From contig JBBTSY010000005.1 in assembly GCA_038064515.1 (NCBI GenBank), positions 50,093 through 114,092 on the forward strand: DNA of 64,000 nucleotides, given 5' to 3'. The translations under genes were made by a program, and so were the position numbers. Under the pieces are notes generated by a model, which was given only the letters and a program-made list of their open reading frames with translations, did not search any database and was not told the DNA's origin. This DNA is from Patescibacteria group bacterium (GTDB taxonomy: Bacteria; Patescibacteriota; Minisyncoccia; 2-02-FULL-40-12; GWA2-44-9). Below, piece after piece: positions 1-64,000 of this stretch (positions within the stretch are counted from its first letter, which is position 1; each line of letters starts with the position of its first letter).

Positions 1-183
1 CTCATTGATAGCTACCGTGGTTTTACTTGGTTGGAACGACAGAGCTACACCATTGGCGATAGCCGCACTTCCTTTATTCAAAGCAATATCAAGTTTCGGA
101 TATATGTAATACAAGACTCCCGAACCAACAAGAAGGAGTCCTCCCACAACCAGCAAAAGATTTTCCAAACGTTTATTCATAAA

Positions 184-1149
184 TTATCTGCCAAAATTGG
201 TTACTATAATATTATAATCAAAAAGATCTATATCGCCGTCTGTATCAAGGTCAGCTGATGATGAATTGTTTATAAATGCGCTTACAAATGCATTGTAATC
301 AAAAATATCTATCGTATTGATCGGCGCTACCATATCCCCAATTTTACTCACCTGCACAGTTACTGTTCTCGTGATGGACGATGATGGATTGGACGCAGTG
401 AGTGTATAGGTTGTGGCCGTGCTCGGAGCTACATCTTTTATTCCAGACAACTGAACCGTACCTACTCCTTGGTCGATACTTACCGCCGTAGTATTGGCAG
501 TTGACCAGGTTAATCGCGAGGAAGCTAAGGAACTAGGAACCAATAGTCCGGTTTTAATTGCCAGTGGTGAAGCCGATAGCTCGGCCGTAGGCGGATTATT
601 GGTAATAGTCATAGTAAGAGGAACACGGGTAGTTAATACGTTTGCCGGCTCTCCGACGGCAGCAACCTGACTTGTGGCATCAACTTGAATAGTCGCGGTG
701 CCAATTTGTACGGCTCGAAAAGTAATCAGAGCCACGGTTCCAATTCCCTGCCTGCCGGCAGTACCACTGCCTACGACAATGCTTGCCGTTCCCGATCCGA
801 TGATGCCTGGTGATAGTACTGACGGCAGAAAAGATCCGCCAGTAATACTGATCGGTTGCAATGTATTTTGCGGAAAGCTGATGCGGATATCGGCGGCGGT
901 TACCATGGCGGTCCCCGTATTAAGCACGACATCAACGGTAAATTGATTATTCAAAACAACGCTCGTAGTAGTGGATTGTACCGAGAGAGTCACCCCGCTC
1001 ACCGCCGCATCACCCCTATTAAAATCTAGCTGGGATTTAGGGAGAACATATTGATATGCGAGAAAACCAATCACTACGATAACAATAATACCAAAAAGCG
1101 CACGGTGATTTACCGGAGGCGGAGCATCAAACGGGTGTATTGGGTCCAT
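184..1149 (-). CDS. Secreted/membrane-anchored protein with Ig-like repeats and a C-terminal dockerin-type Ca-binding repeat pair
   Basis: N-terminal TM helix (ALFGIIVIVVIGFLAYQYVL). The C-terminus has two DxDxDGxIDxFDYN repeats (DTDGDIDLFDYNIIVTNFGR), the dockerin type I signature. The body is Thr/Ser/Val-rich beta-type sequence. Confidence 0.6.
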   Translation of the reverse strand: MDPIHPFDAPPPVNHRALFGIIVIVVIGFLAYQYVLPKSQLDFNRGDAAVSGVTLSVQSTTTSVVLNNQFTVDVVLNTGTAMVTAADIRISFPQNTLQPISITGGSFLPSVLSPGIIGSGTASIVVGSGTAGRQGIGTVALITFRAVQIGTATIQVDATSQVAAVGEPANVLTTRVPLTMTITNNPPTAELSASPLAIKTGLLVPSSLASSRLTWSTANTTAVSIDQGVGTVQLSGIKDVAPSTATTYTLTASNPSSSITRTVTVQVSKIGDMVAPINTIDIFDYNAFVSAFINNSSSADLDTDGDIDLFDYNIIVTNFGR

Positions 1150-1163
1150 GTATGTTTATTATA

Positions 1164-3200
1164 TTACGATCCGAAGTTCCCTACCAGGATATTATAATCA
1201 AAGATATTCACCGTGCCATTGCCGTCAATGTCTTCGGGAATCCATCCCGGAGAACCTGATTGACCAAATCTGCCGACTAGGCGGTTATAGTCGAAGATAT
1301 CAATATCACCGTCGCGGTCAATGTCGCCGGGACGGTAGGTTGTACTACCGCAAATGAAGTTACTTGCAGTCGCCGCACTGTTCCCACCGCTATTAGCGGC
1401 GTGAACCCACCAGTTGTAGGCCCTATTTTGAGTAACGGGTAACGTATAGGTGACCACGGTCAGGTTATTGACGATTTTATCCGGCGGATCAGAGCAGAAC
1501 CAGCCATCTTGGCAACTTGAAGTATTATTGGTGGTCTCATCCACTCGGATATAGTAGGCAGTAGCTCCTGATACTGGTTGCCAGCTAAGCACAACTTGGG
1601 TGTTATTGTTACTGCAGACGCTCGTAAGCCCTTGGGGAGATGCGGGCGGAACTATGATAACGGGAGGCAGAAGATGAAATGTTTTCGTTCCCAAGAGAGG
1701 ATTGGTGGCCGTCCCGGCTTGGCCTTGCGGAGGGATATTGATGGCATACGCAGAAACGGTGTGGTTTTGGCCATCAAGGAATCTTGCGGGGAGTTGAGTA
1801 AGGTCATAAGTAAACCCATGGTTATCGGTGATTGTGGGATACGTGGGTCGGTAGACCCGGCTCACATCGCCCCTGATTTTATCGGCAGAAACAGCCGCCA
1901 AGACACAGGTAGCGGGAGGACACGCTCCCGGGATACCGTCAAAGTAGAGATGCACCGTAGCTGTCTGTGTCGGATCATCCGGATCAAAGGTCCAGCCGAA
2001 GATGCTGTTTGCTGCTATTATTCCCCCGCCTTCAGTGGGAATTTGCGTGTAGGTGGGTCCGTCGTTGGAGCCCAGAGCGGTCTGGTCCGGCGCGGGAGGC
2101 GGCGGACCACCCGTGACAGATGGATATGCAACTTTAAACCAGCGACTGAGCGTCAGATTGCCGTACTCACTTCCCGTTTCAATCGCAACGATCTTTGTTA
2201 TCTCTCCACCTTCCAGCACGCCCAGATTAGTTAGAATATGGCCTCCCGAATCCGATGCGGGATCGTAACAACCATTGTCATTGAAGTCATGACCGCCATG
2301 CCAATACATCAGCGTGTGACTCAAGGCTGGTCTAGCATAGTCGCTGTAATTAAACAACCAGGTGTGATTTCCGTACACAGACCGCGGATCGTTCACCAGT
2401 AGCATAGTGCGTCCCCATATATCAGGATCCGCGTCGCTGTAGTAGCCCAGAGGAAGTGGCGGAACATGAAAAGCGGGAGCATACGGGAAGAACCCGCCGA
2501 TGGATGTCATGTAAGAATCGGTTAATTCGGGAGCCATATAAGTCCATTCCGCACTCGCTCCAAAACCCTGGCGGATTGCCGACAGTCCCCAGTAATGCTC
2601 CGAGAACTGCGATGCGGTGAGCTGGGCAGAGGAGTACGGGGATTGCGATGAGATGTATGCGTATCCGTACACGCCACCGGCATACCAGGGAGACGGATCG
2701 TTATCACCCACGACACTGCGAAGAATTAGTGACTGTGTTTGTGATCCTTGTTCGGGCGTCCAGGAAAAGGTAAATCCGACCGACACTTCGGGAGGGCCGG
2801 ACGCATACTCTATATCGGGAACATAGATTTGGAGAGAAGACCCGTTAAATGACCAGGAACCCGCGCGCTGAACCATTCTAAAATTTCCGGCCGTAATAAA
2901 CCCCGGCTGACAGTTTGGATTGTAGTTGGGCGGGAGAATGCCCGGCGTAAGACGCATCGCATTGTGTTTCTTCGTCGTGTCAGAATAGTCACCTACAACC
3001 GTCTTAAGATAATACATATCCGCCGTCCCACCCGCATTGAGCGCCGCATACCCGAGAATCACGGTGCTTCCGTTGGGAGTGCCGAAGTTTCCATTGAACA
3101 GAATATATTTACCAGAAAAGTCGGCAACGGTTTTCATGCCGGAACCATGAGCGGATATCGTGGCACTCGTCTGGCCTCCGCGGCCGTCATTCACCGTCAC
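1164..3200 (-). CDS. Large secreted protein, C-terminal FN3-like region plus dockerin repeat pair; GTG start as called is probably artificial (see in-frame upstream fragment)
   Basis: The C-terminus reads GDIDRDGDIDIFDYNRLVGRFG...DIDGNGTVNIFDYNILVGNFGS, i.e. two dockerin repeats. It is preceded by an FN3-like segment (VVLSWQPVSGATAYYIRVDE). The ORF is in the same frame as 3240..3512, separated only by one TAA. Confidence 0.55.
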   Translation of the reverse strand: MTVNDGRGGQTSATISAHGSGMKTVADFSGKYILFNGNFGTPNGSTVILGYAALNAGGTADMYYLKTVVGDYSDTTKKHNAMRLTPGILPPNYNPNCQPGFITAGNFRMVQRAGSWSFNGSSLQIYVPDIEYASGPPEVSVGFTFSWTPEQGSQTQSLILRSVVGDNDPSPWYAGGVYGYAYISSQSPYSSAQLTASQFSEHYWGLSAIRQGFGASAEWTYMAPELTDSYMTSIGGFFPYAPAFHVPPLPLGYYSDADPDIWGRTMLLVNDPRSVYGNHTWLFNYSDYARPALSHTLMYWHGGHDFNDNGCYDPASDSGGHILTNLGVLEGGEITKIVAIETGSEYGNLTLSRWFKVAYPSVTGGPPPPAPDQTALGSNDGPTYTQIPTEGGGIIAANSIFGWTFDPDDPTQTATVHLYFDGIPGACPPATCVLAAVSADKIRGDVSRVYRPTYPTITDNHGFTYDLTQLPARFLDGQNHTVSAYAINIPPQGQAGTATNPLLGTKTFHLLPPVIIVPPASPQGLTSVCSNNNTQVVLSWQPVSGATAYYIRVDETTNNTSSCQDGWFCSDPPDKIVNNLTVVTYTLPVTQNRAYNWWVHAANSGGNSAATASNFICGSTTYRPGDIDRDGDIDIFDYNRLVGRFGQSGSPGWIPEDIDGNGTVNIFDYNILVGNFGS

Positions 3201-3239
3201 TGTAGTGGTAACTACAGTTGCTGACCCCGTAATTGGACA

Positions 3240-3512
3240 TTAAGCTTTGTTTCCGGACCCGGAAGCGCACCCGGACCAAGCATAAGAAAGCGGGTCGCCG
3301 TCGAGATCGGCCGCGGTCGCTTCAAAAAATGCCGTACAATTTGCGACACACTTTCCGCTGCTCTTGAGCGTAACCGAAGGAGCGCGATTCGACTCTGCCG
3401 CTTTGGGTTGTGAAAAATCTACGCGATACCCAAAATTGATAAATAATTGATAAATGCCTATCGGTAAAAATAGGATAATGAGACCGATGATTATTTTTTC
3501 ACGATTATTCAT
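3240..3512 (-). CDS. N-terminal fragment (signal/TM plus start of a PKD-like domain) of the downstream dockerin protein, interrupted by an in-frame TAA
   Basis: MNNREKIIIGLIILFLPIGIY is a TM/signal segment. DLDGDPLSYAWSGCASGSGNKA is the first half of a PKD-like motif. Translation continues in frame after the TAA as CPITGSATVVTTTVTVNDG..., which is the start of ORF 1164..3200. Confidence 0.5.
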   Translation of the reverse strand: MNNREKIIIGLIILFLPIGIYQLFINFGYRVDFSQPKAAESNRAPSVTLKSSGKCVANCTAFFEATAADLDGDPLSYAWSGCASGSGNKA

Positions 3513-3536
3513 TCACCAATGCCCCCGTTTATGCCT

Positions 3537-4190
3537 TTATTGTCGTCGATACACGGGAATCTGGCCTACGAAGGTGTAAGGATCAGCTTTTGCGTACCAA
3601 ACAAATTCATTGTTGTTGATGCAGAATACTTTCTTGAAAAAGTTCGCGTCCCATCGGACCGCGACATCTCCCGCGACTTGGACATGATGCAACGTTCCAG
3701 TATCCTCACCGGTTACTTCTAGCGCGTACACTTTCGGATCATTCGTTTCGCAATTCTGAAAAAGAACGCTCGTGAAATACTGGTCTCGAAGCACCGGAGA
3801 CACCCGAGTTACATTCCCCCACCCACCAAGGTGACCATAGAAATTGAAGATTATGGGGTTCAGAAAAAGGCGTTTATAGCCCCACGAATTCACAATGTAA
3901 ATATCAGGGTCAATAGTGCCAAAAGCGCTGACCATCGTACCTTCGGGTAGAATCACCGCTGGGATTGGCAACGGACAAATAAAAATCGGATCGCACGGCG
4001 TCGTAAAGCACTGAACTACTTCGTAATAGCACCCGAAAGCGCAATATCCTTCTTCAGGTTCAGGGATCATACAGGCCGGACGGGCATCCAAACACGCTGG
4101 ACGCACCTGACAAGCCGGCGCTTCAGCCTGCGCCGCGAATCCCACCATAAAGAATCCGATCATGATCCCAAAGAAAATGAGTTTTTTCAT
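3537..4190 (-). CDS. Secreted cysteine-rich hypothetical protein (start moved to MKKLIFFG...)
   Basis: The ATG at 4190..4188 lies immediately after the tkt stop codon (TAA 4194..4192). It gives a signal peptide MKKLIFFGIMIGFFMVGFAAQA followed by many Cys. The longer ORF-track start would overlap tkt by ~120 bp. Confidence 0.5.
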   Translation of the reverse strand: MKKLIFFGIMIGFFMVGFAAQAEAPACQVRPACLDARPACMIPEPEEGYCAFGCYYEVVQCFTTPCDPIFICPLPIPAVILPEGTMVSAFGTIDPDIYIVNSWGYKRLFLNPIIFNFYGHLGGWGNVTRVSPVLRDQYFTSVLFQNCETNDPKVYALEVTGEDTGTLHHVQVAGDVAVRWDANFFKKVFCINNNEFVWYAKADPYTFVGQIPVYRRQ

Positions 4191-4191
4191 A

Positions 4192-5055
4192 TTATTCATG
4201 TTCCGATTGTATTTTACCACGAAGCGTTCGGAGTTCAGATAGAAATTTTTTTGCTTCTTCTGGTTTCGGCGGCACGCCATGCCATTTATAATCAAACTGA
4301 ATCGCTTCAATCCCCTTCCCGGGAATAGTATGTGCGATAATTAACGTTGGTTTTTCATGGATGGCTTTAGCTTGTTCTACTGAATCGACAAACTGCTCGA
4401 TATTGTGGCCATCGACCTCAAGAACATGCCAATTAAAAGCTTCCCACTTAGCTCGCAATGATTCAAGCGGCATAATATCCTCTGTCATCCCATCAATCTG
4501 AATATTATTCCTATCGATAACGCCCGTAAGGTTCGAAAGTTTGTATTTTCCGGCAAACATTGCCGCCTCCCATGTTGCTCCCGAGTCCTGTTCTCCATCC
4601 GACATGGCGCAGTACACGCGGAATTTTTTGTTATCCATGCGCGTAGCATAGGCATAGCCGGCGGCCTGCCCCAAACCGGAGCCAAGCGGTCCCGAGGTAG
4701 TTTCAAGGCCGGGTAATCGTTCTCGTTCGGGATGGCCCTGCAGACGCGAACCAAATTTGCGAAGCGTTTTTAATTCTTCCAATGGGAAATAACCGGCATG
4801 AGCCATGGTTGCATATTGCACTGGCGCAATGTGACCATTGGAAAGAATAAACCGATCCCGCTCGCTCCAGCTAGGATCTTTAGGATTATGATTAAGGACA
4901 TGGAAGTAGAGCGCCGTGAAGATATCCGCCATGCCTAAAGGTCCAGCCGTATGACCCGAACCCGCTTCTACGAGCATCTCAATAATACTTTGTCGTATAT
5001 CGTTGGCTTTGAGCTCGAGCTCTTTTATTTTATCTTCGTGGATGTAATGGGACAT
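4192..5055 (-). CDS. tkt: Transketolase, N-terminal (thiamine-diphosphate-binding) subunit
   Basis: GHTAGPLGMADIFTALYFHVLNHNPKDPSWSERDRFILSNGH and GHPE motifs are typical of the split transketolase N-terminal subunit. At 287 aa it is the subunit form. No C-terminal subunit lies adjacent. Confidence 0.85.
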   Translation of the reverse strand: MSHYIHEDKIKELELKANDIRQSIIEMLVEAGSGHTAGPLGMADIFTALYFHVLNHNPKDPSWSERDRFILSNGHIAPVQYATMAHAGYFPLEELKTLRKFGSRLQGHPERERLPGLETTSGPLGSGLGQAAGYAYATRMDNKKFRVYCAMSDGEQDSGATWEAAMFAGKYKLSNLTGVIDRNNIQIDGMTEDIMPLESLRAKWEAFNWHVLEVDGHNIEQFVDSVEQAKAIHEKPTLIIAHTIPGKGIEAIQFDYKWHGVPPKPEEAKKFLSELRTLRGKIQSEHE

Positions 5056-5057
5056 AG

Positions 5058-5354
5058 CTATGAAAAACGAATATAGAAATGGAGAAAGCCTCCAAACACT
5101 AAAGCTCCGAGAGAACCCCCAAGAAAATAGGCAGCAATACTTCTCATCTGATTAGTCCTGAAAATCATTAAAAAAATACTTGAGAGTATGATGCCAATTC
5201 CGCTAGCCATCAATATAGAAACAGAAAGTATTGATAAGCCAAGATATCCGAACCCGTCAGCATTCATAACATCTTTGCCGAAAAATACGGCCATTAACAT
5301 AAGCGCAGTTATAGCTCCATACAGCACTTTTTTTTGTATTTCTTTCATAATCAT
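5058..5354 (-). CDS. Small integral membrane protein (3 predicted TM helices)
   Basis: The hydrophobic composition is read from the translation only. Confidence 0.4.
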   Translation of the reverse strand: MIMKEIQKKVLYGAITALMLMAVFFGKDVMNADGFGYLGLSILSVSILMASGIGIILSSIFLMIFRTNQMRSIAAYFLGGSLGALVFGGFLHFYIRFS

Positions 5355-5534
5355 TTATACTGTGATTGCATCCTACTTTTGAGGGCAGCAAGGAGATGGT
5401 GGTCTTCTCCTCTACCGTCAGACCGTTAGGGCGGAAAGAGGCTCAGATTACATGGATGCTTTAGCGTGGTTGGGCAACGAACCCACACGCAAGATCATAG
5501 AGCCGTGCCCCCCTGCTATCACAGGAGGGTCGTT

Positions 5535-6602
5535 TTATAAAGAGCCTGCTACTTTCAATACATGCTGTACTAGGGTATTCGTATAGCCAAATTCATTGTC
5601 ATACCATGAATACACACAACACAGATCGCCATCCACGACTTTGGTCAGAGATAGATCAACGATAGCGGCGTGAGGATCGCCGATAATATCGGTCGAAACA
5701 ATGGGGTCGTTCGTCGTCCGCATGATCCCCCGCCAGCGAGACTCTTGTTCGGCAGATTTGAGAATTGAATTAATTTCTTCTATAGTCGTCGACTTTTCGG
5801 AAATAAACACGATTGCCGAAAGCGAGCCGGTAACCGTCGGCACCCGCATGGCGACACCGTCGAATTTATCTTTCAGCCCTACTACGGCTCGAGCAACGGC
5901 GATTGCCGCACCGGTGGTGGAAGGCACGATGTTGACTCCGGCCGCCCGTCCCCGCCGCAGATCATCGCCTTTCACGGGACCATCGATCAAATTTTGAGTG
6001 GCGGTATAGCCGTGCACGGTGTTGAGGAACGCTTTTTTGATACCCAGCTTTTCGGAGAGAATCTGCATCACCGAGGAAGCGGAATTTGTCGTACAAGAGC
6101 CGTTGGAGGAGATGGAACAGGTTTTGAGATCGCCGTCGTTAACTCCCATAAGCACCGTTCGCGCATCCGGCCCATCTTCGTCTTTGGCCGGAGCCGTTAA
6201 TACCACCCGTTTGGCGCCAGCTTGGATGTGCACCCTCGCTTTATCATAGCTTTCAAAAGCACCGGTTGATTCAATGACGATGTCTATCCCAAGTTGTGCC
6301 CATGGAAGTCGGGTTGGCTCCTTTTCCTGTATAAAACACACCTCTTTATCGCCGACGATTAAGTACCTCTCCCTGCCAGATTCTCTAGTGCTCACCTGCT
6401 TATCGTAGCGGCCATATACCGAATCATATCGCAGGAGATAGGCTAAGTTTTCAATATTACCTAGATCATTGACGGCCACGATATCGAGCCTTGCCTGCGC
6501 AGGCAGGCCTGCCTTTTCCAAAGCAAGCTTAAAAAATGACCGGCCAATTCGGCCAAAACCATTGATAGCTACCTTAACCGGCGTTGAGGCGGCAAACAAC
6601 AT
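5535..6602 (-). CDS. gap: Glyceraldehyde-3-phosphate dehydrogenase (type I)
   Basis: VKVAINGFGRIGR is a Rossmann NAD-binding motif, and SCTTN carries the catalytic Cys. The start was moved to ATG 6602 (MLFAASTPVKV) because the longer ORF-track call would swallow the 3' end of rnhB. Confidence 0.85.
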   Translation of the reverse strand: MLFAASTPVKVAINGFGRIGRSFFKLALEKAGLPAQARLDIVAVNDLGNIENLAYLLRYDSVYGRYDKQVSTRESGRERYLIVGDKEVCFIQEKEPTRLPWAQLGIDIVIESTGAFESYDKARVHIQAGAKRVVLTAPAKDEDGPDARTVLMGVNDGDLKTCSISSNGSCTTNSASSVMQILSEKLGIKKAFLNTVHGYTATQNLIDGPVKGDDLRRGRAAGVNIVPSTTGAAIAVARAVVGLKDKFDGVAMRVPTVTGSLSAIVFISEKSTTIEEINSILKSAEQESRWRGIMRTTNDPIVSTDIIGDPHAAIVDLSLTKVVDGDLCCVYSWYDNEFGYTNTLVQHVLKVAGSL

Positions 6603-6609
6603 ACCTATA

Positions 6610-7251
6610 TTATAGCAGTTTTCCCGCCCACGAGAATGAGCGCCTGTGTATAGGCGAAGGTCCGAGCGCGATAAGTCGGGCATGATGTAGTTTCGTACCA
6701 TAACCTTTGTGTTTTTCGAAGCCGTATCCCGGAAATTTTTTAGCATAACGGCCCATCATCTCATCACGAAAAACCTTCGCAATGATTGAGGCACATGCTA
6801 TGGCAAATACCTTGCGGTCGCCTTTGATTATCGCCTCCTGTGCAAATGGAATATCTTTGATTTTTTTATTTCCGTCTACGAGTACCACGACTTTCTTCTT
6901 TTTGCTTTCTATTTTTAGCTTGCGTATCACTTGCCTCATGGCTTGGCGAGAAGCTTGGTAAATATTGATACGGTCGATTGTTCGAGAAGAACAATATGCC
7001 ACTTTAAATCGAATGTTTTCCTGTTTTAATGCACTGGAAAATACTTTCCGTTGATGTGGCGCAAGAAGCTTAGAATCCCGTAGGCCGTGGAGTGCGCGAT
7101 GATTTGTATTAAAAAAATCTTTTCCAAAAACTGCCGCACAGACTACGACAGGACCCGCCAAACACCCCATGCCCACTTCATCAATACCAACAACATGCGA
7201 GTATCCTTCTTGAAATAATTTGCGTTCTTTGGTTTTAGATGGTAATTTCAT
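6610..7251 (-). CDS. rnhB: Ribonuclease HII
   Basis: The GIDEVGMGCLAGPVVVCAAV motif is present and the size fits (213 aa). Confidence 0.85.
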   Translation of the reverse strand: MKLPSKTKERKLFQEGYSHVVGIDEVGMGCLAGPVVVCAAVFGKDFFNTNHRALHGLRDSKLLAPHQRKVFSSALKQENIRFKVAYCSSRTIDRINIYQASRQAMRQVIRKLKIESKKKKVVVLVDGNKKIKDIPFAQEAIIKGDRKVFAIACASIIAKVFRDEMMGRYAKKFPGYGFEKHKGYGTKLHHARLIALGPSPIHRRSFSWAGKLL

Positions 7252-7277
7252 ACAGGTTTGCGAGAAAGGAGAACGAC

Positions 7278-7556
7278 ATGCAACGTTGGGATGACGTTCA
7301 GACGTACACTCAAGGCAAGTGCCAGATGTGCAACCGTCAGAAACAGCTTCGGGCCGGCACCCTGGATTCCGGGAAACAGTGGCGGCTCTGCGACGACTGT
7401 CACCAACGCTGGGAGATCACCGAATCCGAGCAGGGTAACCCCGAATTCATCGGCGCAACGCTCCGCGAGGAAGTTGATGCGCGAGATGGCGGCACTTCCT
7501 ATCGTACCGTTCGTATGATGAGCACCCCAGCGACGGTCCCGGGCCTAGGCGACTAG
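7278..7556 (+). CDS. Small zinc-ribbon protein (two CxxC pairs), GC-rich relative to neighbours
   Basis: CQMCNRQ...CDDCHQRW provides the CxxC pairs. A canonical AAGGAG sits 6 nt upstream of the ATG at 7278. GC content is visibly higher than in the flanking rnhB and SpoU genes. Confidence 0.45.
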   Translation: MQRWDDVQTYTQGKCQMCNRQKQLRAGTLDSGKQWRLCDDCHQRWEITESEQGNPEFIGATLREEVDARDGGTSYRTVRMMSTPATVPGLGD

Positions 7557-8059
7557 GCCCTTTTCTTTTCCATGAGCTTGTATGCCGCAATCCCAAACGC
7601 GACCGCAACATTCAGCGATTCCTTTCTGCCACACATCGGTAATTCAATAATCGCATCACAGGAATTTAGAACCTTCTTACTCATACCATTCACTTCATTG
7701 CCCACGATTAATGCTAGAGGAAATTTCGGTTCGTACTTTCTATAGTCTATTGATTTTGATGATTGTTCAAGAGCGATGATATGAACATCTTCCTTCTTTA
7801 GTCGTTCAATAAGTCGCCACGCTTGAGGAACATACTCCCATGCCACTGACTTTTCCGCTCCCAGCGCCGTCTTGGCAATTTTGCTGCGTCCGCCGAAATC
7901 TTGATGGAGGCTGATCTCTTTACTAGTGAGCGGTGTTGGCGTGTAACCGCATAGATAGATTTTTTCTACGCCAACTGCATCAGCAGTACGAAAAATTGAG
8001 CCTACATTAAAGGCGCTGCGGATGTTATTGAGTATCAACATGATGCTTTTTCTGGGCAT
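7553..8059 (-). CDS. SpoU/TrmH-family RNA 2'-O-methyltransferase
   Basis: The family is identified from the motifs RSAFNVGSIFRTADAVGVEKIYLCGYTPTP and IVGNEVNGMS. The start was moved to MPRKSIMLI at 8059. Confidence 0.75.
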   Translation of the reverse strand: MPRKSIMLILNNIRSAFNVGSIFRTADAVGVEKIYLCGYTPTPLTSKEISLHQDFGGRSKIAKTALGAEKSVAWEYVPQAWRLIERLKKEDVHIIALEQSSKSIDYRKYEPKFPLALIVGNEVNGMSKKVLNSCDAIIELPMCGRKESLNVAVAFGIAAYKLMEKKRA

Positions 8060-8359
8060 AGGAGGTCTTTTGTTTAGTAGGTTCGTTACGAAATTTTCAG
8101 ATGTGTGACGAGGCAAAACAAAAATTTTGAAGCATAGAAATCTCTGTTGATAAATTTTTGTGAAGCCGCAGTCCACATGTGAAAATTGCAGTAGAAATTT
8201 ACTATACAAAAGACCTCCTCGAATGCTATAGTATCAATGCACTAACTACAAGCCATAAGGTAGAAATATGCCTGCTTTTAGCGAGTATACGGCACCTCAT
8301 GGCGGAATACACAGTATGGAAACATTAAACCTCTCGTCTGGGCCGGGACGGTCGTCCTG

Positions 8360-9055
8360 GTGGTTCTCGGACTTTTCCTGCTCGTCAGTACCAATCATCT
8401 CTTAAATACCGCAACGACCTCGAATACGGTTTCCTTCAGCGGTGAAGGAAAAGTCATAACTAAACCAGATATTGCTACGGTCAGTTTGGCAATCGTAACT
8501 GAAGGAGTAACTTCCAAGGCGGCCCAAGACGCAAACTCCCAGAAATCAAAATCATTAACCGATTTCTTAAAGAAGAGCGGTGTTGAAGACAAAGATATCA
8601 AGACATCTTCATACAACATCAATCCGACCTACACTTATCCTCCATCTGGCACTCCTCGCATTACCGGATATTCCGTCAATCAATCAGTAGGGATAAAAAT
8701 CCGTGATCTTGATAAAGTAAACGACATTCTCGACGGCGTCGTCACTGCTGGCGTAAACCAGGTTAGCGGCTTACAGTTCACCGTTGATGATATTGAAAAA
8801 CTCCGTGCGGAAGCTCGTGAACTGGCAATCAAAGATGCCAAGAAAAAAGCCGATGTACTAGAGGATCAAATTGGCGTCAGTCTTGGTAAAATCGTAAATT
8901 TTTCCGAGAACTTCAGTGACTATCCCACCCCGATCTACTTCGCTAAAGAGCTTTCCGCTGATGGTCGCGGCGGCATGGGCGGCGGCGGACCGTCCATCCC
9001 AGCAGGCGAAAATGAAATAATCATCCAGATACAGATAACTTACCAAATTAAGTAA
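8360..9055 (+). CDS. SIMPL/DUF541-domain periplasmic protein
   Basis: There is an N-terminal TM segment. The remaining sequence (ITGYSVNQSVGIKIRDLDKVNDILD...GLQFTVDDIEKLRAEARELAIKDAKKKADVLEDQIG) matches the SIMPL family pattern. Confidence 0.7.
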   Translation: MVLGLFLLVSTNHLLNTATTSNTVSFSGEGKVITKPDIATVSLAIVTEGVTSKAAQDANSQKSKSLTDFLKKSGVEDKDIKTSSYNINPTYTYPPSGTPRITGYSVNQSVGIKIRDLDKVNDILDGVVTAGVNQVSGLQFTVDDIEKLRAEARELAIKDAKKKADVLEDQIGVSLGKIVNFSENFSDYPTPIYFAKELSADGRGGMGGGGPSIPAGENEIIIQIQITYQIK

Positions 9056-9070
9056 CCTGCTTGGCCTATC

Positions 9071-9097
9071 ATAAAACCGCCAGCAAGGCGGTTTTAT
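9071..9097. terminator. Bidirectional rho-independent terminator between convergent genes
   Basis: ataaaaccgcc-agcaa-ggcggttttat is a perfect hairpin flanked by A/T runs. Confidence 0.7.
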
Positions 9098-9099
9098 GA

Positions 9100-9669
9100 T
9101 TAGAGTTCTTTGTGCACTTCCCGTCCATCTTTGTGGATCTTCATGTACTCGTTATGCATTTCCATGATGGTATCCTTTACCGCGCGCGGGTTTGGGATCT
9201 GCTTGAAGTGGAATCGTTCCTGCGTACCAGCTGTTTGAATGATGAGCTCGCCGAAATCAAAGAATGTCGGGATTGGCCCGCGTATTCGCACCGTGATATC
9301 TTGAATTTTCAAGAGATTTAATTCTGAAACCGTTCGTCGGAAAAATCCCTGCTGTTCACTATCAATAATTCGATGATCAGTTACGATCCAGGTATCGAGC
9401 AGATACATGGTAATGGTGTAAAATAAGCCGTACCACCACACCAGAACGTAAATTGAGACTAAGAACCAAAAGAGCTCCGTAAGTCCCAGGCCTTCCAGAT
9501 AACTTCCAACAACTATGTAAAGTATGCCCGGCAGGGATGCAAAAAATAAAAACGCGATAAGTTTTTCGACGAGTATAAACCAGTGCCGATAAAGCAGTAG
9601 TTTTACGTTCTCATAGGAGTGCTTGCCTTCGAACGTATTTTCAGTCGTCAGAAGATATTCAAGTTTCAT
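9100..9669 (-). CDS. Membrane protein with bacterial PH (YdbT/DUF304-like) domain
   Basis: Two TM helices are followed by TDHRIIDSEQQGFFRRTVSELNLLKIQDITVRIRGPIPTFFDFGELIIQTAG. Confidence 0.5.
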   Translation of the reverse strand: MKLEYLLTTENTFEGKHSYENVKLLLYRHWFILVEKLIAFLFFASLPGILYIVVGSYLEGLGLTELFWFLVSIYVLVWWYGLFYTITMYLLDTWIVTDHRIIDSEQQGFFRRTVSELNLLKIQDITVRIRGPIPTFFDFGELIIQTAGTQERFHFKQIPNPRAVKDTIMEMHNEYMKIHKDGREVHKEL

Positions 9670-9953
9670 AGTTTGATGCGCACAGTAGGTAGTTCCAAGG
9701 GTCGTATGTACTCTCCATTAAACCGTTCAAGAGATTTTGAAAGATTTACCTGTGTATATGAGGCAAAGGTAGTGATAAAGAGCACGACGGAACCCAGGAA
9801 AAATGTCAGCGCAAGAATTTTGGGCGCAATGCCAATACCAAACCGAATCAGGTGATACAAAATAAAAAACGCCTGCGTCCAGTAGACGAGCAATAAAAAT
9901 ACCGCGAAGACAGTTGAGAATGGGATATTTCCGAAGAGAGCAACGGTAGCCAT
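9666..9953 (-). CDS. Small membrane protein (3 TM), in an operon with the bPH-domain protein
   Basis: Hydrophobic. Its stop overlaps the downstream gene start. Confidence 0.4.
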   Translation of the reverse strand: MATVALFGNIPFSTVFAVFLLLVYWTQAFFILYHLIRFGIGIAPKILALTFFLGSVVLFITTFASYTQVNLSKSLERFNGEYIRPLELPTVRIKL

Positions 9954-9982
9954 GTATTTATTGTACTCTATTTTTTCTCAAC

Positions 9983-10006
9983 AAAAAACACCTATCGGTG
10001 TTTTTT
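9983..10006. terminator. Rho-independent terminator downstream of 16S rRNA
   Basis: aaaaaacacc-tatc-ggtgtttttt is a perfect 10-bp stem with U-runs on both strands. Confidence 0.7.
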
Positions 10007-11138
10007 GCCCACATGCGGCTTGCTAGCCGCAGTACTTCAGCACCTTCGTGCTTCAGTTGCAAATCTTGTACAGTTAACCAGGTATTGGTGTATTTTTAGT
10101 CGGAGGCGATTCTTGAGCGGCTTTCGCACGCTCATGAAACTTCGCCTGGAACACCATACGACTTCCGATTTAGGCTTCGGATCAGCCTGGCTGACAAGTC
10201 ACTTGTGGTGAGCCTGCCGAACCAATCGACATCATTTTGTTGACCCTGTAGTGAATTTTCAACTTGCTTTCGCATTGGCCTTTAGGCCGGTTGAAAATCT
10301 ACTACGGGGTGAAGGATAGAGGTTGGATGTGAAAAATTAGAAAATAATTCTTCCCACCTTTCGCCTCAAACTTCTAACCTTTCAGGATTTTTTCGAAATT
10401 CGAAAAAATAGAAAGGAGGTGATCCAAGAGCAGCTTCCGCTACCCTTGCCTTGTTACGACTTAGTCTTTGTCATCGAGCCTACCTTGTCCCCACATAAAA
10501 ATATGGATCTTCGGGTATTCCCGACTCCCCTGACTTGACGGGCAGTGAGTGCAAAACTCGAGAACGTATTCACCGCAGCATTCTGATCTGCGATTACTAG
10601 CGATTCCAGCTTCAAAGAGGCAAGTTGCAGCCTCTTATCCGAACTAGGGATGCCTTTGATGGGATTAGCTCCACCTCGCGGTTTGGCAACCCATTGTAAC
10701 ATCCATTGTATCATGCGTGTAGCCCAGGGCATCAGAGGGCCACGCTGACTTGACGTCATCCCCGCCTTCCTCTGCGTTACCGCAGCAGTCTCGCGTGACA
10801 TATTTAACACACGATAGGGGTTGCGCTCGTTAATCCACTTAAGGAAACCTCTCACGAGACGAGCTGACGACAGCCGTGCAGCACCTGTCCTAGTGCCTTG
10901 CGGGGGCCAAAGTTTCCTAAGGCTTACACTAGAATTTCAAGCCCTGGTGAGGTTCCTCGGTTAGAGTCGAATTGAACCGCATGATCCACCGCTTGTGCGA
11001 ATTCCCGCCTATTTGTTTGAGTTTTAATCTTGCGATCGTACTTCCCAGGCGACACACTTAACGCGTTAGCTTCGCCACTGGAAGGGTCGATGCTCCCAAT
11101 AGCTAGTGTGCATAGTTTAGGGCGTGGACTACAAGGGT

Positions 11139-12133
11139 CATCTTGTATTAACTGCTATCTTCATTTCGAAGATTTTCCGTGTTACCACGGAGATCGGACT
11201 ATATCATTCTCTGAAGATTTTCCACTTTTTCTTCTTCTCTTGAACATATCTCTCAACGATCAGTTGAGAAAATCCGGTCAGAGAGCTTACTTCAGAGATC
11301 CAGCGTTGTTGTAATTCAGCATTTTTGTAAAGCAGGAGGACTTTGGGCAACATTGATGCCACCGCGATGTGAGGCAGGATGATGCGAAGAAGCTTTTGAA
11401 GCTCCTCGCTCGATCTTAGCCACAATCGGTAGTATTCGATCCGACGCCCTTCATGTACGCGAGAGGTTTTTGCAATGTGCACATGCACATCCCATACCAC
11501 ACGCAGGTACTTCTGGAGAAGTTTTTGTTCCTCCAAAGTAAAGGGGTCCGTACAGAATACTCCACGACGACTGTTCACGATAAGCGAACCGTCATCGAGC
11601 CACCAAACCGCAAGCGAGAGTGGCGTCAACTGATTGAGCCACTTCCGCCTGATCCGCAGTCGACCACCTTCGTGGGTGAGTCGATAGAGTTCCGTGAGCG
11701 GTTCAGTTGCCAGGCTTTGATACCTCAACTTCTCTCCTCCATAACCATCGGCTTTTTGAAGCCAGTGATCTGATTTCCCAGAAATTTCCTTCAACTGATC
11801 GGCTTTCCAAAAGAAATACTCCTTTTGATGAACCGAGTGCCGAAACGAAAATCTGGCATTCTTGTAGGGTTGATAGAGCTTTAATGAGCCGTCTCCCAAC
11901 ACAGAACCAAGAATGAGTGCTTTACATTGATCCGACAAAAATGATTTGGTCATTTTCTATCTTCTAAATTTACATAGTCTCTACGGGGTCCTCGATGTTA
12001 CCATCGGGACTTCCCTCGGGATTCCCCTTCAGAAAAGAAGGGCTTCCCCGATACAGCTAGATGCGCACCTCGATATCGCTATCGAGGGGGACACCGTTTA
12101 GTCCGCGATACATTCGTATCGGGACAAGGATTT
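11139..12133 (-). mobile_element. Self-splicing intron (group I-like) inserted in 16S rRNA after the position equivalent to E. coli ~793, carrying a homing endonuclease ORF
   Basis: The conserved 16S segment GGATTAGAT|ACCCTTGTAGTCCACGCC is split. The 5' exon ends in U and the last intron nucleotide is G (omega-G). The intron contains the LAGLIDADG ORF. Confidence 0.75.
11204..11953 (-). CDS. LAGLIDADG homing endonuclease (double-motif), intron-encoded
   Basis: The two motifs are LILGSVLGDGSL and LAVWWLDDGSL. The ORF is co-oriented with the rRNA. Confidence 0.85.
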   Translation of the reverse strand: MTKSFLSDQCKALILGSVLGDGSLKLYQPYKNARFSFRHSVHQKEYFFWKADQLKEISGKSDHWLQKADGYGGEKLRYQSLATEPLTELYRLTHEGGRLRIRRKWLNQLTPLSLAVWWLDDGSLIVNSRRGVFCTDPFTLEEQKLLQKYLRVVWDVHVHIAKTSRVHEGRRIEYYRLWLRSSEELQKLLRIILPHIAVASMLPKVLLLYKNAELQQRWISEVSSLTGFSQLIVERYVQEKKKKWKIFRE

Positions 12134-12349
12134 ATCTAATCCTTTTTGATCCCCACGCTTTCGTGATTGACCGTCAGTTGAGCACTAGCAAGCTGCCTTC
12201 GCTTTTGGTGTTCCGTGCAATATCAATGGATTTCACCCCTACACTGCACGTTCCGCTTGCCTCTTACCCACTCTAGTCGTGCCGTTTCCAACGCGGTCCC
12301 GAAGTTAAGCCTCGGGATTTAACATCAGACTAGCACAACCGGATGCTCA

Positions 12350-12382
<33 letters not shown>

Positions 12383-13103
12383 GGGTCTCTGTATTACCGC
12401 TGCTGCTGGCACAGAGTTAGCAACCCCTTATTCTCGTGGTACCGTCAAAATTCGTCCCACGCAAAAGCGGTTTACGACCCGAAGGCCTTCTTCCCGCACG
12501 CGGCGTCGCTCCATCAGGCTTTCGCCCATTGTGGAATATTCTCGACTGCTGCCACCCGTAGGTGTACGAACCGTGTCTCAGTTTCGTCGTTGAGGGTCGT
12601 GCTCTCACACCCCCTACCCGTCATAGCCTTGGTGGGCTTTTACCCCGCCAACAAGCTGATAGGACCTAGGCCACTCCCAAAGCGGCTTGCGCCTTTAATC
12701 TTACGATACCATCGGGAATTAGCGGAACTTTCGCCCCGTTGTGCCCGACTCTGGGTTATGTACCAAGGTGTTACTAACTCGTTCGCCACTAGCTCGCCTC
12801 CTTGCGGAGGCGGCCCGTTCGACTTGCATGCCTTATCCACGCCGCCAGCGTTCATCCTGAGCCACAATCAAACTCTCTTAAAGAATACTGGTTAACTGTA
12901 CAAGATTGACAACGAACTGTTGCATCTATCGGAACACGCTAGAATTCGCATGGTAGGGCGTCCAGACAATAACACAACCACGATTAGCTCCATTGAGAAC
13001 CAATCGTGGTTGCACTACCAGCACTACCTTGTAAACATGTTAGTTTCCTACATCCATAGTGTACTGTCTATTATAATCCCACGGGGATGAATGTCAATAC
13101 CCT

Positions 13104-13763
13104 CTATCTGTGCGTATCCCGCCAAGCCTTGATTTTCGTGTGATCACCCGAAAGAAGCACTTTTGGCACTTGCCACTTCTTCCCTTTCTTGGGCTCAAAT
13201 ACTTCGGGTTTCGTGTATTGTGCGTGGTCGTCTTTTGAGGCCGAATCGGCGTCGTGCATAAATCCGGGAATAAGGCGGCTCACGGCTTCCATGATAACCA
13301 TTGCACCTACTTCTCCGCCATTAAGAACAAAGTCCCCCACGGACACCACTTCGTCGGCGATATTATCCGCAACCCGTTCATCAACGCCTTCGTATCGCCC
13401 GCAGATGAAAATCAGTTGATCAAGCTTTGAAAACTTTTTCGCCATTGCCTGATCGAACTTTTCACCGCGCGGCGAAAGTAAAATCACCTTTGATTTGCTT
13501 TTTTTGCCTTGTCTCTTGTCACTTATCTCTTGTCTCTTTTTTAAAGCCATTACAGCTTTAAAGATCGGTTCCACTTTCATTACCAACCCCGGTCCGCCGC
13601 CGTACGGACGGTCATCAACGGTCTTATGGTTATCGGTCGTCCATTTCCGCAACTGGTAAGCTTTGACGGAGATTAGCTTCTTCTTTATCGCGCGCGCGAT
13701 TAACGACTGGTTCGTAAAGTCGTTGAACAGTTCAGGAAAAATAGTAATGATATCAAATTTCAT
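13104..13763 (-). CDS. trmD: tRNA (guanine37-N1)-methyltransferase
   Basis: MKFDIITIFPELF...DDRPYGGGPGLVMKVEPI...CGRYEGVDERV matches the TrmD pattern. An alternative start 27 nt upstream is possible. A short Lys-rich insertion is present. Confidence 0.85.
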   Translation of the reverse strand: MKFDIITIFPELFNDFTNQSLIARAIKKKLISVKAYQLRKWTTDNHKTVDDRPYGGGPGLVMKVEPIFKAVMALKKRQEISDKRQGKKSKSKVILLSPRGEKFDQAMAKKFSKLDQLIFICGRYEGVDERVADNIADEVVSVGDFVLNGGEVGAMVIMEAVSRLIPGFMHDADSASKDDHAQYTKPEVFEPKKGKKWQVPKVLLSGDHTKIKAWRDTHR

Positions 13764-13827
13764 TGGATGCTTACTATACCATGAAAACAAAAAACCGCCA
13801 TAAGCGGATTTTTGTTATGACTGTCAT

Positions 13828-14157
13828 TTACATTCCGAGTTCACTGATAATATCTTCGGGATCGGAGAGCTTATTCTGTCCTGACATCTTGCCGCCCTCC
13901 GGCTCTTCAATACGCAGATTTACTCGAGCGTTGTTGCGCATGCCGACAATTCGAGCAAGAATTCGAATCGCTTTAGCCGTAGAACCGCTCCGGCCGATGA
14001 GAAGCCCCATGTCTTTAGGATCGACTTTGACGGAAAGCAGGACGCCGAGCTCATCCACGGTACGCACTACTTGAACGGCATCGGGATTATTTACAATAGC
14101 TTTAATAATATACTCTACAAACTGTTGATCATGTTCCATATATTCAGGGTGCTGCAC
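13828..14157 (-). CDS. KH-domain RNA-binding protein (YlqC/UPF0109-like)
   Basis: VKVDPKDMGLLIGRSGSTAKAIRILARIVG carries the KH GxxG loop. The gene sits directly upstream of trmD, as in the rpsP-KH-rimM-trmD neighbourhood. Confidence 0.7.
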   Translation of the reverse strand: MQHPEYMEHDQQFVEYIIKAIVNNPDAVQVVRTVDELGVLLSVKVDPKDMGLLIGRSGSTAKAIRILARIVGMRNNARVNLRIEEPEGGKMSGQNKLSDPEDIISELGM

Positions 14158-14359
14158 TATGACTATCGTTCAGCGAAATGCGGCGACGATACTCACCAAA
14201 CAGCATATTCATTACATTCGCGCTGATGCGCTCAGTATTTCCTCACCTTCGCTCGTCAACAACTATCTTTACTCTATCTTGGATGACCGGGAACGTCAAA
14301 CCCTGTAGTAGAAGTTCCAAATACAACTTTGTTGTATGGCAGAGCCATTGGAACTTTCA

Positions 14360-16696
14360 CTACGGGGAAACGACTATACTTATCATTCTACGCGGAATAA
14401 TGAGGAATTTCTGAACCTCTTTTCCATCGATAGCTTTTTGCACTTTTTCCGAAGCTAAGGCTAAGCTTTTTATTTCATCTTCAGTCGCATCAGAGGAAAC
14501 AGCAATGGTATCTCGCAGTTTTCCATTCACTTGAACTGGCATCTGATATTCGTCCTCGACAAGAAGCGATCCATCGAAATCCGGCCATGGCTGGAGGTGG
14601 ATAGAATCTTCGTGTCCCAGCGAATGCCATAATTCTTCCGAGATATGCGGAGCAAGCGGAGCAAGTATTTTAACGAACGATTCGAAATCTTCCCTGCCAA
14701 TTCCAGATTCGATTTCATTGAGCGCTTTCATGAGTTCGCTTACGGCCGTGTTGAGCCGCAGATCATTCAGATCCTCGCCTACTTTTTTGATCGCGTGATG
14801 TACTGCTTTCTTCGCTGATGGCGCATCTTGAAAATCCTGTTCGCTCAGCTTCCAGACGCGGTTTAAAAATCGGTGCACGCCATTGATGCCTTTGGGATCG
14901 CACGGACCCCCCTGCTCGTAGGGAGCCATGAATGCCAAATACATGCGGACCGTATCAGTGCCATAAAAATTCACCTGCTCGTCAGGATCAACGACGTTTC
15001 CCCGTGACTTAGACATCTTTTGGCTGTCAGGACCAAGAATGATGCCGTGATTGCGACGAGAGAGAAAGGGTTCATTGAATGAAATATGCCCGAGATCCTT
15101 TAATGCTTTCGTAAAAAATCGCGAATAAAGCAAATGCATCGTATTGTGCTCTGCTCCTCCGACATACATCGGCACCGGAAGCCATGCATCCATTTTTTTC
15201 TTCGATGCAAATTCTTCAGAGTTCTGAGGGTCTGCGTAGCGCATGAAGTACCATGAAGAGTCGACGAAGGTATCCATCGTATCGGTTTCGCGCTCGGCAT
15301 CATTGCCGCATTTTGGACATTTTACCCGCACCCACTCTTCTGCCTTCGCCAAAGGAGAACGCCCGTCATCGGCGGGCTTAAAATCATCCAAGTGCGGAAG
15401 CTCTACGGGCAATTCCTTTTCTCCTACCGGCTGATAGCCCTGCCGGCCGGGCAGGCGGGCGCACGCATCGCAATGAATCATCGGAATCGGTACGCCCCAG
15501 TATCGCTGACGTGAAAGCACCCAATCGCGGAGGCGGTAATTGGTCTTTGCCTCCCCTACTCCTTTTCCCTGAAGCATCGCAATAACTTCTTTCGCATCAT
15601 GGAGCGACGCACCGCTAATAGGCAGTCTGAATTTGTCTGCGAATTCTTTATCGCGCTCATCATGCGCTGGTACTGCCATAATGGCCCCTGTGCCGTACGA
15701 GCCTACGACGTAATCGGCGATCCATACGGGAATTTCTTTTTCGGTTGCGGGGTTAATAGCAACGATACCCGCATCAACGCCGGTTTTTTCTTTTTGTTCG
15801 AGGCGCTCAAGCTCACGTTTCGTCAGCGCTTCGCTCACATACTTTTTCACCTTGTCATTTGCTTGCCACCCTACATCGAGCCATTTTTTGGCAAGCTCGG
15901 GCGAAATAACAATAAAGGTTGCTCCGTAAATAGTATCGAGACGCGTCGTAAATACTTCAACGAAGTGCTTTTCATCATCCTGGCCAGGGATATTTGCAAG
16001 TTTGAATTTAATTAATGCGCCCTGCGAGCGGCCTATCCAATTTTTCTGCGCAAGTTTTGTTGTCTCCGGCCAATCCAATCCTTCCAAATCATCGATGAGC
16101 CGATCGGCATATTCAGTAATCTTAAACATCCACTGCTCAATTTCCCGTTGCTCAACGGGCGAACCATCCCGTTCGCACTTCCCATCGATCACCTGTTCAT
16201 TGGCTAAAACGGTTTTGTCCGTCGGGCACCAGTTCACTTTTGTCTTTGCGCGATATGCCAAGCCTTTTTTATAAAACTCCAAGAACATCCATTGCGTCCA
16301 GCGATAATAATCAGGGTCAATCGTAGAAACTTGCCGAGACCAATCAAATGAAGCGCCCATACTCCTCAACTGCTTCGTCATATATTCGATATTACCCTCG
16401 GTCCACTCTCTCGGACTGACATTGTTCTTGATTGCTGCATTCTCTGCAGGCAGTCCGAACGCATCAAAACCAATCGGGTACATGACGTTGTACCCTTTCA
16501 TGCGCAGATAGCGCGCCCGCATATCGGGCAATGCAAAGGCGTACCAATGGCCAATATGCAAATTGCCCGATGGATACGGAAATTCGGTAAGGAGCATGTA
16601 ATTTTCTCCTTTGCCGAAATCAGGAGTTTTGTAGAGCTCTTGCTTCTCCCACTCCTTTTGCCACTTGGATTCAATTTTTGAAGGATTATATTTCAT
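14360..16696 (-). CDS. leuS: Leucyl-tRNA synthetase
   Basis: The HIGH motif (PYPSGNLHIGHWYAF), the KMSKS motif and the 778-aa length all fit a bacterial LeuS. A nested hairpin at 14313..14355 immediately follows the stop. Confidence 0.95.
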   Translation of the reverse strand: MKYNPSKIESKWQKEWEKQELYKTPDFGKGENYMLLTEFPYPSGNLHIGHWYAFALPDMRARYLRMKGYNVMYPIGFDAFGLPAENAAIKNNVSPREWTEGNIEYMTKQLRSMGASFDWSRQVSTIDPDYYRWTQWMFLEFYKKGLAYRAKTKVNWCPTDKTVLANEQVIDGKCERDGSPVEQREIEQWMFKITEYADRLIDDLEGLDWPETTKLAQKNWIGRSQGALIKFKLANIPGQDDEKHFVEVFTTRLDTIYGATFIVISPELAKKWLDVGWQANDKVKKYVSEALTKRELERLEQKEKTGVDAGIVAINPATEKEIPVWIADYVVGSYGTGAIMAVPAHDERDKEFADKFRLPISGASLHDAKEVIAMLQGKGVGEAKTNYRLRDWVLSRQRYWGVPIPMIHCDACARLPGRQGYQPVGEKELPVELPHLDDFKPADDGRSPLAKAEEWVRVKCPKCGNDAERETDTMDTFVDSSWYFMRYADPQNSEEFASKKKMDAWLPVPMYVGGAEHNTMHLLYSRFFTKALKDLGHISFNEPFLSRRNHGIILGPDSQKMSKSRGNVVDPDEQVNFYGTDTVRMYLAFMAPYEQGGPCDPKGINGVHRFLNRVWKLSEQDFQDAPSAKKAVHHAIKKVGEDLNDLRLNTAVSELMKALNEIESGIGREDFESFVKILAPLAPHISEELWHSLGHEDSIHLQPWPDFDGSLLVEDEYQMPVQVNGKLRDTIAVSSDATEDEIKSLALASEKVQKAIDGKEVQKFLIIPRRMISIVVSP

Positions 16697-16834
16697 TTTT
16701 CAAAACAAACGATTTTTCAGATCTTCAACTAATACATCGGGTTTCTTGGGATGCTATATTTTCCGCCAAAGACGGATCAGCCTTCGGCTGACATACAGCT
16801 GTTCCCCTACTATATATAATGTAGGATTAAAAAT

Positions 16835-16864
16835 CAAAAAATCCGCAGGAGAAGCGGATTTTTT
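16835..16864. terminator. Rho-independent terminator (downstream of the 16886..17320 gene)
   Basis: aaaaaatccgc-aggagaa-gcggatttttt. Confidence 0.65.
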
Positions 16865-16885
16865 GAGTTTTCTTAATATGAACTG

Positions 16886-17320
16886 CTATTGTGCTGACGG
16901 CTGCGGAGTGTTGCCGATGTTGATGGGGGCAACTTCTATAATCTTATGAGCAACCGGATCATAGAGAATTGCCTTCTTTGCATTGGTATAAATAAGCACC
17001 TTATCTCCGTTCTTCGCATTTACGAAGAACGGTTGGTCCTTCAGTTTTTCCAAATCAGAAACCGTAGCAATGGTCGGCGTTTCTCCTTCGGGCAAAAGCA
17101 TGAGTTTCCCGACCGATGCCACCAGCTCACTGCTTTCATTCTCGAGGGATGCTGGCGGAGCTTTAAGCCCCTGCCATTGCGCATAAAAATAAACTGCGCC
17201 AGCCAGCGAAATTGCGACCGCTAAGCTCAGAACCGCGACTATCCGATTAGCGGCAAAGAGAGATGCGGTCTGCCGCGAACGATTTTTGAGCTCACTAATG
17301 ATTTCTGAGAAGGTCATCAT
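16886..17320 (-). CDS. Hypothetical membrane-anchored protein
   Basis: A single N-terminal TM segment. No recognisable motif. Confidence 0.4.
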   Translation of the reverse strand: MMTFSEIISELKNRSRQTASLFAANRIVAVLSLAVAISLAGAVYFYAQWQGLKAPPASLENESSELVASVGKLMLLPEGETPTIATVSDLEKLKDQPFFVNAKNGDKVLIYTNAKKAILYDPVAHKIIEVAPINIGNTPQPSAQ

Positions 17321-17368
17321 AGGTATGAAACAATAAAAAAGCCGTTAAGACAAGTGTCTCTGTTGATA

Positions 17369-17992
17369 CTAGAAAAACTTGAGTGTTAAAAGCATATTGT
17401 CAAAAACTTCTATATCATTGCCGGGCACAGGAATAGTTAAGGGTCTTTCCTCCCAACGGAAAGCTAGATAATAGCTGTCATCATTAAAACTGACTTGCGG
17501 CCCCAAATATATAATGATCCGGCCAGTACTTTCACCGCCAGCCGAACCATAATCTATCAGATCATATTTTCTAAAAGTCTTGCCATCGATTTTAACGGTA
17601 GAATCTGGCGATCTTCTTTTATTCGTGGTGATTTGATATTTTAAATCGCTTGTTTCAAATAGATCTTTGGAAATTAAATCAAAATAAACCGGCGCATCAA
17701 CGCTAACCATATCGTAGTATTTGATTTTTTGCGGGCTAAAATAATGGCCGTTATTATGCCAATGAGCCGGATACCTAAATTCAAAACCACCGCCGATCAC
17801 CTCTTCTCCGTGAAGATTATTAAATACAAAGATTTTTATATCCCCCTCTGGACTAACACTAGGAGTCGACTGCAAAATATTAGCAGTAACTGACTGATTA
17901 TTTTCCGGTGATTCTTTTACAAAAACAAAATAACCGGTCGCAATAGTTGCCCCTAAAATAAGAAGGCCAATTTTTTGGAAAAATTTTGTCAT
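17369..17992 (-). CDS. Hypothetical secreted protein
   Basis: An N-terminal signal/TM segment. No recognisable motif. Confidence 0.4.
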   Translation of the reverse strand: MTKFFQKIGLLILGATIATGYFVFVKESPENNQSVTANILQSTPSVSPEGDIKIFVFNNLHGEEVIGGGFEFRYPAHWHNNGHYFSPQKIKYYDMVSVDAPVYFDLISKDLFETSDLKYQITTNKRRSPDSTVKIDGKTFRKYDLIDYGSAGGESTGRIIIYLGPQVSFNDDSYYLAFRWEERPLTIPVPGNDIEVFDNMLLTLKFF

Positions 17993-19036
17993 TTACCTGA
18001 ATTTTACGCCGCCGCGGATCGTTATTTTACCTCTTACAACATGACCACTGGGCCAATAGGTAATGATGACAATGCCCTGTGCTCCCGGCGCATCACTACC
18101 AGCAGCAGTATCCTCACCGCCGCCACCGCCGCCACCGCCATAAAGACCCCCAGCGCCAGGATCGCCTGCATCAGCCGCGCCGCCGCCGCCACCGCCAGTA
18201 CCTACAGTAGTTGACCATTGGGTAGCTGTACCGCCAGCGCCGCCGGTTTCGGTGCTAAGATCGGTGCCCCCGCCACCTCCTCCACCGTCGGAACCGTTAC
18301 CGGCAGGCACTGTGCCACCACCGACACCGTTAGGACCGTTCCCACCGGCACCACCAGTGTCAGAACCAGGACCGTTGGCACCTGCAGTAGACTGAGCTCC
18401 TCCTGATCCCCCTCCGCCTCCGCCGCCATCAGAAGCAGCACCAGCAGGAGAACCGCCAGCTCCACCGACTCCGCCTGGACCTGCAGCGCCTCCTCCTCCT
18501 CCTCCTCCTCCATCTGTGCCGCCGGTACTGCTTCCGCCATTACCCCCAGCAAAAGTGATGTCTCCAACGCTATCTGCAGTTGACCCACCAGTACCGCCGG
18601 TATTCCCGCTTCCAGCTTTTCCTCCATCGGCAACAACGTTCGCACTCGTTGATGCAGCTGCGCCAAACCACGTATCTTCGCCTTTGACAGCGTCACCACC
18701 CCCTACACCGACATTAACATTAACACTACTCCCGCGAGTCAAACTAATATTCCTAACATAGGCGTACGCCCCTCCGCCGCCGCCGCCGCAACCATGGGTT
18801 CCACAGACGTCATTTCCTCCTCCGCCGCCGCCAATCGCTTCAATTACGTTGGCTTGACTGTTCCAATCACGAGGAACAGTCCACGTTGAAGCCCCTGTTA
18901 TTGTTATAAATACCTGTGTCTTAATTCCGGCTTGCGCTTCCTCAATATCATAAATACCATTGGGAAAAGGAAAGGCAAAAGTGATTACTAAAATAACCGT
19001 TATTATATTTTTAATTTTGATGATAAACTGGATCAT
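17993..19036 (-). CDS. Glycine-rich secreted protein (Gly_rich-family-like, C-terminal G-IVIITY motif)
   Basis: An N-terminal TM/signal is followed by long poly-Gly tracts interspersed with T, S, A and D. The C-terminal QGIVIITYWPSG resembles the conserved GxVxIxY end of glycine-rich proteins. Confidence 0.55.
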   Translation of the reverse strand: MIQFIIKIKNIITVILVITFAFPFPNGIYDIEEAQAGIKTQVFITITGASTWTVPRDWNSQANVIEAIGGGGGGNDVCGTHGCGGGGGGAYAYVRNISLTRGSSVNVNVGVGGGDAVKGEDTWFGAAASTSANVVADGGKAGSGNTGGTGGSTADSVGDITFAGGNGGSSTGGTDGGGGGGGGAAGPGGVGGAGGSPAGAASDGGGGGGGSGGAQSTAGANGPGSDTGGAGGNGPNGVGGGTVPAGNGSDGGGGGGGTDLSTETGGAGGTATQWSTTVGTGGGGGGAADAGDPGAGGLYGGGGGGGGEDTAAGSDAPGAQGIVIITYWPSGHVVRGKITIRGGVKFR

Positions 19037-19057
19037 TTTTAATAAAATTATAACACG

Positions 19058-22000
19058 CTACAAGGTTGGCTCTGTTGATATTTCTGGGGTTGGTTCTGAA
19101 CTTATCGAAGGAATTGGAGTGATTTCTGGTGTTACACTAATACTCGGTTCAGGAGTTGATTCCGCAACTGGTTCTAGCGTTGGTTCTACTGAAGGTTCTG
19201 GCGTGACTGATGGCGCTGGAGTTGATTCCTGGGTTGATTCAGGAGTCGGTTCTAGCGAAAACTCAGGTGTTGCCGAAGGTGTTGCAGACGGCGCGATAGC
19301 ATCTATCGCTGTGCCCTCCGTAGCTTCTAGCGAAGGACGGGGCGAGAATACCGTCTTAGCGTCTTTGATTGCCAAAGCAATCCAACTGAATTGGATATCA
19401 AACGGTGCAGGTTTGTTGAGTTTCACCGTAAATCCTTTAACATTCTTGTTGGTTACAATGTATCTGATGTCGCTATCAAACAGCAACTGCTCGTCTGCTT
19501 CGCTGGCTGAAGCGGTATTTAAAGATATGGTCGTATTCACAACCGGCTGGTTCAAGTATTCCCTCTCAAATGAAACACTAGCATACGTCGCGCCTTTGGA
19601 AACCACCAAAAATCCTCCGGTATCATTATTGAAGTACGGCCGGCCAAAGAATTCAACATCGCTGTTGAACAGCACCAGGTTGCCTTCAGAACCGATGCGG
19701 TCCACCGTTAAGCCACCGTTGAACACTGCCGAACCCTCAACGCTCAAACCGGCATTAAGAGCAATGTCTTCCCTCGGATTCCACGAGTTGCTGGCCAGAG
19801 CCATTAACTGCTCACCGGTCAAGGCCATCTGGCTGTTGAGCGCATACACGCTATTGGCTAACACGGCTAGCTGATTATCCATTAGCTCTAAAGCTGGGCT
19901 ATCGATCTCGTCAGCAACGATTTTCAAGGCTCTCAATTCATTCAAGTAAGCCAAGCCGACAATACTCAAATTATTTGCCGAAATCCTAGAGGCGATGATT
20001 TCTTTATTAGCAACTATCAGGTCAGTCACGACCTGCGAAGGGATTTCCTGATCCGGATCCTGCTTCAATAGCGCGGTCAGTATGGACTGCGTATCGCCCA
20101 AATCAGACATAAGGCCGGAATTTTCTATTCTGCCGCTGTAGTAGGTGTTATTGATGAATAACAATATGGTACCGATGTTTTTTTGGTCGTTGTAATTTTC
20201 AAGTGCTTGCCCGATAACCCGGCCAGCTTTCGATGCGCGCATGGCTACACCGGGTCGGGTGGCTGAATTAGTAAGATAGTCCCCCACCTTAATTGGACCA
20301 TTCTCGGTAGACACTTTCACGGGCACACGGCCAGCTAAAGCAATTGGCACATGCCCAGGTGGCAAATGTTCCAAGGCCTCAGCACCATAAGCAAATTTTG
20401 TACCAGTAATCAGGGCCGCTGGGTTGGTTGACACTACACCTAAGGGTAGCGAACCAGGCACGGCTCTATTTACATATTGAGAACTAGCCAAATCTGCCGA
20501 AACAATCTCACCGGCAGTAAGCGTTGAATCGGATGTCGGAAACGCTTCGGCATAGTCAACACATCCCGGATTTGGAGCACTTACACCGGTACATAGAGCC
20601 GATCCGCCAGCATGTGAGTTAATGCTTCCGCGAATACCCAGCCGTCCGGCATTACTCATAGAAGCCAAGGTCAAACTGTTAGAATCCTGAACCCAGAGAA
20701 CACCGTGAGGAAGCTGCCTTGATGATGAAGCTAAAACCGTAATGGTTAGGGCGCTATTGCCAGCTGCAAATTCTGATACATTGGAATTAATATCCAGACC
20801 GGGATTAGAAGCCGAGGCAGTAGTATCAACCTGCAAAATATCATCATCTCCGCCAGCATCCTGAATCGTAAATGCTCTAGCGCTATTGCGGAAAATATTG
20901 AAGTCACCTACAGATGCTGATGCATTAGTGGTAAAGGCAACCTTTCCGTCATCAGTAATAGTAAACACCGTAGTACCGGCGTCTTGGATTATAAAATCTC
21001 CGGTCCCCTTAAGGTTTAAATTAAAGTCCAAACCATTTATTGAAATTGAAGCAAAGCCACTAAGTTCCAAACCGGTCAGTTGGGTCGAGGCAGCCGTAAA
21101 TTTCCAGAAACCGGTAATTGTTTCATTGAAAGCACGTGAAGCAGGGCCATTGGTCCAATCTAACCTGACAAATCCTTCAGAAGCAGTATTAGATATATTA
21201 AAGTGATTTGCTTCGAAGGAAATGCTGGTAATTTTTACTTGGGAACCACCGATTAAACCAAAGTCGAGGCCTGAGAATGATGAACCGCCACCAGTGTCAT
21301 CAGTCAGACAAGAGAATTTACCAGTAGTCGAGTTCCAGTTTAAAGTTTGAGTTTCAGTATTACAGTTGGAGCCAATGCTAGAGAAGGCAGAGCCAAACAA
21401 GGCTGAGACTGAGGCGTTACCGACTACTTCAAAGTTAGCGCTAGAAGAAGCTCCCAGGGTGAATGTCTGGAGTTGGGTCCAGGTATTGGCTAGAGATCTT
21501 GAGGCCGGGGCACCAGCATTAGACCAATCTAGGTCAATGACTGATTCGGAAGCAGTGTTGGAAAGAAGGAAGATATTAGATTCAAAGGAAAGCGACCCAA
21601 TATGGCTGAATGTCCCTCCAGTCTCACGGACTGAGATGCCTTTAGGACTGGAGCTGCCGCCACTGTTTTGATCAGCTTCACAATTGAACTTACGGTTAGT
21701 TAGATCATAGGTGACTTTGTTAGCGGTGCCATCACAATCAGAGAAGGTGCCGCCATCAGTGTCTTGGAGATAGAATTGAGAGATAGAGGCATAACCGACG
21801 ACTTCAAAGTTAGATGATGTTGAAGCATTGGTGAAAGTAGCCAGGCCGGTCACACCGAGGGTGGAAGAGAGCGTTGTAGCCCCAGTTACGCCAATAGTAG
21901 AGCCAAATGTCGTCGCTCCGGAGATAGAAGCTGTACCCCCCACTTCTAAGTTGGTGTTAGTCGTACCGCCAGCATTGATACCTAAGCGGGTGTTGCCAGT

Positions 22001-25000
22001 TAATTCAAAGTTAGTAGAGACGGAAACACCGCCATTGAAGGTAGCTAAGCCAGTATTGGTGAAGGTCAGAGCAGCAGTAACGGGACCATTTAAGGCAATG
22101 GCGCCTGTGCCAGTGGTAAAGGTGGAAGCACCAGCTTGGGTAAAGTTACCAGATATGGAGGCAGCACCGCCCACTTCCAGGGAGGTGTCAGTGCTGCCAC
22201 CGGGATTGATGCCTAAACGGAAGTTACCGGTTAATTCAAGGTTTGCCCCGACTGACGCTCCTGCAGAGAATGTTTGTAGTCCAGTGAAGGTGTTGGCTCC
22301 TAAGATGGCTAAGGTACCCGCGGTGGGTAGCGTCACCGATGTGACGCCGCTCACCGTTAATGTGGTAGCAAAGTTGCCCGATATGGTTAGGGTAGAAGCA
22401 GCATTGTTGGCTACACCCGTGCCACCGAAAGCAGGAGTAATAACGCTGCCGTTCCAGGTGCCGGTCGTAATAACACCGGTATTAGGAGTGATAACGAGGC
22501 CATTGTAGCCTGTAGCACCTGTGACAGCGCCACTCAAGGTAACAGCGCCAGAAATGGAAGCCGTACCTCCGATTTCAAGAGTCTGGTTGGTATTAATTAC
22601 GTTGATGCCTAACCTGGTATTGCCAGTTAATTCAAAGTTGGTGGAGACGGAAACACCGCCGGAGAAGGTAGCGAGGCCGTTTGCGGTGAGTCCTGATGTA
22701 GCAGTAATGAGTCCCGAGATCGTCGGTGTTGCCGTCCAAGATGTGGGCGAAATAGTAAGTCCGGAACCTGCAATGGTCGTTCCCGTTGACGCATTACCGA
22801 AGGTAATTGCGCTGTCTCCGGAATAAACTGTCGCTTTCACCGTGCCACCAGCCGCCTCAAACGTGCCTGAAACAGATGCTCTGCCAGTAAGGGAGATGAG
22901 GCCATTGGTCGCATCGAAGGTAATTCTGTTGGCCTGGCCAGAATCCCTGATGTCATTGCCGGATACCTCGATATCGTCGTTGAAGTCGACGAAACCGGTG
23001 GCCAGGTTGAGGCGAGAGGCGCCTGTGGAGTCCTGGATATCATTGCCATTGATGCGAATGTCATCGGAGATAGAGGCTAGGCCTACTACTTCTAAGGCTA
23101 CGGAGAGATTTGATGTGTTCACGCCGATACCGGTGGTGTTGACGAAGAAGTCAGAGGTACCTACTTCGAAGTTCGAAGAGACAGAAGCATTAGCAAGGGT
23201 GGTTTGGCCCGTAACATCGAGGGTAGATGAGAGGGTTGTAGCCCCAGAAACGCCAAGTGTAGAGCCAAATGTCGCCACTCCTGAGATACTCGCAGTGCCG
23301 CCGACTTCTAACCGAGCACTCGTGATTGGGCCCGCATTGATGCCCAAGTTGCCGGTAGTGATCTCAAAGCCGGTGGAAGAAGAAGCACCGCCGGAGAAGG
23401 TGGCAAGACCGGTGGTAGTGAGCGTAGAAGCAAAGGTTGCGTCATCTTGCACATCCAAGGTGCCGGCTGAGTTCAGGGTGAGGTTTCCGCTCGTGGTGCC
23501 GATGGTGGTGGTGTCCAGCGTGATGTTGTCAAAGGTGAATAGGCCGGCATCCGTGATGGTGAGGTAAGTCGTGCCGCCACGCTTCACAATGAAGTCTCCG
23601 GTGGAGTCCAGATCAACCAATAGGCCAGTCGCACCGCCGGAAAGCGATGCCCCAGAGCGGAATTCCCAAAGGGAGGTGATGGTTTCTGCCGCATTGACAT
23701 GCGCAACATTCACCGAAAGCGCCGCATCGTTCACGCTTCCTCCAGAACCTACGGTTAAAGTATCCGAAACCTCGTCATCAGCCCACGGGTTGGCGATGTT
23801 TACCCAGTTGCCCGCAATAGTTTCAGCTTCGGAGAGCGATGCGGGTCCTGCGGCTCCCCAATCTAATCGGACCAGTGCTTCTGTTCCCGAAAAGGAAACG
23901 GCAAATGAACCGCCTTCAAAGGATACGGAAGAAACATTCGTGCCGCTTCCGCTGAATCCCTCGCGTACCTCAATTAAGGCCCCGCCCCCTCCTCCTGCGT
24001 CGTCATCCGTACATGAGAAAAGCCCAGTTTCTCCGCTCCAATTCAATGCTTTGTTGCCGGCACCTGCATCGCAGTCAGTGAGGCCTGCACCGAATAATGC
24101 GGAGACAGATGCTGTGCCAATCTCAAGGGCATTGGCAAACTGGCCAGATGCCGCAGTGAATCTCCAGAGACCGGTAATCTGCTCATTAGCTGCCCGTGAC
24201 GCGGGACCGTTGGTCCAGTCAAGGCGCACAATCGATTCAGTTGAACCTGAAGCAGCCAGCGTAAACATATTACCTTCAAAATTGAGCGTTGTTGCTGCGG
24301 CGAGATTCTGGGTGCCTCCTTCTTCGGTTTTAACGCCTGATCCTCCGCCGCCCCCATCTGCCAGACATGAGAACCGTCCCGTTGACGAGCTCCAATTCAG
24401 AGTTTGGGATTCATCACTGCAATTGGTAAGCCCCGCGCCGAAGAGAGAAGAAGCAGAGGCATAGCCGACCACTTCAAAGTTCAACGATGCAGTAGCGTTG
24501 TTTGATATGAGGATACGACCAGAATCAACGGCCAAGGTGCCGAATTTGCCCGTAGTGGCTTCAAAGAATGATCCGGAGGCGTTCACCAGCGAGAGGTTAT
24601 CCGCAAGCGTCAAGGTTGGGTTTCCGCTCACCCCATTGCCGTTGGAAACATCAATTTTGTTCGTCGTGCCGGTGATTGTCCGGGCGGCGAATGAATTAGA
24701 TCCTGTAACCGTGAGGAGGCCATTCGATCCGCCAGTTCCCGCAAGTGCGGTTAAGGTAGCATCTAATGGCTGAAGTCCGGATACATTAAGCGTATTCGTA
24801 GACCATGAGAGGTTCGTGCCTGCAGTAATTCTCGTTGAAGGCGTATCTCTGAATAATTCCCACGCTGTCTGCGACGCGGTCAGTGGCATAGTAAACCCCG
24901 TATCAGCACCGAATGTATTGCCTGACCATGCAAAACCAGTTCCTGCTGTGATGCGCGTACTTGGAATATCGCGGAATGTTTCCCAGTTGCTTGTTGATGC

Positions 25001-28000
25001 GGTGAGAGGAATGTTAAATCCAGCCATAAGCGTGATGGCATCTCCGGAAAGCGCTAGGCCGGTAGCCGTTACGCTAAGATTCGTCATGCCAGAAATATTC
25101 ACTGAAGCGCATGTAAGGGTATCCCCAATCGTTGTGACGAACTGGTTAGTGCATCCGGTTGGATAGTTCTGCAATCCGGTCCAATTAATAGTGATGGCAT
25201 CAGCAATGGATGCATCGGTGAGAGGCGTACCAAGAGTCAATATTGAGATTGACGCAGTCCCGATTTCAAGCGTATTCGTAAATTGGTTCGATGCGGCAGT
25301 GAATCGCCATGCTCCTGCAATAGTTTGATCAGCCGACCGTGAAGCAGGTCCACCTGAACCCCAATCAAGATTGATTCGCGCTTCGATGGATCCCGAAGCA
25401 GCGAGTGTGAATTTTCCGCCGTCAAAATTTAATATCGTTGTCGTGGAAAGTATCTGCGCACCGCTTTCCTCAGTCTTAAACTCCGCTCCGCCCGCTCCGC
25501 CCGCATCAGCTCCGCATGAGAATCTTCCCGTGGTCGAATTCCATAGAAGATTCTGCGATTCGGCACTGCAATCAGTTGCGGGAAACGCGGAACCAAAGAG
25601 CGCCGACACTGATGCATTATTACGGAACTCCCATGCTCCCGTCACCGTTTCATTGAGCGAGAGTGACGCGCCACCGCCACTGATGGTCGTCCATGTAAGA
25701 ACACCGTTTCCGTCAGTCGACAAAGCTTGATTTGCCGTGCCATCGGCTCCTGGCCATGTATAGCTTACGTTTCCAAGCTTCAGCGCCGCGGGCAACTCCA
25801 GCACGCCGGACGTCGCGGTGATTGCATTTCCATCAATTCGAACGTTATCGACAGTAAGTACCGAACTGCTTAGCCCTACTTGATGGTTATTGCCGGTATA
25901 CTGCAATGGAAACGGAACCCTCTGCTGTAACGACAAGAGCGATCCTTTGATCGCATCGAGTTCTTCTCGGACGCTGTTGGACACAGGAGGAGCGTTTACC
26001 GTAATTGCACTTCCTACATAGCGCCTTATGAGAGTATTTAATTCATTGATCTGACGCTGGGAGAATGTTGCGGATGCCGATGGCGTCGGAGTGCCCGCCG
26101 GAGAAGGAGTGGGTGTCGGCCGACGCCGCCCGAGAGGGAACAGCCGCGGGAGTGCCGCAGTGGTCTGGTTGGATGCTCGCAGGATCGAAGGAGACTTTAT
26201 TGAAGCGATTGGTGCTGGAGCTTTTGATTTTCGAAAAGATGCGAAAAGTGTCGAAAGCGAAGCTTGCTGGGACCAAAAGGTCCGATGGGAAGCATACGTT
26301 TGGTCTGCCAGCGTACCGACCTTTCCTTGGACGATATTCCTGAATGATAGTGCTAAGCGGCCAAAGCCCAACGAGAATTGCTGGGTCTGGGATGGAAGAA
26401 CGGGCCGCGCCAAGGGAGCTGTCTTAAAATGCGTAATGCCTTCGTTCAAAGATCTCCATCCCTCTTCTGCTACTGATTCAAATCCTTGAACCTGCGGACC
26501 CGCAAGAGTTCTTTTGCCAAATGAGTGCGGATCCTTGATGGCGATGCGGGTTTTAGTGGTTCCTCGGTTTGTCCATGCGGTATGAATCTGCCATGCGGTT
26601 CCCCCTAATCCCCGATCAACGGCTTTGACCAGAATGGCCATGCCGCGGTCGATGGGGTTGAGGAAGTAGCCGTTGAATGCTTCAAGCTGTGCGAGAAGCG
26701 AGCCCCGCTCCTTAACCGGCAAAGGCAGAGTCATATCTGGCGTTTTTACTACATACGAGAGAATTCCCAGCTGTTCAGATGCACGGAGAATAGGGGGAGG
26801 AATTGCTGCTGGCCGTGCCGGAGTTCGACGAGGTATAGCAGCGATACCAGCGGTTTTCGATTGCTGTTGGAGAAAAATTTTATGGGCCACATACGTATTA
26901 TCAGCAATAGAACCGATGCGATGAACCAATATATCAGTCGCCCATCCAAGCAGATTTTCAACGGGATTATCTACATTGAGAGAGAATGAGACCTGGCTCG
27001 GCTCTCGGCGCGGCATCTGAGGTCCAGACATGAATGCAATCTGGTTTTTTGCGATACCCTTTCGCATGCCGCCTTCAATATCTTTAACGGCGGTATGTGC
27101 AAAAGATTCAAAATCTCCAACACGAGGATACGCCAATTTTTCCTTTCCAAACATCTGCGGATCTTTGATAGCGATTGGGCGAGGATCGCGGTTTGGTATC
27201 CACGACAATACTTGAGGAATATAATTCGATCCCGTAGCAAGCTCTTGATCGACGGTGCGGACAAGAGCGCTCATCGCACGGTCGATGGGGTTGAGGAAGT
27301 AGCCGTTGAATCCTTCAAGCTGTGCGAGAAGCGGTTTCCATGTATATGCTTGAACCGTTGCACCTTTCGTCAGCGGCAAAGGAATCGGAATGTCCGCTTC
27401 TTGCACGAATGCCATCAGAGGTTCTGCAAATGCTTGTCTCGATCGCTCGAGATCATTTGAAAAATCAGAATGCTTTGCCGGAAGTAATTCAGGAACATGA
27501 GCATTCTGTTTGCTCACCTCGTGAGCGCTGGCACTCCAGAAAATGAAAAGGGCAAGGAGGATAAGCCCCAAACCACGTGGTGATGGTCTCAGGTTTATCC
27601 TACTTGCCCGAATTCGTTCGGCTATGTGGAAAAGAGCTAGTGAAGGAACTGTTATGGGCTTTCGAAGAAGGCCGTTCTCCGGAACCTCTTTAGAGATCTG
27701 GACACTTTCAAACGCGCGTACTCGTCGTTGGATCTCTGTCACTTTTTTATACGCTTCCAACGAACCGCGCGATACGAACCATCGCTTGTCTTCCCGTATG
27801 CTCCTCACCCGTCCTTGGCGCGCTAACCGTCCGATGTGATCAGCATCGTATCCGAACTCCTGCGCCAAGACTGAGGTAGCAGCATAGGTTTCTCCTCCAA
27901 CTTCTCGCACCGACGATTCACTCGTGGGACTCTTCTCGTCTTGGGCGAGCTGGGCGGAAGCGGCGGTTTGCTTTTTGATTGTATCTGATCCCTGCAAGGT

Positions 28001-28003
28001 CAC
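19058..28003 (-). CDS. Giant (2981 aa) single-pass membrane-anchored surface protein with multiple internal repeat families
   Basis: An uninterrupted 8.9-kb ORF. There is a TM helix at about aa 144-160 (GLGLILLALFIFWSAS). Two tandem ~200-aa repeats follow, each with LAQLE(G/A)FNGYFLNPIDR. Next come at least five ~100-aa modules carrying a conserved Cys pair and an LDW(T/S)NGPASR motif, then numerous T/G/S-rich ...TGLATFSGGVSVSTNFELTGNTRLGIN... repeats. The C-terminus is a PT/E-rich linker. Confidence 0.8.
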   Translation of the reverse strand: MTLQGSDTIKKQTAASAQLAQDEKSPTSESSVREVGGETYAATSVLAQEFGYDADHIGRLARQGRVRSIREDKRWFVSRGSLEAYKKVTEIQRRVRAFESVQISKEVPENGLLRKPITVPSLALFHIAERIRASRINLRPSPRGLGLILLALFIFWSASAHEVSKQNAHVPELLPAKHSDFSNDLERSRQAFAEPLMAFVQEADIPIPLPLTKGATVQAYTWKPLLAQLEGFNGYFLNPIDRAMSALVRTVDQELATGSNYIPQVLSWIPNRDPRPIAIKDPQMFGKEKLAYPRVGDFESFAHTAVKDIEGGMRKGIAKNQIAFMSGPQMPRREPSQVSFSLNVDNPVENLLGWATDILVHRIGSIADNTYVAHKIFLQQQSKTAGIAAIPRRTPARPAAIPPPILRASEQLGILSYVVKTPDMTLPLPVKERGSLLAQLEAFNGYFLNPIDRGMAILVKAVDRGLGGTAWQIHTAWTNRGTTKTRIAIKDPHSFGKRTLAGPQVQGFESVAEEGWRSLNEGITHFKTAPLARPVLPSQTQQFSLGFGRLALSFRNIVQGKVGTLADQTYASHRTFWSQQASLSTLFASFRKSKAPAPIASIKSPSILRASNQTTAALPRLFPLGRRRPTPTPSPAGTPTPSASATFSQRQINELNTLIRRYVGSAITVNAPPVSNSVREELDAIKGSLLSLQQRVPFPLQYTGNNHQVGLSSSVLTVDNVRIDGNAITATSGVLELPAALKLGNVSYTWPGADGTANQALSTDGNGVLTWTTISGGGASLSLNETVTGAWEFRNNASVSALFGSAFPATDCSAESQNLLWNSTTGRFSCGADAGGAGGAEFKTEESGAQILSTTTILNFDGGKFTLAASGSIEARINLDWGSGGPASRSADQTIAGAWRFTAASNQFTNTLEIGTASISILTLGTPLTDASIADAITINWTGLQNYPTGCTNQFVTTIGDTLTCASVNISGMTNLSVTATGLALSGDAITLMAGFNIPLTASTSNWETFRDIPSTRITAGTGFAWSGNTFGADTGFTMPLTASQTAWELFRDTPSTRITAGTNLSWSTNTLNVSGLQPLDATLTALAGTGGSNGLLTVTGSNSFAARTITGTTNKIDVSNGNGVSGNPTLTLADNLSLVNASGSFFEATTGKFGTLAVDSGRILISNNATASLNFEVVGYASASSLFGAGLTNCSDESQTLNWSSSTGRFSCLADGGGGGSGVKTEEGGTQNLAAATTLNFEGNMFTLAASGSTESIVRLDWTNGPASRAANEQITGLWRFTAASGQFANALEIGTASVSALFGAGLTDCDAGAGNKALNWSGETGLFSCTDDDAGGGGGALIEVREGFSGSGTNVSSVSFEGGSFAVSFSGTEALVRLDWGAAGPASLSEAETIAGNWVNIANPWADDEVSDTLTVGSGGSVNDAALSVNVAHVNAAETITSLWEFRSGASLSGGATGLLVDLDSTGDFIVKRGGTTYLTITDAGLFTFDNITLDTTTIGTTSGNLTLNSAGTLDVQDDATFASTLTTTGLATFSGGASSSTGFEITTGNLGINAGPITSARLEVGGTASISGVATFGSTLGVSGATTLSSTLDVTGQTTLANASVSSNFEVGTSDFFVNTTGIGVNTSNLSVALEVVGLASISDDIRINGNDIQDSTGASRLNLATGFVDFNDDIEVSGNDIRDSGQANRITFDATNGLISLTGRASVSGTFEAAGGTVKATVYSGDSAITFGNASTGTTIAGSGLTISPTSWTATPTISGLITATSGLTANGLATFSGGVSVSTNFELTGNTRLGINVINTNQTLEIGGTASISGAVTLSGAVTGATGYNGLVITPNTGVITTGTWNGSVITPAFGGTGVANNAASTLTISGNFATTLTVSGVTSVTLPTAGTLAILGANTFTGLQTFSAGASVGANLELTGNFRLGINPGGSTDTSLEVGGAASISGNFTQAGASTFTTGTGAIALNGPVTAALTFTNTGLATFNGGVSVSTNFELTGNTRLGINAGGTTNTNLEVGGTASISGATTFGSTIGVTGATTLSSTLGVTGLATFTNASTSSNFEVVGYASISQFYLQDTDGGTFSDCDGTANKVTYDLTNRKFNCEADQNSGGSSSPKGISVRETGGTFSHIGSLSFESNIFLLSNTASESVIDLDWSNAGAPASRSLANTWTQLQTFTLGASSSANFEVVGNASVSALFGSAFSSIGSNCNTETQTLNWNSTTGKFSCLTDDTGGGSSFSGLDFGLIGGSQVKITSISFEANHFNISNTASEGFVRLDWTNGPASRAFNETITGFWKFTAASTQLTGLELSGFASISINGLDFNLNLKGTGDFIIQDAGTTVFTITDDGKVAFTTNASASVGDFNIFRNSARAFTIQDAGGDDDILQVDTTASASNPGLDINSNVSEFAAGNSALTITVLASSSRQLPHGVLWVQDSNSLTLASMSNAGRLGIRGSINSHAGGSALCTGVSAPNPGCVDYAEAFPTSDSTLTAGEIVSADLASSQYVNRAVPGSLPLGVVSTNPAALITGTKFAYGAEALEHLPPGHVPIALAGRVPVKVSTENGPIKVGDYLTNSATRPGVAMRASKAGRVIGQALENYNDQKNIGTILLFINNTYYSGRIENSGLMSDLGDTQSILTALLKQDPDQEIPSQVVTDLIVANKEIIASRISANNLSIVGLAYLNELRALKIVADEIDSPALELMDNQLAVLANSVYALNSQMALTGEQLMALASNSWNPREDIALNAGLSVEGSAVFNGGLTVDRIGSEGNLVLFNSDVEFFGRPYFNNDTGGFLVVSKGATYASVSFEREYLNQPVVNTTISLNTASASEADEQLLFDSDIRYIVTNKNVKGFTVKLNKPAPFDIQFSWIALAIKDAKTVFSPRPSLEATEGTAIDAIAPSATPSATPEFSLEPTPESTQESTPAPSVTPEPSVEPTLEPVAESTPEPSISVTPEITPIPSISSEPTPEISTEPTL
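26649..26699. repeat. Intragenic near-identical direct repeat, copy 1 (partner at 27277..27333)
   Basis: cgatggggttgaggaagtagccgttgaat(g/c)cttcaagctgtgcgagaagcg occurs twice, ~630 bp apart, inside the giant gene. This matches the tandem protein-domain duplication. Confidence 0.8.
27277..27333. repeat. Intragenic near-identical direct repeat, copy 2
   Basis: The same ~55-bp sequence as at 26649, with 1-2 mismatches. Confidence 0.8.
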
Positions 28004-28297
28004 CGTGATGACCCTTCAAAAGCTTTCCTAATAGCCGACAACCGACATATCCAATGTTTTCAAAGAATGTCGGACCGAACAAGTACATTATCCCCCATAT
28101 TCGAGAGAGCGTCAAAGAACAGCTGTTGATAATTAAAGAATCTTCTTCTTTAAAAAAGAGTGAGGCGTGTCTTTAAGAAAAAAGGAGGACTCGAAGTCCG
28201 ACATTCTTAGCAATGACGCCATTTGTTGCCGGTCGGCTAAGATTGTAAAAGGTTACTATTTTTTTGAAGAAACCTTACAAAAGCTAAATAGTTTCCC

Positions 28298-29107
28298 CTA
28301 TTCGAGCCCAAAGAGCGTTTGAGCCGTTTTTGAGGTCACGGCGATGACATCTTCATCGGAAATGTTGCGCAGGACTCCTATTTGTTTAATCACCTCAACA
28401 ATATATGCAGGCTCATTGCGCTTGCCACGGTGTGGTTCAGGCGCGAGATATGGCGAATCGGTTTCTATTAGAATTTTTTCTAACGGAATCTTCTGAACTG
28501 TCGCATCGTACTGCCGAGTAAAGGTAATAATGCCATTGAGACCAATGCAAAAACCAAGCTCAATGTACTTTTTTGCATCGTCGTATGTTCCCGTAAAACT
28601 ATGGATGACACCGCCAAGCAATTGATGCGCACGAGATTTCAGAATCTCCTGCATATCCCGGTGCGCGCTCGCTTCGCTTGCGCTTTGACCAGCCTTGAGT
28701 CTAGGCGGACGAAGTGGGTCGCGGCAATGGATAATCACTGGTTTCTGTGTTTGCTCTGCGAGCTCAAGTTGTTGTAAAAATCGCTCACGTTGAAATTTTT
28801 TCTTCTCCTCATCAACCGTACGATAGTAATCCAACCCAATTTCTCCGATCGCGATCACTTTTGGATGTTGCGCGAGTGATTTATACTGTGACTGATCATA
28901 CACTTCTCCCAAATTGTCATTAGGGTGAAGCCCAATGGATGCCCATATGTCATTATGCAGCTCCGCGAGTGCAATTGCTTTTTGAGACATTTTAAAATCA
29001 GTCCCAACACAAATCATGCTCACGTTATTTTCGCGAGCACGTTTGATGATTTCGTTTCGATCGACATCATACTGTCGATCCTGGATATGGCAATGGGTGT
29101 CGATCAT
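28298..29107 (-). CDS. tatD: TatD-family metal-dependent DNase/hydrolase
   Basis: MIDTHCHIQ, the Asp/His metal ligands and IGEIGLDY match the family. It carries a short GC-rich insertion relative to the usual family length. Confidence 0.8.
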   Translation of the reverse strand: MIDTHCHIQDRQYDVDRNEIIKRARENNVSMICVGTDFKMSQKAIALAELHNDIWASIGLHPNDNLGEVYDQSQYKSLAQHPKVIAIGEIGLDYYRTVDEEKKKFQRERFLQQLELAEQTQKPVIIHCRDPLRPPRLKAGQSASEASAHRDMQEILKSRAHQLLGGVIHSFTGTYDDAKKYIELGFCIGLNGIITFTRQYDATVQKIPLEKILIETDSPYLAPEPHRGKRNEPAYIVEVIKQIGVLRNISDEDVIAVTSKTAQTLFGLE

Positions 29108-30528
29108 GTGTGTCGAGGAAATAATACATCACCAGGTTTGATGGTAAGCGCGTCCCCTTCCCACACGATACGCTTGGTAATTTTTTCAGCGGTCTCCGGC
29201 ATGAATGGTTGGAGTAGAAACGCTACATTGTCCAGTAATGTGACCAGACTGAAAATGACATTCTTGTCTTCGCGTTTCCAGGCTTGTGTTGCATTTACAT
29301 ATGCGTCTCCGAATGCGAGCAATTCCCAAATGTGCGCAAGTGCCTCGTGAAGTTTGAACTGTCGTATCTTTTCATCAACAATCGCTTTTGTCTCCTTTAT
29401 TTTAAATTCAACTTTTTCAGTTACTTTTTCCTTTTCGGAGAATGTTTCTTTTGCGGCGAGTGTCAGCACGCGAGCAGTAAAATTACCAAGTCCATTTGCA
29501 AGATCGCTATTGTAGCGTTCTTTCAATTTTTCTTCGGAGAAATTACCATCTTCGCCATACGGAATTTCACGAAGCAAAAAATACCGGAGTACGTCAACGC
29601 CATATTTTTCAGCAAGACTAAGCGGATCGATGGCATTACCGAGGGATTTTGAGATCTTAACATTATCAACGGTAAAGAATCCATTCGCGACAATTTGTTT
29701 TGGAAGCGGCAATCCGGCAGAGAGAAGCATCGCAGGCCAGATTATGGCATGAAATCGGATAATATCTTTACCTACGGTTTGAATGTCAGCCGGATGCTCC
29801 TCCCACTGTTTCATTCCAATGCCAGAAATATAATTGATAAGCGCATCAAACCACACGTAGATTACGTGCTTTAGATCTGTTGGAACCGGGATTCCCCACT
29901 TTTGAGTTTCTCGAGAAATACTGAGATCATCGAGTCCTGCTTGAACAAAACTTTTTACTTCATGAAATCGACTTTCCGGAACAACAAAGTTTGGATGACT
30001 TTTATAAAACTCGAGAAGCTTATGCTGATATTTCGATAATCGAAAAAAGTAATTCTCCTCAACGAGGCGCTCTGGCTTTGTCTTGTGATCGGGACAAAGC
30101 TCATCAATGAGATCACTCTCTTTCATAAAAGCTTCGTGCCCCTTACAGTAGAGGCCCTCGTACTTTCCTTTATACATATCCCCTTTCTCATTGATTCGTT
30201 TCCAAATTTCCTCGACGACACTTCGATGACGCTCCTCCGTGGTGCGAATGAAATCGGTATTTGAGATCCCCAGTTTCTGCCATGTTTCTTTCCAAATCAC
30301 AGCGAGTCGATTCGTATACGCATCTATCGATTCCCCGCTTTTTTCCGCCGCAACAACCGTTTTCTGGGAATTCTCATCAGTGCCAGTAAGAAATGTGACG
30401 TCTCGCCCTTGAATACGGTTCAGGCGCGCAAGAACATCCGCCACGATTGTTGTGTAGGCGTGACCGATGTGTGGCCGATCATTTATGTAGTAGATCGGTG
30501 TTGTGATGTAGAATCTATTCTTCGACAT
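29104..30528 (-). CDS. metG: Methionyl-tRNA synthetase
   Basis: TTPIYYINDRPHIGHAYTTIVADV holds the HIGH motif. KISKSLGN is a KMSKS variant. A CxxC knuckle is also present. Confidence 0.9.
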   Translation of the reverse strand: MSKNRFYITTPIYYINDRPHIGHAYTTIVADVLARLNRIQGRDVTFLTGTDENSQKTVVAAEKSGESIDAYTNRLAVIWKETWQKLGISNTDFIRTTEERHRSVVEEIWKRINEKGDMYKGKYEGLYCKGHEAFMKESDLIDELCPDHKTKPERLVEENYFFRLSKYQHKLLEFYKSHPNFVVPESRFHEVKSFVQAGLDDLSISRETQKWGIPVPTDLKHVIYVWFDALINYISGIGMKQWEEHPADIQTVGKDIIRFHAIIWPAMLLSAGLPLPKQIVANGFFTVDNVKISKSLGNAIDPLSLAEKYGVDVLRYFLLREIPYGEDGNFSEEKLKERYNSDLANGLGNFTARVLTLAAKETFSEKEKVTEKVEFKIKETKAIVDEKIRQFKLHEALAHIWELLAFGDAYVNATQAWKREDKNVIFSLVTLLDNVAFLLQPFMPETAEKITKRIVWEGDALTIKPGDVLFPRHT

Positions 30529-31210
30529 ATTTCTTTTTATAGCCGGGTCCGATGACGATCACAAACTCGCCGAGGAGATTGTCTTTTTGAAGCTTATGCG
30601 CTACCTCCTCAACCGTACCTCGATAAATCGTTTCAAATTGCTTCGTCAGCTCCCGAGCAACCATGATCGGTCGCTCTCCCAAGTGGGATACACTCTTTAA
30701 AGCTTCCAAAGCTTTCACCATTCTATGCTTTGACTCGTAAAAAACAAGTGTTTCCTGATGCAGTACAATCTCTTTAAAAAAGGTTTGCCGACCTTTCTTG
30801 TGCGGCGGGAATCCCAAGTAGGTAAAGGTATCGGCGGGGAAACCGCTTATGCTCAATGCAGTAGTGGCGGCATTTGCGCCAGGAATAGGCACAATTCGAA
30901 GATTGGGTAATGCCTCTAAAATTTTCTGGATTAAGAATGCGCCCGGATCGTTGATTCCCGGAGTCCCCGCGTCCGACACGAGTGCCAATTTCTTGCCTTC
31001 ACTCAAGAGTCCAATAATTGTATCTATTTTCCGAAGGGTGCTGTGCTGATGGTAACTGACAATATCCTTCTTGATGTTGTACCGATCCAGAAGAATTCGC
31101 GTAACACGCGTATCTTCAGCGACGATGAGATCAGCCGCATGTAATGCGCTTACAGCTCGGACGGAGAGATCATCAAGATTTCCGATTGGTGTTGCGACTA
31201 CGTAGAGCAT
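30515..31210 (-). CDS. rsmI: 16S rRNA (cytidine1402-2'-O)-methyltransferase
   Basis: LYVVATPIGNLDDLSVRAVSALHAADLIVAEDTRVTRILL is the tetrapyrrole-methylase-type fold. The start was set to ATG 31210, abutting the upstream stop codon. Confidence 0.8.
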   Translation of the reverse strand: MLYVVATPIGNLDDLSVRAVSALHAADLIVAEDTRVTRILLDRYNIKKDIVSYHQHSTLRKIDTIIGLLSEGKKLALVSDAGTPGINDPGAFLIQKILEALPNLRIVPIPGANAATTALSISGFPADTFTYLGFPPHKKGRQTFFKEIVLHQETLVFYESKHRMVKALEALKSVSHLGERPIMVARELTKQFETIYRGTVEEVAHKLQKDNLLGEFVIVIGPGYKKKYVEE

Positions 31211-31211
31211 A

Positions 31212-32261
31212 TCATGCCGCAACGCGGCGAGATTCCTTATGCTTCGCCAGATCATCAATCATTTCGACGATAATGGTTGCAAGCGGAACACCCAAGATAG
31301 CTCCCGGAATTCCGGCAAGCTTCGCGCCAATAAGCAATGCGAGGATGACCACAACCGGATTGAGGCCGGTGGTCTTTCCGAGCACCAGTGGAACAAGGAT
31401 GTGATTTTCAATCTGTTGGACGGCGATAAATACGCCGAGCACCCACAGGCCTAGCGTCGGATTCTGCAAGAATGCAAACACCACGGCCGGAATAGCGGCC
31501 AGTACCGGGCCGGCAACGGGCACAATTTCAAGGATCATTGAGAGAATGCCGAATACAAGCGCAAATTTTACGCCCATCAATGAAAGGATAACGTACACCA
31601 TAAGCCCGACGATAAGCGCCAAGAGCATCTGCCCTTGAAGCCATCGCCCCACCTTCTGCTCGGAACGCTCCCAAAGATTAATAGCGTACGTTTCATATTT
31701 CTCGGGAACAACCGAAGAAAGGAAGCCCTCTACTCCGCGCTTCATCACCGAAAGATAGAACGAGATAATAATAATTCCTACGAATGAGAAAATGCCGCCG
31801 AATACACTGATAATAAATCCGATCGCCGATTGCGAGAACTGCTGAAGATAGTTACTAAACACATCGAGCATATTCTGCATCTCGCCGACAAAATCAAAAT
31901 ACCCAGGAGAGCCTTGTTGTACGGTATCAAGGGATGAAGAGAGTCTCTCCACGATTTTAGGAAATACGGTTGTCAGTTGCGACAATTCTTGAGAAACAAA
32001 CGGAATAATTAGCGAAAGGACGAATGCAAAAAGGCCAAAAACGGTTAGGTATAATAGAAGAACTCCCCAAAGGCGACCGATCCCCTTTTTCTCAAGCCAG
32101 GTGGCGAATGGTGAAATACCCGATGCAATAATAATCGCGAAAAATAGGATGATAAGAATGTCCTTTAAGAGATAGAGCAGGACAAAGAAGAGCACAATAA
32201 GAATAACTCTGAAAATACTTGCCGTTGAGATCTCTACGTGGATATGATTCTGGTCGGCCAT
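31212..32261 (-). CDS. AI-2E family (PerM/UPF0118) transporter
   Basis: A polytopic membrane protein with the family's characteristic length and helix pattern. Confidence 0.65.
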   Translation of the reverse strand: MADQNHIHVEISTASIFRVILIVLFFVLLYLLKDILIILFFAIIIASGISPFATWLEKKGIGRLWGVLLLYLTVFGLFAFVLSLIIPFVSQELSQLTTVFPKIVERLSSSLDTVQQGSPGYFDFVGEMQNMLDVFSNYLQQFSQSAIGFIISVFGGIFSFVGIIIISFYLSVMKRGVEGFLSSVVPEKYETYAINLWERSEQKVGRWLQGQMLLALIVGLMVYVILSLMGVKFALVFGILSMILEIVPVAGPVLAAIPAVVFAFLQNPTLGLWVLGVFIAVQQIENHILVPLVLGKTTGLNPVVVILALLIGAKLAGIPGAILGVPLATIIVEMIDDLAKHKESRRVAA

Positions 32262-32262
32262 G

Positions 32263-33546
32263 TTATATTTTTAATAGTCGCCTAAACGGCTCTTCATCTT
32301 TGAAGGGACCTATGAGAGCCAAATTGAGGTTTTTTCCATCAAATACTTCGCGCGCCACCTCGATAACCTCATCGCGTGTTACCAATTTAATCTTATCCAA
32401 TTCCTCCTCCGGCGTCAAAACACGATTTTCAAATAAGACCGATTCGGCGTACGACTCGGCGATATTATCCGATTCTTCAAGCGACAGGGCCATGTGGCCG
32501 GCAATCTGATCTTTCGCCTGCTGAAGTTCCTGTATCGTAATCCCCTCCTTCTTTACCTTGCGGATTTCTGCCAATATAACCTCAATCGATTCCAGCGCTT
32601 TTTTATTATTTACTCCGGCACTCACGCAGAAATAGCCTGAATCGGTATAGCAATGCTGGCCGGCGCGGATCGAATACGCCAAGCCGCGCTTCTCACGAAC
32701 TTCTTCCCACAAGCGTGAACTCGCTCCTCCGCCTAAAATAACACCAAGTAATCCAAGGGCATACTTTTTTTTGTCATACATGTGATACGCCCTAAATCCA
32801 AGATCAAGGGTGGTCTGGTCAGTCTTCTTATATTCAAGCAAAAGTGCGGGCTTTTCTTGGGATTCTTTCGTGGCGGGCTTGATCACCGAGGAACCATGGC
32901 GAATCGTAGAAGAATACCGTTCCGCTTTTTCTCGTACGTCATCCGGCTTAATATTTCCGGCTACGGCGACTACGGTATTCTCCGCGATGTAGTGCGTATT
33001 AAAGTATTCCATGAAATCTTTCCGCTCCAGCTTTTTAATAATTTCTTTAGTACCGGCAATATCCCATCCGGCTGGCTGATCGCCGTACAGAAGCCGCTCA
33101 AAGAGATCGCCGACATGCCGTGACGGCACATCATTACACATATTAATCTCTTCAATGATGACGCCCTTCTCCGTCTGGATATCGGCATCGTCCAGCTTAG
33201 AGTTGAGATAAATATCGAACACGACATCCATGAGCGAATCGAGCTTCAAAGCACTCGCCTTCGCATAGTAGCCGGTATATTCTTTGGTTGTAAACGCATT
33301 GTATTCGGCACCGAATGAATCAAGCTCGCGGGCAATGTCCATTTTTCCCGGACGCTTGGTCGTCCCCTTGAACACCATGTGCTCAAGGAAATGAGCGATG
33401 CCGTTATTTTCCTTTGTCTCATACTTTGATCCGGTTCCCACCAGAACATAGACTGCCACTGTCTTGGTCCCTTTCATCGGAACCGATACCAGCCGAAGGC
33501 CGGATTCAAAAGTATGAAACTGATAATTAGGATTTTTCTTGGTCAT
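32263..33546 (-). CDS. M16-family (insulinase-like) zinc peptidase
   Basis: GIAHFLEHMVFKGT contains the inverted HxxEH zinc motif. Confidence 0.8.
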   Translation of the reverse strand: MTKKNPNYQFHTFESGLRLVSVPMKGTKTVAVYVLVGTGSKYETKENNGIAHFLEHMVFKGTTKRPGKMDIARELDSFGAEYNAFTTKEYTGYYAKASALKLDSLMDVVFDIYLNSKLDDADIQTEKGVIIEEINMCNDVPSRHVGDLFERLLYGDQPAGWDIAGTKEIIKKLERKDFMEYFNTHYIAENTVVAVAGNIKPDDVREKAERYSSTIRHGSSVIKPATKESQEKPALLLEYKKTDQTTLDLGFRAYHMYDKKKYALGLLGVILGGGASSRLWEEVREKRGLAYSIRAGQHCYTDSGYFCVSAGVNNKKALESIEVILAEIRKVKKEGITIQELQQAKDQIAGHMALSLEESDNIAESYAESVLFENRVLTPEEELDKIKLVTRDEVIEVAREVFDGKNLNLALIGPFKDEEPFRRLLKI

Positions 33547-33560
33547 ATCAAAAGCTTGAA

Positions 33561-33635
33561 TGGTGCCGGTGGGAAGAGTCGAACTTCCGTTTGATCGTTA
33601 TGAGTGACCCGTTCTAACCGTTGAACTACGCCGGC
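33561..33635 (-). tRNA. tRNA with CAT anticodon (elongator Met or lysidine-modified Ile2), CCA encoded
   Basis: The sequence GCCGGCG-TA-GTTC-AACGGTTA-GAAC-G-GGTCA-CTCATAA-CGATC-AAAC-GGAAG-TTCGACT-CTTCC-CACCGGC-A-CCA folds as a cloverleaf. It lacks the three G-C pairs expected in an initiator anticodon stem. Confidence 0.8.
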
Positions 33636-33741
33636 GCATCATATATAAAGCACCTGAATTCTACATGAAAGCTCGGGTTTTTTCAATAAATACAGCTTGC
33701 CAGTAATAATCTAATAGGATATAATCACTAGGTCATTATAT

Positions 33742-33812
33742 CGCGGGGTAGAGAAACGGCATCTTGCAGGGCTCATAACCCTGAGTTCCGGGTTCGAATC
33801 CCGGCCCCGCAA
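33742..33812 (+). tRNA. Initiator tRNA-fMet (CAT)
   Basis: CGCGGGG-TA-GAGA-AACGGCA-TCTT-G-CAGGG-CTCATAA-CCCTG-AGTT-CCGGG-TTCGAAT-CCCGG-CCCCGCA-A. The C1:A72 mismatch and three consecutive G-C pairs in the anticodon stem are the bacterial initiator hallmarks. Confidence 0.85.
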
Positions 33813-33816
33813 CATT

Positions 33817-33859
33817 AAGTAAATCAAGGCCACCCTTCTGGGGTGGTTTTGATTTACTT
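33817..33859. terminator. Long hairpin immediately 3' of tRNA-fMet
   Basis: aagtaaatcaaggccaccc-ttct-ggggtggttttgatttactt gives ~19 bp of pairing. Confidence 0.55.
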
Positions 33860-33962
33860 CCATGTCTGCGGAGGGAGCGAGATACTTGAGTATCTCGCGT
33901 CGGGATTCGAAAGCCGGAGCAATGCCGTATGAGCAATTGGCGAATCGCAAAAAGTTTTCTTT

Positions 33963-34496
33963 CTACTTCTGTAATAAAATCTGGCCGACATTCACGGCCG
34001 CACCGCAGTTAAGATTAAGGGTCTTGGGCAATACGGCACTGCTGACAGTTACAAGCTTATACCCGTAGCCGCCCAGGGAATGCTGAACTCCCCCTACCGT
34101 AACAATGCGCGCGTCGCCGGAACGATTATCGAGCATGATCGTGGTATCGTTCTTAAATGTGGCGCTTCTTGGATTTGCCTGACAATACTGATCGAATTGA
34201 ATCCGCTTTCCGACATACTGATCAACAAGCTGGCCATACGTACCGGCGGACACCGTTGCTTTAGGAGTTGCTTTTACCGAAGACTTCGGTGTTGCGCTTG
34301 TGGATATGCTCGGAGTAGGAGAAGAAGAGACTAAAGTCAATGGGCCTAAGTTCAGATTATCTACGAGCTTCTTTATAGAACCGTCCTTCTGCTGAATCGC
34401 CCAGAAAGCAATCAGCGCCGCCACCACAACCGCTCCCCACAAATATTGTTTTTTCATAGTTTGGGCGTTCGAGAGAAAAAGTAACTGCTCCCGCAC
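33963..34496 (-). CDS. Hypothetical secreted protein (signal/TM, Thr/Ser-rich linker)
   Basis: The composition is the only evidence. Confidence 0.4.
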   Translation of the reverse strand: MREQLLFLSNAQTMKKQYLWGAVVVAALIAFWAIQQKDGSIKKLVDNLNLGPLTLVSSSPTPSISTSATPKSSVKATPKATVSAGTYGQLVDQYVGKRIQFDQYCQANPRSATFKNDTTIMLDNRSGDARIVTVGGVQHSLGGYGYKLVTVSSAVLPKTLNLNCGAAVNVGQILLQK

Positions 34497-34554
34497 GCGA
34501 TATCTATATATTATACAACATTTCAGAAACTACGAAGAGAGAATGTTGATAAAC

Positions 34555-36369
34555 CTAGAAGGCTGGCGTAGGAGTAATCGGTGGCGCCGGAGAAGAAGAG
34601 GGCATCACGCCGCCCGTGCCCACAAGATATCGGGCCGGCCAGCGGCGGTAATAACTCCTGAATTCTTGAGTCTTCACTTTGCCGTCCGGATACGTAACGG
34701 AGTATATGGCCACGGCGCTGCCTCCGGCATGCGCTGTTTCAATCTGCTTGGTTACTCCCGCCGGCAAAGTATCCGTCTCTGCATAAATCGGATCTCCTGC
34801 AGGAATAGTGCTAAGAAGCGTCGGACCTTTTATGCTCGCTTTACGCCCATCATGCGTACCATACAGTTCAAACGTTAAAGTATCTCGAAGTACATACGCA
34901 TATATAAGAATGGTGGCACTGGTATCATTTTTGAATTTGAGATCCGGATTAGGCTGGTAGATCGTCGCATCTAGACCGGGACCGATATAGCGGCCAGCGC
35001 CGTCCTTTTCATAATATGAGACTCGATAGCTGTGGTTTTGGCGGGCAGTAATCGGTAAACCCGCGTTGAGAATGGCTCGGAAAAGCGTTGTGGAAACTTG
35101 GCATAATCCTCCGCCAAATTCAGGAATCGTCCGATTCTCTTTAATTACAAGTTCGGGAAGATAGCCGGTGGTGTTATCAACTGTGCCCAGCGTTTTAATC
35201 GTCGAAAATTCTTCTCCGGGCGGCACCAATATGCCCGATAAGAAGCGGACGCCGTTTTGAATATTGCTCCTGCGATTAGCCGGACTGCCCGCAAATGTGG
35301 TAGTGGCTTTGCCAAGCAGTTCGACAATGCCCTGGGGTCCGTTAATTACATTGGAAACCGGCTTCGTTGTTTTTATCGGCATCACAATCGCAGTCTTGGA
35401 AGCTGGCTTCGTGCGGCGAAGCTCTATCTCGGCAATGATAAGATCAATCGTGCGATCCTCCTCAAGCGCTTGTCCCGAACGAGGCGGCCTGAATTCCGAT
35501 ACTTTTCCGTCTTCGATTCGTATCACCGGCTGTTGAGCCACTATATTCAGCTGACTCGCCAAAGTGGTGACATACTGCGCAATCCTCTCTCGATCAGCGG
35601 CCGGCACCAAATTATTCTCATCGGAACCAGATTTAATCCATTGGCCCAGTTGAGATTGGGAGATGGTAAATGATTCAGTTTCGGCTTGGAGCTGTAAAGG
35701 AGCGGCGAGTATACGCTTAGCTTGGCGTTGAGCTTCCGTAATTGATGCCGAATTGCGTACTGGTATGTCATCTTGAAGCGTAAGGACGATGGGCATCAGA
35801 TTGAGCTGTGCCATTGATGCCTTTGTCGCCGCTACTGCTTGATCACGATTGATAATTTGCCCCACTTTTGTATCGGTTAAAACCGCAACCTGCGTTCCTT
35901 CAATTTTAAATCGAATGTCTTTACCTGGATTATCAAAAATTTCTGCAATGGCGTTAATCTGTTCCTGCAACGCTTCCGCATCTATTACAAGTTCCGTCTC
36001 CGCAAAGGTGTTCAGAAATGGGGCGCGCAACCGAGCCCACAATTGAGTGCGCCAATCTCCCTCCCGACCGACGGTAAAAGCGCGAGCGACGAACCTTTCC
36101 GCACCCATATCCGCGTTAATTTCGTCTAAAGGAATGGATTCTGACTTTTCCCCCACCTGCAAAATCACGCCTTGCTCGCGAAAGGATTGCAAATGACTTT
36201 CGACGGCCCGTACCGCATCGGCGCGGTTTAAACTACCCACGGGAACAATTCCGATTGAAACGCGAGGAAATATTTTGCCCGCATACGCAAGCGAATATGC
36301 GCCAAAAGCGCCGCCAATGACGGCGACGGCGATGAGGACAGCCATGATGAGTTTCCGAAGGGTATCCAT
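34555..36369 (-). CDS. VanW-domain membrane-anchored protein
   Basis: EFGGGLCQVSTTLFRAILNAGLPITARQNHSYRVSYYE matches the VanW core. There is an N-terminal TM and a C-terminal PT-rich tail. Confidence 0.7.
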   Translation of the reverse strand: MDTLRKLIMAVLIAVAVIGGAFGAYSLAYAGKIFPRVSIGIVPVGSLNRADAVRAVESHLQSFREQGVILQVGEKSESIPLDEINADMGAERFVARAFTVGREGDWRTQLWARLRAPFLNTFAETELVIDAEALQEQINAIAEIFDNPGKDIRFKIEGTQVAVLTDTKVGQIINRDQAVAATKASMAQLNLMPIVLTLQDDIPVRNSASITEAQRQAKRILAAPLQLQAETESFTISQSQLGQWIKSGSDENNLVPAADRERIAQYVTTLASQLNIVAQQPVIRIEDGKVSEFRPPRSGQALEEDRTIDLIIAEIELRRTKPASKTAIVMPIKTTKPVSNVINGPQGIVELLGKATTTFAGSPANRRSNIQNGVRFLSGILVPPGEEFSTIKTLGTVDNTTGYLPELVIKENRTIPEFGGGLCQVSTTLFRAILNAGLPITARQNHSYRVSYYEKDGAGRYIGPGLDATIYQPNPDLKFKNDTSATILIYAYVLRDTLTFELYGTHDGRKASIKGPTLLSTIPAGDPIYAETDTLPAGVTKQIETAHAGGSAVAIYSVTYPDGKVKTQEFRSYYRRWPARYLVGTGGVMPSSSPAPPITPTPAF

Positions 36370-36371
36370 CG

Positions 36372-37049
36372 TTATATTGCTCCCAGTTCTTTCAGCGCCA
36401 TCCGATATTGATCAACGGCATGCTTAGCTTCAGTATAGCGAAGAAAATAGTTGAAGTCATGCGCTATGTGATTTCGAACCTTATGAGCTTCCCAAAGGCT
36501 GTCGAGACTTTGAAGCTGATCTTGATTCATAAGTGTTAATCTCTCTCCCAGCGTATCGCCGGGAAATCCGCTTTTCTTCAAAACCTGCTCGATCAACTTA
36601 TCCGCTTCGATAATCGCAAACTTCCACTCGGCTTCTTTAACTGAATCCATATGCCTCATAATTTCTTCCCAGCGCGATATCATTGGACCTCCCGCCGCCG
36701 GTTCCGGCGGACTAATCTCGCTTGCAAGTCCCGCAAGTGAAGATTCTTTCTGATTGAGTGGCCTCAAACGAAGCCAGATTGACATAAAAAGAATCACAAG
36801 AATAAGCGAAACGAAAAAGGAAATAGTCTTCAGTATCTCTACGAAATTATACGGCAAGCCATAGATCCAGTCTCCTGCGTTGATGTCACCCAAACGATAC
36901 TCGCCAAAACCGGCAGAAGCGACATTGAAAGCCGCATAGCCTTTCAATAATCCGTCTCGCGTAGCGACAAAAACATGATCAATTCCCGGGTGGGCGAGGC
37001 TAAACGCCTCATTAAGCATCGCGTTGGGATCTAGGTTGAGGTTAATCAT
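36372..37049 (-). CDS. Hypothetical membrane protein
   Basis: One internal TM segment. The stop overlaps the gatA start. Confidence 0.4.
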
Positions 37050-38455
37050 ACAAGCGCTCGTTCGAGGTTCGCCGCCGCTTGCAGGACGGTTCCCTCGTCA
37101 AAAAGTTTACCGATAATTTGAAATCCTACGGGCAGATTGCTTTCTGATCCCATTCCGCACGGAATGGAGATCGCCGGCAAACCGGCAAGGTTAACCGGCA
37201 CCGTATATATATCGGAAAGATACATCGCCAGAGGATCTTCCGATTTCTCACCGGCCTTGAACGCTACGGTCGGAGCAGTGGGACCTACGATCACGTCTAC
37301 ACTCCTGAATGCTTCGTCAAAATCTTTTTTTATCAGCGCCCGGACCTTCTGGGCCTTCAGGTAATAGGCATCATAGTACCCGGAAGAAAGCGCATACGTG
37401 CCGAGCATAATTCGGCGCTTCGGTTCGGCGCCAAAGCCTTCCGCGCGAGATGCCAAGTACGTATCAAGGAGCGCCTCCCCCTTCTGCGACGAATGGCCGT
37501 AACGGATGCCATCAAAGCGAGCAAGATTCGCCGATACTTCAGACGGCATAATAATGTAGTAGACCGCGAGAGCGTACTCTGTATGGGGTAATGATATTTC
37601 ATGAATAGTCGCTCCCGCTTCCCGAAGCAGTTCGATGGAAGTCAGAACCTTCGCTGACACTTCTTTATCTAATCCTCCTCCAAAAAATTCTTTGGGCACT
37701 CCTACGCGCAATCCTTTGATATCTTTTTCTAAATTTATGGCAAAATCAGGCATGTCTCGGGAAACCGTCGTCGAATCAAATATATCATGGCCGGCAATGG
37801 CATTCATAACTAATGCCGCATCGGCCACGGTTTTTGTAATCGGCCCGATCTGATCCAGCGAAGAAGCCATGGCAATCAACCCGTGCCGTGAAACACGGCC
37901 ATATGTCGGTTTTAATCCCACCACGCCACAGAATGCGGCTGGCTGACGAATCGAACCACCGGTATCAGAACCGAGCGCAAAGACACAAAGATCCGCCGCC
38001 ACGGCCGCCGCCGATCCGCCGGAAGAACCGCCTGGGACCCGGGAAACATCCAACGGGTTTTTCACCGTGCCGAAGGCGGAGTTTTCCGTGGACGATCCCA
38101 TGGCAAATTCATCCATGTTTGTTTTTCCCAAAAATGAAACGCCGGCTTTTTTTAATTTCTTAATCGCCGTCGCGTCGTATGCCGAAACATAATTCTCCAG
38201 AATCTTTGATCCGGCGGTGGCAATTTCCCCTTCTATCAGCATGTTGTCCTTAATAGCGCATGGCACTCCCGCTAAATCGCCCTCCCTGGCCGGGTAGGCC
38301 CCATGCTCTGCGAATTTAAAAGTAGAGAGGTATGCGTTCAAATCTTTCTTTTCCTCGATCTTTTTTTGATACTCATCAAAAATTTCCCGTGCTGAAAAAT
38401 CGCCTACGGCGATGCCCTTGCGAGCGGATTCGATAGTGTGTCCGATGTCTGCCAT
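37046..38455 (-). CDS. gatA: Glu-tRNA(Gln)/Asp-tRNA(Asn) amidotransferase subunit A
   Basis: The amidase signature [13 protein letters not shown] is present and the length is 469 aa. Confidence 0.9.
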
Positions 38456-38757
38456 TATTTTCTCAAAACTGGCTTAACTTTTACAAAATGACCTTTGGTA
38501 TCTGGCACCTGACCAATTAACAACTCGTTGAGTTTCTCATCCATGATAAATGAAGGGCGCGACTCATCAGGACGGAGGACATTCACTAAGCCGGTCGTTT
38601 GATAGAGCGGCGCCACCTGTTCCGTATCCACTCGTTTAAGTGTTTCAATGTAATCCAAAATCGAAGAGAGCTCTTTTTTGAACTTTTCTTCTTCCTGACT
38701 CGTCAACTTGATACGCGCCAGCGTGGCGATATGTTGGACTTCCTTATCGGAAAGCAT
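38455..38757 (-). CDS. gatC: Amidotransferase subunit C
   Basis: [40 protein letters not shown]. The start was trimmed to the internal Met. Confidence 0.75.
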
Positions 38758-39772
38758 GATTAGTGATGTTGTTGATTTCCTCCACGATACCATAACTGTT
38801 GCAGTGTTTCAAAACGCCGAGGTATGATTGGAGCGACTGTTTCGGAACTCCAGCTGTGACACTTCTCAAAATCCTCTTTTTTGTCTTCGTCCGCAACGTC
38901 CGGCAGTATGGCCGCACGACATATCCAAGAAAATCAATTCCTTGCCGATAACTTCGTACAATAATCTTCTCGGGGTGCAGGGTAAGCTTAAGCTTATGCT
39001 CAAGAAATTCCCGGAATAACGAAACGAAAATAACTGCTTCATCACGACTCTCGATAAGTATAATGAAGTCGTCGCAATACCGAATGTAACAATGGAGCTT
39101 CAGCGTGTGCTTTGCAAACTGATCCAGTTCATTCAAATATATATTTGCAAAAAGCTGGCTAGTTACATTCCCAAGTGGCAATCCTCTTCTGCTCTCCTTT
39201 TCAAAACTTTCTAAGATGCGCCGCACAAGCCACATCACGTCAGGATCAGCCACTCTTTGTTCCATCAAGCGAAACAGAATTTCGTGATCGATAGAATCAA
39301 AAAACTTCTGTACGTCGCATTTCAGAGCAAAAATGTTTTTGCGATTATTTCTACTGAACTTGCGAGCAAACTCTTCTAACCGCGTAACACCGCGATGGGT
39401 TCCTTTACCCACCCGGCATGCGTAGGAATCAAAAATAAACAAACGGTCAAAGAGTGGGTACAAAACTCTGAAAATGGCCCGATGCAATACCCGATCACGA
39501 ACCGTAGCTTTGTGGATATGCCGCAGTTTTGGATCAGTCACATAAAATGGCGTATACTGACCGTGGGTGTATCGCCTATTCTGTAACTGTTCGTGCAAAC
39601 TAAAGAGTTCGTCTTCTAACGCGAAGGTAAATGCTTGTACATCGTGTCTTGATTGTTTGCATCGTTTGAATTCTTGCCACGCTGATACCAGATTCTCCAG
39701 GCTCGAGATTTGATTAAATAAACTATGTCCCTCATTAAGCCCCCCCCCAAGGATTCCGTTCCCCTCATTCAT
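38744..39772 (-). CDS. Diversity-generating retroelement reverse transcriptase
   Basis: VRDRVLHRAIFRVLYPLFDRLFIFDSYACRVGKGTHRG is the DGR-RT hallmark of the (fxDRVVxHA...SYAxRxGKGTH) type. Fingers/palm motifs include RYCDDFIIL (YxDD). The size is 342 aa. Confidence 0.85.
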   Translation of the reverse strand: MNEGNGILGGGLNEGHSLFNQISSLENLVSAWQEFKRCKQSRHDVQAFTFALEDELFSLHEQLQNRRYTHGQYTPFYVTDPKLRHIHKATVRDRVLHRAIFRVLYPLFDRLFIFDSYACRVGKGTHRGVTRLEEFARKFSRNNRKNIFALKCDVQKFFDSIDHEILFRLMEQRVADPDVMWLVRRILESFEKESRRGLPLGNVTSQLFANIYLNELDQFAKHTLKLHCYIRYCDDFIILIESRDEAVIFVSLFREFLEHKLKLTLHPEKIIVRSYRQGIDFLGYVVRPYCRTLRTKTKKRILRSVTAGVPKQSLQSYLGVLKHCNSYGIVEEINNITNHAFR

Positions 39773-40090
39773 AGTGTTTGTGTATTATATAAGGATATCT
39801 ATCACCTCGGACAGAAGATTCCCAAGCGAGATAAATTCGGTATCTATCGCAAAGTTGAAGATGCCACGCTTGATCTTCTCACGACTCTCATAACAGCTAC
39901 GTTCGAGTCGCGAGACCGCAAACACACTATTCTAGTCTCTGCGCGCATCAATGTGGAAGTATTAAAGTGGCTGGTGCGAATGATATACGAAATCAAAACA
40001 ATTCATTTGAGCCGATATATCGCTCTCGAATCTCAACTTCAGGAAATCTCTAAAATGACAAACGGCTGGATCAAATACCTCCAGCCGTAG
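39725..40090 (+). CDS. Avd-like accessory protein (four-helix-bundle / former '23S rRNA-intervening-sequence protein' family)
   Basis: The family is identified from the motifs YKDIYHLGQKIPKRDKFGIYRKVEDATLDLLTTLITA and RINVEVLKWLVRMIYEI. It is 121 aa long. It is encoded on the strand opposite to the RT and target, and its 5' end overlaps the RT start by ~48 nt. Confidence 0.65.
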   Translation: MSLIKPPPKDSVPLIHSVCVLYKDIYHLGQKIPKRDKFGIYRKVEDATLDLLTTLITATFESRDRKHTILVSARINVEVLKWLVRMIYEIKTIHLSRYIALESQLQEISKMTNGWIKYLQP

Positions 40091-40099
40091 TCATCGAAA

Positions 40100-40224
40100 C
40101 TTCTCACGAGCGCGGATGTTGTCGTTGCAGTTCTCGACACTGTTCCAGTTCACGTTGAGCTTGTCGTTGTCGCTGTTCCAGTTCACGTTCGGGACGTTGC
40201 CGTCCGAGTTCCGCGATCTTTTGC
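40100..40224 (-). repeat. DGR template repeat (TR)
   Basis: A non-coding copy of VR that is Asn-codon (AAC)-rich on the minus strand. It is identical to VR except at ~26 positions, all of which are A on the TR coding strand. Confidence 0.9.
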
Positions 40225-40465
40225 CTGATTCCGTCCATTCACCGGAAACCTTTTTCAGAGTTTCCTGTGTTACCGACTCGTATCGGAAGTTTTCCGAGGC
40301 ATACCTCGTGAGAACCAGACAAGCAGTTTCGGTATATATGGCAAACCGCTATCCCATAGGACCGGTTGTAATAGCCATTCGTAAGTATAAAACAAAAACG
40401 AAGGCCCCAACAGACTGAAAGTCCGCCGGGGCCAGGGAAAGGGAACAAGGGTGAAGGGAGAAGTG

Positions 40466-41227
40466 TTAGGCGGCCTGCTTCGCATCCGCCACCGAAACCA
40501 CCTCACGAGCGCGGATGTAGTCGCTGCAGCGCTCGACACCGCTCCAGCGCACGCGGAGCCTGCCGTGGGCGCTGTCCCAGTCCACGCCCGGGACGCTGCC
40601 GTCCGAGTGCCGCGATCCGGAGCAAAGCGTGTAGTTCTTGATGTCCAGATGGCCGCTCGTCTTGTAGTGGAACCACAGTTCCAGAAGCAGGCGCTCCAAG
40701 AGAGTCATCGTCGTGATGTCCCGCTCGGCGATCTTCTTGGCCGAGAGGTTCTTGAGCTCCTCGTCAGCTTCGACGCGAGGACGGCACCAGATGATGTACG
40801 GAGCATCTTTGACGGTTCGCTCGTCCTTGTCCTTGGGGACGGCCTTGTCCAGGGACTGGTCGGTGTACTTCCATCCACGCAAGCGCTCGACGCACTTGTC
40901 GAATGCCTGCTGGACGGAGATACCGGGAATCACCGCGACGCCCCAGCCGAAGCTGGAACGCACGGGAGGAAGTGAAACATGCGACAAGTCCACGACTACC
41001 CCGAAGACATCCGTGTAGAACTTCGTCCAGTCCGCCAAGAACGCGGCCGTGTCCAGGCCCGAGGCGTAGGTAACGCCGCCGTTGGCCCAGCCGTCATGGC
41101 TGATCTGCTGGGCTTTGTCCACCAGTATGAGCTCGCCGGACATGAAGCGCTTGGCGCGCTCCTGGCCGCCGATCTTGTTCCCAAGGTCCATGACCTGCTT
41201 GAGGGTCAGTCCATCAAAGTCGCTCAT
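40466..41227 (-). CDS. DGR target protein, C-terminal C-type-lectin/FGE-like variable domain
   Basis: 253 aa. The C-terminal LCSGSRHSDGSVPGVDWDSAHGRLRVRWSGVERCSDYIRAREV is encoded by VR. An AAGGAG SD lies 7 nt before the ATG. The gene is GC-rich relative to the rest of the window. Confidence 0.8.
   Translation of the reverse strand: MSDFDGLTLKQVMDLGNKIGGQERAKRFMSGELILVDKAQQISHDGWANGGVTYASGLDTAAFLADWTKFYTDVFGVVVDLSHVSLPPVRSSFGWGVAVIPGISVQQAFDKCVERLRGWKYTDQSLDKAVPKDKDERTVKDAPYIIWCRPRVEADEELKNLSAKKIAERDITTMTLLERLLLELWFHYKTSGHLDIKNYTLCSGSRHSDGSVPGVDWDSAHGRLRVRWSGVERCSDYIRAREVVSVADAKQAA
40499..40623 (-). repeat. DGR variable repeat (VR) at 3' end of target gene
   Basis: A ~125-bp copy of TR with substitutions only at TR-adenine positions. 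It lies within the last ~45 codons of ORF 40466..41227. A GC-rich inverted repeat (ggcggatgcgaagcaggccgcc) lies just 3' of it, an IMH/hairpin-like element. Confidence 0.9.
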
Positions 41228-41332
41228 CGCATACTCCTTCCCGCACTACGCAGGAGAGTTTTGGCCGCACTACGCGGCAGTTAAGGAACTCTGGCAGAAT
41301 TGCCAGTACGAGTAAATTGTACTCTTTCCTAC

Positions 41333-43348
<2,016 letters not shown>

Positions 43349-43477
43349 CTAAGCATATCTCTGCACCGATGTTTATGGAATATACGTGGCATACCATAGT
43401 TTTAAATAATGGACCCGCTAGGGCTACTTCTAACGGGATTCATCGAGGTTTCATAAATACCCCTACATTATACCATT

Positions 43478-43909
43478 TTACTGGCCGATTTCAAGAGCGC
43501 GACTCACCCCATTGAAGGTGCCAAGTGCTCGAAACTTAAACGTCGTGGAACTCAACGGCCGACAGTCAGCGCTAACATCGACCGGGCTCGCTGAAAGACT
43601 TGCGATGGTAAATGTGGCTCCATTAATCAAAATCGGCCGCGCAATAGCACTAGCAGGCTGATTGCGCGCTTCGTACAGGCATACCTCCGTTGCGGAATCT
43701 GCGGCATAGATAGCGCGGGTAGAATTGCCAGCTTCCGCAATTGATCTCACCTTCGGAATAAAAACACTGGCTAAGGTTAGTGTAATAGCAAGAATACTTG
43801 CGAGGAGGAGGAGAGAAAAGATGATGATGGAACCTTGTTGGGAGTTCTTCATATCAATTACTAAATTCAATGGCATTATCGCGCGATATGACGGTTGTTT
43901 CGAGATCAA
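43478..43909 (-). CDS. Hypothetical membrane protein (possible minor pilin) in the pilus cluster
   Basis: A hydrophobic N-terminal helix. No clean prepilin motif. Confidence 0.35.
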   Translation of the reverse strand: MISKQPSYRAIMPLNLVIDMKNSQQGSIIIFSLLLLASILAITLTLASVFIPKVRSIAEAGNSTRAIYAADSATEVCLYEARNQPASAIARPILINGATFTIASLSASPVDVSADCRPLSSTTFKFRALGTFNGVSRALEIGQ

Positions 43910-44417
43910 ATACCAGCGTATCCTCGGGACGAGTTGCCCGACTACTCGCTTGCATGATAATCCCCACCCGAGCCTGCTTTTGATCTCCCACGGTAGCAGT
44001 CACGGTCGTGCCAAGGACACAGAAATTAAGACGGCTAAAATTAACATCCGCGGAGGTGATAGTCGTAACCGTTCCTCCGGCTTGGCGCTGGATCAGTCCG
44101 CCGGACGTCGAATAAATCACCGTGCCGTTCACGGGGTGTACGATAGTGAGCGTTGTACGATCGCAAAGAGGAGCATCCTGATTGTCAATCTTGCTCACCC
44201 GGATTTCGCGTGCCATAAGCTCGAGGGCAAACAATGTATTCTCCTGGACTTTTTGCGCTCCCGCGCCGCGACGCTGAAGGGCAAGAATCTGGGTGAAAAT
44301 ACCGCCGATGGCAATTACGATCATCGAGAACACAAATACTGATATCAGAACCTCAATGAGGCTGAACCCGTGTTGATCATTCTTTAATTTATGGCTATTA
44401 AATAGTCTCATTTCCAA
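43854..44417 (-). CDS. Prepilin-type N-terminal domain protein (minor pilin/pseudopilin)
   Basis: GFSLIEVLISVFVFSMIVIA is a class III signal with Glu at +5. Confidence 0.65.
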   Translation of the reverse strand: MEMRLFNSHKLKNDQHGFSLIEVLISVFVFSMIVIAIGGIFTQILALQRRGAGAQKVQENTLFALELMAREIRVSKIDNQDAPLCDRTTLTIVHPVNGTVIYSTSGGLIQRQAGGTVTTITSADVNFSRLNFCVLGTTVTATVGDQKQARVGIIMQASSRATRPEDTLVFDLETTVISRDNAIEFSN

Positions 44418-44959
44418 TCAAATAAATGCGATTCCACTTTAAAACTCCGGCTTCTATTTCTTTCTGTCCATAGAATTTCCGAAGTTATCATTAGTTCAAC
44501 GCTGGATATTTTCTGAATACTCACTTTTCTTTTATAAATGGTTTGAACTGAAGAGCTTCCCGGGTTGATGCGGTATTTCCCTTGTATTCCGCGATAAAGA
44601 AAACGGTCTTGATAGATAGAAAATGGTGGAATTGAATCCCATTGCAGTTCATAGTCGCCGTCGGCAAGATCGGTATCAAAAGCAGAACCGACGAACCAAT
44701 TTGAATCACGAGTCGCCCGTATCACCTCAATTCCCTCCTGGGCCAATCCCGCCGCAATAACATTATTTCTTATGGAATAGGCGATACCTACCGATGAGGT
44801 TGAAAGCGCATACGCCGGCACGATGGCGACGGAAAGTATCGTCAGCGCAACTAGCGCTTCAACAAGCGTAAACCCGTTAGAGTCGAAGCACATATTTTTG
44901 TGAGCTCGATTTTGGCGAATAAATCCTCGGTTATTGCATTGGTTATTCATTATGGGCAC
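44408..44959 (-). CDS. Prepilin-type N-terminal domain protein (minor pilin)
   Basis: GFTLVEALVALTILSVAIV. Confidence 0.65.
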   Translation of the reverse strand: MPIMNNQCNNRGFIRQNRAHKNMCFDSNGFTLVEALVALTILSVAIVPAYALSTSSVGIAYSIRNNVIAAGLAQEGIEVIRATRDSNWFVGSAFDTDLADGDYELQWDSIPPFSIYQDRFLYRGIQGKYRINPGSSSVQTIYKRKVSIQKISSVELMITSEILWTERNRSRSFKVESHLFDWK

Positions 44960-45501
44960 GTAGCGCCTGTTGCCGTATCAATCCGGCTCGAGGGATAAAC
45001 ACAAATAATTCGGCAGCTTCCCGGGCTGGTGGCGCAATCGGCGCCGGTACGACGAATAACGATCTGGACTGGCGGCGTACTTAACCCGGCAATATTATTG
45101 ATAAAGGTCGCCGGATCGGGCGGCTCAAAAAAAATATCGGAAAATGAACTGCGAAATTCCACGCCTTGATCGCGAATGGTGACAGTACGAGCTATGGTAT
45201 CAGTCACTTCGTAATTTCGATTATAGGTCGAGCAGGCATTTGACGCAGTAGGACTCGTGTATATCTTAAATGTGGTAGCGTTAACATAGGACACGCCGTA
45301 CCCGCACCGTAAGGTACTATTGTATGTCGCTGAAGTTATTGCTTTGGTCTGCGTATCGCGGATATCCGCTACCACGAGATTCATCGTATGATCAAGGTTA
45401 AGTTTTGTTTCAGAGAAATTGACCATCAAAAAGCCGGTGATAACGATGGTAATTGAGGCCACCACCAATACTTCGATGAGCGTAAACCCGCTATTTCGCA
45501 T
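44950..45501 (-). CDS. Prepilin-type N-terminal domain protein (minor pilin)
   Basis: MRNSGFTLIEVLVVASITIVI. Confidence 0.65.
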   Translation of the reverse strand: MRNSGFTLIEVLVVASITIVITGFLMVNFSETKLNLDHTMNLVVADIRDTQTKAITSATYNSTLRCGYGVSYVNATTFKIYTSPTASNACSTYNRNYEVTDTIARTVTIRDQGVEFRSSFSDIFFEPPDPATFINNIAGLSTPPVQIVIRRTGADCATSPGSCRIICVYPSSRIDTATGATCP

Positions 45502-45894
45502 TTAGAAAATTTTAACCGTTATGACATCCCCGGAGCGCAAAGGAATAGAATGAATTTTATGGCCATCGATAAGGTTTGAGTTTATAAAAAACCGAATAGT
45601 GTCTCCTGCATCGTGGCCATCAAGTTGCGTAATGATGGTTGCATCACGAACCTCATCAATACTAAATGAAAGCGGAATATTGCCGGCGCGCGCTGAAGCG
45701 TTGAGCGCATCGAGAACAACCATGTCCTCGACAACCTCACCCTGGAAAATCCGTTCTTGATCAGATGATAGAATAATAAGTTGAGCTTCGGCGGATTGGG
45801 ATCTGCTCGTAAGGAACATCGTAGCCATCAAAGCAACAACAACGATGACTTGCATCGGGGTATTAGAAGTACCAGCGAAATGTTTGGATTTCAT
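45502..45894 (-). CDS. Hypothetical secreted protein in the pilus cluster
   Basis: Signal-like N-terminus. Confidence 0.35.
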   Translation of the reverse strand: MKSKHFAGTSNTPMQVIVVVALMATMFLTSRSQSAEAQLIILSSDQERIFQGEVVEDMVVLDALNASARAGNIPLSFSIDEVRDATIITQLDGHDAGDTIRFFINSNLIDGHKIHSIPLRSGDVITVKIF

Positions 45895-46612
45895 TGAAAA
45901 AAATAATATAGACGACGGATACGCCTGCCAGGAATGACCCGAACGGCAGAGCGGACTTTCCCGTAGCTTTGCCTGCCGCTATGAACGCGATGCCGGTAGC
46001 GGCCGCCAGCCAAATGGAAGCGATGGCTGTTAAAACTCCGAACGGATAGCCAAACGCCACGCCAACAAGAAACATGAGCTTAACATCTCCGAAACCGACC
46101 CATCGACCTCGCGAAACTACATATAGTATAGCAAACAGCGCGCTAAGCAGTAAACCGGTTGCCAGTGAAGAAGGCAGAAGACTTTTATTCAAAAAAACTA
46201 AATAACCCACGGTGATGACGGACATGATCGCGATAATAACATCGGGTAAAATAAGATGGATCAGATCAAATAATAGCAACGCGAGAAAGCCGATAACAAG
46301 CATTGCAAACCACAGTGTATGAGGCGAAAGATCAAAACCATATTGGAAAAAGAACGCTACCAGAATTCCAGCGGCCACAAGCTCTACGATCGGGTACTGC
46401 CAGGAAATCTTAGCGCCACATGATCGGCATCGGCCACGTAAAACAATAAAGCTTAAAAGCGGCACCAGGTCATACCAGGCCAATCGCGCATTGCATAATG
46501 GGCAGTGCGATCGCCCAAACAACATTCCGTCCTCTTTCCCCCAGCGCGAGATGACAACATTAAAAAAACTGCCTACGCATAATCCTAAGAGTGCCATAAG
46601 TGCATACAACAT
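45863..46612 (-). CDS. pilD: Prepilin peptidase (A24 family)
   Basis: The N-terminal CxxC...CxxC zinc knuckle (CPLCNARL...CRSCGAKI) and the polytopic membrane body fit the family. Confidence 0.8.
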   Translation of the reverse strand: MLYALMALLGLCVGSFFNVVISRWGKEDGMLFGRSHCPLCNARLAWYDLVPLLSFIVLRGRCRSCGAKISWQYPIVELVAAGILVAFFFQYGFDLSPHTLWFAMLVIGFLALLLFDLIHLILPDVIIAIMSVITVGYLVFLNKSLLPSSLATGLLLSALFAILYVVSRGRWVGFGDVKLMFLVGVAFGYPFGVLTAIASIWLAAATGIAFIAAGKATGKSALPFGSFLAGVSVVYIIFFNEIQTFRWYF

Positions 46613-46676
46613 GATTTCAGTATACCAATAAACACAACGAAAAGGAGGCCCGCTCGGGCCTCCTTTATATTCAGAG

Positions 46677-47315
46677 TTATTTCTGGCCTACATCGTATAC
46701 GCAGTCCGTTTCCGTAGAAACGTAGGGACTGCAATTTGCGAGAACTTCAGCGACACTAAGATTTTCGACATCACCCGTCGGGGTCGCCCATGCCGATGAG
46801 TCAATATCAGCATCAGCGGCAAGACCCGAAGCATTAAAGTTTTCTAACTGAACCCAGATATGAAACTTGGTAGGATTTGTTGCTAGGGTGCCGCCACCGG
46901 AGCCGTAAGGATACGGAGCTTGCGTAACGGGGTCTAGCGGCAGTGCGTTGGTGCTTAGATAGGTGGTAAGCTGGGCAATATCAAGGCGCCCGCCCACGCC
47001 GTGCGAATTATTTGGCGCCGCTACAGACGCCTGGGGATATTTACCGCCGTTATCATCATAGTAAAGCTCCACCGCCGTGCGGAGTTGAGCCACATCTGAA
47101 ATACGCTTTGCATCTCGGGCTTTAGCACGGGCTGTCCCAAGCTGTACAAGTACTAAAGTTGCCAAGACGCCAATGATCGCGATAACAACCAAAAGTTCGA
47201 CCAAGGTAAAACCCTGCGAGAGGCTGAACGTCTTTCTACGGGGAAATGTTGCAGTAAACACTGTACGCAATAGTTGGCATAGAGAGTAGAACAATACGAT
47301 TGTGTCCACCCACAA
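46677..47315 (-). CDS. pilA: Type IV major pilin
   Basis: [42 protein letters not shown]. The leader as called is unusually long, so the true start is uncertain. Confidence 0.75.
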
Positions 47316-47393
47316 CGCTCCTACTTAATTAATGTATCTTCATTATAGAACTCCCTGATGAATGTACAACAAAAGATATCAACAATATCAAGC

Positions 47394-48602
47394 CTACACC
47401 GCGCCTACAAGACTGTAGATCGGCAAGAGGATGCTTGAAACAAGGATCGCCACACCGATACCGAGCACGAATACCAGCACCGGCTCGATGAGTTGAGAGA
47501 TATTCTGGATATCGTTCTCCGATTCCGTCCGGAAAAATTTGGACACATGGCCAAGCATGTACTCGACCTTGCCGGTCTTCTCCCCGATCGCCACCATAGA
47601 GGTCATCAGCGCCGGAATTTCCTTATATTTACCGAAAACTTCCGATATGGAGCCACCGCCGCGAACATTTTCTTCGGCGTCGAGGAGAATACCCTGGAAG
47701 TTCCGATTGCCAACAAGGTCCGAAGTAATTTTAATCGCATCGAGAATTGAAATATCGGCCTTAACCAGAGTGGCAAGACTTTCTGCAATTCGGGCCAGGT
47801 AAAGATTCCGAAAGATTTTGCCAAACAACGGCACTGCTAGCTTAAGACCATCAAACCAAATCTTTCCTTTCTCCGTGGAAAGATAGCGCCAAAAGAAGAA
47901 AATAGACCCGATAACAAACACCATAATCAGCATCAGGTGGGCATTTACAAAATTAGTGACGGCGATCAGGATCCTTGTGGTAATCGGCAATTGACTCACG
48001 CCCGCTTCCTTAAAGATGGAGAGCAGTTGAGGCAAGACATACACCACCATGATAAGCGACACGACAATCATGGCGAAGATTACGAAGCCCGGATACGTCA
48101 ATGCGCCCCTGATCTTTGAATTGATCGCTTGTGTTCTTTCCAGGTAATCAGCTAGATAGGCCAATGAATCCTGGAGTTTACCTGACGCTTCGCCCGAACG
48201 CACCAGTTTGATATAAAAGGGCGAGAAAAGCTTCGGATATTGGGCCAAGGCCGCGGATAGCGAAGATCCCCCTTCTACTTCATCGGCTACATTGCCTATG
48301 ATTTTCGAAAAAGACGCCTTCTCAATCTGTTTTGCGAGTGTCCGCAGACCTTCGGCAAGAGGCATGTCCGCTTCGATCAATGTCGAAAGTTGGCGCGTAA
48401 ATGCTACGATATCTTTTACGTTGGGCCGATCGAAAATCCGGTTGAGATCGGCGGAAAAAATACCTTTTTTTGTCGATTTGAGAGAAAGCACGACATATCC
48501 TTTGCCGTGGAGCAGATCGACAGCAATATTCTCGCTCGGAGCTTCGATGGCTCCCTCAAAGAATTGGCCAGCCTGATCTTTTGCTTGGTATGTAAATTCC
48601 AT
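47394..48602 (-). CDS. pilC: Type IV pilus platform protein (GspF family)
   Basis: 402 aa with two GspF-like repeats and three TM segments. Confidence 0.8.
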   Translation of the reverse strand: MEFTYQAKDQAGQFFEGAIEAPSENIAVDLLHGKGYVVLSLKSTKKGIFSADLNRIFDRPNVKDIVAFTRQLSTLIEADMPLAEGLRTLAKQIEKASFSKIIGNVADEVEGGSSLSAALAQYPKLFSPFYIKLVRSGEASGKLQDSLAYLADYLERTQAINSKIRGALTYPGFVIFAMIVVSLIMVVYVLPQLLSIFKEAGVSQLPITTRILIAVTNFVNAHLMLIMVFVIGSIFFFWRYLSTEKGKIWFDGLKLAVPLFGKIFRNLYLARIAESLATLVKADISILDAIKITSDLVGNRNFQGILLDAEENVRGGGSISEVFGKYKEIPALMTSMVAIGEKTGKVEYMLGHVSKFFRTESENDIQNISQLIEPVLVFVLGIGVAILVSSILLPIYSLVGAV

Positions 48603-48604
48603 GG

Positions 48605-49720
48605 TTATTTGAGCAGTGATTTAAGCGCATCGGGGCTTTGGGAATAGAACTCGGCCCGATCAAGAGAAATTTCATTTTTGCGAACCAATTCAGCAAGGGA
48701 TCGATCAAGAGAAATCATACCCATATCATAGCCGGTTTCGATGGTTAAATCCAACTGCTTCAATCGGTTGTCGCGAATATGGGTCCGCACTGCTGTGGTA
48801 GCGATCATTACTTCCACCGCGGGGATGAGGCCGCCGCGGATCCTGGGAATAAGGCGCTGTGAGACGATGCCTGAAATAGTATTCGCCAATTGACTGCGAA
48901 TTTGGGACTGCTGGGCCGCGGGAAAGCCGTCAATAATGCGTTCGATCGTCTGCGATGCGCTATTCGTGTGGAGCGACGCAAAAACCAGGTGGCCGGTTTC
49001 CGCCGCTGTTACCGCCGCGCTGATCGTTTCATAATCGCGTAGTTCCCCCACCATCATCACGTTGATATCTTGGCGGAAGCTTACGCGCAAAGCTTTGCTA
49101 AATGAGTGCGTATCATGATTCACTTCACGCTGATCGATGATGCTTTTTTCGGATTTGAAAATATATTCAATAGGATCTTCGATAGTAACGATTTTTTCGG
49201 TTCGTTCTTTATTAATGAGGTTGATGAGCGCGGCCAAGGTCGTTGATTTGCCATGTCCCACCGGCCCTACTACGAGTACGAATCCTTGTGAAAGCTTCGT
49301 AAACACTTTGATAATCTGAGGAAGATTGAGCTCTTCGATAGTCCGAATTTCATCAGGAATAAACCGAAGCGCCGCTGCGATATTCCCCTTGGTGTAGTAG
49401 GCATTCACTCGAAAACGAGCCTTCTGCTCAAGCTCATATGAAAAATCGAGCTCTTTTTCGACCAAAAAAAGTTCTTTCCGCTCTCCCAGCATTGTAAACA
49501 CGAGTCCTTCAAGCGCCTCGCGATCAAGGATTTTTTTATTTGTAAGCGCTACCAGTCGGCTATCAACGCGAAGCGTTGGATAGTGACCGGGTGACAAGTG
49601 CAAATCTGATGCGCCCTGCTGCGCAGTCATAAGGAGCAATTCATTAAGATATTGTCGGTAATCTTCCATAGCGATATTAGGCGCTGTCGCCGGATTGGGC
49701 GACTTCCAGGAGCTCCTCAA
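48605..49720 (-). CDS. pilT: Type IV pilus retraction ATPase
   Basis: Walker A GPVGHGKSTTL, Asp box, Walker B and His box are present. At 371 aa it matches the PilT size class. Confidence 0.8.
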   Translation of the reverse strand: MRSSWKSPNPATAPNIAMEDYRQYLNELLLMTAQQGASDLHLSPGHYPTLRVDSRLVALTNKKILDREALEGLVFTMLGERKELFLVEKELDFSYELEQKARFRVNAYYTKGNIAAALRFIPDEIRTIEELNLPQIIKVFTKLSQGFVLVVGPVGHGKSTTLAALINLINKERTEKIVTIEDPIEYIFKSEKSIIDQREVNHDTHSFSKALRVSFRQDINVMMVGELRDYETISAAVTAAETGHLVFASLHTNSASQTIERIIDGFPAAQQSQIRSQLANTISGIVSQRLIPRIRGGLIPAVEVMIATTAVRTHIRDNRLKQLDLTIETGYDMGMISLDRSLAELVRKNEISLDRAEFYSQSPDALKSLLK

Positions 49721-51428
49721 GGGAAGCTACGCCTTTGAGGACTTTTAGAATTCCATCTTGAAACATAGTAATCATTCCTTGTTGTTTCGCTTCCTCGCGC
49801 ATTGCCGCCTCGGAGAGATTGCCTAAAATAATTTCTTCCAGCTTGGTGGTCATTTCCATCATTTCAAAGATAGCGATTCGGCCTTTAAAAGCTTTTCCGC
49901 CGCACTCTTTGCACCCGCTTTTCAGATTGGGCTTGAAAACCGCATAGCCGCTTGAAGAACTTATTTCCTTCTGATACTTCGCCGGCATGCTCATAATGGC
50001 GTCGTTGATGATTTTTTCTTCGCCGACATTCGCTTTTGTTTCAATTTTGCACGTACTGCACAAGCGGCGAAGCAACCGCTGGGCCGCGGCTACATTGAGC
50101 GTAGGAGGAATGAGGTATTTTTCTACACCCATATCGATCAAACGAGGGATAACGCCGAGTGAGTCATTAGTATGGAGCGTCGACAGCACGATATGGCCGG
50201 TCAACGCGGCCTGAATGGCCAAAGATGCCGTTTCTTTGTCGCGGATTTCACCAACCATAATGACGTCGGGGTCTTGCCGTAAGATGTGGCGCAGACCGCT
50301 CGCGAAGGTATAGCCGATTTCTTCATGAATCTGGGATTGGTTGATGCCATCGATGAAATATTCGATCGGGTCTTCCAGCGTCACGATATTAATCTCTTCG
50401 TTATTGATTCTTTTTAAAATGCCCGCGATTGTTGTTGATTTACCGGAACCAGTTGGACCGGTAATTAGAATGATACCGAACGGTTTAGCAATGGCCTTCT
50501 CGAGCAGTTCCGAGGATCTGCCTTCAACGCCCAGCGTCGCCAAGTCGACTTTATTGGCAAGCGGATCTAAAATACGCATCACGACCTTTTCGCCATGTTT
50601 TGTCGGGAACGTGGACACACGAAAGTCAATCTTACGTTTGCCCAGCATAATCGAAAAGCGGCCGTCCTGTGCCAAACGTGTCTCGTCAATCTTCAAATCA
50701 GAAAGAATTTTAATGCGAGTAACGACCGCGGAGTGAAGATTCTTCGGAAGCGTAAGTGAAGTGATAAGAATGCCATCAATGCGAAATCGAGTTCGCACGC
50801 GGTCATCAAACGGTTCGATATGAATATCAGACGCCCGGGATTCCACGGCGTGTTTGAGCGTCGCACTGACAATCTTAGTAACCGGCGATTCAGCGGTAAT
50901 CTCTTCGATTTTGGCATTTTCGTCAGTCTTTTCCGCGGCATCCTCTTCGGAAATAGATTCAAGCGCTTTACCTACTTCACCAGTCAGCGTGCGATAATGA
51001 CGCACCACTGAATCATAGCTTTGGTAGCCAATGACATATTTGTCCAACGTCAGCCCTTTATCGGAGGCGATAAACTTCAACGCTTCAAGCGCTTCAATAT
51101 TTTCAGGGTCGATAATGCCGATCTTGAGGATGTTCCCTTCTTTGGCGAACGGCACAATCCGATAAAAACTGGCGACATCTTCAGAAATTTCTTTAAGCGC
51201 TTCCTTGCTCAATTCTGCCTTATCCAAATCCACGGATGGCAATCCATAAAGCTGCACTTTTAATTGCAGAAGGTCTGCATCAGAAATGACATTTTTTTCG
51301 ACAAGAATTTGACCAAGATCTTTTCCTTCTTTCTGGACAAGCTTGGGCAACGCCTCAATATCCGCCGGCGTCAGTTTGCGGAGCTTAACCAGCTCGTTGA
51401 TAAGCAGTTTGGGTATTTTTATCGCCAT
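49677..51428 (-). CDS. pilB: Type IV pilus assembly ATPase (GspE family)
   Basis: The N-terminal GSPII_E_N-like domain and GPTGSGKSTT Walker A are present. Length is 583 aa. Confidence 0.85.
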   Translation of the reverse strand: MAIKIPKLLINELVKLRKLTPADIEALPKLVQKEGKDLGQILVEKNVISDADLLQLKVQLYGLPSVDLDKAELSKEALKEISEDVASFYRIVPFAKEGNILKIGIIDPENIEALEALKFIASDKGLTLDKYVIGYQSYDSVVRHYRTLTGEVGKALESISEEDAAEKTDENAKIEEITAESPVTKIVSATLKHAVESRASDIHIEPFDDRVRTRFRIDGILITSLTLPKNLHSAVVTRIKILSDLKIDETRLAQDGRFSIMLGKRKIDFRVSTFPTKHGEKVVMRILDPLANKVDLATLGVEGRSSELLEKAIAKPFGIILITGPTGSGKSTTIAGILKRINNEEINIVTLEDPIEYFIDGINQSQIHEEIGYTFASGLRHILRQDPDVIMVGEIRDKETASLAIQAALTGHIVLSTLHTNDSLGVIPRLIDMGVEKYLIPPTLNVAAAQRLLRRLCSTCKIETKANVGEEKIINDAIMSMPAKYQKEISSSSGYAVFKPNLKSGCKECGGKAFKGRIAIFEMMEMTTKLEEIILGNLSEAAMREEAKQQGMITMFQDGILKVLKGVASLEELLEVAQSGDSA

Positions 51429-51473
51429 AATGAAAAAAGCGCCGCTCCCTCCTCCCGTAAGCGATACGCTAAG

Positions 51474-51737
51474 CTATTGAGAGAAAGGATCATTTTTACC
51501 TCGCACCCCGGGATTGACAGGAAATTCTCCATAGAGGCGTAGGCTCTTGTATGCTGGATTTTGAAGTAACGCGAAATCTATCTTCAAATGCTCGAATACT
51601 TTTATGTCATCCCGTCCTTCTTGAGGCAATGGTGCTACGACGTAATCGCTCCCACTTTGGGAATAGTAATAGTACCCGCCCGCAAAGCCGAGAATGATTA
51701 CCAAATATAGGATAAGTTTATTTTGTTGCGGTATCAT
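51474..51737 (-). CDS. Small membrane protein in pilus operon
   Basis: A single TM segment. Confidence 0.35.
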   Translation of the reverse strand: MIPQQNKLILYLVIILGFAGGYYYYSQSGSDYVVAPLPQEGRDDIKVFEHLKIDFALLQNPAYKSLRLYGEFPVNPGVRGKNDPFSQ

Positions 51738-52257
51738 CGAGGAAATAGGTTGCGGCTTGGATTTGATAGCTCAATTGTAGTGTTTGGGGATCGATGGACA
51801 TCTGGATGGTCTGTACATCGATGAGCGGGATATTCTTTTCAAAACTATCAAGCATATTTTTAAGAGCGCCGTACGTTCCCTTGCCCTGTATCGATATCTG
51901 AAGAAGCGCGTGCTCCTCTCCTGCTTTTATCGGTATGGCTGAAAATGCCACCTCGGCGATCGTATTGCCGGTCTGCGTGGCGATGGCTTCAAGGCTTGAT
52001 AATATCTCGGCAGTGCTCTTTTTCGCGGGAACTACGGCGGCAAATGTCGCCAACTCCGAACCGCGCTGTTCGTATTCTTGCTTTAGTTTTTTGATGTTCT
52101 GCTGGATCTCGCCGCGTTCCTTGATAATCACGTCTCGCTCGCTAATGGCGGTCTTTAAAAGGCTGATCTTGCCATACTCCGCATAGGCCAACGGCCAAAA
52201 CAAGAACAGGCTGACCGTGATAAGACCCACTCCCATGAGTTGTTTATTATTGGCCAT
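51718..52257 (-). CDS. pilO: PilO-like pilus assembly protein
   Basis: An N-terminal TM plus coiled-coil, positioned after pilN. Confidence 0.55.
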   Translation of the reverse strand: MANNKQLMGVGLITVSLFLFWPLAYAEYGKISLLKTAISERDVIIKERGEIQQNIKKLKQEYEQRGSELATFAAVVPAKKSTAEILSSLEAIATQTGNTIAEVAFSAIPIKAGEEHALLQISIQGKGTYGALKNMLDSFEKNIPLIDVQTIQMSIDPQTLQLSYQIQAATYFLDDTATK

Positions 52258-52813
52258 TGAAATTTCTTAAGAATTTAGATTCATCGAATTGGAGCGTGAT
52301 ATTAAATTCATAACTGCCGGCATTGGTCGATTTTGCTCCGCTGATATCGACATCCATGACGCCGTCATCCGCGACAAGAGAAGCCATCTGGCGAGCAATG
52401 ACCGTATAGCTGGGCGCCACCGCATTCAAGTTCACGGTATGGGTCGACACCGTCGCATTCATTGATACGACTTTTACCTGTTGTTGGAGCGCTCGCTCAA
52501 TTTTTCCCAACGCAATGGTCCAAAATATATGGTTGGTAAGAAAGCTTGAGATCGAAGCTGATTGCTTGCTAAGCGCCAAGAGCTTTTTTTCCGCTTCTTT
52601 GTCTCGACTATTCTCAAAATTCCGAAGTGATACATTCTGCTCGGTGATCTGCGCCTCGAGCTTATTCGTCATCGCCTTCGCGACGCCGAAAAGCACCAGC
52701 ACCGCAATCAGAAAACCGGCGCCGATATAAAGCATCCTATTTTCACCCGGGATTTTTACCTCTATTTTTTTCCTGGTCTCCGGAAGAAGTTGTATCCCCC
52801 CTTTATCTGCCAT
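52247..52813 (-). CDS. pilN: PilN-like pilus assembly protein
   Basis: An N-terminal TM plus coiled-coil, positioned after pilM. Confidence 0.55.
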   Translation of the reverse strand: MADKGGIQLLPETRKKIEVKIPGENRMLYIGAGFLIAVLVLFGVAKAMTNKLEAQITEQNVSLRNFENSRDKEAEKKLLALSKQSASISSFLTNHIFWTIALGKIERALQQQVKVVSMNATVSTHTVNLNAVAPSYTVIARQMASLVADDGVMDVDISGAKSTNAGSYEFNITLQFDESKFLRNFNGQ

Positions 52814-52837
52814 AGTTATGTAAAGTATACCTCACTT

Positions 52838-53935
52838 TTAAATTTCACGCATCGCCAGACCCGCGGCAATTGAGAAGTTATTGGAAAGTTCCTGAACGAC
52901 AGGCGTTAATTCTTGGGGATGGACGATTCGGGAGAATACATTGCCTATGTAGACATCTCTCCCTAATCGCTCTTTGAAATAATTTACAAAATTAGGCATA
53001 TTCACGATGCCGCCCACTAAAACCACGCGCGTAACTTTTTGGTTCTTGGTCTCTTCGAATGTAGAAATAGTCTTTTTAGTTTCGAAAATCATCATATCAA
53101 CTAATGATGTCATGGCTTCTTTGATGATATTCTCGTTTGAATCGGTCAAGCCAAGCCGATGTTTGAGATCTTCGGCCTTCTCAAGGCTTATATTCAACGA
53201 TCGGGCGATAGACTTTGTAATCTCGAACCCGCCGATCTCATAGTTATGGCTAAGACGCTCGTACCCTTTGCTCACGACAACCATTGATGTGCTTCGCCCG
53301 CCGATGTTTACGATAGCGGTAGAGCTTAAATCATTTCCGAGAAGCGCGCGGATCAACCCGGCATTTTCAAGTTCAAGCGCGACTAGATTAAGTCCCGCCG
53401 CCTGCATGATGCGTTGGTATCGCGCCGTCTCATCTTTGGGAACTGCGGCAAGAAATACTTCAACGATGGTTTTAGCAGTCCCCGCGCCAGGGGTCGGTGT
53501 CGTGGCAGACTGATCGAGGATACCAACGATGGACCAGTCGAGCACTACCTCATCAAGAGGAATCGGCACGTACTTGCGGGCTTCAAAGGGCAAAGCTTTC
53601 GCCAGATCCTCTTCCGACAGATACGGCATCTGAATCACGGTAGTGAACGTCGAGAACGACGGAATCGCCGCCACAACATCCCGGGTTTTGAAATTAGACT
53701 TCTTAATAACCTCCTCAATCCCCCACACAATCTCCTCATCGGGAAGTTTCAAAATGCTTTGGGCGTCATTAGCGCCGCTTTGGCCCTTGAGCTCAAAAAG
53801 GCCATAGTTTTCCAGCTTATAGCGCCCACCGCTATTGCTAAGCTCTACGAGCTTAATAGACGAAGTGCCGATATCGATGCCGAGTTTGCTTTTTGCTCCA
53901 AAAAGTTTGAACATAGAGACAACTAGATACCTCAT
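52838..53935 (-). CDS. pilM: Type IV pilus assembly protein PilM (actin-like ATPase)
   Basis: An FtsA/actin-fold signature (GIDIGTSSIKLVEL) at the N-terminus. Confidence 0.75.
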   Translation of the reverse strand: MRYLVVSMFKLFGAKSKLGIDIGTSSIKLVELSNSGGRYKLENYGLFELKGQSGANDAQSILKLPDEEIVWGIEEVIKKSNFKTRDVVAAIPSFSTFTTVIQMPYLSEEDLAKALPFEARKYVPIPLDEVVLDWSIVGILDQSATTPTPGAGTAKTIVEVFLAAVPKDETARYQRIMQAAGLNLVALELENAGLIRALLGNDLSSTAIVNIGGRSTSMVVVSKGYERLSHNYEIGGFEITKSIARSLNISLEKAEDLKHRLGLTDSNENIIKEAMTSLVDMMIFETKKTISTFEETKNQKVTRVVLVGGIVNMPNFVNYFKERLGRDVYIGNVFSRIVHPQELTPVVQELSNNFSIAAGLAMREI

Positions 53936-53962
53936 TAATCTCCCTTTAGTATAGCATATTCA

Positions 53963-54733
53963 ATGCATATCCCCGCGAAACGACTCATCCAAACTGTGGA
54001 TTATTCTAAAAAGATTTTCCGTTGGTTCTTTGATCTTATTTTTCCTCCTCGTTGTCTGGGGTGCCGCCAATACCTGAATGAGCGGCCCATTGAATATCTC
54101 TGCAAGGCGTGCGGACACACCATTAAAATCAAGCGTTCATTCGAATGTATAGAATGTAAGGCGCCTTCGATCCTCGGCCTTCCTTGTCCCTTATGCCGGC
54201 GTACCGCGGCAATCGACCAGCTCCTTATCGCCGCTGATTTCAACGACCCGCTGGTGGAAAGGCTAATTAAAACATATAAGTATAAATTTATTCCCGAGAT
54301 CGCTCTGCCTCTGGGACGGATTCTCACCCAGTACATCACTTTTCTCAATATAAATAAGTCGTACGGCATTTTTCGCGACAATCCATTGATCATGCCCGTA
54401 CCCCTTCATCCGTATCGCCTCCACTGGCGAGGGTTCAATCAATCCGGCATTCTTGCAAAACAGCTGGCCAATAGCTATCAAATGGAATGGACTGACGAAG
54501 TCCTGATGCGAAAGCGCCGTACGCCGCCGCAAGCCACCGCCGAAAATCGGGAAATTCGCCTGGCAAATATCAATGGGCTCTTCACGTGTCGGCAGTACCA
54601 TAGAATCGAGGGACGACCAATTCTCCTCATTGATGACGTCTGTACGAGCGGCGCTACACTCAATGGCTGTGCCGAAATTCTCAAGAGACATGGCGCCTCA
54701 TCGGTGTGCGCGCTTGTCGTTGCGAGAGGGTAA
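53963..54733 (+). CDS. comFC: ComF-family competence protein (double zinc ribbon + phosphoribosyltransferase)
   Basis: Four CxxC pairs at the N-terminus. ILLIDDVCTSGATL is the PRTase motif. Confidence 0.8.
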   Translation: MHIPAKRLIQTVDYSKKIFRWFFDLIFPPRCLGCRQYLNERPIEYLCKACGHTIKIKRSFECIECKAPSILGLPCPLCRRTAAIDQLLIAADFNDPLVERLIKTYKYKFIPEIALPLGRILTQYITFLNINKSYGIFRDNPLIMPVPLHPYRLHWRGFNQSGILAKQLANSYQMEWTDEVLMRKRRTPPQATAENREIRLANINGLFTCRQYHRIEGRPILLIDDVCTSGATLNGCAEILKRHGASSVCALVVARG

Positions 54734-54764
54734 AATCTATAGTAATATAGGCTCTGCGAACCAC

Positions 54765-54856
54765 GGAGACGTGTCAGAGTGGTCTAATGAGCCTCTTTGC
54801 TAAAGAGGTGGGGGCTTTAACTCCCCCCGGAGGTTCGAATCCTCCCGTCTCCGCCA
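54765..54856 (+). tRNA. tRNA-Ser (GCT), type II with long variable arm, CCA encoded
   Basis: GGAGACG...CCTCT-TTGCTAA-AGAGG-TGGGGGCTTTAACTCCCCCC-GGAGG-TTCGAAT-CCTCC-CGTCTCC-G-CCA. Confidence 0.9.
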
Positions 54857-54911
54857 GATGTCCAAGTTCGAACCGAGGTAGAATAAGGGTTCTTGGACTA
54901 AAATAAAGATT

Positions 54912-55751
54912 ATGCCAAAGTTATTAACTAAAAAAGAAGCTGTTGAATTTCTTGGTCTTGATGACAAGGTTTTTGATAACTACTTCAAAAATGCGGCTGA
55001 ATTTCCATGCATCGATAGGGACGGCGGCAGAGGTCGTTTTTACTTTGACGAAAATGTCCTACGAAAATGGAAGGATAGTTTAGCGTGGAGAACCGTTGAT
55101 CTGAATAAAGACGACTATGCCCTGTGTTTAGATTTTGCACTAGCACAACACTTTCGTAATTATGTGCAGTCAGATTTTGGCACTGGACGACAAAGAGAGT
55201 TTGGGCAAAAAATAACAAACTGGGTCAAGGGACAGCTTGGAGAGGTTGCAGTAAAGAAATTTCTGAAGCGAGAGTTTAATGTAGATATTGAACTTGATTT
55301 TGATATTCGCGATAAAATCGTTTTGCAAGACATTACAGCTGTCAAGGAGAATGGAAAAATGAGAACGCCAAAAATAGGCGTTGGTATAAAATCGTCTAAA
55401 CCAAAAAGCGCTTTCTTGGTACTCGGAGAAAATGAGATAAGGATAAAGGAGCGCAGATCAGATGTTTACATCTATTGTCGCCCTGATATTCCCGATGATC
55501 ATCTTTTAAGGTTAACGAAAGAGGAAGTAAACGAAGCCGTAAAAAATAAACCTCATTATTCCAAATACAAAGATTTAATGCCGGATTTCGTAAATATACC
55601 CTGTGAAGTTGTGGGTTGGTGTCACTATTCTGAATTAAGAGAAACAAAACAAATCCCCGGACAAGAATTTGATGGTATCCGATTTGTTAAAGAATCTGGA
55701 CTTTTAAAGAAAACGAAGAAGGACTGGCAAGAGCTTATAAAGCAACTGTAG
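54912..55751 (+). CDS. Hypothetical protein, candidate type II restriction endonuclease (by position only)
   Basis: Convergent with the adjacent C5-MTase, with the stops overlapping. It has an N-terminal HTH-like segment and acidic clusters (DIELDFDIRDK). No confident catalytic motif was found. Confidence 0.3.
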   Translation: MPKLLTKKEAVEFLGLDDKVFDNYFKNAAEFPCIDRDGGRGRFYFDENVLRKWKDSLAWRTVDLNKDDYALCLDFALAQHFRNYVQSDFGTGRQREFGQKITNWVKGQLGEVAVKKFLKREFNVDIELDFDIRDKIVLQDITAVKENGKMRTPKIGVGIKSSKPKSAFLVLGENEIRIKERRSDVYIYCRPDIPDDHLLRLTKEEVNEAVKNKPHYSKYKDLMPDFVNIPCEVVGWCHYSELRETKQIPGQEFDGIRFVKESGLLKKTKKDWQELIKQL

Positions 55752-56880
55752 CGCCGACTTCTATTTCATCAAATAAACTTACTATCTCTCGTGCGCTAGC
55801 TTCTCCGTTGGTAAGTTTCGATTCCACGAACTCGTAGGGAATCCCTGCGAAAGTTTTTAGCACTGCAGAAATAACGGCTTGTGCTCCAACTGGAGGCACG
55901 GCCATACCGATTTGTTTTCTCGCGCTTTCTTTGGAGCCTTCGAATATAAAGCTATCGGGGAAAGATTGCAATCGTGCTCGTTCTCGGTTTGTAAGAGCGC
56001 GATGTTCTGACCAGTGATAAACATGCGTTCCACCCCCTCCGCTTCCGGTGATTGTATAGGCGGGTTTTTTAGGATCTAATCGTTTATAGATTTGACTCAT
56101 TCGAGCACCTTTCACGTTTAGTCTTAAGTGTTGAGGTATCCCCTCATACCAAGCATTTTCTCCGGCTGGGATATGCTTCAGCCGCTCAACAACACCTGCG
56201 GATTGCTTGGTAAGTTCGTGATTTTGCGCGTCATCTGATATTCGCGGGTTTTCGATAGCTTCGCGCGCACTCACATAGTTATTCCTTGAAGTCGGAGCGG
56301 GAACTTTGAATCTCAATCCCAAATCTTTTCTTATGCCTATAATGACAATACGATGTCTTTGTTGTGGTACTCCGTATTCTTCAAACTTATATAAGTGAGG
56401 GGTAAGAACATAGCCCCTGCCCGCCTCGCCCAGGTCTTTTAAAATTTGTTTAAAAGCGTTTCCACCATTTGCACTCTGTAAGCCGCTAACATTTTCTGCG
56501 ATGAACCATTTTGGATTATGCGTATTTATAGCCCTGACCCCATGAGAGTAGAGAGGACCAAATTTTCCATCAAATCCTTTTTGTTCCCCAACAACACTAA
56601 AGTCATTACAAGGAAATCCAAAAGCGAGCACATCAAACTTTGGCACCTTTTTAAAGTCTATTTCTCTGACATCTGCGCAAACAACCCCTTTCTCATTTCC
56701 GTTATGGATATTACGAGCGTATGTTTTGCAAGTATCCGCATCGTAATCGTTCGCCCAAACTGGCTCAATGCTATATATGCTGTCTTTATTTTCAGCAAAA
56801 GATCGGATGGCTCCAAGAGCAAGGCCACCGGGTCCGGAGAATAATTCTGCTAATTTAAATTTAATTTCTTTTTTCTTCAT
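55735..56880 (-). CDS. dcm: DNA (cytosine-5)-methyltransferase
   Basis: Motif I FSGPGGLALG, motif IV GFPCNDFSVVG and the ENV motif are all present. Length is 381 aa. Confidence 0.9.
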   Translation of the reverse strand: MKKKEIKFKLAELFSGPGGLALGAIRSFAENKDSIYSIEPVWANDYDADTCKTYARNIHNGNEKGVVCADVREIDFKKVPKFDVLAFGFPCNDFSVVGEQKGFDGKFGPLYSHGVRAINTHNPKWFIAENVSGLQSANGGNAFKQILKDLGEAGRGYVLTPHLYKFEEYGVPQQRHRIVIIGIRKDLGLRFKVPAPTSRNNYVSAREAIENPRISDDAQNHELTKQSAGVVERLKHIPAGENAWYEGIPQHLRLNVKGARMSQIYKRLDPKKPAYTITGSGGGGTHVYHWSEHRALTNRERARLQSFPDSFIFEGSKESARKQIGMAVPPVGAQAVISAVLKTFAGIPYEFVESKLTNGEASAREIVSLFDEIEVGATVAL

Positions 56881-56906
56881 AAATTCTCAATTTATTTTAC
56901 CATTTA

Positions 56907-57530
56907 TTAAAATTCTCGCCTAAGCACACCCACAACCCTACCTTGTATTTCAACATTCTTTTCATAAAATGGCTTCATATATTTGTTTGCCGGGACAAGT
57001 TTTATTCGCCTTTTCTCTCTATAAATTTTCTTGAGAGTAACTGCGTTTTTATCGGGCAAATAAGCAACTGCTTTTTCTCCATCATTAACCGCTTGTTGTT
57101 CACGAACAATAACAATATCGCCGTCTGATATGCCCTCCTCAATCATACTTGTTCCGGAAACTTTTAAAGCGTAATAATTTGCACCTCTCGAAAGCATACT
57201 GCGCGGTACTTCTATTGGTTCGGGGTTTCTGATTGCCTCAATCGGCCCTCCAGCGGCAATAAGTCCCATGAGCGGGATTTCTACCAAGTCTCTTTTCTGA
57301 TCGTTGAATGCTTGAATCGAACGCCTTTTACCTTTATCCGCAGAAAGTAAATTTTTCTTTCGTAGATAGGAAATGTGTTGGTGAATTGTCGGGATAGAAA
57401 CCCCAAAATTATCGGCTATCTCGCCAAGAGAGGGAGAGTAGCTCTTTTCTCTTTGAAATTTTGTAACGAATTGCAAGATTTCTGCTTGCCGCTTTGAGGG
57501 CTTACCTGCTCCAACTGGCTTCTTTTCCAT
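56907..57530 (-). CDS. LexA/CI-like S24-peptidase repressor (N-terminal HTH)
   Basis: The C-terminal region has the Ser (VSGTSM) and Lys (VTLKKIY) of an S24 autopeptidase dyad. The gene is immediately upstream of and co-oriented with dcm. Confidence 0.7.
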   Translation of the reverse strand: MEKKPVGAGKPSKRQAEILQFVTKFQREKSYSPSLGEIADNFGVSIPTIHQHISYLRKKNLLSADKGKRRSIQAFNDQKRDLVEIPLMGLIAAGGPIEAIRNPEPIEVPRSMLSRGANYYALKVSGTSMIEEGISDGDIVIVREQQAVNDGEKAVAYLPDKNAVTLKKIYREKRRIKLVPANKYMKPFYEKNVEIQGRVVGVLRREF

Positions 57531-57583
57531 ATCTAAATTATAATACCTAAAGATAACCTAAACAAGAGAAGTTATCCCCAACC

Positions 57584-59029
57584 ATGAAAACAGGAAGAAA
57601 TGACCAGTGCCCCTGCGAAAGTGGCAAAAAATATAAAAAGTGTTGTTTAGAGAAAGATGAGAAAAGAACAAAACTAAAACAACGAGTTATGAGAATAAGC
57701 CGTCGCGATTTTATTTCGGGCCCATATAGGAATTGTCCAAATCCGCAGTGTTTAGCAGAAAATTCTTTTGGTGTCTTTACGCCAATTTCTGAATCGAGGT
57801 CATATTCGAGAGAGTGTATTAAATGTTGGCATAAAGAACATTTTGGATTACCGAGAATTAAAAAGAAAATCGTGTATCTGGATCAATTTGTCATTAGTAA
57901 CTTAGTTAAGTTGTTGGACAAATCATGTCCGAGTCACCAAAAAATAAAAGCTGATCCATTTTGGGAGTCTTTATTCATAAAACTCGAAAAGGCCTCTAAG
58001 CTCCAAGCCATAGTTTGTCCCGATAGCTTCTATCACAGAGATGAATCAATGACGGGAGGTGTTGAGTTTAAATTAATGAAAAGGTTGTATGAACATTTTT
58101 CAAGCGGCAAAACTCTTTATCCAAGTATCATAATCGAGAAAAATCAAATTACTCATCATTTTGAGTCATGGCTTGATGGTAAAAAAGCCAGCTTTGAATT
58201 TAAGCCGGAAGACATTGCTTTCGAAAAAGATTTACATAGCTGGTCAGTTGGCTTGAGAATTTCAGTAGGCGGTAATCCATACCCCGGACAAGTAGAAGGT
58301 CTCCATAAGACGAATGAAACAACTCGTGAACAGCTGAAAGATGTTTGGACAAGGTGGCAAAATGAAAAAGAAGTTGGATTTGTCGAGCGTATCAAAGAAG
58401 AAACATCAGGGCTTTGGAAAGGTCTAATTAGCGCGGCAAGACAATTTGCTATGAGGAGAAACAATGCAATGACAAAGATGGCGGCAGGTGAGAATTATGA
58501 AATGGATTTGGATGATTTTTTGCCACCGATGTCCAACGACATAATAGAAACTCTCACGAGGATTGCTCAAGCTAAAGGACTACAAGGTAATCAGATTCCC
58601 GAGTCAATTGTGAGTTACTTTGGTAACATAGATTCTTTGCTTGAAATACCACAAATTAGAATAAGCTCCGTAATGTTTGCGGGGTGGGCACACAGAGCGG
58701 CAAATGGCAAAAAGAATCCTCCTAAATCTACAGCAGACGTACAATTTATCTCAAGCTATTTGCCGTACTGCGATGCACTATTTGTGGATAAAGAGTCAGC
58801 GATACTTCTCAGAGAATTTCCAAAAGGTACACCGTCAAAATTTAGGTTGGCAGAGTTCAATGCTCACATCTTCTCTCTCGCGAATAAAAAACAGTTTTTG
58901 GATTACCTCGATCAATTGGTTGCGGATATTCCAGCAGAGCAAATGGAAATATTAAAAGATATGGAAGGAGAGGATTATGGAAAGCCATATTGGAGTATAA
59001 TTGAGCATGAGAAACGGGAGAGGGTATGA
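57584..59029 (+). CDS. SEC-C-motif zinc-binding protein with a large uncharacterised C-terminal domain
   Basis: The N-terminal CPCESGKKYKKCC is a SEC-C metal-binding motif. A second Cys4 ribbon (CPNPQC...CIKC) follows. The remaining ~400 aa show no recognisable motif. Confidence 0.5.
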   Translation: MKTGRNDQCPCESGKKYKKCCLEKDEKRTKLKQRVMRISRRDFISGPYRNCPNPQCLAENSFGVFTPISESRSYSRECIKCWHKEHFGLPRIKKKIVYLDQFVISNLVKLLDKSCPSHQKIKADPFWESLFIKLEKASKLQAIVCPDSFYHRDESMTGGVEFKLMKRLYEHFSSGKTLYPSIIIEKNQITHHFESWLDGKKASFEFKPEDIAFEKDLHSWSVGLRISVGGNPYPGQVEGLHKTNETTREQLKDVWTRWQNEKEVGFVERIKEETSGLWKGLISAARQFAMRRNNAMTKMAAGENYEMDLDDFLPPMSNDIIETLTRIAQAKGLQGNQIPESIVSYFGNIDSLLEIPQIRISSVMFAGWAHRAANGKKNPPKSTADVQFISSYLPYCDALFVDKESAILLREFPKGTPSKFRLAEFNAHIFSLANKKQFLDYLDQLVADIPAEQMEILKDMEGEDYGKPYWSIIEHEKRERV

Positions 59030-59033
59030 GTTT

Positions 59034-59267
59034 TTAAATCGAATAATCAACTGCATTTTTCCCTTTATCGGATTTTGGTTTAGGAACCTCAAACCATTCC
59101 GGATGTTCTTTGTGCATATGCCTCAAATTCTTTATAATTGGATCAAGAGTCCAGAAAGTTAGCCTTCTATAAGCCGTTTTAGGTTCTAACTTCGGGACAT
59201 CGTCCCCGCCAAAATCACATCTCGAAAAATCAAGATATGAAAAAAAATAAACAAGTGTTTCTACCAA
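59034..59267 (-). CDS. Small hypothetical protein
   Basis: The ORF is the only evidence. Confidence 0.25.
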   Translation of the reverse strand: MVETLVYFFSYLDFSRCDFGGDDVPKLEPKTAYRRLTFWTLDPIIKNLRHMHKEHPEWFEVPKPKSDKGKNAVDYSI

Positions 59268-59422
59268 AATGGATGCGGTGGTTTTTTATGCCGTTATTTG
59301 TTGGTATTTGGGGATTGGTTACCTATCTCGAATTTTTCAGCCCTGCCAACAGAAATGAGTTAGGATTTATTGGATATCTTGGCATGAGTGTCCTTTTCTT
59401 GGGCCTGGCACTTGTCCTGTGA
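59237..59422 (+). CDS. Small membrane protein (2 TM)
   Basis: Hydrophobic. The ORF is the only evidence. Confidence 0.25.
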   Translation: MKKNKQVFLPKWMRWFFMPLFVGIWGLVTYLEFFSPANRNELGFIGYLGMSVLFLGLALVL

Positions 59423-59740
59423 TTTATGTCAAGCGGAAAACTGCCGGCATATGTTATTGAAGAAGAGGAGTAAAAAGCTATGAATGGTGTTATAATCAGC
59501 ACGTACTAACTAATGCAACATATTGTGAAAAAGTATCTTGTATGGGCTCTAGTTATACTAATATTGGGTGGAGGGGTGTGGATGGTTGCAAACAGTGAGG
59601 TTCTTCGGACTAAAGCCGCCGATCTTTGGCCCGATTAAGGGAGACTCGATATCATAGCTCTTAGCGCAATTACCGCAAATATTTTCAAACACAGACATCA
59701 CTCTAGATGTGATTGAGCCCATCGCAACGCGATGGGCTCT

Positions 59741-60766
59741 TCAGGCGATAGACGCCTCCTTTCTTTCACTACGATAAAAGATCTCAAAGACGACGTGGTC
59801 TTTGTGCGCATCTTGCGGACGAAGTCCACTGATGTCACGGAGTTGGATCCCGGCCAAACGCTCCTCTGGCCCGGAGCACACCGTACGAATGAGCTTGCGC
59901 TCCTGCGTTTCGCCGCCTGACCAGCCCGTTATGCGAGCAACGATCTCGGCAAGCTGGTAGTTAAACCGGATTTTCCGGTAAACCCCCCTGAACAACTGGG
60001 CAGAAAGCAGTTCCACCAACATGTAGGGCTGCCAAGTACGCCTGCCCTTCTTGGGGCAACGGGCCTTGAGCTCCTCGATGAGCCACGCCACATCTTTGCG
60101 CCTTTCAAAGAAGAGCCGCTCGTTTTTGTACTGTGACATGATCTTGTCGATGAACCGAGCAAAAGCTAGATGCGGGTCACGACCATGAAACTGGAGCCAG
60201 TACGCGTCGGCAAGTAGGTGCCGGTCCCTTCGTGCGACGCTGAAACGGACACCCGCGGGAACTGGTCGGAGTCCGCTCTCTTCATTGAGTCCGCTCTTCT
60301 TGTAAAAGCGCACCCGGTTCATCTTAAGAAAAAACGGATTGCTAGGTCCGCACTTGCGGCCTAGCACCATACTGTTCGCCCGTTGTTGAAGAATCTGGAA
60401 GATCCGAGCCGAGAGCCGTGCGTAGTCTTTGTGGCTCAAGTGGCAAAGCGGGTAGCGTGCACCATGCCAGCGACCATTGCACGCCTCATGGTACGGAATT
60501 CCCTTTCCCAACCCCACCTCTAGGAGCACCGCATCGGAAAAATGCGTCTGCCCGGACTGTCCGGGACCGATTACCGCCAGGACATTCAACGATGGCCGAG
60601 GGTTGAAGTGTTCTCGGACACCGTCCGGCAACACCTCCAATACCACTGCGGCATGTTGACGAACACGCTCTGCATCGCGAGCAATGATCTGGGGAACGTC
60701 TTCCTGCCGCCGTCGGAACAGCATCAAAGAACTCACCTCACTTTCGACCTCACCCGGAGGTCCCAC
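59741..60766 (-). CDS. Arg-rich hypothetical protein, GC-rich gene
   Basis: 341 aa with no recognisable catalytic motif. A perfect 11-bp hairpin (gagcccatcgc-aacg-gcgatgggctc) immediately follows the stop. GC content is clearly above the window average. Confidence 0.45.
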   Translation of the reverse strand: MGPPGEVESEVSSLMLFRRRQEDVPQIIARDAERVRQHAAVVLEVLPDGVREHFNPRPSLNVLAVIGPGQSGQTHFSDAVLLEVGLGKGIPYHEACNGRWHGARYPLCHLSHKDYARLSARIFQILQQRANSMVLGRKCGPSNPFFLKMNRVRFYKKSGLNEESGLRPVPAGVRFSVARRDRHLLADAYWLQFHGRDPHLAFARFIDKIMSQYKNERLFFERRKDVAWLIEELKARCPKKGRRTWQPYMLVELLSAQLFRGVYRKIRFNYQLAEIVARITGWSGGETQERKLIRTVCSGPEERLAGIQLRDISGLRPQDAHKDHVVFEIFYRSERKEASIA

Positions 60767-60856
60767 TACTTGCTATAATGATTCATTAAAAATGTTCGAG
60801 CAAGGCGCTGTGTTCATAAAAAGTTGAAAGCCGCCGTTCGGTACGTCGAACGACGG

Positions 60857-62128
60857 CTATTTCCTGTTGTTTTTCCTATTTTGTGGCAGTCCGTTCACCA
60901 CGGACACATTCGGAAGCATCGCGTGAGGATACATCACCCTACGTAGGAGTAGAAGCATCCCAAATGCGTAGAATGGGGCGCTCGGAATCGCCATGCTACA
61001 CAGATGAGACAACGGGCACACACGCGCCACATCAGCATAGCGTGACGGCCAGAGTCCGGGATTGGCTTCCAAAACTTCTGGGTAAAGCAACTTGATGTTC
61101 CGACGCGACTGGCGGGTCTCCTTCCGGCCTCTCCCCCTACTTCTGGTTTGGAGTTCGCGAGGGCACAATTCACGGCTGAGCACCCACAAGGCCGGGTTGA
61201 TCGCAAGGTGGGAAAACCCGTGCTTGACCATGAAGGGCTGTGACCACAAGGCGATCGTGTCAGTAATGCGCTCTGTCACACGAACGATATTCCTGCCATT
61301 AAAGTCAGCCGGGTGGATTTTCTTTCCTTGGAACGGTTGGAGATCTTCCGGCTCCACGACACCGGTTGCAAAAAGCGCACGTTGAGCGTGAAAGTCCACT
61401 GGGATCGGTGCTGGAAAGACGGGAATGAGCCCCTTCTCCTGAAGCCAGATGGTGAACAGCGAGAAGATCTTCCGACGTATGCCTATGAAGGAACGTAGGC
61501 CCTTGTTGATCTTATTCTTGTAGTCGATCCGGGCATACGCTTGTTCGAAATCTGTAACTCCCGCAAAGATGTTGAGCGTGTTGCCTCCCCAGCGCTCAGC
61601 GAGCGTGACGGAGTTGTGGTACCAGGAAGCCGCAAACTCATCGAGCTTGTAGAGATCCTCGTTCTTGCCACTCTTTTTCTTTTTGCGAGGCTTCGTAAGC
61701 TTGAAAAGAGCCGTTTGCTCTGGCTCGGGCACCCAACTCCTTCGTTCTGTAACCACCAGCTTGATGACTTCCTCTATCTTCTTGGGCATCCAACGAGAGG
61801 CAACCGCAAGCGGATCGAAGAGATCTGGATGTTTCACGCAGAGGTGGTTCACCCACTTAAAGGGGTCTTCGCTCACAACTCCCCCGCGCTGGGTGATGGC
61901 CGCATACATGAAGTAGTTGGCTGCCTGTATCGGATCTTCCGGAATCGGCCAGCGATCTTGAGGAAGTTTGATTCCTTCGAACACGCTAGCCTTGCGTTCC
62001 CAGAAGTCTTGCAAGATGGTAAAGAGCTGGACTGCACGTTCTTCGTTGAACCGAAGCTTCATGGACTCACCTTCTTTCGTTCGGTTTGAGAACGTAGCCA
62101 GCGTAACAGGCAATTTTAAATGATACAA
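60857..62128 (-). CDS. Hypothetical protein, GC-rich gene (true start possibly at internal MKLRFNEER)
   Basis: 423 aa and unrecognised. It is co-oriented with and upstream of the 341-aa ORF. Confidence 0.45.
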   Translation of the reverse strand: MYHLKLPVTLATFSNRTKEGESMKLRFNEERAVQLFTILQDFWERKASVFEGIKLPQDRWPIPEDPIQAANYFMYAAITQRGGVVSEDPFKWVNHLCVKHPDLFDPLAVASRWMPKKIEEVIKLVVTERRSWVPEPEQTALFKLTKPRKKKKSGKNEDLYKLDEFAASWYHNSVTLAERWGGNTLNIFAGVTDFEQAYARIDYKNKINKGLRSFIGIRRKIFSLFTIWLQEKGLIPVFPAPIPVDFHAQRALFATGVVEPEDLQPFQGKKIHPADFNGRNIVRVTERITDTIALWSQPFMVKHGFSHLAINPALWVLSRELCPRELQTRSRGRGRKETRQSRRNIKLLYPEVLEANPGLWPSRYADVARVCPLSHLCSMAIPSAPFYAFGMLLLLRRVMYPHAMLPNVSVVNGLPQNRKNNRK

Positions 62129-62162
62129 GGTACCTAATTCAGGTTGCCAGACCGCATAAATC

Positions 62163-63719
62163 GTGGTAGATTTCTTTGGTTCTATGGCACTTGAAGAAGC
62201 CCAAAATCAGGAAAAACAGCTTCGACCACCGGTGGTGGTTGTTTTGGGTCACGTGGACCATGGCAAAACCGCGCTTCTCGACACAATCCGCAAAACTAAT
62301 GTCGCCGGCAAGGAGTCGGGCAGTATCACCCAACATATCGGCGCCTACCAAGCCGAGATTAATGGAAGAAAGATCACGTTTCTCGATACGCCTGGCCATG
62401 AAGCATTTAGCGCCATTCGCTCTCGCGGAGCAAAAGTCGCCGATATAGCAATTTTGGTTGTCGCCGCCGACGAAGGCGTAAAGCCTCAAACAAAGGAAGC
62501 CATTCACATCATTAAAGAAACGAAGATCCCCGTCATCGTTGCTATCAATAAAATAGATAAGGCAGAAGCTAATCCCCAAAAGGTTCGTCAGGATTTGGCA
62601 GTTGAAGAGATCCTCGTCGAGGACTGGGGCGGCACCGTGCCCATAGTTGAGGTCTCGGCTAAAACGGGAAAAAATATCTCTGAACTCCTAGACATGATCC
62701 TGCTCGTTGCCGACATTGAAGAACTTTTGAGCGATCCCTCCGGTCCTACTAAAGGTATTATTATTGAATCAAGTCTCGATAAACGGCGCGGTTACGTTGC
62801 TACGGCATTAATCCAAGAAGGTACATTGCGCGTCGGCGACTGGATTGTCGTAGGAACTATAGTAGGCAAAGTGAAATCGATGGAAAGCTATGACGGTAAA
62901 GCTATGACTCAAGCAATTCCGTCCGATCCGGTACTCCTCACCGGCTGGTCGGAAACTCCCCACATCGGCAAACAGCTGAACGTGGCGACATCCAAGGCCG
63001 AAGCTGAAACACTGGCCGAAGACAACGTTGATCTCGCTCCCCTTCTTCTCTTTATGGGCTCCGAGCCTGCCGCCCAGAATCCCAACAAGAAAATTTTTAA
63101 TGTTGTTATTAAATCAGATGTATCAAGCTCGCTTGAAGCTATCGATTCTGCCCTAAAGACCATACAATCCGACGATGTCGGCTTTAATGTTCTTGATTAC
63201 AGCATTGGCAACATCACCGAAGGCGATGTTAAAGTGGCATCAAGCACCAAGGCCGCAATTCTCGGCTTTCGCGTTAGCGTGGAAGACTCGGCAAAGCGGA
63301 TAGCTGAAAAGCGTGGCATTAAAATCACGACTTACGACATCATCTATGAAATGATCGCTCGAGTGCGCGATGATATGTCGGAACTTTTGGAGCCGGAGGT
63401 CAAGCGCAATGCTCTTGGTAAGCTCCGCGTATTGGCAATTTTTAAAAAAGACAGCAAGTCCATCGTTTGCGGTGGCAAAGTTACCTCTGGCAAAGTCATC
63501 CGTGGCGCTCTCATAGATGTTATGCGCGGCAAGGATCTCGTCATGAGCGGCCGCTTGGCCCAGCTCCAACAGAACAAGCAGGACGTCATCGAGGTCAACG
63601 AAGGTCTTGAGGCGGGTATCCGGTTTGATATCGTCAAGAGCGCAACTCCGTCCTCGGAAATCAAAGAAGGTGATATATTAGAAGTGTACGAAGAAGAGAA
63701 AGTGCAAAGAAGTTTATAA
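62163..63719 (+). CDS. infB: Translation initiation factor IF-2 (short form lacking the long N-terminal region)
   Basis: The G-domain [22 protein letters not shown] and NKID motifs are present. Length is 518 aa. Confidence 0.9.
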
Positions 63720-63721
63720 TT

Positions 63722-63794
63722 GGTGCCGTGGCGAAGAAGCAAACGCATTGGTCTGCAAAACCAACATTCGCGGGTGCAAGTCCCGCCGGCACCT
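63722..63794 (+). tRNA. tRNA-Cys (GCA)
   Basis: GGTGCCG-TG-GCGA-AGAAGCAA-ACGC-A-TTGGT-CTGCAAA-ACCAA-CATTC-GCGGG-TGCAAGT-CCCGC-CGGCACC-T, with discriminator U73. The T-loop is slightly atypical (G55). Confidence 0.75.
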
Positions 63795-63827
63795 CCCCAT
63801 TTCCTCTCAAAGTTGTATAATAATTAG

Positions 63828-64000
63828 GTGGACTTAAATATCGTCCGACCGAAAGATCTCTGGTATGCAGTTGGAATTATTGTTACAGACGGGAGCTTGA
63901 GTAAAGACCAAAGGCATATTTATATCACTTCAAAAGATAAGGAGTTACTTTTGAAACTTCGTAAAGCGCTTCACCTCAAAGTGAAAATAGGTAAAAAAGC
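63828..64000 (+). CDS. LAGLIDADG homing endonuclease, N-terminal part (runs off window)
   Basis: A GTG start is preceded by AGGTG. DLWYAVGIIVTDGSLSKD is the first LAGLIDADG motif. Confidence 0.55.
   Translation, partial: MDLNIVRPKDLWYAVGIIVTDGSLSKDQRHIYITSKDKELLLKLRKALHLKVKIGKK

Follow-up and report, generated by a model that had tools for sequence, protein, structure and literature searches.

A putative cell-anchored, fibre-like giant protein with Cys-pair repeat modules in a Patescibacteria group bacterium

Introduction

Those Patescibacteria that have been cultured grow attached to other microbes, and published abstracts describe their host-recognition molecules beyond type IV pili as largely unknown. 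The 64,000-nucleotide stretch of Patescibacteria DNA analysed here (the window) contains the gene of a giant protein which is listed at NCBI as 'hypothetical protein AAB479_01570' (MEK7589302.1, Patescibacteria group bacterium). What kind of protein is this giant, and could it be used to grip other cells? An earlier note on the locus had described a 2981-aa CPR protein built from at least three repeat families, one of them a Cys-pair module of about 100 aa that fitted no family it could name.

In this study, we describe the architecture of the giant, follow its Cys-pair module through other proteins and identify two fold similarities near its C-terminus. We propose, with a probability of about 0.55, that the giant is a surface fibre of a CPR bacterium which resembles phage tail fibres, is anchored in the cell, probably forms trimers and has a lectin-like domain towards its outer end.

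Results

The gene and its product

The giant is encoded by a single open reading frame, of the length given in the earlier note:

19058..28003, minus strand: whole gene, 2981 aa plus stop, GTG start

NCBI places the start at a TTG two codons later, which yields 2979 aa. The assignment to CPR agrees with the NCBI label of the source as a Patescibacteria MAG and with a long insertion in the 16S rRNA gene near the giant's gene. Self-BLAST and motif positions reveal more than three repeat families, in agreement with the 'at least three' of the earlier note. At the DNA level, Tandem Repeats Finder detected no array except one short 20-nt array; the repeats are thus old and diverged and not an assembly artefact. 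The 14 cysteines make up seven local pairs (812/830, 951/965, 1195/1213, 1311/1331, 2090/2108, 2214/2232, 2471/2481), and all 14 fall in the part predicted to lie outside the cell.

N-terminal head, anchor and membrane-proximal domains

The N-terminal part consists of four elements:

27719..27886, minus strand: HTH_17-like (MerR/excisionase-type) domain, aa ~40-95, predicted cytoplasmic
27524..27577, minus strand: sole strongly hydrophobic stretch, aa 143-160 (Kyte-Doolittle scan)
26165..27502, minus strand: two membrane-proximal copies of ~220 aa, aa 168-613 (168-387 and 388-613; self-BLAST E to 1e-19)
26054..26164, minus strand: Pro/Thr-rich linker, aa 614-650, read from the sequence

The HTH_17 match of the giant itself is below threshold (E=0.018, 15.8 bits, Pfam cut-off 27); 10 of 14 homologous N-termini match the same family, the best with E=2.1e-7. 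The head region is kept in 16 of the 157 relatives examined. The hydrophobic stretch is flanked on its N side by the Arg-rich segment RIRASRINLRPSPR, which by the positive-inside rule places the N-terminus inside and the remainder outside. By this reading of the sequence, about 2800 residues would be exposed. The duplicated ~220-aa domain had no match in the Pfam scan and is restricted to the giant's own cluster among the 157 relatives.

Cys-pair modules and other repeats of the shaft

Following the linker, repeat units of several kinds alternate:

25679..25771, minus strand: Cys-less hairpin YTWPGADGTANQALSTDGNGVLTW, aa 745-775
25325..25663, minus strand: Cys-pair module 1, aa 781-893, Cys 812/830
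25034..25321, minus strand: degenerate copy of the module, aa 895-990, 13 residues between Cys 951 and Cys 965 (module HMM E=5.7e-5)
24569..25021, minus strand: two ~37-aa units (aa 995-1070), then an 'LDATLTALAG...' segment, together aa 995-1145
23822..24502, minus strand: tandem of Cys-pair module 2 (aa 1168-1274, Cys 1195/1213) and module 3 (aa 1275-1394, Cys 1311/1331)
21854..23686, minus strand: Thr/Gly/Ser-rich region, aa 1440-2050, with four '...LGIN......LEVGGTASISG...' units
21122..21853, minus strand: tandem of Cys-pair module 4 (aa 2051-2173, Cys 2090/2108) and module 5 (aa 2174-2294, Cys 2214/2232)

In total, the giant contains five full Cys-pair modules of ~115 aa besides a single degenerate copy and a single hairpin without cysteines. 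All five full modules carry the motif first read from the sequence (..DC..ESQ.LNW..TG.FSC..D..GGG...LDW.NGPASR). In pairwise BLAST they reach E values down to 1e-35, with 30-54% identity in near-full-length pairs, and either 17 or 19 residues separate their cysteines. The two cysteines of the hairpin (C-x17-19-C) are probably joined by a disulfide within the chain. Each module would then run from a stapled beta-hairpin over a Gly-rich turn into a second hairpin with LDW.nGPASR at its end. Structure prediction of one module, as the earlier note had proposed, gave an AF2 monomer model with two hairpins and no globular core; at a pLDDT of 66 it is too weak for a fold comparison. Such a model fits a unit that folds only inside an oligomeric fibre.

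Self-BLAST of the giant relates aa 745-775 to the module parts flanking the hairpin. In the relative P0092, the module profile aligned a hairpin with the motif YTWPSADGSSNQRLTTNGSGTLSW, the same as that of aa 745-775, at the position of the Cys hairpin. The common motif suggests that the Cys-less segment is equivalent to the Cys hairpin.

The ~37-aa units (..PLTASTSNWE.FRD.PSTRITAGT...W..NT.) and the 'LDATLTALAG...' segment are common to relatives, e.g. P0006. Within aa 1440-2070, the unit 'GLATFsGG.SvS.nFEL.GN.rLGIN......LEVGGTASISG' occurs in four copies; self-BLAST of aa 1440-2050 gives up to 61% identity (E=3e-37). In Pfam this region matched nothing beyond a sub-threshold LptD_N. Judged by composition and repeats, it is presumably beta-structured.

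A module family of CPR giants

The Cys-pair module is a real family without counterpart in Pfam, NCBIfam, PHROGs or PDB sequences, as the earlier note had supposed. Scans of the whole protein against Pfam, NCBIfam and PHROGs gave no match to it, and Pfam scans of cut-out segments and of 35 individual modules from 20 proteins gave only noise. PDB sequences were searched with the whole protein (phmmer) and with the module profile (hmmsearch), again without a match. A match to Big, cadherin or a similar family, which would have spoken against novelty, was looked for and did not occur.

The profile search suggested in the note was run against 1.84 billion representatives and returned 653 clusters at E<=1e-3, 90 of them at E<=1e-30. 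Members with an organism name are CPR, either Yanofskybacteria or Parcubacteria. The relatives are 132-5948 aa long, partial sequences included, and carry 1-20 module matches each in varying domain order. The ~100-aa module of the note stands as a recurring Cys-pair unit, but it is composite: among 672 matches in relatives its first half alone, the Cys hairpin, is about threefold more frequent than the full unit (376 versus 127). Both cysteines are present in 583 of 600 aligned hairpins and neither in seven; the remaining ten, apparently with a single cysteine, are one-column alignment shifts, so genuine singles do not occur. The cysteines are therefore kept or lost jointly, as a pair. In full modules they are 95% and 99% conserved.

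An auto-chaperone-like and a lectin-like domain near the C-terminus

The remainder of the protein comprises five segments:

20558..21121, minus strand: lead-up to the chaperone-like domain, aa 2295-2482
20129..20557, minus strand: auto-chaperone-like domain (fold of phi29 gp12 D4, Peptidase_G2 type), aa 2483-2625
19682..20128, minus strand: helical linker, possible coiled coil, aa 2626-2774 (AF2 helices at pLDDT <50)
19364..19681, minus strand: H-type-lectin-like domain, aa 2775-2880
19061..19363, minus strand: Pro/Thr/Ser/Glu-rich low-complexity tail, aa 2881-2981

The earlier note, whose domain account had omitted the HTH_17-like head, the membrane anchor, the helical linker and the lectin-like domain, had suggested a check for Peptidase_S74 or Hint-like similarity at this end. 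Segment scans up to E=10 detected neither Peptidase_S74 (no match at any threshold) nor, in the C-terminal region, Hint; present instead is a functionally analogous auto-chaperone fold of the Peptidase_G2 type. Domain aa 2483-2625 has the three-dimensional fold of D4 of the phi29 gp12 pre-neck appendage, a tailspike (Peptidase_G2 in MEROPS/Pfam; PDB 3gqh, 3suc); a further comparator is the D4 domain of Dpo31, the tailspike of a marine podovirus (PDB 28nb). By sequence the similarity is below threshold, with 20.2 bits (E=4.2e-4) for Peptidase_G2 against a Pfam cut-off of 25, and E=0.053 to 3gqh_A for the PDB profile of the region.

The domain opens with the motif DYAE (aa 2483-2486). D2483 aligns with the first residue of the phi29 fragment that is cleaved off, as well as with the D of a DYAE near the chain start of Dpo31 D4. 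The D, A and E of D-x-A-E are invariant in 12 homologues. Xiang and colleagues reportedly found in 2009 that the Asp and Glu of this motif are catalytic in the phage protein. Two residues before D2483, the lead-up segment closes with a small loop between two cysteines (C2471-x9-C2481) which is kept in the three closest homologues. G2-like domains were found in 28 of 157 relatives, some with two copies. D4 has been described as an auto-chaperone that aids trimer formation and was found cleaved off (PMC13317679), and a general intramolecular-chaperone mechanism has been described for trimeric beta fibres (PMC4690869).

The phage D4 is terminal and discarded, whereas the domain of the giant is internal: some 500 residues after it include the helical linker, the lectin-like domain and the low-complexity tail. 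Moreover, its carrier would be a membrane-anchored cellular protein, whereas phi29 gp12 is a virion protein. If the chain were cut at D2483, the anchored fibre would lose its lectin-like domain, contrary to a simple tip-adhesin model.

The helical linker differs in length among relatives. Domain aa 2775-2880 has the H-type lectin fold and resembles lectins as well as fragments from the C-terminal ends of phage tailspikes and of pyocin fibres. Its H_lectin (PF09458) match is below threshold in the giant (16.5 bits, cut-off 24, E=0.0094); nine of 20 homologues match the family, the best with E=2.1e-5, and the domain is found in 26 of 157 relatives. The low mean pLDDT of the C-terminal AF2 model (50.8) is due to the unmodelled linker. 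Helix pomatia agglutinin, coral SLL-2 and the C-terminal domain of Dictyostelium discoidin I/II are the H-type lectins compared; unlike these, the domain is part of a bacterial giant, precedes a Pro/Thr-rich tail and remains below the Pfam cut-off.

Gene neighbourhood

MetRS, TatD and LeuRS flank the giant's gene and, together with the nearby 16S rRNA gene, mark a chromosomal housekeeping context. The earlier note had passed over the genes downstream, which are partly conserved:

17993..19036, minus strand: downstream gene 1, 347 aa, Gly-rich, hydrophobic segment at the N-terminus
17369..17992, minus strand: downstream gene 2, 207 aa, without family match
16886..17320, minus strand: downstream gene 3, 144-aa membrane-anchored protein

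Gene 1 matches Pfam Gly_rich_2 below the cut-off (E=1.3e-3). Three further CPR loci (L002, L003, L006) have its counterpart behind a giant homologue, and gene 2 is syntenic there as well. Gene 3 belongs to an unannotated, apparently CPR and very large family with at least 3435 relatives, two of which contain the cell-envelope Pfam domain LytR_C. A gene 3 relative lies within 4 kb downstream and on the same strand in six of 50 evaluable loci, and such relatives also follow giant homologues at L023 and L036. The neighbourhood of giant homologues is thus partly conserved.

Discussion

As a cell-anchored surface fibre, the giant would be held in the cell by its HTH_17-like head and a single transmembrane helix. 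The duplicated membrane-proximal domain and the Pro-rich linker would lead into a long Thr/Gly/Ser-rich shaft of repeat units, the Cys-pair modules included. The phi29 gp12-type domain probably nucleates trimerisation of this shaft and may cut the chain before D2483. Beyond it, the helical linker would carry the H-type-lectin-like domain, for which a glycan on another cell is a possible ligand.

The giant might instead be a structural envelope component, an S-layer-like or fibrillar coat that shapes or protects the surface without specific binding of another organism. A very long, repetitive, Thr/Ser/Gly-rich protein with a predicted membrane anchor would suit such a coat, as would a gene among housekeeping genes whose frequent neighbour encodes a widespread small CPR membrane protein, with LytR_C in two of its relatives; moreover, no adhesion-specific domain reaches a curated threshold. 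However, length, copy number and domain order vary greatly among relatives, as is seen more in rapidly evolving recognition proteins than in lattice-forming coats, and the near-C-terminal domain resembles lectins and fragments from the C-termini of phage and pyocin fibres. We consider a coat unlikely. A tailspike-like enzyme, with a polysaccharide depolymerase or lyase in the beta-rich shaft regions aa 1400-2060 and 2295-2482 that opens a host envelope and is served by the auto-chaperone, would have precedents by analogy in phi29 gp12 and Dpo31; for the giant this is very unlikely.

Origin from a prophage tail-fibre gene or a contaminating phage contig is largely refuted: the fibre-like design, the auto-chaperone-type domain, the likeness to phage tailspike and pyocin fibre C-termini and two weak tblastn matches to phage records speak for it, but tRNA synthetases, TatD and other housekeeping genes lie on both sides in a 157-kb contig, virion proteins lack a cytoplasmic head and membrane anchor, and homologues occur in many CPR genomes, some adjoining the same cellular neighbour. 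Those two matches (an unannotated phage record and a Campylobacter phage 'putative tail fiber protein') were all that tblastn of the G2-like domain against 50,697 phage genomes returned; the Cys-pair module matched none of these genomes. In PHROGs the whole protein had no match, and C-terminal segments gave scattered weak matches only. Identity as a virion tail fibre or tailspike was rejected on the empty PHROGs result for the whole protein, the housekeeping context and the N-terminal transmembrane anchor.

 Phage tail fibres and R-type pyocin fibres (T5 pb1, K1F endosialidase) employ Peptidase_S74 as chaperone and are fixed to a baseplate, whereas the giant has a G2-type domain and would be fixed to the cell membrane via its N-terminus. 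Giant bacterial surface adhesins resemble it in size, repetitiveness and predicted surface exposure, but their Big, cadherin or RTX-type repeats are absent, and its own repeats are putatively Cys-stapled hairpin units. Our findings also suggest that cells and phages have a common fibre-building toolkit. A bolder view is quite unlikely: many CPR lineages would possess membrane-rooted receptor-binding organelles of tail-fibre design, with a novel, disulfide-stapled double-hairpin fold, a G2 switch at D2483 that releases or re-arms the lectin-like fragment, and an HTH head and small membrane protein that couple inward.

An anonymous 'hypothetical protein' hereby becomes a defined candidate with a one-helix anchor, a predicted outward fibre, and lectin-like and phage-type assembly domains. 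Its predicted outward topology and lectin-like domain make it a candidate for gripping other cells and put the role in host attachment that the earlier note had named for such giants on slightly firmer ground. The module occurs in at least 653 protein clusters, and its profile would annotate hundreds of giant CPR proteins.

Gene structure and internal repeats

One open reading frame, 2981 codons long and with a GTG start (window 19058-28003, minus strand), encodes the giant. Its NCBI entry, MEK7589302.1 ('MAG: hypothetical protein AAB479_01570 [Patescibacteria group bacterium]', contig of 157 kb), starts at a TTG two codons downstream of this GTG. All 14 cysteines of the protein lie within seven local pairs. 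Since BLAST of the uncut giant against itself returned the identity match only, it was cut into 120-residue windows, each of which was compared with the whole protein. Hereby strong internal similarity was detected, and the following elements were distinguished (amino acid numbers; coding strand minus):

aa 168-387 and 388-613, a duplication of about 220 residues
aa 745-775, a version of the Cys hairpin without cysteines
aa 781-893, 1168-1274, 1275-1394, 2051-2173 and 2174-2294, five full Cys-pair modules of about 115 residues
aa 895-990, a degenerate sixth copy of the module
aa 995-1070, two units of about 37 residues
within aa 1440-2070, four copies of a '...LGIN......LEVGGTASISG...' unit
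end of the protein, a Pro/Thr/Ser/Glu-rich tail

Among themselves the five full modules match with E-values down to 1e-35, near-full-length pairs showing 30-54% identity, and their cysteines are spaced by 17 or 19 residues. The module motif quoted in an earlier note, which includes LDW.NGPASR, is present exactly as given in all five. In the nucleotide sequence, Tandem Repeats Finder revealed no array except one short 20-nt one, which argues that the repeat copies are old and diverged and not an assembly artefact. The uninterrupted 2981-codon frame, the internal BLAST similarity and the divergence of the copies confirm that the repeat-bearing ORF is real. Likewise, the claim of at least three repeat families is borne out by the Cys-pair modules together with the 220-residue, 37-residue and LGIN/LEVGGTASISG units and the Pro/Thr/Ser/Glu-rich tail.

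Three antisense ORFs of 241-304 aa overlie the giant and the gene of a Gly-rich protein following it:

18960-19874, plus strand, antisense ORF
22842-23567, plus strand, antisense ORF
23571-24464, plus strand, antisense ORF

Most likely all three arise from the skewed codon composition of the genes on the sense strand. For one, an 'orthologue' exists in L003, a locus of another genome holding the G2-like domain, probably for no reason other than conservation of the sense strand there.

Family status, spread and fold of the Cys-pair module

With the whole giant as query, the module found no match in Pfam-A, NCBIfam or PHROGs. Pfam searches of nine cut-out segments of the giant at E-values up to 10 revealed no family for it, and 35 single modules from 20 proteins remained without a Pfam match. 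PDB sequences gave no match to the whole giant, and to the module profile chance WD40 (Sec13) matches alone (E>=0.15). The module had been proposed to lie outside known families, and indeed neither Big, cadherin nor any similar domain was matched in these searches. No description of the protein family or of the module was found in the literature searched, coverage of which is incomplete and leaves absence unproven.

From 1.84 billion representative proteins, a profile built on the giant's five copies retrieved 653 clusters at E<=1e-3, of which 283 pass E<=1e-10 and 90 pass E<=1e-30. This exhaustive search was needed to find relatives: a word-indexed search with the module alignment found six fragments and missed the giant itself, and with the whole giant it found the query and one other protein. 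Many members are giants themselves, with up to 5948 residues and up to 20 matched stretches; those carrying an organism name are 'hypothetical proteins' of Candidatus Yanofskybacteria or Parcubacteria. Judged by sequence, the Cys-pair module is a genuine, widespread family.

We examined 157 proteins, namely the top 150 matches to the profile, one distant whole-protein match and the six fragments. Of these, 16 have the head and anchor described below, 28 have the G2-like domain and 26 the lectin-like domain. Among their 672 module matches, 127 cover the full module, 376 the first half (the Cys hairpin) alone and 18 the second half alone. The module of about 100 aa put forward in the earlier note is thus a real recurring unit, but not a single one: the predominance of hairpin-only matches shows it to be a composite with the hairpin as mobile core. 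Both cysteines are present in 583 of 600 aligned hairpins and neither in 7; the 10 apparent single-Cys hairpins are one-column alignment shifts and in fact have both. Paired keeping and loss of the cysteines, together with the predicted position outside the cell, is what an intrachain disulfide would lead one to expect, and such a bond is predicted.

One module was modelled as a monomer with AlphaFold2 (35-row alignment); the model reached a pLDDT of 66 and a pTM of 0.32 and showed two beta-hairpins without a core. A Foldseek comparison of this low-confidence model with the PDB yielded nothing above noise (best E=3.7). So weak a monomer model would fit a unit that folds solely inside an oligomeric fibre.

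Terminal domains

The N-terminal head and its anchor are as follows:

27719-27886, minus strand (aa ~40-95), weak HTH_17 match, E=0.018
aa 143-160, sole strongly hydrophobic stretch of the giant, preceded by an Arg-rich flank

The HTH_17 match is clearer in relatives (10 of 14 homologous N-termini, best E=2.1e-7). From the Arg-rich flank ahead of the hydrophobic stretch the N-terminus is predicted to be cytoplasmic and the other ~2800 residues to lie outside. On its predicted cytoplasmic side the giant would bear a putative helix-turn-helix domain of DNA-binding type (MerR/excisionase-like) that is kept in relatives.

At the other end, aa 2775-2880 resemble H-type lectins, with SLL-2, Helix pomatia agglutinin and discoidins as best Foldseek matches. 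Pfam H_lectin gives E=0.0094 in the giant and matches 9 of 20 homologues (best E=2.1e-5). At fold level the giant contains a Peptidase_G2-type domain, the G2-like domain (aa 2483-2625), and an H-type lectin domain; neither passes the sequence threshold of its family, and no curated family includes the giant at threshold. Similarity to Peptidase_S74 or Hint, suggested earlier for the downstream part, did not appear in the segment scans. PHROGs gave scattered, uninformative weak matches on the C-terminal segments (unnamed family, scaffolding protein, tail-fibre assembly).

20561-20593, minus strand (aa 2471-2481), seventh Cys pair, a C-x9-C loop ending two residues before D2483

This loop is kept in the three closest homologues; distant ones lack it and have 'GADYAEWF' instead. 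Conservation of the motif makes self-cleavage before D2483, where the G2-like domain begins, plausible; problematic are the internal position of the domain and the loss of the lectin-like domain that a cut would entail. We give it about even odds. Some relatives carry two G2-like domains, and its fold is shared by capsid decoration proteins, which are uncleaved.

Gene context and relatives

TatD and MetRS are encoded upstream of the giant; downstream follow three small genes and then LeuRS. No phage-like genes were found in the neighbourhood.

16886-19036, minus strand, genes of a 347-aa Gly-rich protein, a 207-aa protein and a 144-aa membrane protein
10412-12883, minus strand, 16S rRNA gene, 2472 nt against a 1533-position model, hence an insertion of ~940 nt
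11204-11953, minus strand, 249-aa ORF inside the 16S gene
33561-33635, minus strand, and 33742-33813, plus strand, two tRNA-Met (CAT) genes, back to back, ~100 nt apart

Long insertions are known from 16S genes of Patescibacteria (CPR), and some encode homing endonucleases.

One genome per GTDB species was scanned with a four-sequence alignment of the G2-like domain. The resulting 66 loci belong mostly to Patescibacteria lineages (Yanofsky-, Magasanik-, Saccharibacteria, Microgenomates, Uhr-, Davies-, Morani-, Paceibacteria and others); a few come from MAGs labelled Omnitrophota, Acidobacteria, Bacteroidota or 'Gammaproteobacteria'. The Cys-pair module was detected in only six of them, all CPR. 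Saccharibacteria, which have cultivable members, are represented by homologues in L006, L008 and L036. The MAGs of L007, L009, L011, L022, L025 and others are labelled 'uncultured Gammaproteobacteria'; as L007 also has homologues of the CPR-typical 144-aa protein, at least some of these labels may be wrong.

In L002, L003 and L006 a giant homologue is likewise followed by the Gly-rich protein and then the 207-aa protein. In 6 of the 50 loci that could be evaluated, the 144-aa protein has a homologue encoded on the same strand no more than 4 kb downstream; homologues also occur in L023 and L036. Partial linkage of downstream genes was observed in L002, L003, L006, L008, L014, L017, L023, L036, L046 and L060. 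Assuming that the 144-aa family occurs once or twice per ~1-Mb genome, we estimate about 0.2 chance adjacencies per 50 loci, so that its linkage to the giant looks real, though not universal. Loci of giant homologues do not share the tRNA-synthetase and TatD neighbours. At least 3435 proteins belong to the 144-aa family, nearly all of them unannotated; a LytR_C Pfam domain is present in two relatives.

Discussion

From the cell outward, the giant comprises the predicted cytoplasmic HTH-like head, one anchor helix, the duplicated proximal domain, a Pro-rich linker and a repetitive, Thr/Gly/Ser-rich shaft of ~1800 residues containing the Cys-pair modules. Beyond the shaft follow the phi29-gp12-type auto-chaperone domain, a helical linker, the H-type-lectin-like domain and the low-complexity tail. 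In phages, a C-terminal chaperone trimerises first and templates a trimeric beta fibre (PMC13317679; PMC4690869). By analogy with the roles of these domains in phages, the giant would form a trimeric fibre with a glycan-recognising far end, and the hairpins of its shaft would be stiffened by Cys staples on the outside of the cell. Its way of working may resemble that of phage tail fibres or tailspikes with an intramolecular chaperone; G2 chaperones, however, are 'terminal and released', which the internal G2-like domain is not. Attachment to host cells may reasonably be supposed.

That it is instead a purely structural coat protein we regard as unlikely. A tailspike-like depolymerase is quite improbable; no enzyme family was detected in the giant. 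A prophage gene has next to no chance: gene context (housekeeping) and membrane anchor led us to reject this origin, and the distribution across CPR genomes also speaks against it, as does tblastn against 50,697 phage genomes, in which two tandem modules found no match; the G2-like domain found two weak ones there.

We read the protein as a giant fibrous surface protein from phage-type parts, not categorically new, the function of which we infer throughout. The Cys-pair module is without counterpart in Pfam, NCBIfam, PHROGs and PDB sequences. The giant is a useful, testable lead on host recognition by CPR bacteria, and the unannotated repeat family merits a profile.

Follow-up and report, generated by a model that had tools for sequence, protein, structure and literature searches.

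Layout of the locus and its reverse transcriptase

Between ligA and gatC in a Patescibacteria genome, the window (the whole stretch of DNA that was analysed, 64,000 nt) carries four principal components together with a non-coding RNA region:

38744..39772, minus strand: reverse transcriptase (RT) of a diversity-generating retroelement (DGR), 342 aa; RVT_1 at 88.7 bits; motifs LGNVTSQLFANIYL and YCDD
39725..40090, plus strand: avd, 121 aa; Pfam bAvd at 50.3 bits (cut-off 40)
40100..40222, minus strand: template repeat (TR), non-coding, with 12 in-frame AAC codons and 39 adenines in VR-aligned codons
40499..40621, minus strand: variable repeat (VR), core 40502..40617, inside the 3' end of the target ORF
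40466..41227, minus strand: target gene, 253 aa; a ~55-residue helical N-terminal segment, then an FGE/C-type-lectin-like domain with VR as its C-terminus

The initial annotation had proposed a target(VR)-TR-avd-RT element at this position. The DGR itself was confirmed, but the strand of avd had been omitted: avd is encoded on the plus strand, while RT, TR and target are all on the minus strand, so the full order reads target(VR), DGR RNA (5' scaffold, TR and 3' hairpin), inverted avd and RT. With avd on the opposite strand, the locus has the TR-(avd)-RT "B3" architecture, in which avd sits between TR and RT, reversed, in a CPR/DPANN host. Drawing family-wide traits from ~160 related loci, we found the same layout with inverted avd in ~29 GTDB loci and 59 metagenome loci; avd was inverted in all related loci where it was found (59/59 in the RT-anchored set), and the named homologs are Patescibacteria.

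The RT and target ORFs stand as first annotated, and the best solved relative of the RT is the Bordetella phage bRT (PDB 8ub7, E=8e-38; next class 5e-22). It carries LGNVTSQ as well as YCDD; in DGR-clade RTs, [ILV]GxxxSQ replaces the intron-type motif and is diagnostic of the clade. The libraries searched (Pfam, NCBIfam) returned no DGR-RT-specific model. Avd additionally matched the NCBIfam model DivGenRetAVD (62 bits, E=5e-17; under the cut-off of 80). This accessory protein occurs in most DGRs, though not in all.

Adenine-specific differences between TR and VR

The repeat that had been reported from the sequence was borne out by an ungapped alignment at an offset of +399. Across the extended alignment (40100..40222) there are 26 mismatches, and the claim that they are confined to adenines holds for 26/26, each being a T on the plus strand of TR and thus an A on the minus (sense) strand (42 A in the 123 nt of TR; hypergeometric P=5e-16). 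Within the unambiguous core (40103..40218 vs. 40502..40617), 20 of 20 mismatches fall on a TR A. Since the outermost adenines (40221-40222) lie in the RNA helix abutting TR and perhaps do not template, the honest mismatch range is 24-26. All changes occur at codon positions 1 or 2, and TR proved as AAC-rich and non-coding as described, its 12 AAC codons being in frame with the target ORF.

At the repeat 3' end lies a GC-rich, IMH-like stretch, ATCCGCGCTCGTGAG, which is the same in TR and VR and is followed by AAGTTTCGAT in TR vs. GTGGTTTCGG in VR. TR is the shorter by 1 nt, directly after the common GAG, so the last repeat bases could not be transferred without a frameshift; this offset is consistent with initiation upstream of them. 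Searches of the 64,000-nt window for other VRs or target paralogues (TR with A->N; tblastn) yielded none beyond the one VR and the one target.

These observations bear directly on a more ordinary explanation, namely segmental duplication of a gene 3' end that happens to lie beside an unrelated retron- or group-II-type RT. The top NCBIfam match of the RT is indeed a group II intron RT/maturase, albeit at 151 bits and hence under its cut-off of 300. Duplication is nevertheless refuted by the tests already run: the mismatches are A-only (P=5e-16), the AAC-rich TR is in frame with VR, an Avd gene adjoins, the RT has its closest affinity to bRT, ahead of all intron and retron RTs, no RNA family of either of those kinds was detected, and the cassette is kept in ~90 loci. 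We accordingly give this explanation next to no credence.

A GC-rich target gene with a conserved 3' tag

Three further features flank the target coding sequence:

41316..41344, minus strand: promoter-like site TTGACG-17-TACAAT of the target gene (consensus match only)
40435..40465, minus strand: pyrimidine CTT-repeat (CACTTCTCCCTTCACCCTTGTTCCCTTTCCC) directly after the target stop codon, of putative function
40403..40433, minus strand: terminator-like hairpin of the target, 14 pairs, then TTCGTTTTTG

In DGRs, VR usually forms the C-terminus of a target protein with a C-type-lectin or Ig fold. Here VR makes up the C-terminal ~40 codons of the target, whose anticipated FGE/C-type-lectin fold was recovered in a confident model. 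In agreement with the initial annotation, the protein lacks a signal peptide, and it has no hydrophobic segment; the strong Shine-Dalgarno sequence is an AAGGAG within 41225..41241. NCBIfam and Pfam gave no match to the target, including none to FGE-sulfatase or DUF1566, and its family of 487 homologs has no family name and is annotated only as hypothetical.

The jump in GC content noted earlier is also real (62% vs. the window mean of 48%), with a target GC3 of 0.84 vs. a background of 0.49 and a family-wide target GC3 excess of +17 points. Recent horizontal transfer was considered as the source of the high GC but rejected: the excess runs through the whole family, follows the GC of the host and falls on third codon positions. 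The CTT-repeat is kept after the stop codons of target homologs whether or not an RT lies next to them. Such a tag could mark recipients for diversification in trans, and together with the GC3 excess it offers a handle for finding DGR targets far from any RT.

A covarying RNA domain upstream of TR

The region between target and avd contains the elements of a DGR RNA, which lies on the minus strand:

40384..40389, minus strand: -10-like box, TATACT; the conserved sequence of the DGR RNA begins 6 nt downstream (consensus match only)
40221..40377, minus strand: structured 5' domain of the DGR RNA, ~155 nt (RNAalifold and covariation)
40377..40339, minus strand: helix H1 of the 5' domain
40330..40325, minus strand: primer-like strand GAAACU, then GC
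40322..40312, minus strand: 5' strand of helix H2, within the 5' domain
40308..40295, minus strand: helix H3, then an A-run
40286..40273, minus strand: helix H4 of the 5' domain
40265..40244, minus strand: helix H5 of the 5' domain
40232..40221, minus strand: 3' strand of H2, abutting TR
40096..40103, minus strand: TR 3' end GAAGUUUC, complementary to GAAACU(G)C of the 5' domain; proposed template:primer duplex
40062..40088, minus strand: stem-loop of 9 bp with a U-rich tail 3' of TR, within the last codons of avd (fold z=-6.2)

Several measures support the structure of the 5' domain. Paired cells amount to 88.7%, compared with 76% in shuffles (0/500 shuffles reach 88.7%) and 34-51% in slid alignments, and 29 of the 38 pairs show a compensatory change. 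The covariance model R1 scores 140.6 bits at the window domain and also detects the domain in 13 additional loci on which it had not been trained and in 43 RT-anchored metagenome loci. MFE folding of the single sequence recovers these helices as well (z=-3.3). H4 can be made out by eye, but its alignment is poor (38-53% paired). A TAnAAT-like box occurs at the same place as TATACT in related loci. An Rfam scan of 38400..41500 (E<=1) returned no family, so the DGR RNA is not among the curated RT-associated motifs.

For the duplex between the primer-like strand and the TR 3' end, canonical pairs occupy positions 1-6 in 26-36 of 36 loci, the weakest being position 3 (26 A-U plus 1 C-G). Its support consists of two nearly invariant blocks and ~7 compensated variants (L008, L042, L125, L116, L106, L123 and L090), with uncompensated position-3 mismatches in several loci. 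If the pairing is correct, GAAACU:AGUUUC represents a directly testable priming site.

On the other side of TR, a hairpin followed by a T-run lies between TR and the avd stop codon in most related loci, and the stem-loop at 40062..40088 probably ends the DGR RNA, binds Avd, or both. This hairpin raises the question of whether the functional scaffold (the Sp equivalent) might instead lie 3' of TR as in BPP-1, antisense to avd, in which case the 5' domain would be, e.g., a leader regulating how TR is transcribed, or else part of the target 3'-UTR. Besides the strength of the hairpin here, that arrangement draws support from the stem-loops just downstream of TR, and the upstream/downstream duplexes, found in 207/278 DGRs including CPR members (Handa et al., bioRxiv 10.1101/2023.10.23.563531), although that screen reached no farther than 40 nt before and 100 nt after TR. 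At the present locus, however, the TR 3' block and the avd stop codon lie just 5 nt apart (40091-40095), any RNA beyond being antisense to avd, and a structured Sp between TR and the RT gene was not found. The 5' domain, in contrast, accompanies RT and TR even where the target family is different or avd is absent; the 3' strand of its helix H2 lies directly against TR, and the GAAACU strand shows covariation with the 3' end of TR. Furthermore, a primer-like strand, 2 nt, a putative stop-duplex strand, a stem-loop and an A-run are all present within it, in the order in which they occur at Sp47-81 of the BPP-1 RNA (Handa et al., bioRxiv 10.1101/2023.10.23.563531). We consider a scaffold 3' of TR unlikely on this evidence and favor one upstream of it. 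If the scaffold does lie 5' of TR in the layout most common among CPR DGRs, then Sp screens directed downstream search the wrong side of TR for most known DGR diversity.

A homopolymer shared by RT and avd

The ORF starts of avd and RT overlap head-to-head, and the overlap contains a homopolymer:

39740..39748: G9 on the minus strand (C9 on the plus strand), within the 48-nt avd/RT overlap 39725..39772

A run of G7-12 is found at the same place in 70/93 related loci, where it is crossed by both reading frames. The tract leaves the RT frame open in 65/69 loci and the avd frame in 69/69, with no start codons after it, and in the assemblies about 30% of loci are in frame. The length of the homopolymer sets the reading frames of RT and avd together. 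Transcriptional or ribosomal slippage may be at work here, as may homopolymer miscalls; among near-identical loci (the window, L001 and L082) there is no length polymorphism, all three being G9.

The frame offsets of RT and avd agree, but this follows from each ATG lying opposite a His codon in the frame of the partner gene and does not count as independent evidence. Separately, a role for the tract as a Shine-Dalgarno mimic for a downstream ATG was rejected, since that ATG is out of the RT frame in some loci and absent in others.

Recent activity of the element

To place the element in time we turned to its closest relatives. The contig L001 is 98.8% identical to the window over 7.1 kb, and 21 of the 89 differences between them lie within 94 nt of VR, every one at a TR-A site (21/21), with 0 differences in TR, spacer and avd and 1 in RT. 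In a third contig, L082, the VR allele of L001 sits on a cassette otherwise identical to that of the window. A VR changed at 21 A-sites between genomes that are 98.8% identical, with TR, avd and spacer unchanged, demonstrates recent activity.

We weighed this against a fossil DGR, whose repeats and genes persist although mutagenic retrohoming has ceased. Only two VR alleles were seen among the three assemblies (window, L001 and L082), several related loci (L015, L034 and L011) look decayed, with target and RNA domain present and neither RT nor avd within 6 kb, and in many relatives RT and avd are out of frame at the poly-G tract. In the window, however, both genes are intact and in frame across G9, and the A-site changes in VR against an unchanged TR, avd and spacer are difficult to reconcile with a dead element, leaving the fossil reading very improbable. 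Collectively, our findings identify the locus as a complete, recently active, CPR-typical B3 DGR, to which we assign a probability of roughly 0.93.

Proposed mechanism

Based on these features we propose that an RNA of ~330 nt would be transcribed from the -10 box at 40384-40389 and end at the hairpin at 40062-40088, with both the predicted promoter and the predicted RNA ends being consensus matches only. RT and Avd would bind the structured 5' domain of this RNA, where GAAACU (40330-40325) would pair with AGUUUC at the TR 3' end (40101-40096) and prime cDNA synthesis in cis. RT would then copy TR, placing random bases opposite its 39 adenines, which could generate ~10^23 DNA variants and ~10^22 protein variants over 24 codons, and synthesis would stop at helix H2, abutting the TR 5' end. 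The cDNA would replace VR, with ATCCGCGCTCGTGAG as the IMH-like boundary, and the predicted outcome is a hypervariable ligand-binding face on a protein without a signal peptide. Slippage at the shared homopolymer, whether in DNA, in RNA or at the ribosome, would switch or throttle RT and Avd jointly.

We tentatively extend this model to CPR B3 DGRs as a group, in which a circularly permuted RNA (a self-priming RT/Avd scaffold 5' of TR) would be combined with a G7-12/C7-12 on/off gate shared by RT and avd, a generalization that we hold at somewhat less than even odds. If true, the gate would represent the first genetic on/off switch proposed for a DGR, and would account for gene callers truncating or missing RT and avd.

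Comparison with known systems

The layout of this DGR is already known as CPR-typical, and the element itself is ordinary, one more CPR example. Common to its relatives, and not found described elsewhere, are the RNA scaffold upstream of TR, the poly-G tract in both enzyme genes and the GC-rich targets; the searchable literature, a scope outside which Paul et al. 2017 falls, gave no description of the 5' RNA domain, the poly-G tract, the CTT repeat or the GC3 bias.

Poly-G/C tracts in phase-variable genes of Neisseria and Campylobacter are homopolymer contingency loci. As in those, the run here lies in the 5' coding region, varies in length between loci and sets the frame. Unlike those, the present tract is common to two divergent overlapping genes, and would therefore switch RT and avd together.

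The closest known systems reportedly include the CPR/DPANN DGRs of Paul et al. 2017 (Nat Microbiol 2:17045). The CPR/DPANN B3 DGRs of Wu et al. (2018, NAR 46:11), in which B3 makes up 90% of the CPR DGR set, share with the present element the gene order, the inverted avd and the CPR host, the C-terminal VR in a target without a Pfam domain, and the A-to-N pattern with an AAC-rich TR, with no difference in kind.

At the level of the target, the DGR variable proteins TvpA (Treponema, 2y3c) and TaqVP (Thermus, 5vf4), of the FGE-sulfatase/C-type-lectin fold, have 8-10% sequence identity to the present protein, which is much smaller and has the ~55-residue helical N-terminal segment.

The DGR of Bordetella phage BPP-1 (mtd-avd-TR-Sp-brt) resembles the present element in having Avd, a CLec-fold target, adenine-specific mutagenesis and a homologous RT (bRT). 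It differs in being a phage tail-fibre locus, whereas the present element is chromosomal in a CPR bacterium with a target devoid of any export signal, and in its same-strand avd, which here lies on the other strand with its 3' end facing TR. The order of elements in the 5' domain is that of the BPP-1 cryo-EM RNP (Handa et al., bioRxiv 10.1101/2023.10.23.563531), but in BPP-1 these elements occupy the spacer 3' of TR and the stop-duplex partner is the avd 3' end, whereas the present scaffold lies wholly 5' of TR with its partner strand (H2 3') inside the 5' domain, an arrangement that amounts to a circular permutation.

Adenine-only repeat differences define a diversity-generating retroelement

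An ungapped comparison at an offset of +399 recovered the ~125-bp repeat with ~26 differences described in the initial annotation: 20 mismatches separate the core segments 40103..40218 and 40502..40617, and 26 are found when the repeat is extended to 40100..40222. Every mismatch is a T on the plus strand of the lower copy, i.e., an A on its minus strand, which identifies this copy as the template repeat (TR) and minus as the sense strand, with the variable repeat (VR) in the target gene. TR contains 42 A in 123 nt, and the probability of 26 random mismatch sites all landing on A is 5e-16, bearing out the adenine-only pattern first claimed. The count is best given as 24–26, since the outermost two A's (40221-40222) sit in an RNA helix. 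Read in the target-ORF frame, TR carries 12 AAC codons (it was described earlier as AAC-rich), and changes are confined to codon position 1 or 2. The window holds one VR and one target only, which could in principle reach ~10^22 protein variants across 24 codons.

Features of the element (window coordinates, strand)
38744..39772, minus: reverse transcriptase (RT), RVT_1 match
39725..40090, plus: avd, Pfam bAvd 50.3 bits (cut-off 40)
39725..39772, head-to-head: avd/RT ORF overlap, 48 nt
39740..39748: C9/G9 homopolymer inside the avd/RT overlap
40100..40222, minus: TR
40221..40377, minus: 5' RNA domain, conserved and covarying, ~155 nt, immediately 5' of TR
40435..40465, minus: pyrimidine CTT repeat immediately 3' of the target stop codon, terminator hairpin next
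40466..41227, minus: target, no match in Pfam or NCBIfam
40499..40621, minus: VR

TR/VR identity stops after ATCCGCGCTCGTGAG, beyond which TR reads AAGTTTCG and VR reads GTGGTTTCG. After the shared GAG, TR is 1 nt shorter than VR (40096..40103 vs. 40495..40503), so that copying the final repeat bases into VR would cause a frameshift. The same shortening was observed in several related loci (L005, L079, L062 and L019).

The nearest solved relative of the RT is bRT of Bordetella phage (8ub7, E=8e-38), in keeping with its proposed DGR type, followed by group-II-intron-type RTs (E=1e-22 to 1e-20), some deposited as 'Retron-type reverse transcriptase'; its NCBIfam matches are to group II, Drt and retron RTs only, all sub-threshold. 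On NCBIfam DivGenRetAVD, avd scores 62, below the cut-off of 80. All parts of the proposed target-TR-avd-RT element were confirmed, with one correction: avd lies on the plus strand, whereas RT, TR and target are all on the minus strand, a difference that the initial annotation had missed. With that orientation corrected, our results support its interpretation of the locus as a DGR.

The target protein matches NCBI MEK7589315.1 ('hypothetical protein') exactly and has 487 homologs, all those with a source name coming from Patescibacteria. No hydrophobic segment was found in it (maximum KD19 1.03), consistent with the reported lack of a signal peptide, and the strong Shine-Dalgarno is an AAGGAG 7 nt upstream of the target ATG. 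Between this site and the target's promoter-like site, a direct repeat of GCGTAGTGCG (two copies 14 nt apart, 24-nt period, 41242..41275, minus) may serve as an operator or form a structure in the 5' UTR. The element is bordered by gatC and ligA, as originally placed. Just past ligA, several prepilin-like (N_methyl) ORFs are clustered with a gene for prepilin peptidase A24 (43478..46612; Pfam marks from the copy in the related contig L001, 1..3750), and the window also contains a 2981-aa ORF at 19058..28003 (minus).

Distribution of the cassette

We compared the element with 80 loci from a GTDB genome scan with the target family, nearly all from Patescibacteria, and with 80 more from an independent metagenome scan with the RT. 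About 29 of the 80 target-family loci carry the full cassette (target, 218-325-nt spacer, TR, opposite-strand avd, RT), with TR/VR mismatches A-only or nearly so, while avd was found in 59 of the 80 RT-anchored loci, on the opposite strand to RT in every one. This layout corresponds to the TR-(avd)-RT architecture that Wu et al. 2018 call B3, and the element is therefore a known kind of DGR. As a DGR, the element is ordinary for CPR; the parts worth specialist attention are clade-wide traits, namely the apparent RNA permutation, a shared poly-G tract, and the GC3 and CTT traits of the target genes.

We also observed partial arrangements. In four target-family loci (L015, L034, L011 and L054), a 5' RNA domain can still be recognised behind the target, although it is weaker. 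Their flanks contain no avd and no intact RT (L054 retains a 36-aa RT fragment), and these loci may be decayed cassettes. In six RT-anchored loci (L100, L101, L104, L113, L121 and L129), RT comes straight after the RNA domain and TR, without an intervening avd, and starts 110-195 nt from the RNA end. Some genomes hold multiple target paralogues, in tandem or scattered (L038, L024, L046; L011/L018/L031/L070 in one MAG), most without an RT nearby.

VR differs at template adenines between near-identical contigs

The element is evidently active. The syntenic contig L001 (CAYHYI010000003.1) is 98.8% identical to the window across 7.1 kb, and 21 of the 89 differences fall inside VR (40516..40609), all 21 at TR-A positions; there are none in TR, the TR-VR spacer or avd, and 1 in RT. 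A further contig, L082 (JBBTTX010000067.1), has the VR allele of L001 but otherwise matches the window identically from ~40750 to ~38230, a stretch that covers the third of the target at its VR end together with TR, avd, RT and gatC. Across the other, 5' two-thirds of the target, upstream of ~40750, its identity is only 67-88%, and this break reflects either recombination within the target gene or a chimera at the contig end.

Third-position GC and a CTT repeat in target genes

The target's GC content, noted earlier as far above that of its neighbours, is a third-position effect, with GC3 of 0.84 vs. 0.49 +/- 0.10 in other long ORFs of the window. Comparison of the target outside VR with neighbouring ORFs in 65 loci gave an excess of 17.5 points in GC3 but of only 2.4 in GC1+2; RT and avd have GC below their surroundings. 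Recent transfer was rejected as the source because the GC3 excess is family-wide. Expression-linked codon bias and GC-biased gene conversion among paralogues are candidate sources.

The CTT repeat consists of four ~8-nt units, and is likewise present behind the stop codon in target homologs that lack any RT, TR, avd or RNA domain within 6 kb. It was seen in L007, L014, L018, L021, L043, L064, L077 and others. Speculatively, it might mark recipient sites.

A poly-G tract at the avd/RT junction

A run of G7-12 occupies the site of the C9/G9 homopolymer in 70 of 93 related loci, from genomes of 30-50% GC (7 nt in 5 loci, 8 in 6, 9 in 30, 10 in 20, 11 in 7 and 12 in 2). The open frame crosses the tract in 65 of 69 loci for RT and in 69 of 69 for avd, and start codons between tract and conserved protein body are almost entirely absent. 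Each of the two ATGs is the reverse complement of a conserved His codon in the other gene, so that both genes are in frame at identical tract lengths. The 20 loci with a displayed junction have a TAnAAT-like box 13-14 nt upstream of the RT ATG.

The window, L001 and L082 all have G9 and are in frame. Among the loci as assembled, the frame is intact in only ~30%; restoring it would take +1 nt in about 10 of 57 loci and -1 or +2 in 22-26 (L005 and L008 verified by hand). This pattern could reflect DNA phase variation, slippage during transcription or on the ribosome, or homopolymer miscalls in assemblies. A literature search found no papers linking DGRs to homopolymers. Gene callers seem to shorten RT to avoid the avd overlap, as in L001 (7687..8484), where the public call is 265 aa vs. 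342.

A structured RNA domain 5' of TR

After the target terminator comes a -10-like box, followed by ~155 nt alignable across loci. RNAalifold found two helices here, with compensatory changes in 18 of 25 pairs. When five helices (H1-H5) were imposed, 88.7% of cells pair, compared with 76% in shuffles and 34-51% with partners slid, and double changes occur in 29 of 38 pairs (equalled in 0 of 500 shuffles). The window sequence folded alone gives the same helices (z=-3.3). A covariance model built from 28 loci has a sole hit in the window (140.6 bits, 40206..40377, minus) and recovers the domain from 13 more target-family loci; Rfam gave no match. Among RT-anchored loci the domain is present in 43, including 37 of the 55 with sufficient upstream sequence, always on the RT strand and 420-530 nt ahead of the RT start. 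It occurs in many loci with no homolog of the window's target family and in six without avd, and thus belongs to the TR/RT module rather than to the target.

Comparison with the BPP-1 RNA

The strand GAAACU(R)C, located between H1 and H2, is nearly invariant and complements G(W)AGUUUC at the extreme 3' end of TR. Positions 1-6 of this duplex are canonical in 26-36 of 36 loci, the weakest being position 3 (26 A-U and 1 C-G), and at position 7, 26 loci have G.A and 7 have A-U. Seven loci have variant primer strands with matching TR variants. In the second set, the exact complement is in place for 5 of 22 variant strands, vs. ~0.55 expected from other loci (Poisson P ~2e-4, our own arithmetic).

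Variant primer strands and TR 3' ends (locus, primer strand, TR 3' end)
L008, GACACU, AGUGUC
L042, GAAGUU, AAUUUC
L125, GAAAUU, AAUUUC
L116, AAAACU, AGUUUU
L106, AAGACU, AGUCUU
L123, GAUACU, AGUAUC
L090, AGCACU, AGUGCU

A gap of exactly two nucleotides lies between the GAAACU strand and the 5' strand of H2, whose 3' strand (40232..40221) adjoins the TR 5' end; stem-loop H3 and an A-rich run come after H2. On the other side, 3' of TR, 5 nt precede the avd stop codon, and the last avd codons harbour a hairpin with a U-rich tail (z=-6.2). In most related loci a hairpin plus T-run occupies the equivalent site.

We found no description of an upstream DGR RNA scaffold in the searchable literature, and the conservation screen of Handa et al. 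was limited to the 40 nt before and the 100 nt after TR (bioRxiv 10.1101/2023.10.23.563531). In the BPP-1 particle described there, primer strand Sp47-56 of the spacer RNA pairs with TR117-129; two nucleotides later, Sp59-70 is paired to the segment just upstream of TR ('cPRT stop'), followed by a short stem-loop and adenosines. The window RNA has the same elements in the same order, but with the whole scaffold 5' of TR, whereas in BPP-1 it lies 3' of TR. From covariation and this analogy, we infer that the window RNA may be a BPP-1-like scaffold in permuted order.

Follow-up and report, generated by a model that had tools for sequence, protein, structure and literature searches.

A conserved, length-variable poly-G tract in the avd/RT overlap of Patescibacteria DGRs as a candidate slipped-strand switch

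To our knowledge, the CPR clade holds one of the largest groups of DGRs, no member of which has been studied experimentally, and little has been established about the timing and restraint of DGR mutagenesis in cells. A hallmark of the Avd family (accessory variability determinant) is a pentamer that binds the reverse transcriptase (RT) and on which cDNA synthesis depends; in the Bordetella system, Avd is required for this step. In Wu et al. 2018 (NAR, PMC5758913, Figure 5), 90% of CPR DGRs have the B3 layout, TR-(avd)-RT with avd reversed. The DGR papers that our search covered describe the reversed avd and do not mention a head-to-head coding overlap with a homopolymer. Our full-text literature search, with Paul et al. 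2017 (CPR DGRs) outside its reach, returned no description of a tract shared by avd and RT.

The DGR of Bordetella phage BPP-1 (mtd-avd-TR-brt; structures 4dwl and 8ub7) resembles the locus described here in its homologous RT (E = 8e-38), in an Avd of the same four-helix-bundle fold and in the adenine specificity of its mutagenesis from template repeat (TR) to variable repeat (VR). It differs in that all its genes lie on one strand, with avd ahead of TR. Its avd and RT starts do not overlap and lack a homopolymer, and its proteins are without N-terminal extensions bearing GGG or PPP.

Repeats that govern gene expression are known from other bacteria. Haemophilus influenzae lic1, a single gene, carries a tetranucleotide repeat between alternative in-frame ATGs, and the divergent genes hifA and hifB of the same species are under one variable promoter, where the repeat acts via promoter spacing. 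The avd/RT locus has in common with lic1 that upstream starts in different frames would give a full, an altered or no product depending on tract length. With hifA/hifB it shares the arrangement of two divergent genes under one repeat, but the avd/RT tract lies in a translated coding overlap and involves no promoter spacing. Contingency loci based on poly-G have been described for Neisseria pgtA (PMC2193922) and Campylobacter (PMC6321876), and tracts also for Bordetella pertussis (PMC1891110). Like these homopolymer loci, avd/RT features a G/C run of 7–13 nt by the 5' end of a coding sequence, near-identical genomes that differ in run length with the gene in or out of frame, and interrupted, 'locked' forms in some lineages. 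In contrast to them, avd/RT uses both strands of its tract, which would gate two divergent overlapping genes at once. These belong to a mutagenesis machine instead of surface or modification functions, and the hosts are uncultured groundwater Patescibacteria.

The locus studied here is a standard CPR-type (B3) DGR. Within the window, i.e. the whole 64-kb stretch of DNA that was analysed, the target gene with its VR is followed by TR (40218–40103, minus strand), avd (39725–40090, plus strand) and RT (39772–38744, minus strand). It matches CPR B3 DGRs in gene order, strand pattern and host group and, as a DGR, does not differ from them in any respect. The first-pass annotation of this DNA had pointed out that avd lies on the strand opposite to RT, TR and target, unlike in canonical DGRs. 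The strand assignment holds, but the arrangement is not unusual, being the published layout of about 90% of CPR DGRs; avd is on the opposite strand in all 67 related loci with a detectable avd (67/67).

The RT has 342 aa and features the motifs LGNVTSQ and YCDD. It is recognised by the RVT_1 profile with an E value of 5.8e-25, and its LPLGNVTSQ and YCDD sequences agree with the pattern of DGR-clade RTs ([LI]GxxxSQ and YxDD). Identities to hundreds of B3-type CPR DGR RTs range from 47 to 65%. The closest solved RT structure is the Bordetella DGR RT (8ub7_A, E = 8e-38), with an alignment that begins at residue 16. Residues 1–15, which include the GGG discussed below, form an N-terminal extension not covered by the alignment with Bordetella bRT.

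The plus-strand ORF at 39725–40090 was correctly described in the first-pass annotation as a 121-aa frame with this start (N-terminus MSLIKPPPKDSVPLIHSVCVLYKDIYHLGQKIPKRDKFGIY), and its proposed membership in the Avd family is borne out by profile and predicted structure. The PF22296 (bAvd) profile gives a score of 50.3 bits, which is above the gathering threshold of 40. The score for the stricter NCBIfam equivalog NF033474 is 62.1 bits (E = 4.9e-17) and falls below the 80-bit cut-off of that profile; TIGR02436, the profile named in the first-pass annotation, likewise stays below its own cut-off (19.5 against 24). An AlphaFold (AF2) model with a mean pLDDT of 90.5 shows helices at residues 14–29, 40–59, 63–89 and 95–119, so that the four-helix bundle would span residues 14–119, while residues 1–13, PPP included, form a low-confidence N-terminal tail. 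In Foldseek the model matches the Bordetella Avd chains of 4dwl and 8ub7 with TM scores of 0.74–0.86 and an rmsd of ~1.7. Sequence-only searches of PDB chains, conducted with the Avd itself and with a profile of 27 Avd sequences, gave no meaningful match. Profile and modelled fold together identify the ORF as a true avd.

The two genes overlap head to head by 48 nt (39725..39772, read on both strands), equal to 16 codons of either gene and in agreement with the earlier estimate of about 16 codons. The ATG of RT (39770–39772) is complementary to the Avd His16 codon CAT, and the ATG of avd (39725–39727) is complementary to the RT His16 codon CAT. Inside the overlap lies a homopolymer at 39740..39748, which is C9 on the plus strand and G9 on the RT strand; it had been placed at 39741..39749, one base off. 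Its translation is L-GGG-L for RT and K-PPP-K for Avd, in line with the earlier reading of LGGGL and KPPP. The triplets correspond to Gly9–11 of RT and Pro6–8 of Avd and are exact codon-on-codon antisense, and the peptides spanning the tract are MNEGNGILGGGLNEGHSLFNQISSLENLVSAWQEFK and SLIKPPPK. A second ATG upstream of the tract (39766..39768, minus strand) is in frame +1 relative to the first RT ATG and opens the ORF 39616–39768 (minus strand). With the tract occupying RT codons 9–11 and Avd codons 6–8, a change by one base breaks both frames: in silico, G8 and G10 truncate the products. With G10, an RT of 341 aa is predicted from the second ATG and Avd is shortened to 16 aa. No alternative start past the tract is available for Avd in the window.

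In the 64-kb window this is the sole G/C run of at least 7 nt. The window has a G + C content of 47.7%, not ~42% as stated in the first-pass annotation, a value of ~42–45% being that of the DGR core only. A base-composition model of the window predicts 4.4 runs of at least 7 nt and 0.25 runs of at least 9 nt. Taken from the window alone, a chance origin of the 9-nt run has a p value of ~0.2 and the run cannot be called unusual on that basis; its special status is settled by the comparative data that follow. A promoter-spacer role is unlikely, since the tract lies downstream of both ATGs; a sigma-70 promoter scan gave 1 match against 1.1 expected by chance and was uninformative.

Related loci were recovered with the RT motif [LI]P[LI]GNVTSQ (n = 80, 433,884 nt in total). 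A run of G7–G13 is present at the avd/RT junction in 65 of these 80 Patescibacteria loci, and 65 of all 72 G/C runs of at least 7 nt in the 433,884 nt sit exactly at this junction. Lengths of 9 and 10 dominate (24 and 26 loci), with 7 and 8 found in two and five loci and 11, 12 and 13 in five, two and one, respectively. The uninterrupted run is kept down to 50–60% RT identity, even though it can be broken by viable substitutions, as in L110, L050, L051, L060 and L080. Among the gene calls, the GGG of RT is at least 90% conserved and the PPP of Avd is conserved as well.

The conserved RT ATG is in frame as it stands in 21 loci, while a shift of −1 is needed in 33 and of +1 in 10. The Avd ATG fits the same shift in 51 of 54 loci, largely because each ATG complements an in-frame His codon; the agreement thus verifies the antisense register without adding independent support. 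An in-frame ATG, GTG or TTG upstream of the tract is lacking for RT in 26 of the 65 tract-bearing relatives, whereas 13 of 14 tract-less relatives have an in-frame RT ATG (Fisher p = 9e-4). Past the tract, the RT ORF has a median length of 336 aa, with one truncated only, and the Avd ORF of 117 aa. From sequence, the bodies of RT and Avd are not decaying in genomes that read out of frame. In 62 of 63 RT genes and 49 of 51 Avd genes, CAT is the first His codon past the tract. Together this makes 111 CAT and three CAC at the complementary positions, compared to a CAT:CAC background of 615:283 in the same genes (Fisher p = 7e-14). The preference for CAT at these positions indicates that both ATGs are under selection. 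This nucleotide-level conservation of ATGs across the tract also speaks against a non-coding spacer from which each gene starts on its own side, a reading that we rejected for RT, as the stretch from the tract to the conserved N-terminus contains no canonical start.

Tract length differs within four species-level clusters of identical or near-identical contigs. A G10 contig (L096, 71x coverage) and a G9 contig (L097, 9x) show 0 mismatches in 3962 nt, and in cluster 5 the G9 loci L100–L104, whose protein is found on 15 contigs, show 0 mismatches in 3366 nt to the G10 locus L106. For a third species, contigs that are 98–99.9% identical carry G9, G11 and an interrupted G7TG3, and G10 is implied by N-termini. 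In Yanofskybacteria from the Rifle aquifer (cluster 6), at least 24 contigs have G9 and 7 have G10; either form comes from several samples, with 0 mismatches in 2999 nt, and one protein N-terminus implies a G11 form. The variants of cluster 1 co-segregate with SNP-defined strains. Over many samples of relatives, a single length was reproducible (15 contigs at G9, at least 10 at G10), so that switching, if any, would be too slow to prevent a single state from prevailing in a population. Contig L105 was left out as unreliable (1x coverage, 27 gaps, G5).

In the population of the window itself, no length variants were found among nine independent assemblies, all of which have G9 in their consensus sequences (9/9). 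When the metagenome collection was scanned with a gapped pattern of this locus that admitted tracts of 5–14, only the known H51 contig came up, again with G9. The DGR is judged from its repeats to be active in this G9 state, because TR–VR mismatches are confined to TR adenines and two VR alleles occur with an identical TR. In the 116 nt aligned between TR (40103..40218, 36 adenines) and VR (40502..40617, both minus strand), all 20 mismatches fall on TR adenines (20/20). Among the public assemblies of the locus, 21 positions distinguish the two VR alleles, and TR is the same in every assembly.

Based on these observations, we consider it somewhat probable (about 0.55) that the tract is a slipped-strand switch acting on avd and RT together. 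In this mechanism, both genes would be read outward from the common 48-nt stretch, each from a start codon that lies across G9/C9 from its own gene body, so that both reading frames must cross the tract. Being a homopolymer, the tract should occasionally gain or lose a G by replication slippage, and a single step would shift the frame of both genes together. A tract of n = 9 (or 6, 12) would yield full-length Avd and RT and a competent DGR. With n = 10 (or 7), Avd would end after 16 aa and RT would still be made via the second, +1-frame ATG, whereas n = 8 (or 11) would give neither protein. If Avd is required for cDNA synthesis as in Bordetella, only n = 0 mod 3 should support mutagenic retrohoming. 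The tract would then turn the hypermutation machinery on and off, or set its level, in a heritable and reversible way. Its position in dispensable N-terminal tails of both proteins would allow the length to vary without harm to either fold.

The switch idea, raised in the first-pass annotation from a single sequence, has strong comparative support in that the tract of relatives is conserved, variable in length and frame-breaking. The constant G9 of nine assemblies in the window's own population counts against it: the tract is fixed there in the putative both-on state, and we infer switching for this population. Likewise, slippage at useful rates in vivo, control of protein output by frame and an adaptive value are what we infer from the sequences. 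There is about an even chance that most Patescibacteria DGRs carry a conserved hypermutable poly-G in the avd/RT overlap that serves as a single heritable switch or a frameshift rheostat for hypermutation.

Errors of sequencing or assembly at poly-G, with a true tract that is always in frame, are a highly improbable source of the length differences. Homopolymers are error-prone, and both the 9x contig behind L097 and the gap-ridden L105 would fit this explanation. Lengths are nevertheless reproducible in the window's population, in the 15 contigs of cluster 5 and in the two forms of cluster 6 (at least 24 versus 7), the strain-wise segregation in cluster 1 would not be expected from errors, and some contigs with an out-of-frame length are several hundred kb long and well covered, L096 (71x) among them. 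A run without any regulatory role, arising as a by-product of the Gly-Gly-Gly and Pro-Pro-Pro tails of two overlapping genes whose expression is rescued by alternative starts, is quite unlikely as well. GGG and PPP are conserved at the protein level, lie outside both folds and are exact antisense in the window, by which G9 is forced, and several relatives have an ATG or TTG abutting the tract (RT) or an ATG just past it (Avd), which makes them less dependent on the tract and also weakens the case for a switch. Dual coding, however, predicts a fixed length and register, whereas lengths of 7–13 were observed regardless of frame. Rescue is hard to reconcile with the 26 of 65 relatives without any in-frame RT start and with the window's Avd, for which no start past the tract exists. 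Moreover, tract-less relatives do without GGG and PPP, indicating that the peptides are not needed, and the uninterrupted run persists at 50–60% RT identity despite viable interruptions.

Programmed recoding, i.e. stutter of the RNA polymerase or a ribosomal +1 shift on GGG-G (RT) or CCC-C (Avd), is an unlikely explanation too. Genomes that seem out of frame would still yield both proteins, and tract length would tune their level without an on/off state. Recoding would explain why one G above the in-frame length is the commonest state, in excess with 33 of 64 loci (chi-square p = 0.002), which a simple switch does not predict; also against the switch, the in-frame share of 21/64 is about the one third expected under drift without selection for the on-state. 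It would equally suit the intact RT and Avd bodies of the 26 species representatives without an in-frame RT start, as well as out-of-frame lengths that are stable over many assemblies of one population (G9 on 15 contigs in cluster 5, G10 on 7 in cluster 6). CCC-C is a classic +1 slippery quadruplet for tRNA-Pro, and ribosomes stall at PPP. On the other hand, no stimulatory element (upstream SD-like sequence, rare codon or structure) was identified, and transcriptional slippage is best documented at A/T and not at G/C runs. The DNA length differences between identical contigs suffice to change the frame, and in-frame genomes, the window included, need no recoding.

If the slipped-strand switch is real, one homopolymer would set the frame of both RT and its essential cofactor, which is a simple and testable regulatory principle, and a contingency locus would be in control of a diversity generator. 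Hypermutation would at any time be confined to a fraction of cells or populations. Phase variation through a tract that encodes poly-Gly one way and poly-Pro the other would be unusual. The switch would also account for gene callers often truncating or missing the RTs and Avds of CPR DGRs; for annotation, out-of-frame RT and avd genes in CPR DGRs should not be taken as pseudogenes.

The DGR target gene (40466..41227, minus strand) encodes 253 aa, has a G + C content of 60–63% and carries VR at its 3' end; profile searches gave no family match for its product. Past the last adenine mismatch, TR and VR have ATCCGCGCTCGTGAG in common and then part. Several assemblies of the locus break between TR and VR. 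A GC-rich 14-bp hairpin followed by a T-run (40403..40433, minus strand) is located ~70 nt beyond the end of VR, just 3' of the target stop, and could be either a DGR-type inverted repeat or a terminator.

The avd gene (accessory variability determinant; 39725-40090, + strand) encodes 121 amino acids with the N-terminus MSLIKPPPKDSVPLIHSVCVLYKDIYHLGQKIPKRDKFGIY, as predicted in the first-pass annotation and borne out by ORF calling. It overlaps head-to-head with the reverse transcriptase (RT) gene of the diversity-generating retroelement (DGR; 38744-39772, − strand, 342 aa) by 48 nt (39725-39772, both strands), which corresponds to 16 codons of each gene. The overlap contains the expected homopolymer, C9 on the + strand and G9 on the RT strand, but at 39740-39748, one base away from the position first reported. 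The tract reads CTT GGG GGG GGG CTT (L-GGG-L) in RT and AAG CCC CCC CCC AAG (K-PPP-K) in avd, the two being exact antisense in matched codon register. It is the sole G/C run of at least 7 nt in the 64-kb window, the G + C content of which is 47.7% and not about 42% as first assumed. Since a composition model predicts 4.4 runs of at least 7 nt and 0.25 of at least 9 nt, the tract alone is only mildly improbable. A direct repeat, AATGAGGG(G/A), is found on both sides of the tract (approximately 39763-39771 and 39728-39736, RT strand). Its copies translate to M-N-E-G and L-N-E-G in the RT frame and to S-L-I and P-L-I in the Avd frame; the relatives inspected showed no such repeat. Because of the 5' overlap, public gene calls often shorten RT to 265 aa or leave out avd.

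The 121-aa ORF is the Avd of the DGR. It exceeds the threshold of Pfam family bAvd-like PF22296 (50.3 bits, threshold 40) and matches NCBIfam DivGenRetAVD with an E-value of 4.9e-17 (62 bits, under the 80-bit equivalog cut-off of this model). An AlphaFold model based on 27 homologues (mean pLDDT 90.5) features four long helices (residues 14-29, 40-59, 63-89 and 95-119), preceded by a tail modelled with low confidence (residues 1-13). Foldseek groups it with 23S-IVP and Avd bundles; among these are 4dwl, the Avd of a Bordetella phage, and the Avd chains in 8ub7, a DGR ribonucleoprotein, with TM values of 0.74-0.86. Profile and fold thus confirm the initial family assignment. RT carries the motifs LPLGNVTSQ and YCDD, and its closest solved structure is the Bordetella DGR RT (E 8e-38). 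This alignment begins only at residue 16, which together with the low confidence of Avd residues 1-13 indicates that the tract likely sits in regions dispensable for both proteins.

The antisense orientation of avd, initially taken to be unlike canonical DGRs, is ordinary for the clade. Wu et al. (2018, PMC5758913) assign 90% of CPR DGRs to architecture B3, in which avd lies in reverse orientation within the order TR-(avd)-RT. Comparison was made with the best 80 related loci, drawn from species-representative genomes and all patescibacterial (RT identity 47-63%). An avd could be detected in 67, and in each of these it directly precedes RT on the other strand. The DGR is located between ligA (41333-43327) and gatC-gatA, with the RT stop overlapping the gatC start by 14 nt (38744-38757). 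Neighbours in relatives are quite different (L21, RelA/SpoT, H+-PPase, S16), indicating that the cassette moves as a unit.

Nearly all RT homologues show G-G-G, about four residues, a His and then IFE.IISLENLF, and G9-G11 of RT are at least 90% conserved in an alignment of 33 sequences picked for intact N-termini. Avd homologues with full N-termini have PPP ahead of PL[IV]H. An uninterrupted G-run occurs at the avd/RT junction in 65 of the 80 loci, with lengths of 7 (n = 2), 8 (5), 9 (24), 10 (26), 11 (5), 12 (2) and 13 (1); these runs make up 65 of the 72 G/C runs of at least 7 nt in the 433,884 nt examined. The RT ATG, which precedes the tract by about 27 nt, complements a conserved His codon of Avd at every locus, and the Avd ATG past the tract likewise complements the conserved His codon of RT. 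Of 114 such His codons, 111 are CAT, compared to 615 CAT and 283 CAC in the remainder of these genes (p = 7e-14), a bias that indicates selection on the ATGs as such.

Tract length places the conserved ATGs in frame in only 21 of 64 loci; 33 loci have one G in excess and 10 are one G short. An identical correction suits RT and avd in 51 of 54 loci, which largely follows from each ATG complementing an in-frame His codon and reflects conserved antisense register, not an independent test. An in-frame RT start (ATG, GTG or TTG) upstream of the tract is missing in 26 of the 65 tract-bearing relatives, while a clean in-frame ATG is present in 13 of the 14 evaluable loci among 15 tract-less relatives (Fisher p = 9e-4); a clean Avd ATG occurs in 10 of the 11 with detectable avd. 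The gene bodies are intact despite out-of-frame tracts, with a median ORF past the tract of 336 aa for RT (one truncated only) and 117 aa for Avd. In tract-less relatives the overlap is as short as 2 nt (CATG) and as long as 57 nt; in four of them (L047, L070, L073, L083) the start codons share the palindromic CATG in a minimal head-to-head layout. At another related locus (L043:1800-2001) the junction is split, with G13 beside the start of avd and, some 170 nt on, C15 then G11 beside RT; the tract region may have been duplicated or rearranged here.

Within RT clusters (90% identity), the same body is joined across the Gly run to differing N-termini, in one cluster MGGGIIGH, MGGIIGH, MNQGSINLWGGGIIGH and truncated calls. 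At the DNA level, checked in four populations, cluster 8 (a Hainich organism) has G10 (L096, a 325-kb contig, 71x) and G9 (contig L097) with 0 mismatches in 3962 nt outside the tract, and in cluster 5 the G9 protein occurs on 15 contigs and contig L106 has G10, with 0 in 3366 nt. In cluster 6, Yanofskybacteria of the Rifle aquifer, at least 24 contigs have G9 and 7 have G10, each length in several samples, with 0 mismatches in 2999 nt, and one N-terminus implies G11. Cluster 1, a third species, has G9, G11 and an interrupted G7TG3 on contigs 98-99.9% identical outside the tract, with G10 implied by N-termini. Assembly error is a very improbable source of these differences, since every length recurs and G9 was found in nine of nine assemblies of the window's own population.

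In-silico changes of tract length predict that Avd and RT, the latter from its first ATG, are both full length at 6, 9 or 12 (121 and 342 aa at G9). At 7 or 10, Avd would be cut to 15-16 aa, and a second, +1-frame ATG (39768) would yield an RT of 340-341 aa; at 8 or 11, Avd would be truncated to 55-56 aa and RT not made. The avd ORF of the window holds no alternative start past the tract.

We consider it probable (roughly 0.55) that the tract is a slippage-prone element, read on both strands, in which slippage would shift the common frame of avd and RT and thereby gate the mutagenesis machinery. The slipped-strand switch suggested in the first-pass annotation is thus upheld as regards conservation and length polymorphism in relatives, but in the population at hand all nine assemblies carry G9. 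Anatomy, conservation of tract and ATGs, polymorphism and intact gene bodies are observed; switching rate, changes in protein output and any benefit are what we infer from them. The main rival, programmed recoding, whether through slippage during transcription or through +1 frameshifting at GGG-G and CCC-C, draws on the excess of genomes with one extra G and on out-of-frame lengths being stable over many samples, and appears unlikely overall. Slightly less probable still is a passive by-product of dual coding with no regulatory role, which fits poorly with length variation blind to frame and with viable relatives that have no tract.

The DGR and its layout are of known kinds and homopolymer phase variation is classical. 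Neither an overlap of avd and RT starts nor a homopolymer there was described in the literature searched, which did not cover Paul et al. 2017, a key publication on CPR DGRs. New is a single tract common to two divergent overlapping genes, with a proposed role in controlling a retroelement-based diversifier.

The template repeat (TR, 40103-40218, − strand) and variable repeat (VR, 40502-40617, − strand) form a 116-nt pair with 20 mismatches, every one at a TR adenine; the VR lies at the 3' end of the target gene (40466-41227, − strand, 253 aa). Among public assemblies of this population, MAGs of Patescibacteria from Hainich groundwater, there are two VR alleles differing at 21 positions and an identical TR, indicating an active DGR that has been diversifying recently. 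The both-on state predicted for the G9 tract of the window's population is consistent with this turnover. Each allele is fixed in different wells or samples. The TR-VR interval is a break point in several assemblies; four of this locus (L005, L008, L012, L014) contain the TR and lack the VR, as expected if the VR is heterogeneous in reads. Several public assemblies annotate a gene of 100 aa opposite the TR (40116-40418, + strand), an ORF that is almost certainly spurious. The target gene gave no Pfam or NCBIfam match. Its G + C content is 60-63%, compared to 42-47% for RT, avd and flanking genes, and is raised over the entire gene, beyond the VR. Directly past its stop lies a 14-bp hairpin of high G + C content with a T-run after it (40403-40433, − strand); this could be an inverted repeat of the DGR type, an intrinsic terminator or both.

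Follow-up and report, generated by a model that had tools for sequence, protein, structure and literature searches.

Background

Among the described systems, the closest to the left part of the locus reported here are the restriction-modification (R-M) islets that target tRNA genes, with which it shares a tRNA gene at the border, a low GC content, sites that are empty or differently filled in related strains and the occurrence of the same cassette in distant lineages, and may share a duplicated tRNA 3' end (clear in the Taylorbacteria locus L136, 10 of 11 bases here). It is unlike them in having no recombinase inside, in carrying a full LexA-type repressor and a SEC-C protein as cargo, and in residing in ultra-small Patescibacteria hosts. 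For the right part of the locus, the closest systems are the Fe-S-containing HhH-GPD DNA glycosylases endonuclease III (Nth), MutY and MIG, and Qng1, a DUF2419 protein that is a queuosine-5'-monophosphate glycosylase. Characteristic of Nth/MutY enzymes is an Fe-S cluster of the [4Fe-4S] type, bound by four Cys spaced C-x6-C-x2-C-x5-C. The roles of the Lys and the Asp in the HhH superfamily have been described, and Qng1 is metal-independent (PMC9881137). The C-terminal tip of SSB, DDDIPF, has been described as an interaction motif (PMC5872125, PMC3632105).

We have analysed a stretch of 64,000 nucleotides from a Patescibacteria group bacterium (GCA_038064515.1, JBBTSY010000005.1:50093-114092), referred to below as the window. 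A first-pass annotation had taken everything between tRNA-Ser(GCT) and infB, including two GC-rich genes that we call A and B, to be one horizontally acquired defence island. The acquired part is placed at 54857-59211 and genes A and B lie outside it. The probable explanation is that two unrelated features stand side by side, namely, an acquired R-M islet at tRNA-Ser and an ancestral A-B module of the repair type.

Results and discussion

Gene content and composition between tRNA-Ser and infB

The tRNA-Ser(GCT) gene (54765-54856, plus strand; ARAGORN and Rfam) is the left border and the integration target of the islet, and infB (62163-63719, plus strand; TIGR00487 at 537 bits), which is divergent from gene A, is the housekeeping flank on the other side. 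The gene set that the first-pass annotation had listed between them was found in full and in place: a convergent pair of a type II restriction endonuclease (REase) candidate and a C5-methyltransferase (C5-MTase), an S24 LexA-like repressor, a SEC-C protein, two tiny ORFs and two co-oriented ORFs of 423 and 341 aa. The last two are indeed present but their starts had been placed too far upstream. By family alignment the 423-aa ORF most likely starts at Met23, which makes gene A 401 aa long (60857-62062, minus strand), and the 341-aa ORF, which opens at GTG 60766, has its likeliest start at Met15, an ATG, which makes gene B 327 aa long (59741-60724, minus strand). The corrected lengths agree with the NCBI and MGnify calls. 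The tiny ORFs, at 59237-59422 (61 aa) and 59513-59638 (41 aa) on the plus strand, are both predicted to encode membrane peptides; they are common to the related locus L012 and are missing in another relative, L051. In the Rfam scan of the whole window only 16S rRNA and tRNAs were found, with no structured RNA in the GC-rich stretch, and the promoter scan found promoters at background level.

The compositional break that had been described is real and it has three levels. Across the 50 long ORFs of the window the mean GC3 is 0.49 (sd 0.087, median 0.50); the four islet genes are low at 0.33-0.35 (z -1.6 to -1.8), with the REase gene at 0.33 and the LexA gene at 0.35, and genes A and B are high at 0.63-0.64 (z +1.6 to +1.7). 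The tetranucleotide deviation reaches the maximum of the window at 56-59.5 kb (z up to 3.1) and has a z of 1.5 at 60-62 kb.

The islet at tRNA-Ser

The stretch 54857-59211 is a true acquired islet, a low-GC cargo inserted at the 3' end of tRNA-Ser, because the site is empty in L051, filled with other cargo in L012, and the R-M cassette stands beside tRNA-Ser in other lineages. The gene order in L051 is infB-A-B-hairpin-tRNA-Ser-comF. The hairpin, which has a perfect 11-bp stem and in the window lies directly 3' of the stop codon of B (59715-59739), is 100% conserved in L051, and tRNA-Ser comes next after it, 3 nt from the position equivalent to 59704 of the window. In L012 the flanks are 92-95% identical to those of the window and tRNA-Ser is 100% identical, and a different cargo of 6 kb (ABC/FtsX, HlyD and an ECF sigma) extends from tRNA-Ser to window position 59236, where homology to the window restarts. 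Horizontal acquisition, as it had been proposed, therefore holds for 54.86-59.2 kb with its R-M, LexA and SEC-C genes and not for the GC-rich two-gene cassette. The absence of an integrase is likewise borne out: the Pfam, NCBIfam, PADLOC and PHROG scans of the ORFs at 54857-59700 detected neither an integrase nor any other recombinase domain. The claim that the tRNA 3' end has no direct repeat stands for long repeats, none of which, direct or inverted, was found bracketing the islet in a repeat search of 54.7-62.2 kb, but it has to be qualified for a short one. CGTCcCCGCCA at 59201-59211 (plus strand) is an imperfect direct repeat of the tRNA-Ser 3' end, identical at 10 of 11 bases, that lies 25 nt ahead of the resumed L012 homology and is a candidate attR at the right edge of the window-specific cargo, although it is weak evidence by itself, since six such matches occur in the window where one is expected.

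A leader of 55 nt (54857-54911, plus strand), which is conserved along with the cassette and in alignment is nearly identical in L133 (Ryanbacteria) and L136, separates the tRNA 3' end from the start of the REase gene. The REase candidate (54912-55751, plus strand, 279 aa) matches PADLOC REase_II (PDLC03411, E 7.7e-20) and its residues 1-53 are HTH/excisionase-like (PHROG 668 HTH at 3e-5); it has no relative in the PDB, and the viral-contig scan with it gave no match. Copies of 279 aa that are near-identical by eye occur in Taylorbacteria, Ryanbacteria and Uhrbacteria. Only the 279-aa members of the 302-member cluster were used as relatives, since the cluster is partly an artefact and its representative is an unrelated membrane protein. 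The C5-MTase (55735-56880, minus strand, 381 aa) matches PF00145 (1.2e-74), TIGR00675 (194 bits) and PADLOC MTase_II (5e-117), scores about 1e-25 against M.HaeIII and M.HhaI, and has 92% aa identity to the L133 copy. The PADLOC and Pfam matches confirm the convergent pair that had been annotated, and the 3' ends of the two genes overlap by 17 nt, in keeping with the adjacent genes of type II R-M systems. Family membership suggests that the two genes would serve as a classical defence or addiction module.

The R-M pair with the identical 17-nt overlap recurs in L133 and in L138 (Uhrbacteria), where both genes are complete, and in L137, where the MTase gene is cut by the contig end. The DNA identity of the cassette is 84.9% in L133, where it stands directly after tRNA-Ser(CGA), 85.0% in L136, where comF, tRNA-Ser(GCT) and a second, clearly repeated copy of the tRNA 3' end (about 20 nt) precede it in that order, and 78.7% in L138. 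The homology to the cassettes of other lineages starts within the last 25 nt of tRNA-Ser, and in L136, where both are present, the core genes pilM/comF had no match by blastn. The GC content of the cassette is 0.38-0.41 as against 0.50-0.55 in its hosts. We propose that the islet is a low-GC mosaic integrated at the 3' end of tRNA-Ser(GCT), and that its core would be a mobile 2-kb type II R-M cassette that circulates among Patescibacteria lineages, lands repeatedly beside tRNA-Ser genes, and in the window would have been joined to a LexA-type repressor and a divergently transcribed SEC-C-motif protein. The likeliest route would be a recombinase that acted in trans or has since been lost, possibly with later recombination between related islets.

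The S24 LexA-like repressor and the SEC-C protein had been named correctly, as the matches to TIGR00498 and PF02810 confirm. The repressor (56907-57530, minus strand, 207 aa) exceeds the TIGR00498 cut-off of 111 with a score of 155 bits and matches LexA_DNA_bind and Peptidase_S24 (PF01726 and PF00717). Direct reading of the translation gives IAAGGP as the context of the AAG cleavage site, SGTSM with the serine and TLKK with the lysine, so that the winged-helix domain, the S24 domain, the Ala-Gly site and the Ser/Lys dyad of a LexA-type self-cleaving repressor are all present. The palindrome GATAAC-N13-GTTATC (57552-57576), also read directly from the sequence, lies in the 53-nt intergenic region between the divergent LexA and SEC-C genes, upstream of both, and is a candidate operator. 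The SEC-C protein (57584-59029, plus strand, 481 aa) has the zinc-binding motif at residues 5-22 (PF02810, 7.7e-9). The motif alone matches; beyond it there was no PDB or PADLOC match. The body, residues 46-466, has 26.5% identity (E 3e-33) to a hypothetical protein from the accessory region of a conjugative Rhizobium plasmid, and the viral-contig scan with it gave no match. In a metagenome scan with the SEC-C protein the matches were swamped by the short SEC-C motif and yielded no informative gene context.

The A-B gene pair

Since L051 has infB-A-B-hairpin-tRNA-Ser without the islet, A and B are outside the insertion; they are an older pair that is conserved across Patescibacteria. B is immediately 3' of A in 21 of 38 A-anchored genome loci (14 tandem and 7 convergent), and there is no B within 8 kb in 15 of the 36 A loci that could be assessed. 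The pair is found in the contexts of infB, dnaG-rpoD, recO, dnaE/rnhB and ruvA. By raw recurrence, its identified neighbours are dnaG, rpoD, recO, dnaE, rnhB, ruvA and a ParB-like gene, beside the non-DNA neighbours ABC-F ATPase, DUF2231 and LysE; smc occurred once. infB is syntenic with A in L003, L051 and L012, and across relatives the synteny with infB persists at 68-95% DNA identity. In L003 a 230-aa ORF in the place of B was considered as a B homologue and is unrelated to B. In L012, A has been replaced in place by an inverted homologue of 22% identity, and B has 81% DNA identity. Pairs that are distant in A tend also to be distant in B (Mantel r 0.59, p 2e-4), which may reflect shared vertical descent only.

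These results remove the two-gene cassette from the defence islet of the first-pass annotation: it lies outside the insertion in L051, A and B have no PADLOC, PHROG or phage match, and its neighbourhoods are mostly those of replication and repair. The proposed search for the pair in defence islands did not place it in such islands; the recurrent identified neighbours were the replication/repair genes and the non-DNA set above. A has in addition no plasmid or IMG/VR match, and no mobility genes or repeats were found flanking A-B. The high GC content of the pair had been read as a signature of arrival. At 36 of 43 loci A has a higher GC3 than its neighbours, and at 18 of 23 B does; the excess runs through the whole family and so does not point to recent arrival here. 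It had also been claimed that the two proteins carry no recognisable motif, which is right for curated families, as neither has a Pfam or NCBIfam match, but not for the fold of A, which is recognisably HhH-GPD and goes part of the way towards the housekeeping homology that had been named as an argument against an island. A and B would be ancestral residents of the interval between infB and tRNA-Ser, and one copy of a two-gene module found throughout Patescibacteria.

Protein A

Judged from its AF2 model, which is confident, A represents a new family of HhH-GPD-superfamily, endonuclease-III-like proteins, putative glycosylases with a predicted function in base excision. The fold is helical and two-domain with a central helix-hairpin-helix, as in the HhH-GPD superfamily. 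K198 in the hairpin and D223 are invariant in 41 sequences, and 111 of 120 homologues carry both motifs; the superfamily has a conserved Asp about 20-25 residues after the hairpin, and its bifunctional members have a Lys in the hairpin. The PIPVD motif of A aligns to AGOG in PDB sequence profiles at a chance-level E of 2, and none of the 41 members of the family has a Pfam match to HhH-GPD (PF00730) or DUF2419 (PF10343) at E<=10. Of 119 members, 107 contain the motif C-x2-C-x5-C. The first of the four Cys, C300, is about 46 residues upstream of it, as against 6 in Nth/MutY/MIG, and the Nth/MutY spacing C-x6-C-x2-C-x5-C is absent from A. One of the four Cys is missing from the A protein of the window and from its closest relatives, so that this clade has three, and in the window copy an Ala stands at the first Cys of the triplet. 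In an hhalign comparison of the family with an approximate sequence of E. coli EndoIII, the Cys motif alone aligned, at the Fe-S loop. The viral-contig scan with A gave no match, and a literature search for Patescibacteria or CPR together with HhH-GPD or endonuclease III returned nothing relevant.

Compared to Nth/MutY/MIG, A has only 11-18% sequence identity and no PF00730 match. It exceeds them in length by about 190 residues, having an extension at the N terminus and a disordered insert at 106-139, and its partner, gene B, is not known from any Nth/MutY system. Its similarity to Qng1/DUF2419 (PDB 7ugk and 7u07) is in the fold only, without a DUF2419 sequence match; moreover, the Cys cluster motif of A contrasts with the metal independence of Qng1, which acts alone as a monomer. 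In A, the HhH motif has a Lys/Asp pair of the catalytic type, and most members also have a set of Cys like that of endonuclease III. Most likely it would flip out and excise a damaged or modified DNA base, probably by AP-lyase chemistry through Lys198.

Protein B

B is predicted to be a partner of A with a novel fold that matches nothing known. Its AF2 model is confident and has no structural relative, and no match was found in PDB sequence profiles. Among 150 representatives of the B family, 43 have the C-terminus [ILVMF]-P-[FYW] and about 13 others x-P-F, and these tails are mostly preceded by an acidic run as in DDDLPF, EDEIPF and EEEIPF. An acidic-[I/V/L]PF tail is found in about a third of the family, where it resembles the SSB tip; the B protein of the window is without it. 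This resemblance suggests that a tailed B would dock onto the protein pockets that SSB uses and so tie A to the replication/repair machinery.

Alternative explanations

The view that the whole of 54.86-62.16 kb including the GC-rich pair is a single horizontally acquired defence island would account for the tRNA at one border, for a composition that departs from the flanks in both directions, and for the lack of a recognisable motif in A and B in the Pfam scan. We regard it as very improbable because L051 keeps A-B in place without the islet, the pair is found in many Patescibacteria in housekeeping neighbourhoods, A and B lack PADLOC, PHROG and phage matches and A lacks plasmid and IMG/VR matches, and their GC excess is family-wide. 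That the two ORFs are open merely by chance, in GC-rich DNA that is non-coding or codes for RNA, would fit the long ORFs that GC-rich DNA has on both strands but is refuted by hundreds of full-length protein homologues with conserved motifs; the confident AF2 models and the lack of an Rfam family match also argue against it. A different question is whether A and B are semi-mobile genes that have repeatedly been replaced laterally from GC-richer donors, so that their adjacency reflects co-transfer and not joint function. This would explain the GC excess in the loci counted above and fits the exchange of A for a 22%-identical inverted homologue beside a B of 81% DNA identity in L012 as well as the differing genomic contexts of the pair. 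Against it, neither mobility genes nor repeats flank the pair, phage matches are lacking for both genes and plasmid and viral matches for A, infB synteny is kept among the relatives at 68-95% DNA identity, and both the tandem and the convergent arrangements are conserved, which argues for selection on linkage. We consider it possible though somewhat doubtful; it is compatible with the explanation that an acquired islet and an ancestral module stand side by side.

As to function, A could be a Qng1-type nucleotide/nucleoside N-glycosylase that salvages a base, such as a 7-deazapurine or another modified base, for organisms unable to make nucleotides, with B processing the substrate or the product. 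The CxxCx5C of A, however, aligns with the Fe-S loop of EndoIII whereas Qng1 is metal-independent (PMC9881137), A has no match to Pfam DUF2419, and the frequent replication/repair neighbours and the SSB-like tail in a third of B members point elsewhere, so that salvage is an unlikely function. A base-excision role for A in an ancestral module is the reading that we prefer. Its boldest form, which is speculative and has a rather small chance of being right, is that A-B is a previously unrecognised, Patescibacteria-specific base-excision (or base-exchange) system in which a novel-fold B with a tail like the SSB C-terminus would connect an HhH glycosylase of the Fe-S type to the network of SSB interactions at the replication fork.

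Conclusions

The islet is routine biology, but it is a clean case of an R-M cassette that moves between Patescibacteria lineages and homes to tRNA-Ser, and its value is that empty, alternative and filled sites are all known. The A-B pair outranks it in importance: it is widespread, has neither a name nor a Pfam entry, and belongs to a bacterial radiation that is large and little understood. A would be a divergent new branch of the HhH-GPD glycosylases, for which the predicted catalytic residues Lys198 and Asp223 give a biochemical handle, and B, whose confident model has no structural relative, is linked through gene order to an enzyme of the DNA-repair type and often has an SSB-like tail. If the speculative reading of a Patescibacteria-specific system is true, A-B could replace canonical BER components that are missing from reduced genomes, and the family-wide GC excess would be the footprint of its own activity or of repeated lateral replacement. 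As a repair module, the pair would help to explain how DNA is maintained in very small genomes.

Gene content and borders of the islet

The first-pass annotation had proposed one acquired defence island between tRNA-Ser(GCT) and infB, and all of the genes that it listed there were found in place. Among PADLOC models, the REase candidate matches one for type II REases (E 7.7e-20), and by PF00145 (1.2e-74) and TIGR00675 the MTase is clearly a C5 methylase. The S24 protein scores above the LexA equivalog cut-off (155 bits vs 111), and direct reading located its Ala-Gly site and its Ser and Lys motifs. In the 481-aa protein, a SEC-C motif occupies residues 5-22, outside which Pfam, PADLOC, and NCBIfam scans found no other recognisable domain; the body of this protein has a distant homologue encoded on a conjugative Rhizobium plasmid, in an accessory region. 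The R-M pair would serve as a restriction and addiction module of the classical type, and LexA would regulate its own gene and the divergent SEC-C gene via a GATAAC-N13-GTTATC palindrome. Measured against the 50 long ORFs of the window (GC3 mean 0.49, sd 0.087), GC3 is 0.33-0.35 in these four islet genes and 0.63-0.64 in the two genes beside infB, A (60857-62062, reverse strand) and B (59741-60724, reverse strand). Tetranucleotide deviation has its window maximum at 56-59.5 kb (z 3.1), with a moderate value (z 1.5) over A-B. The reported compositional break was thus borne out, low in the islet and high in A-B.

Three relatives delimit the islet. In the first, L051, the gene order is infB-A-B-hairpin-tRNA-Ser-comF-pilM, DNA identity to the window is ~68-73%, and 3 nt separate tRNA-Ser from the position matching window 59704; this locus is an empty site of the islet. 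In L012, comF/pilM and infB are 92-95% and tRNA-Ser is 100% identical to the window, and a different 6-kb cargo, with an ABC/FtsX exporter, an HlyD-like protein, and an ECF sigma factor, extends from tRNA-Ser to window position 59236. In L003, B is lost and 875 nt of unrelated sequence are present. Based on these three loci, the window-specific cargo runs from 54857 to about 59211, closing with CGTCcCCGCCA, which matches the tRNA 3' end at 10/11 positions. This candidate direct repeat, of a kind that the earlier annotation had not found, is only suggestive because the window holds six such matches vs one expected. Domain scans found no recombinase domain in any islet ORF, in agreement with the earlier statement that no integrase was found. 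As an acquired element, the islet is ordinary but well documented.

Other observations were made around this site. Directly past tRNA-Ser in L012 (12437-12537, reverse strand) is a sequence resembling the 3' half of another tRNA, with T-arm, acceptor end, and CCA, which was probably left behind by an earlier integration at this tRNA-Ser hot spot. On the source contig beyond the window end, past infB and a tRNA-Cys cluster, are a LAGLIDADG-like ORF and a tyrosine recombinase of the XerC/D type (L001 4461-5399 and 6271-6939); the latter also occurs in L051, and L012 has a large serine recombinase there instead (207-1931).

Mobility of the R-M cassette

The R-M cassette is mobile. Copies of the 279-aa REase, by eye near-identical to that of the window, occur in Ryanbacteria, Taylorbacteria, and Uhrbacteria genomes, and DNA identity of the cassette to the window is 84.9% in the Ryanbacteria locus L133 (over 54832-56881), 85.0% in L136 of Taylorbacteria, and 78.7% in L138 of Uhrbacteria. 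In contrast to a cassette GC of 0.38-0.41, that of the hosts is 0.50-0.55. The cassette immediately follows tRNA-Ser(CGA) in L133, while in L136 the order is comF-tRNA-Ser(GCT), 125 nt, the tRNA 3' end a second time, the 55-nt leader of the window, and then the cassette; neither pilM nor comF, which the window and L136 both carry, yielded a blastn match. The sequence past the MTase varies, being LexA and the SEC-C gene in the window, ImmA/IrrE and an XRE regulator in L133 (7993-8887), and a resident Y-family polymerase and an S24 gene in L138 (7557-9680). The cassette adjoins damage-responsive regulators in three lineages. Since the S24 and polymerase neighbours in L138 have host-like GC, this association may reflect the insertion site rather than co-transfer.

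Other features of the window

The window belongs to a Patescibacteria (CPR) genome assembled from a metagenome, and its exact proteins also occur on a groundwater contig in ENA. The 16S rRNA gene (10412-12883, reverse strand) is 2472 nt vs a 1533-nt model. Its insertion of ~940 nt, which contains a LAGLIDADG_2 homing endonuclease ORF (11204-11953, reverse strand; Pfam 1e-32), is an rRNA intron or intervening sequence, and such elements are typical of Patescibacteria. The strongest compositional outlier of the window is a 253-aa ORF (40466-41227, reverse strand; GC 0.625; GC3 0.84, z +4 vs window genes) that has no Pfam match. A giant 2981-aa ORF (19058-28003, reverse strand), also with no Pfam match, contains a tetranucleotide outlier at 20.5-24 kb (z up to 2.75) and adjoins a glycine-rich 347-aa ORF (17993-19036). 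Two divergent tRNA-Met(CAT) genes lie 107 nt apart at 33561-33813.

The GC-rich pair is a separate module

The proposal of an acquired defence island holds for the islet, which has empty and alternative sites, but not for the GC-rich pair, because the empty site in L051 keeps A-B and the linkage of A and B is conserved in Patescibacteria. The pair lies outside the islet and is a separate, conserved, uncharacterised module. Translation of each ORF most likely begins at an internal Met, which makes A 401 aa and B 327 aa long. More than 145 homologues of A were found, all from Patescibacteria-type bins, all unnamed, and all without Pfam domains. For B, a word-index search recovered only 7-16 proteins, whereas an exhaustive profile search gave 369 representatives, of which 192 have E<=1e-30; nearly all are 300-400 aa long and are matched over their full length. 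B is immediately 3' of A in 21 of 38 A-anchored genome loci (14 tandem, 7 convergent), two further loci being cut off by contig ends, and some tandem pairs are only 4-14 nt apart or overlap. The pair is found next to infB, dnaG-rpoD, recO (ligA nearby), dnaE and rnhB, or ruvA; where no B adjoins A, a ParB-like gene and smc are among the neighbours. The pairwise distances within the A family correlate with those within the B family (Mantel r 0.59, p 2e-4), and B evolves faster than A. The phage collection, PADLOC, and PHROGs contain no homologue of A or B, and the plasmid collection and IMG/VR contain none of A. Loci of the recO-linked lineage have, after B, a third conserved ORF (~175 aa) that lacks a Pfam match (L009 7202-7735; L021 2824-3543; L036 10505-11017; L037 10898-11410).

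GC of A exceeds that of the rest of the locus in 39 of 45 loci, and that of B in 20 of 26. With loci that are phylogenetically non-independent, GC3 is above the mean of the nearest ORFs in 36/43 loci for A (mean +0.074, p 7e-6) and in 18/23 for B (mean +0.049, p 0.004). Since the excess is likewise present at the empty site in L051, it is a property of the family across Patescibacteria and not a signature of the islet. One lateral event is clear: in L012 A is replaced in place by an inverted homologue (3640-4776, reverse strand) that is 22% identical and has all four Cys, B being kept at 81% DNA identity between flanks 92-95% identical to the window.

Predicted functions of A and B

The AF2 model of A is confident (pLDDT 86.8, pTM 0.87). 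In the family alignment G194, R196, K198, and D223 are invariant within G-M-R-R-K-I-F-S-L ... P-I-P-V-D-F-H-A, and K198 and D223 coincide with the HhH Lys and Asp, the only two residues invariant across that superfamily (PMC9881137). C300, C349, and C355 are also invariant; C-x2-C-x5-C, present in 107 of 119 members, is set by hhalign on C194/C197/C203 of EndoIII. The clade of the window's A has Ala in place of the first Cys of this motif. The model, K198 and D223, and the Cys motif together argue that A is a new, divergent HhH-GPD family, nearest in kind to the Fe-S Nth/MutY group, although it fits neither the canonical Cys spacing nor the curated HhH-GPD sequence model. A would excise a base from DNA via D223 and K198; the main rival is that A is a Qng1-like nucleotide salvage enzyme.

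B, whose model is also confident (pLDDT 84.3, pTM 0.83), has no known fold and is an orphan-fold partner of A; 62 members of its family gave no Pfam or PDB sequence match. Its conserved polar residues include N41, E69, Y78, R90, Y101, R160, D167, D173, and R289. The last three residues are [ILVMF]-P-[FYW] in 43 of 150 near-full-length representatives and x-P-F in ~13 more, mostly after acidic residues. Such a tail, which is absent from the window's B, resembles DDDIPF, the C-terminal tip through which SSB recruits many genome-maintenance proteins (PMC5872125, PMC3632105). The C-terminus of A is a disordered basic tail with the consensus RKxxR[KR], to which the many acidic-[I/V/L]PF ends of B are complementary in charge, and this may hint at a tail-mediated contact between A and B. 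B would assist A or couple it to SSB-binding partners.
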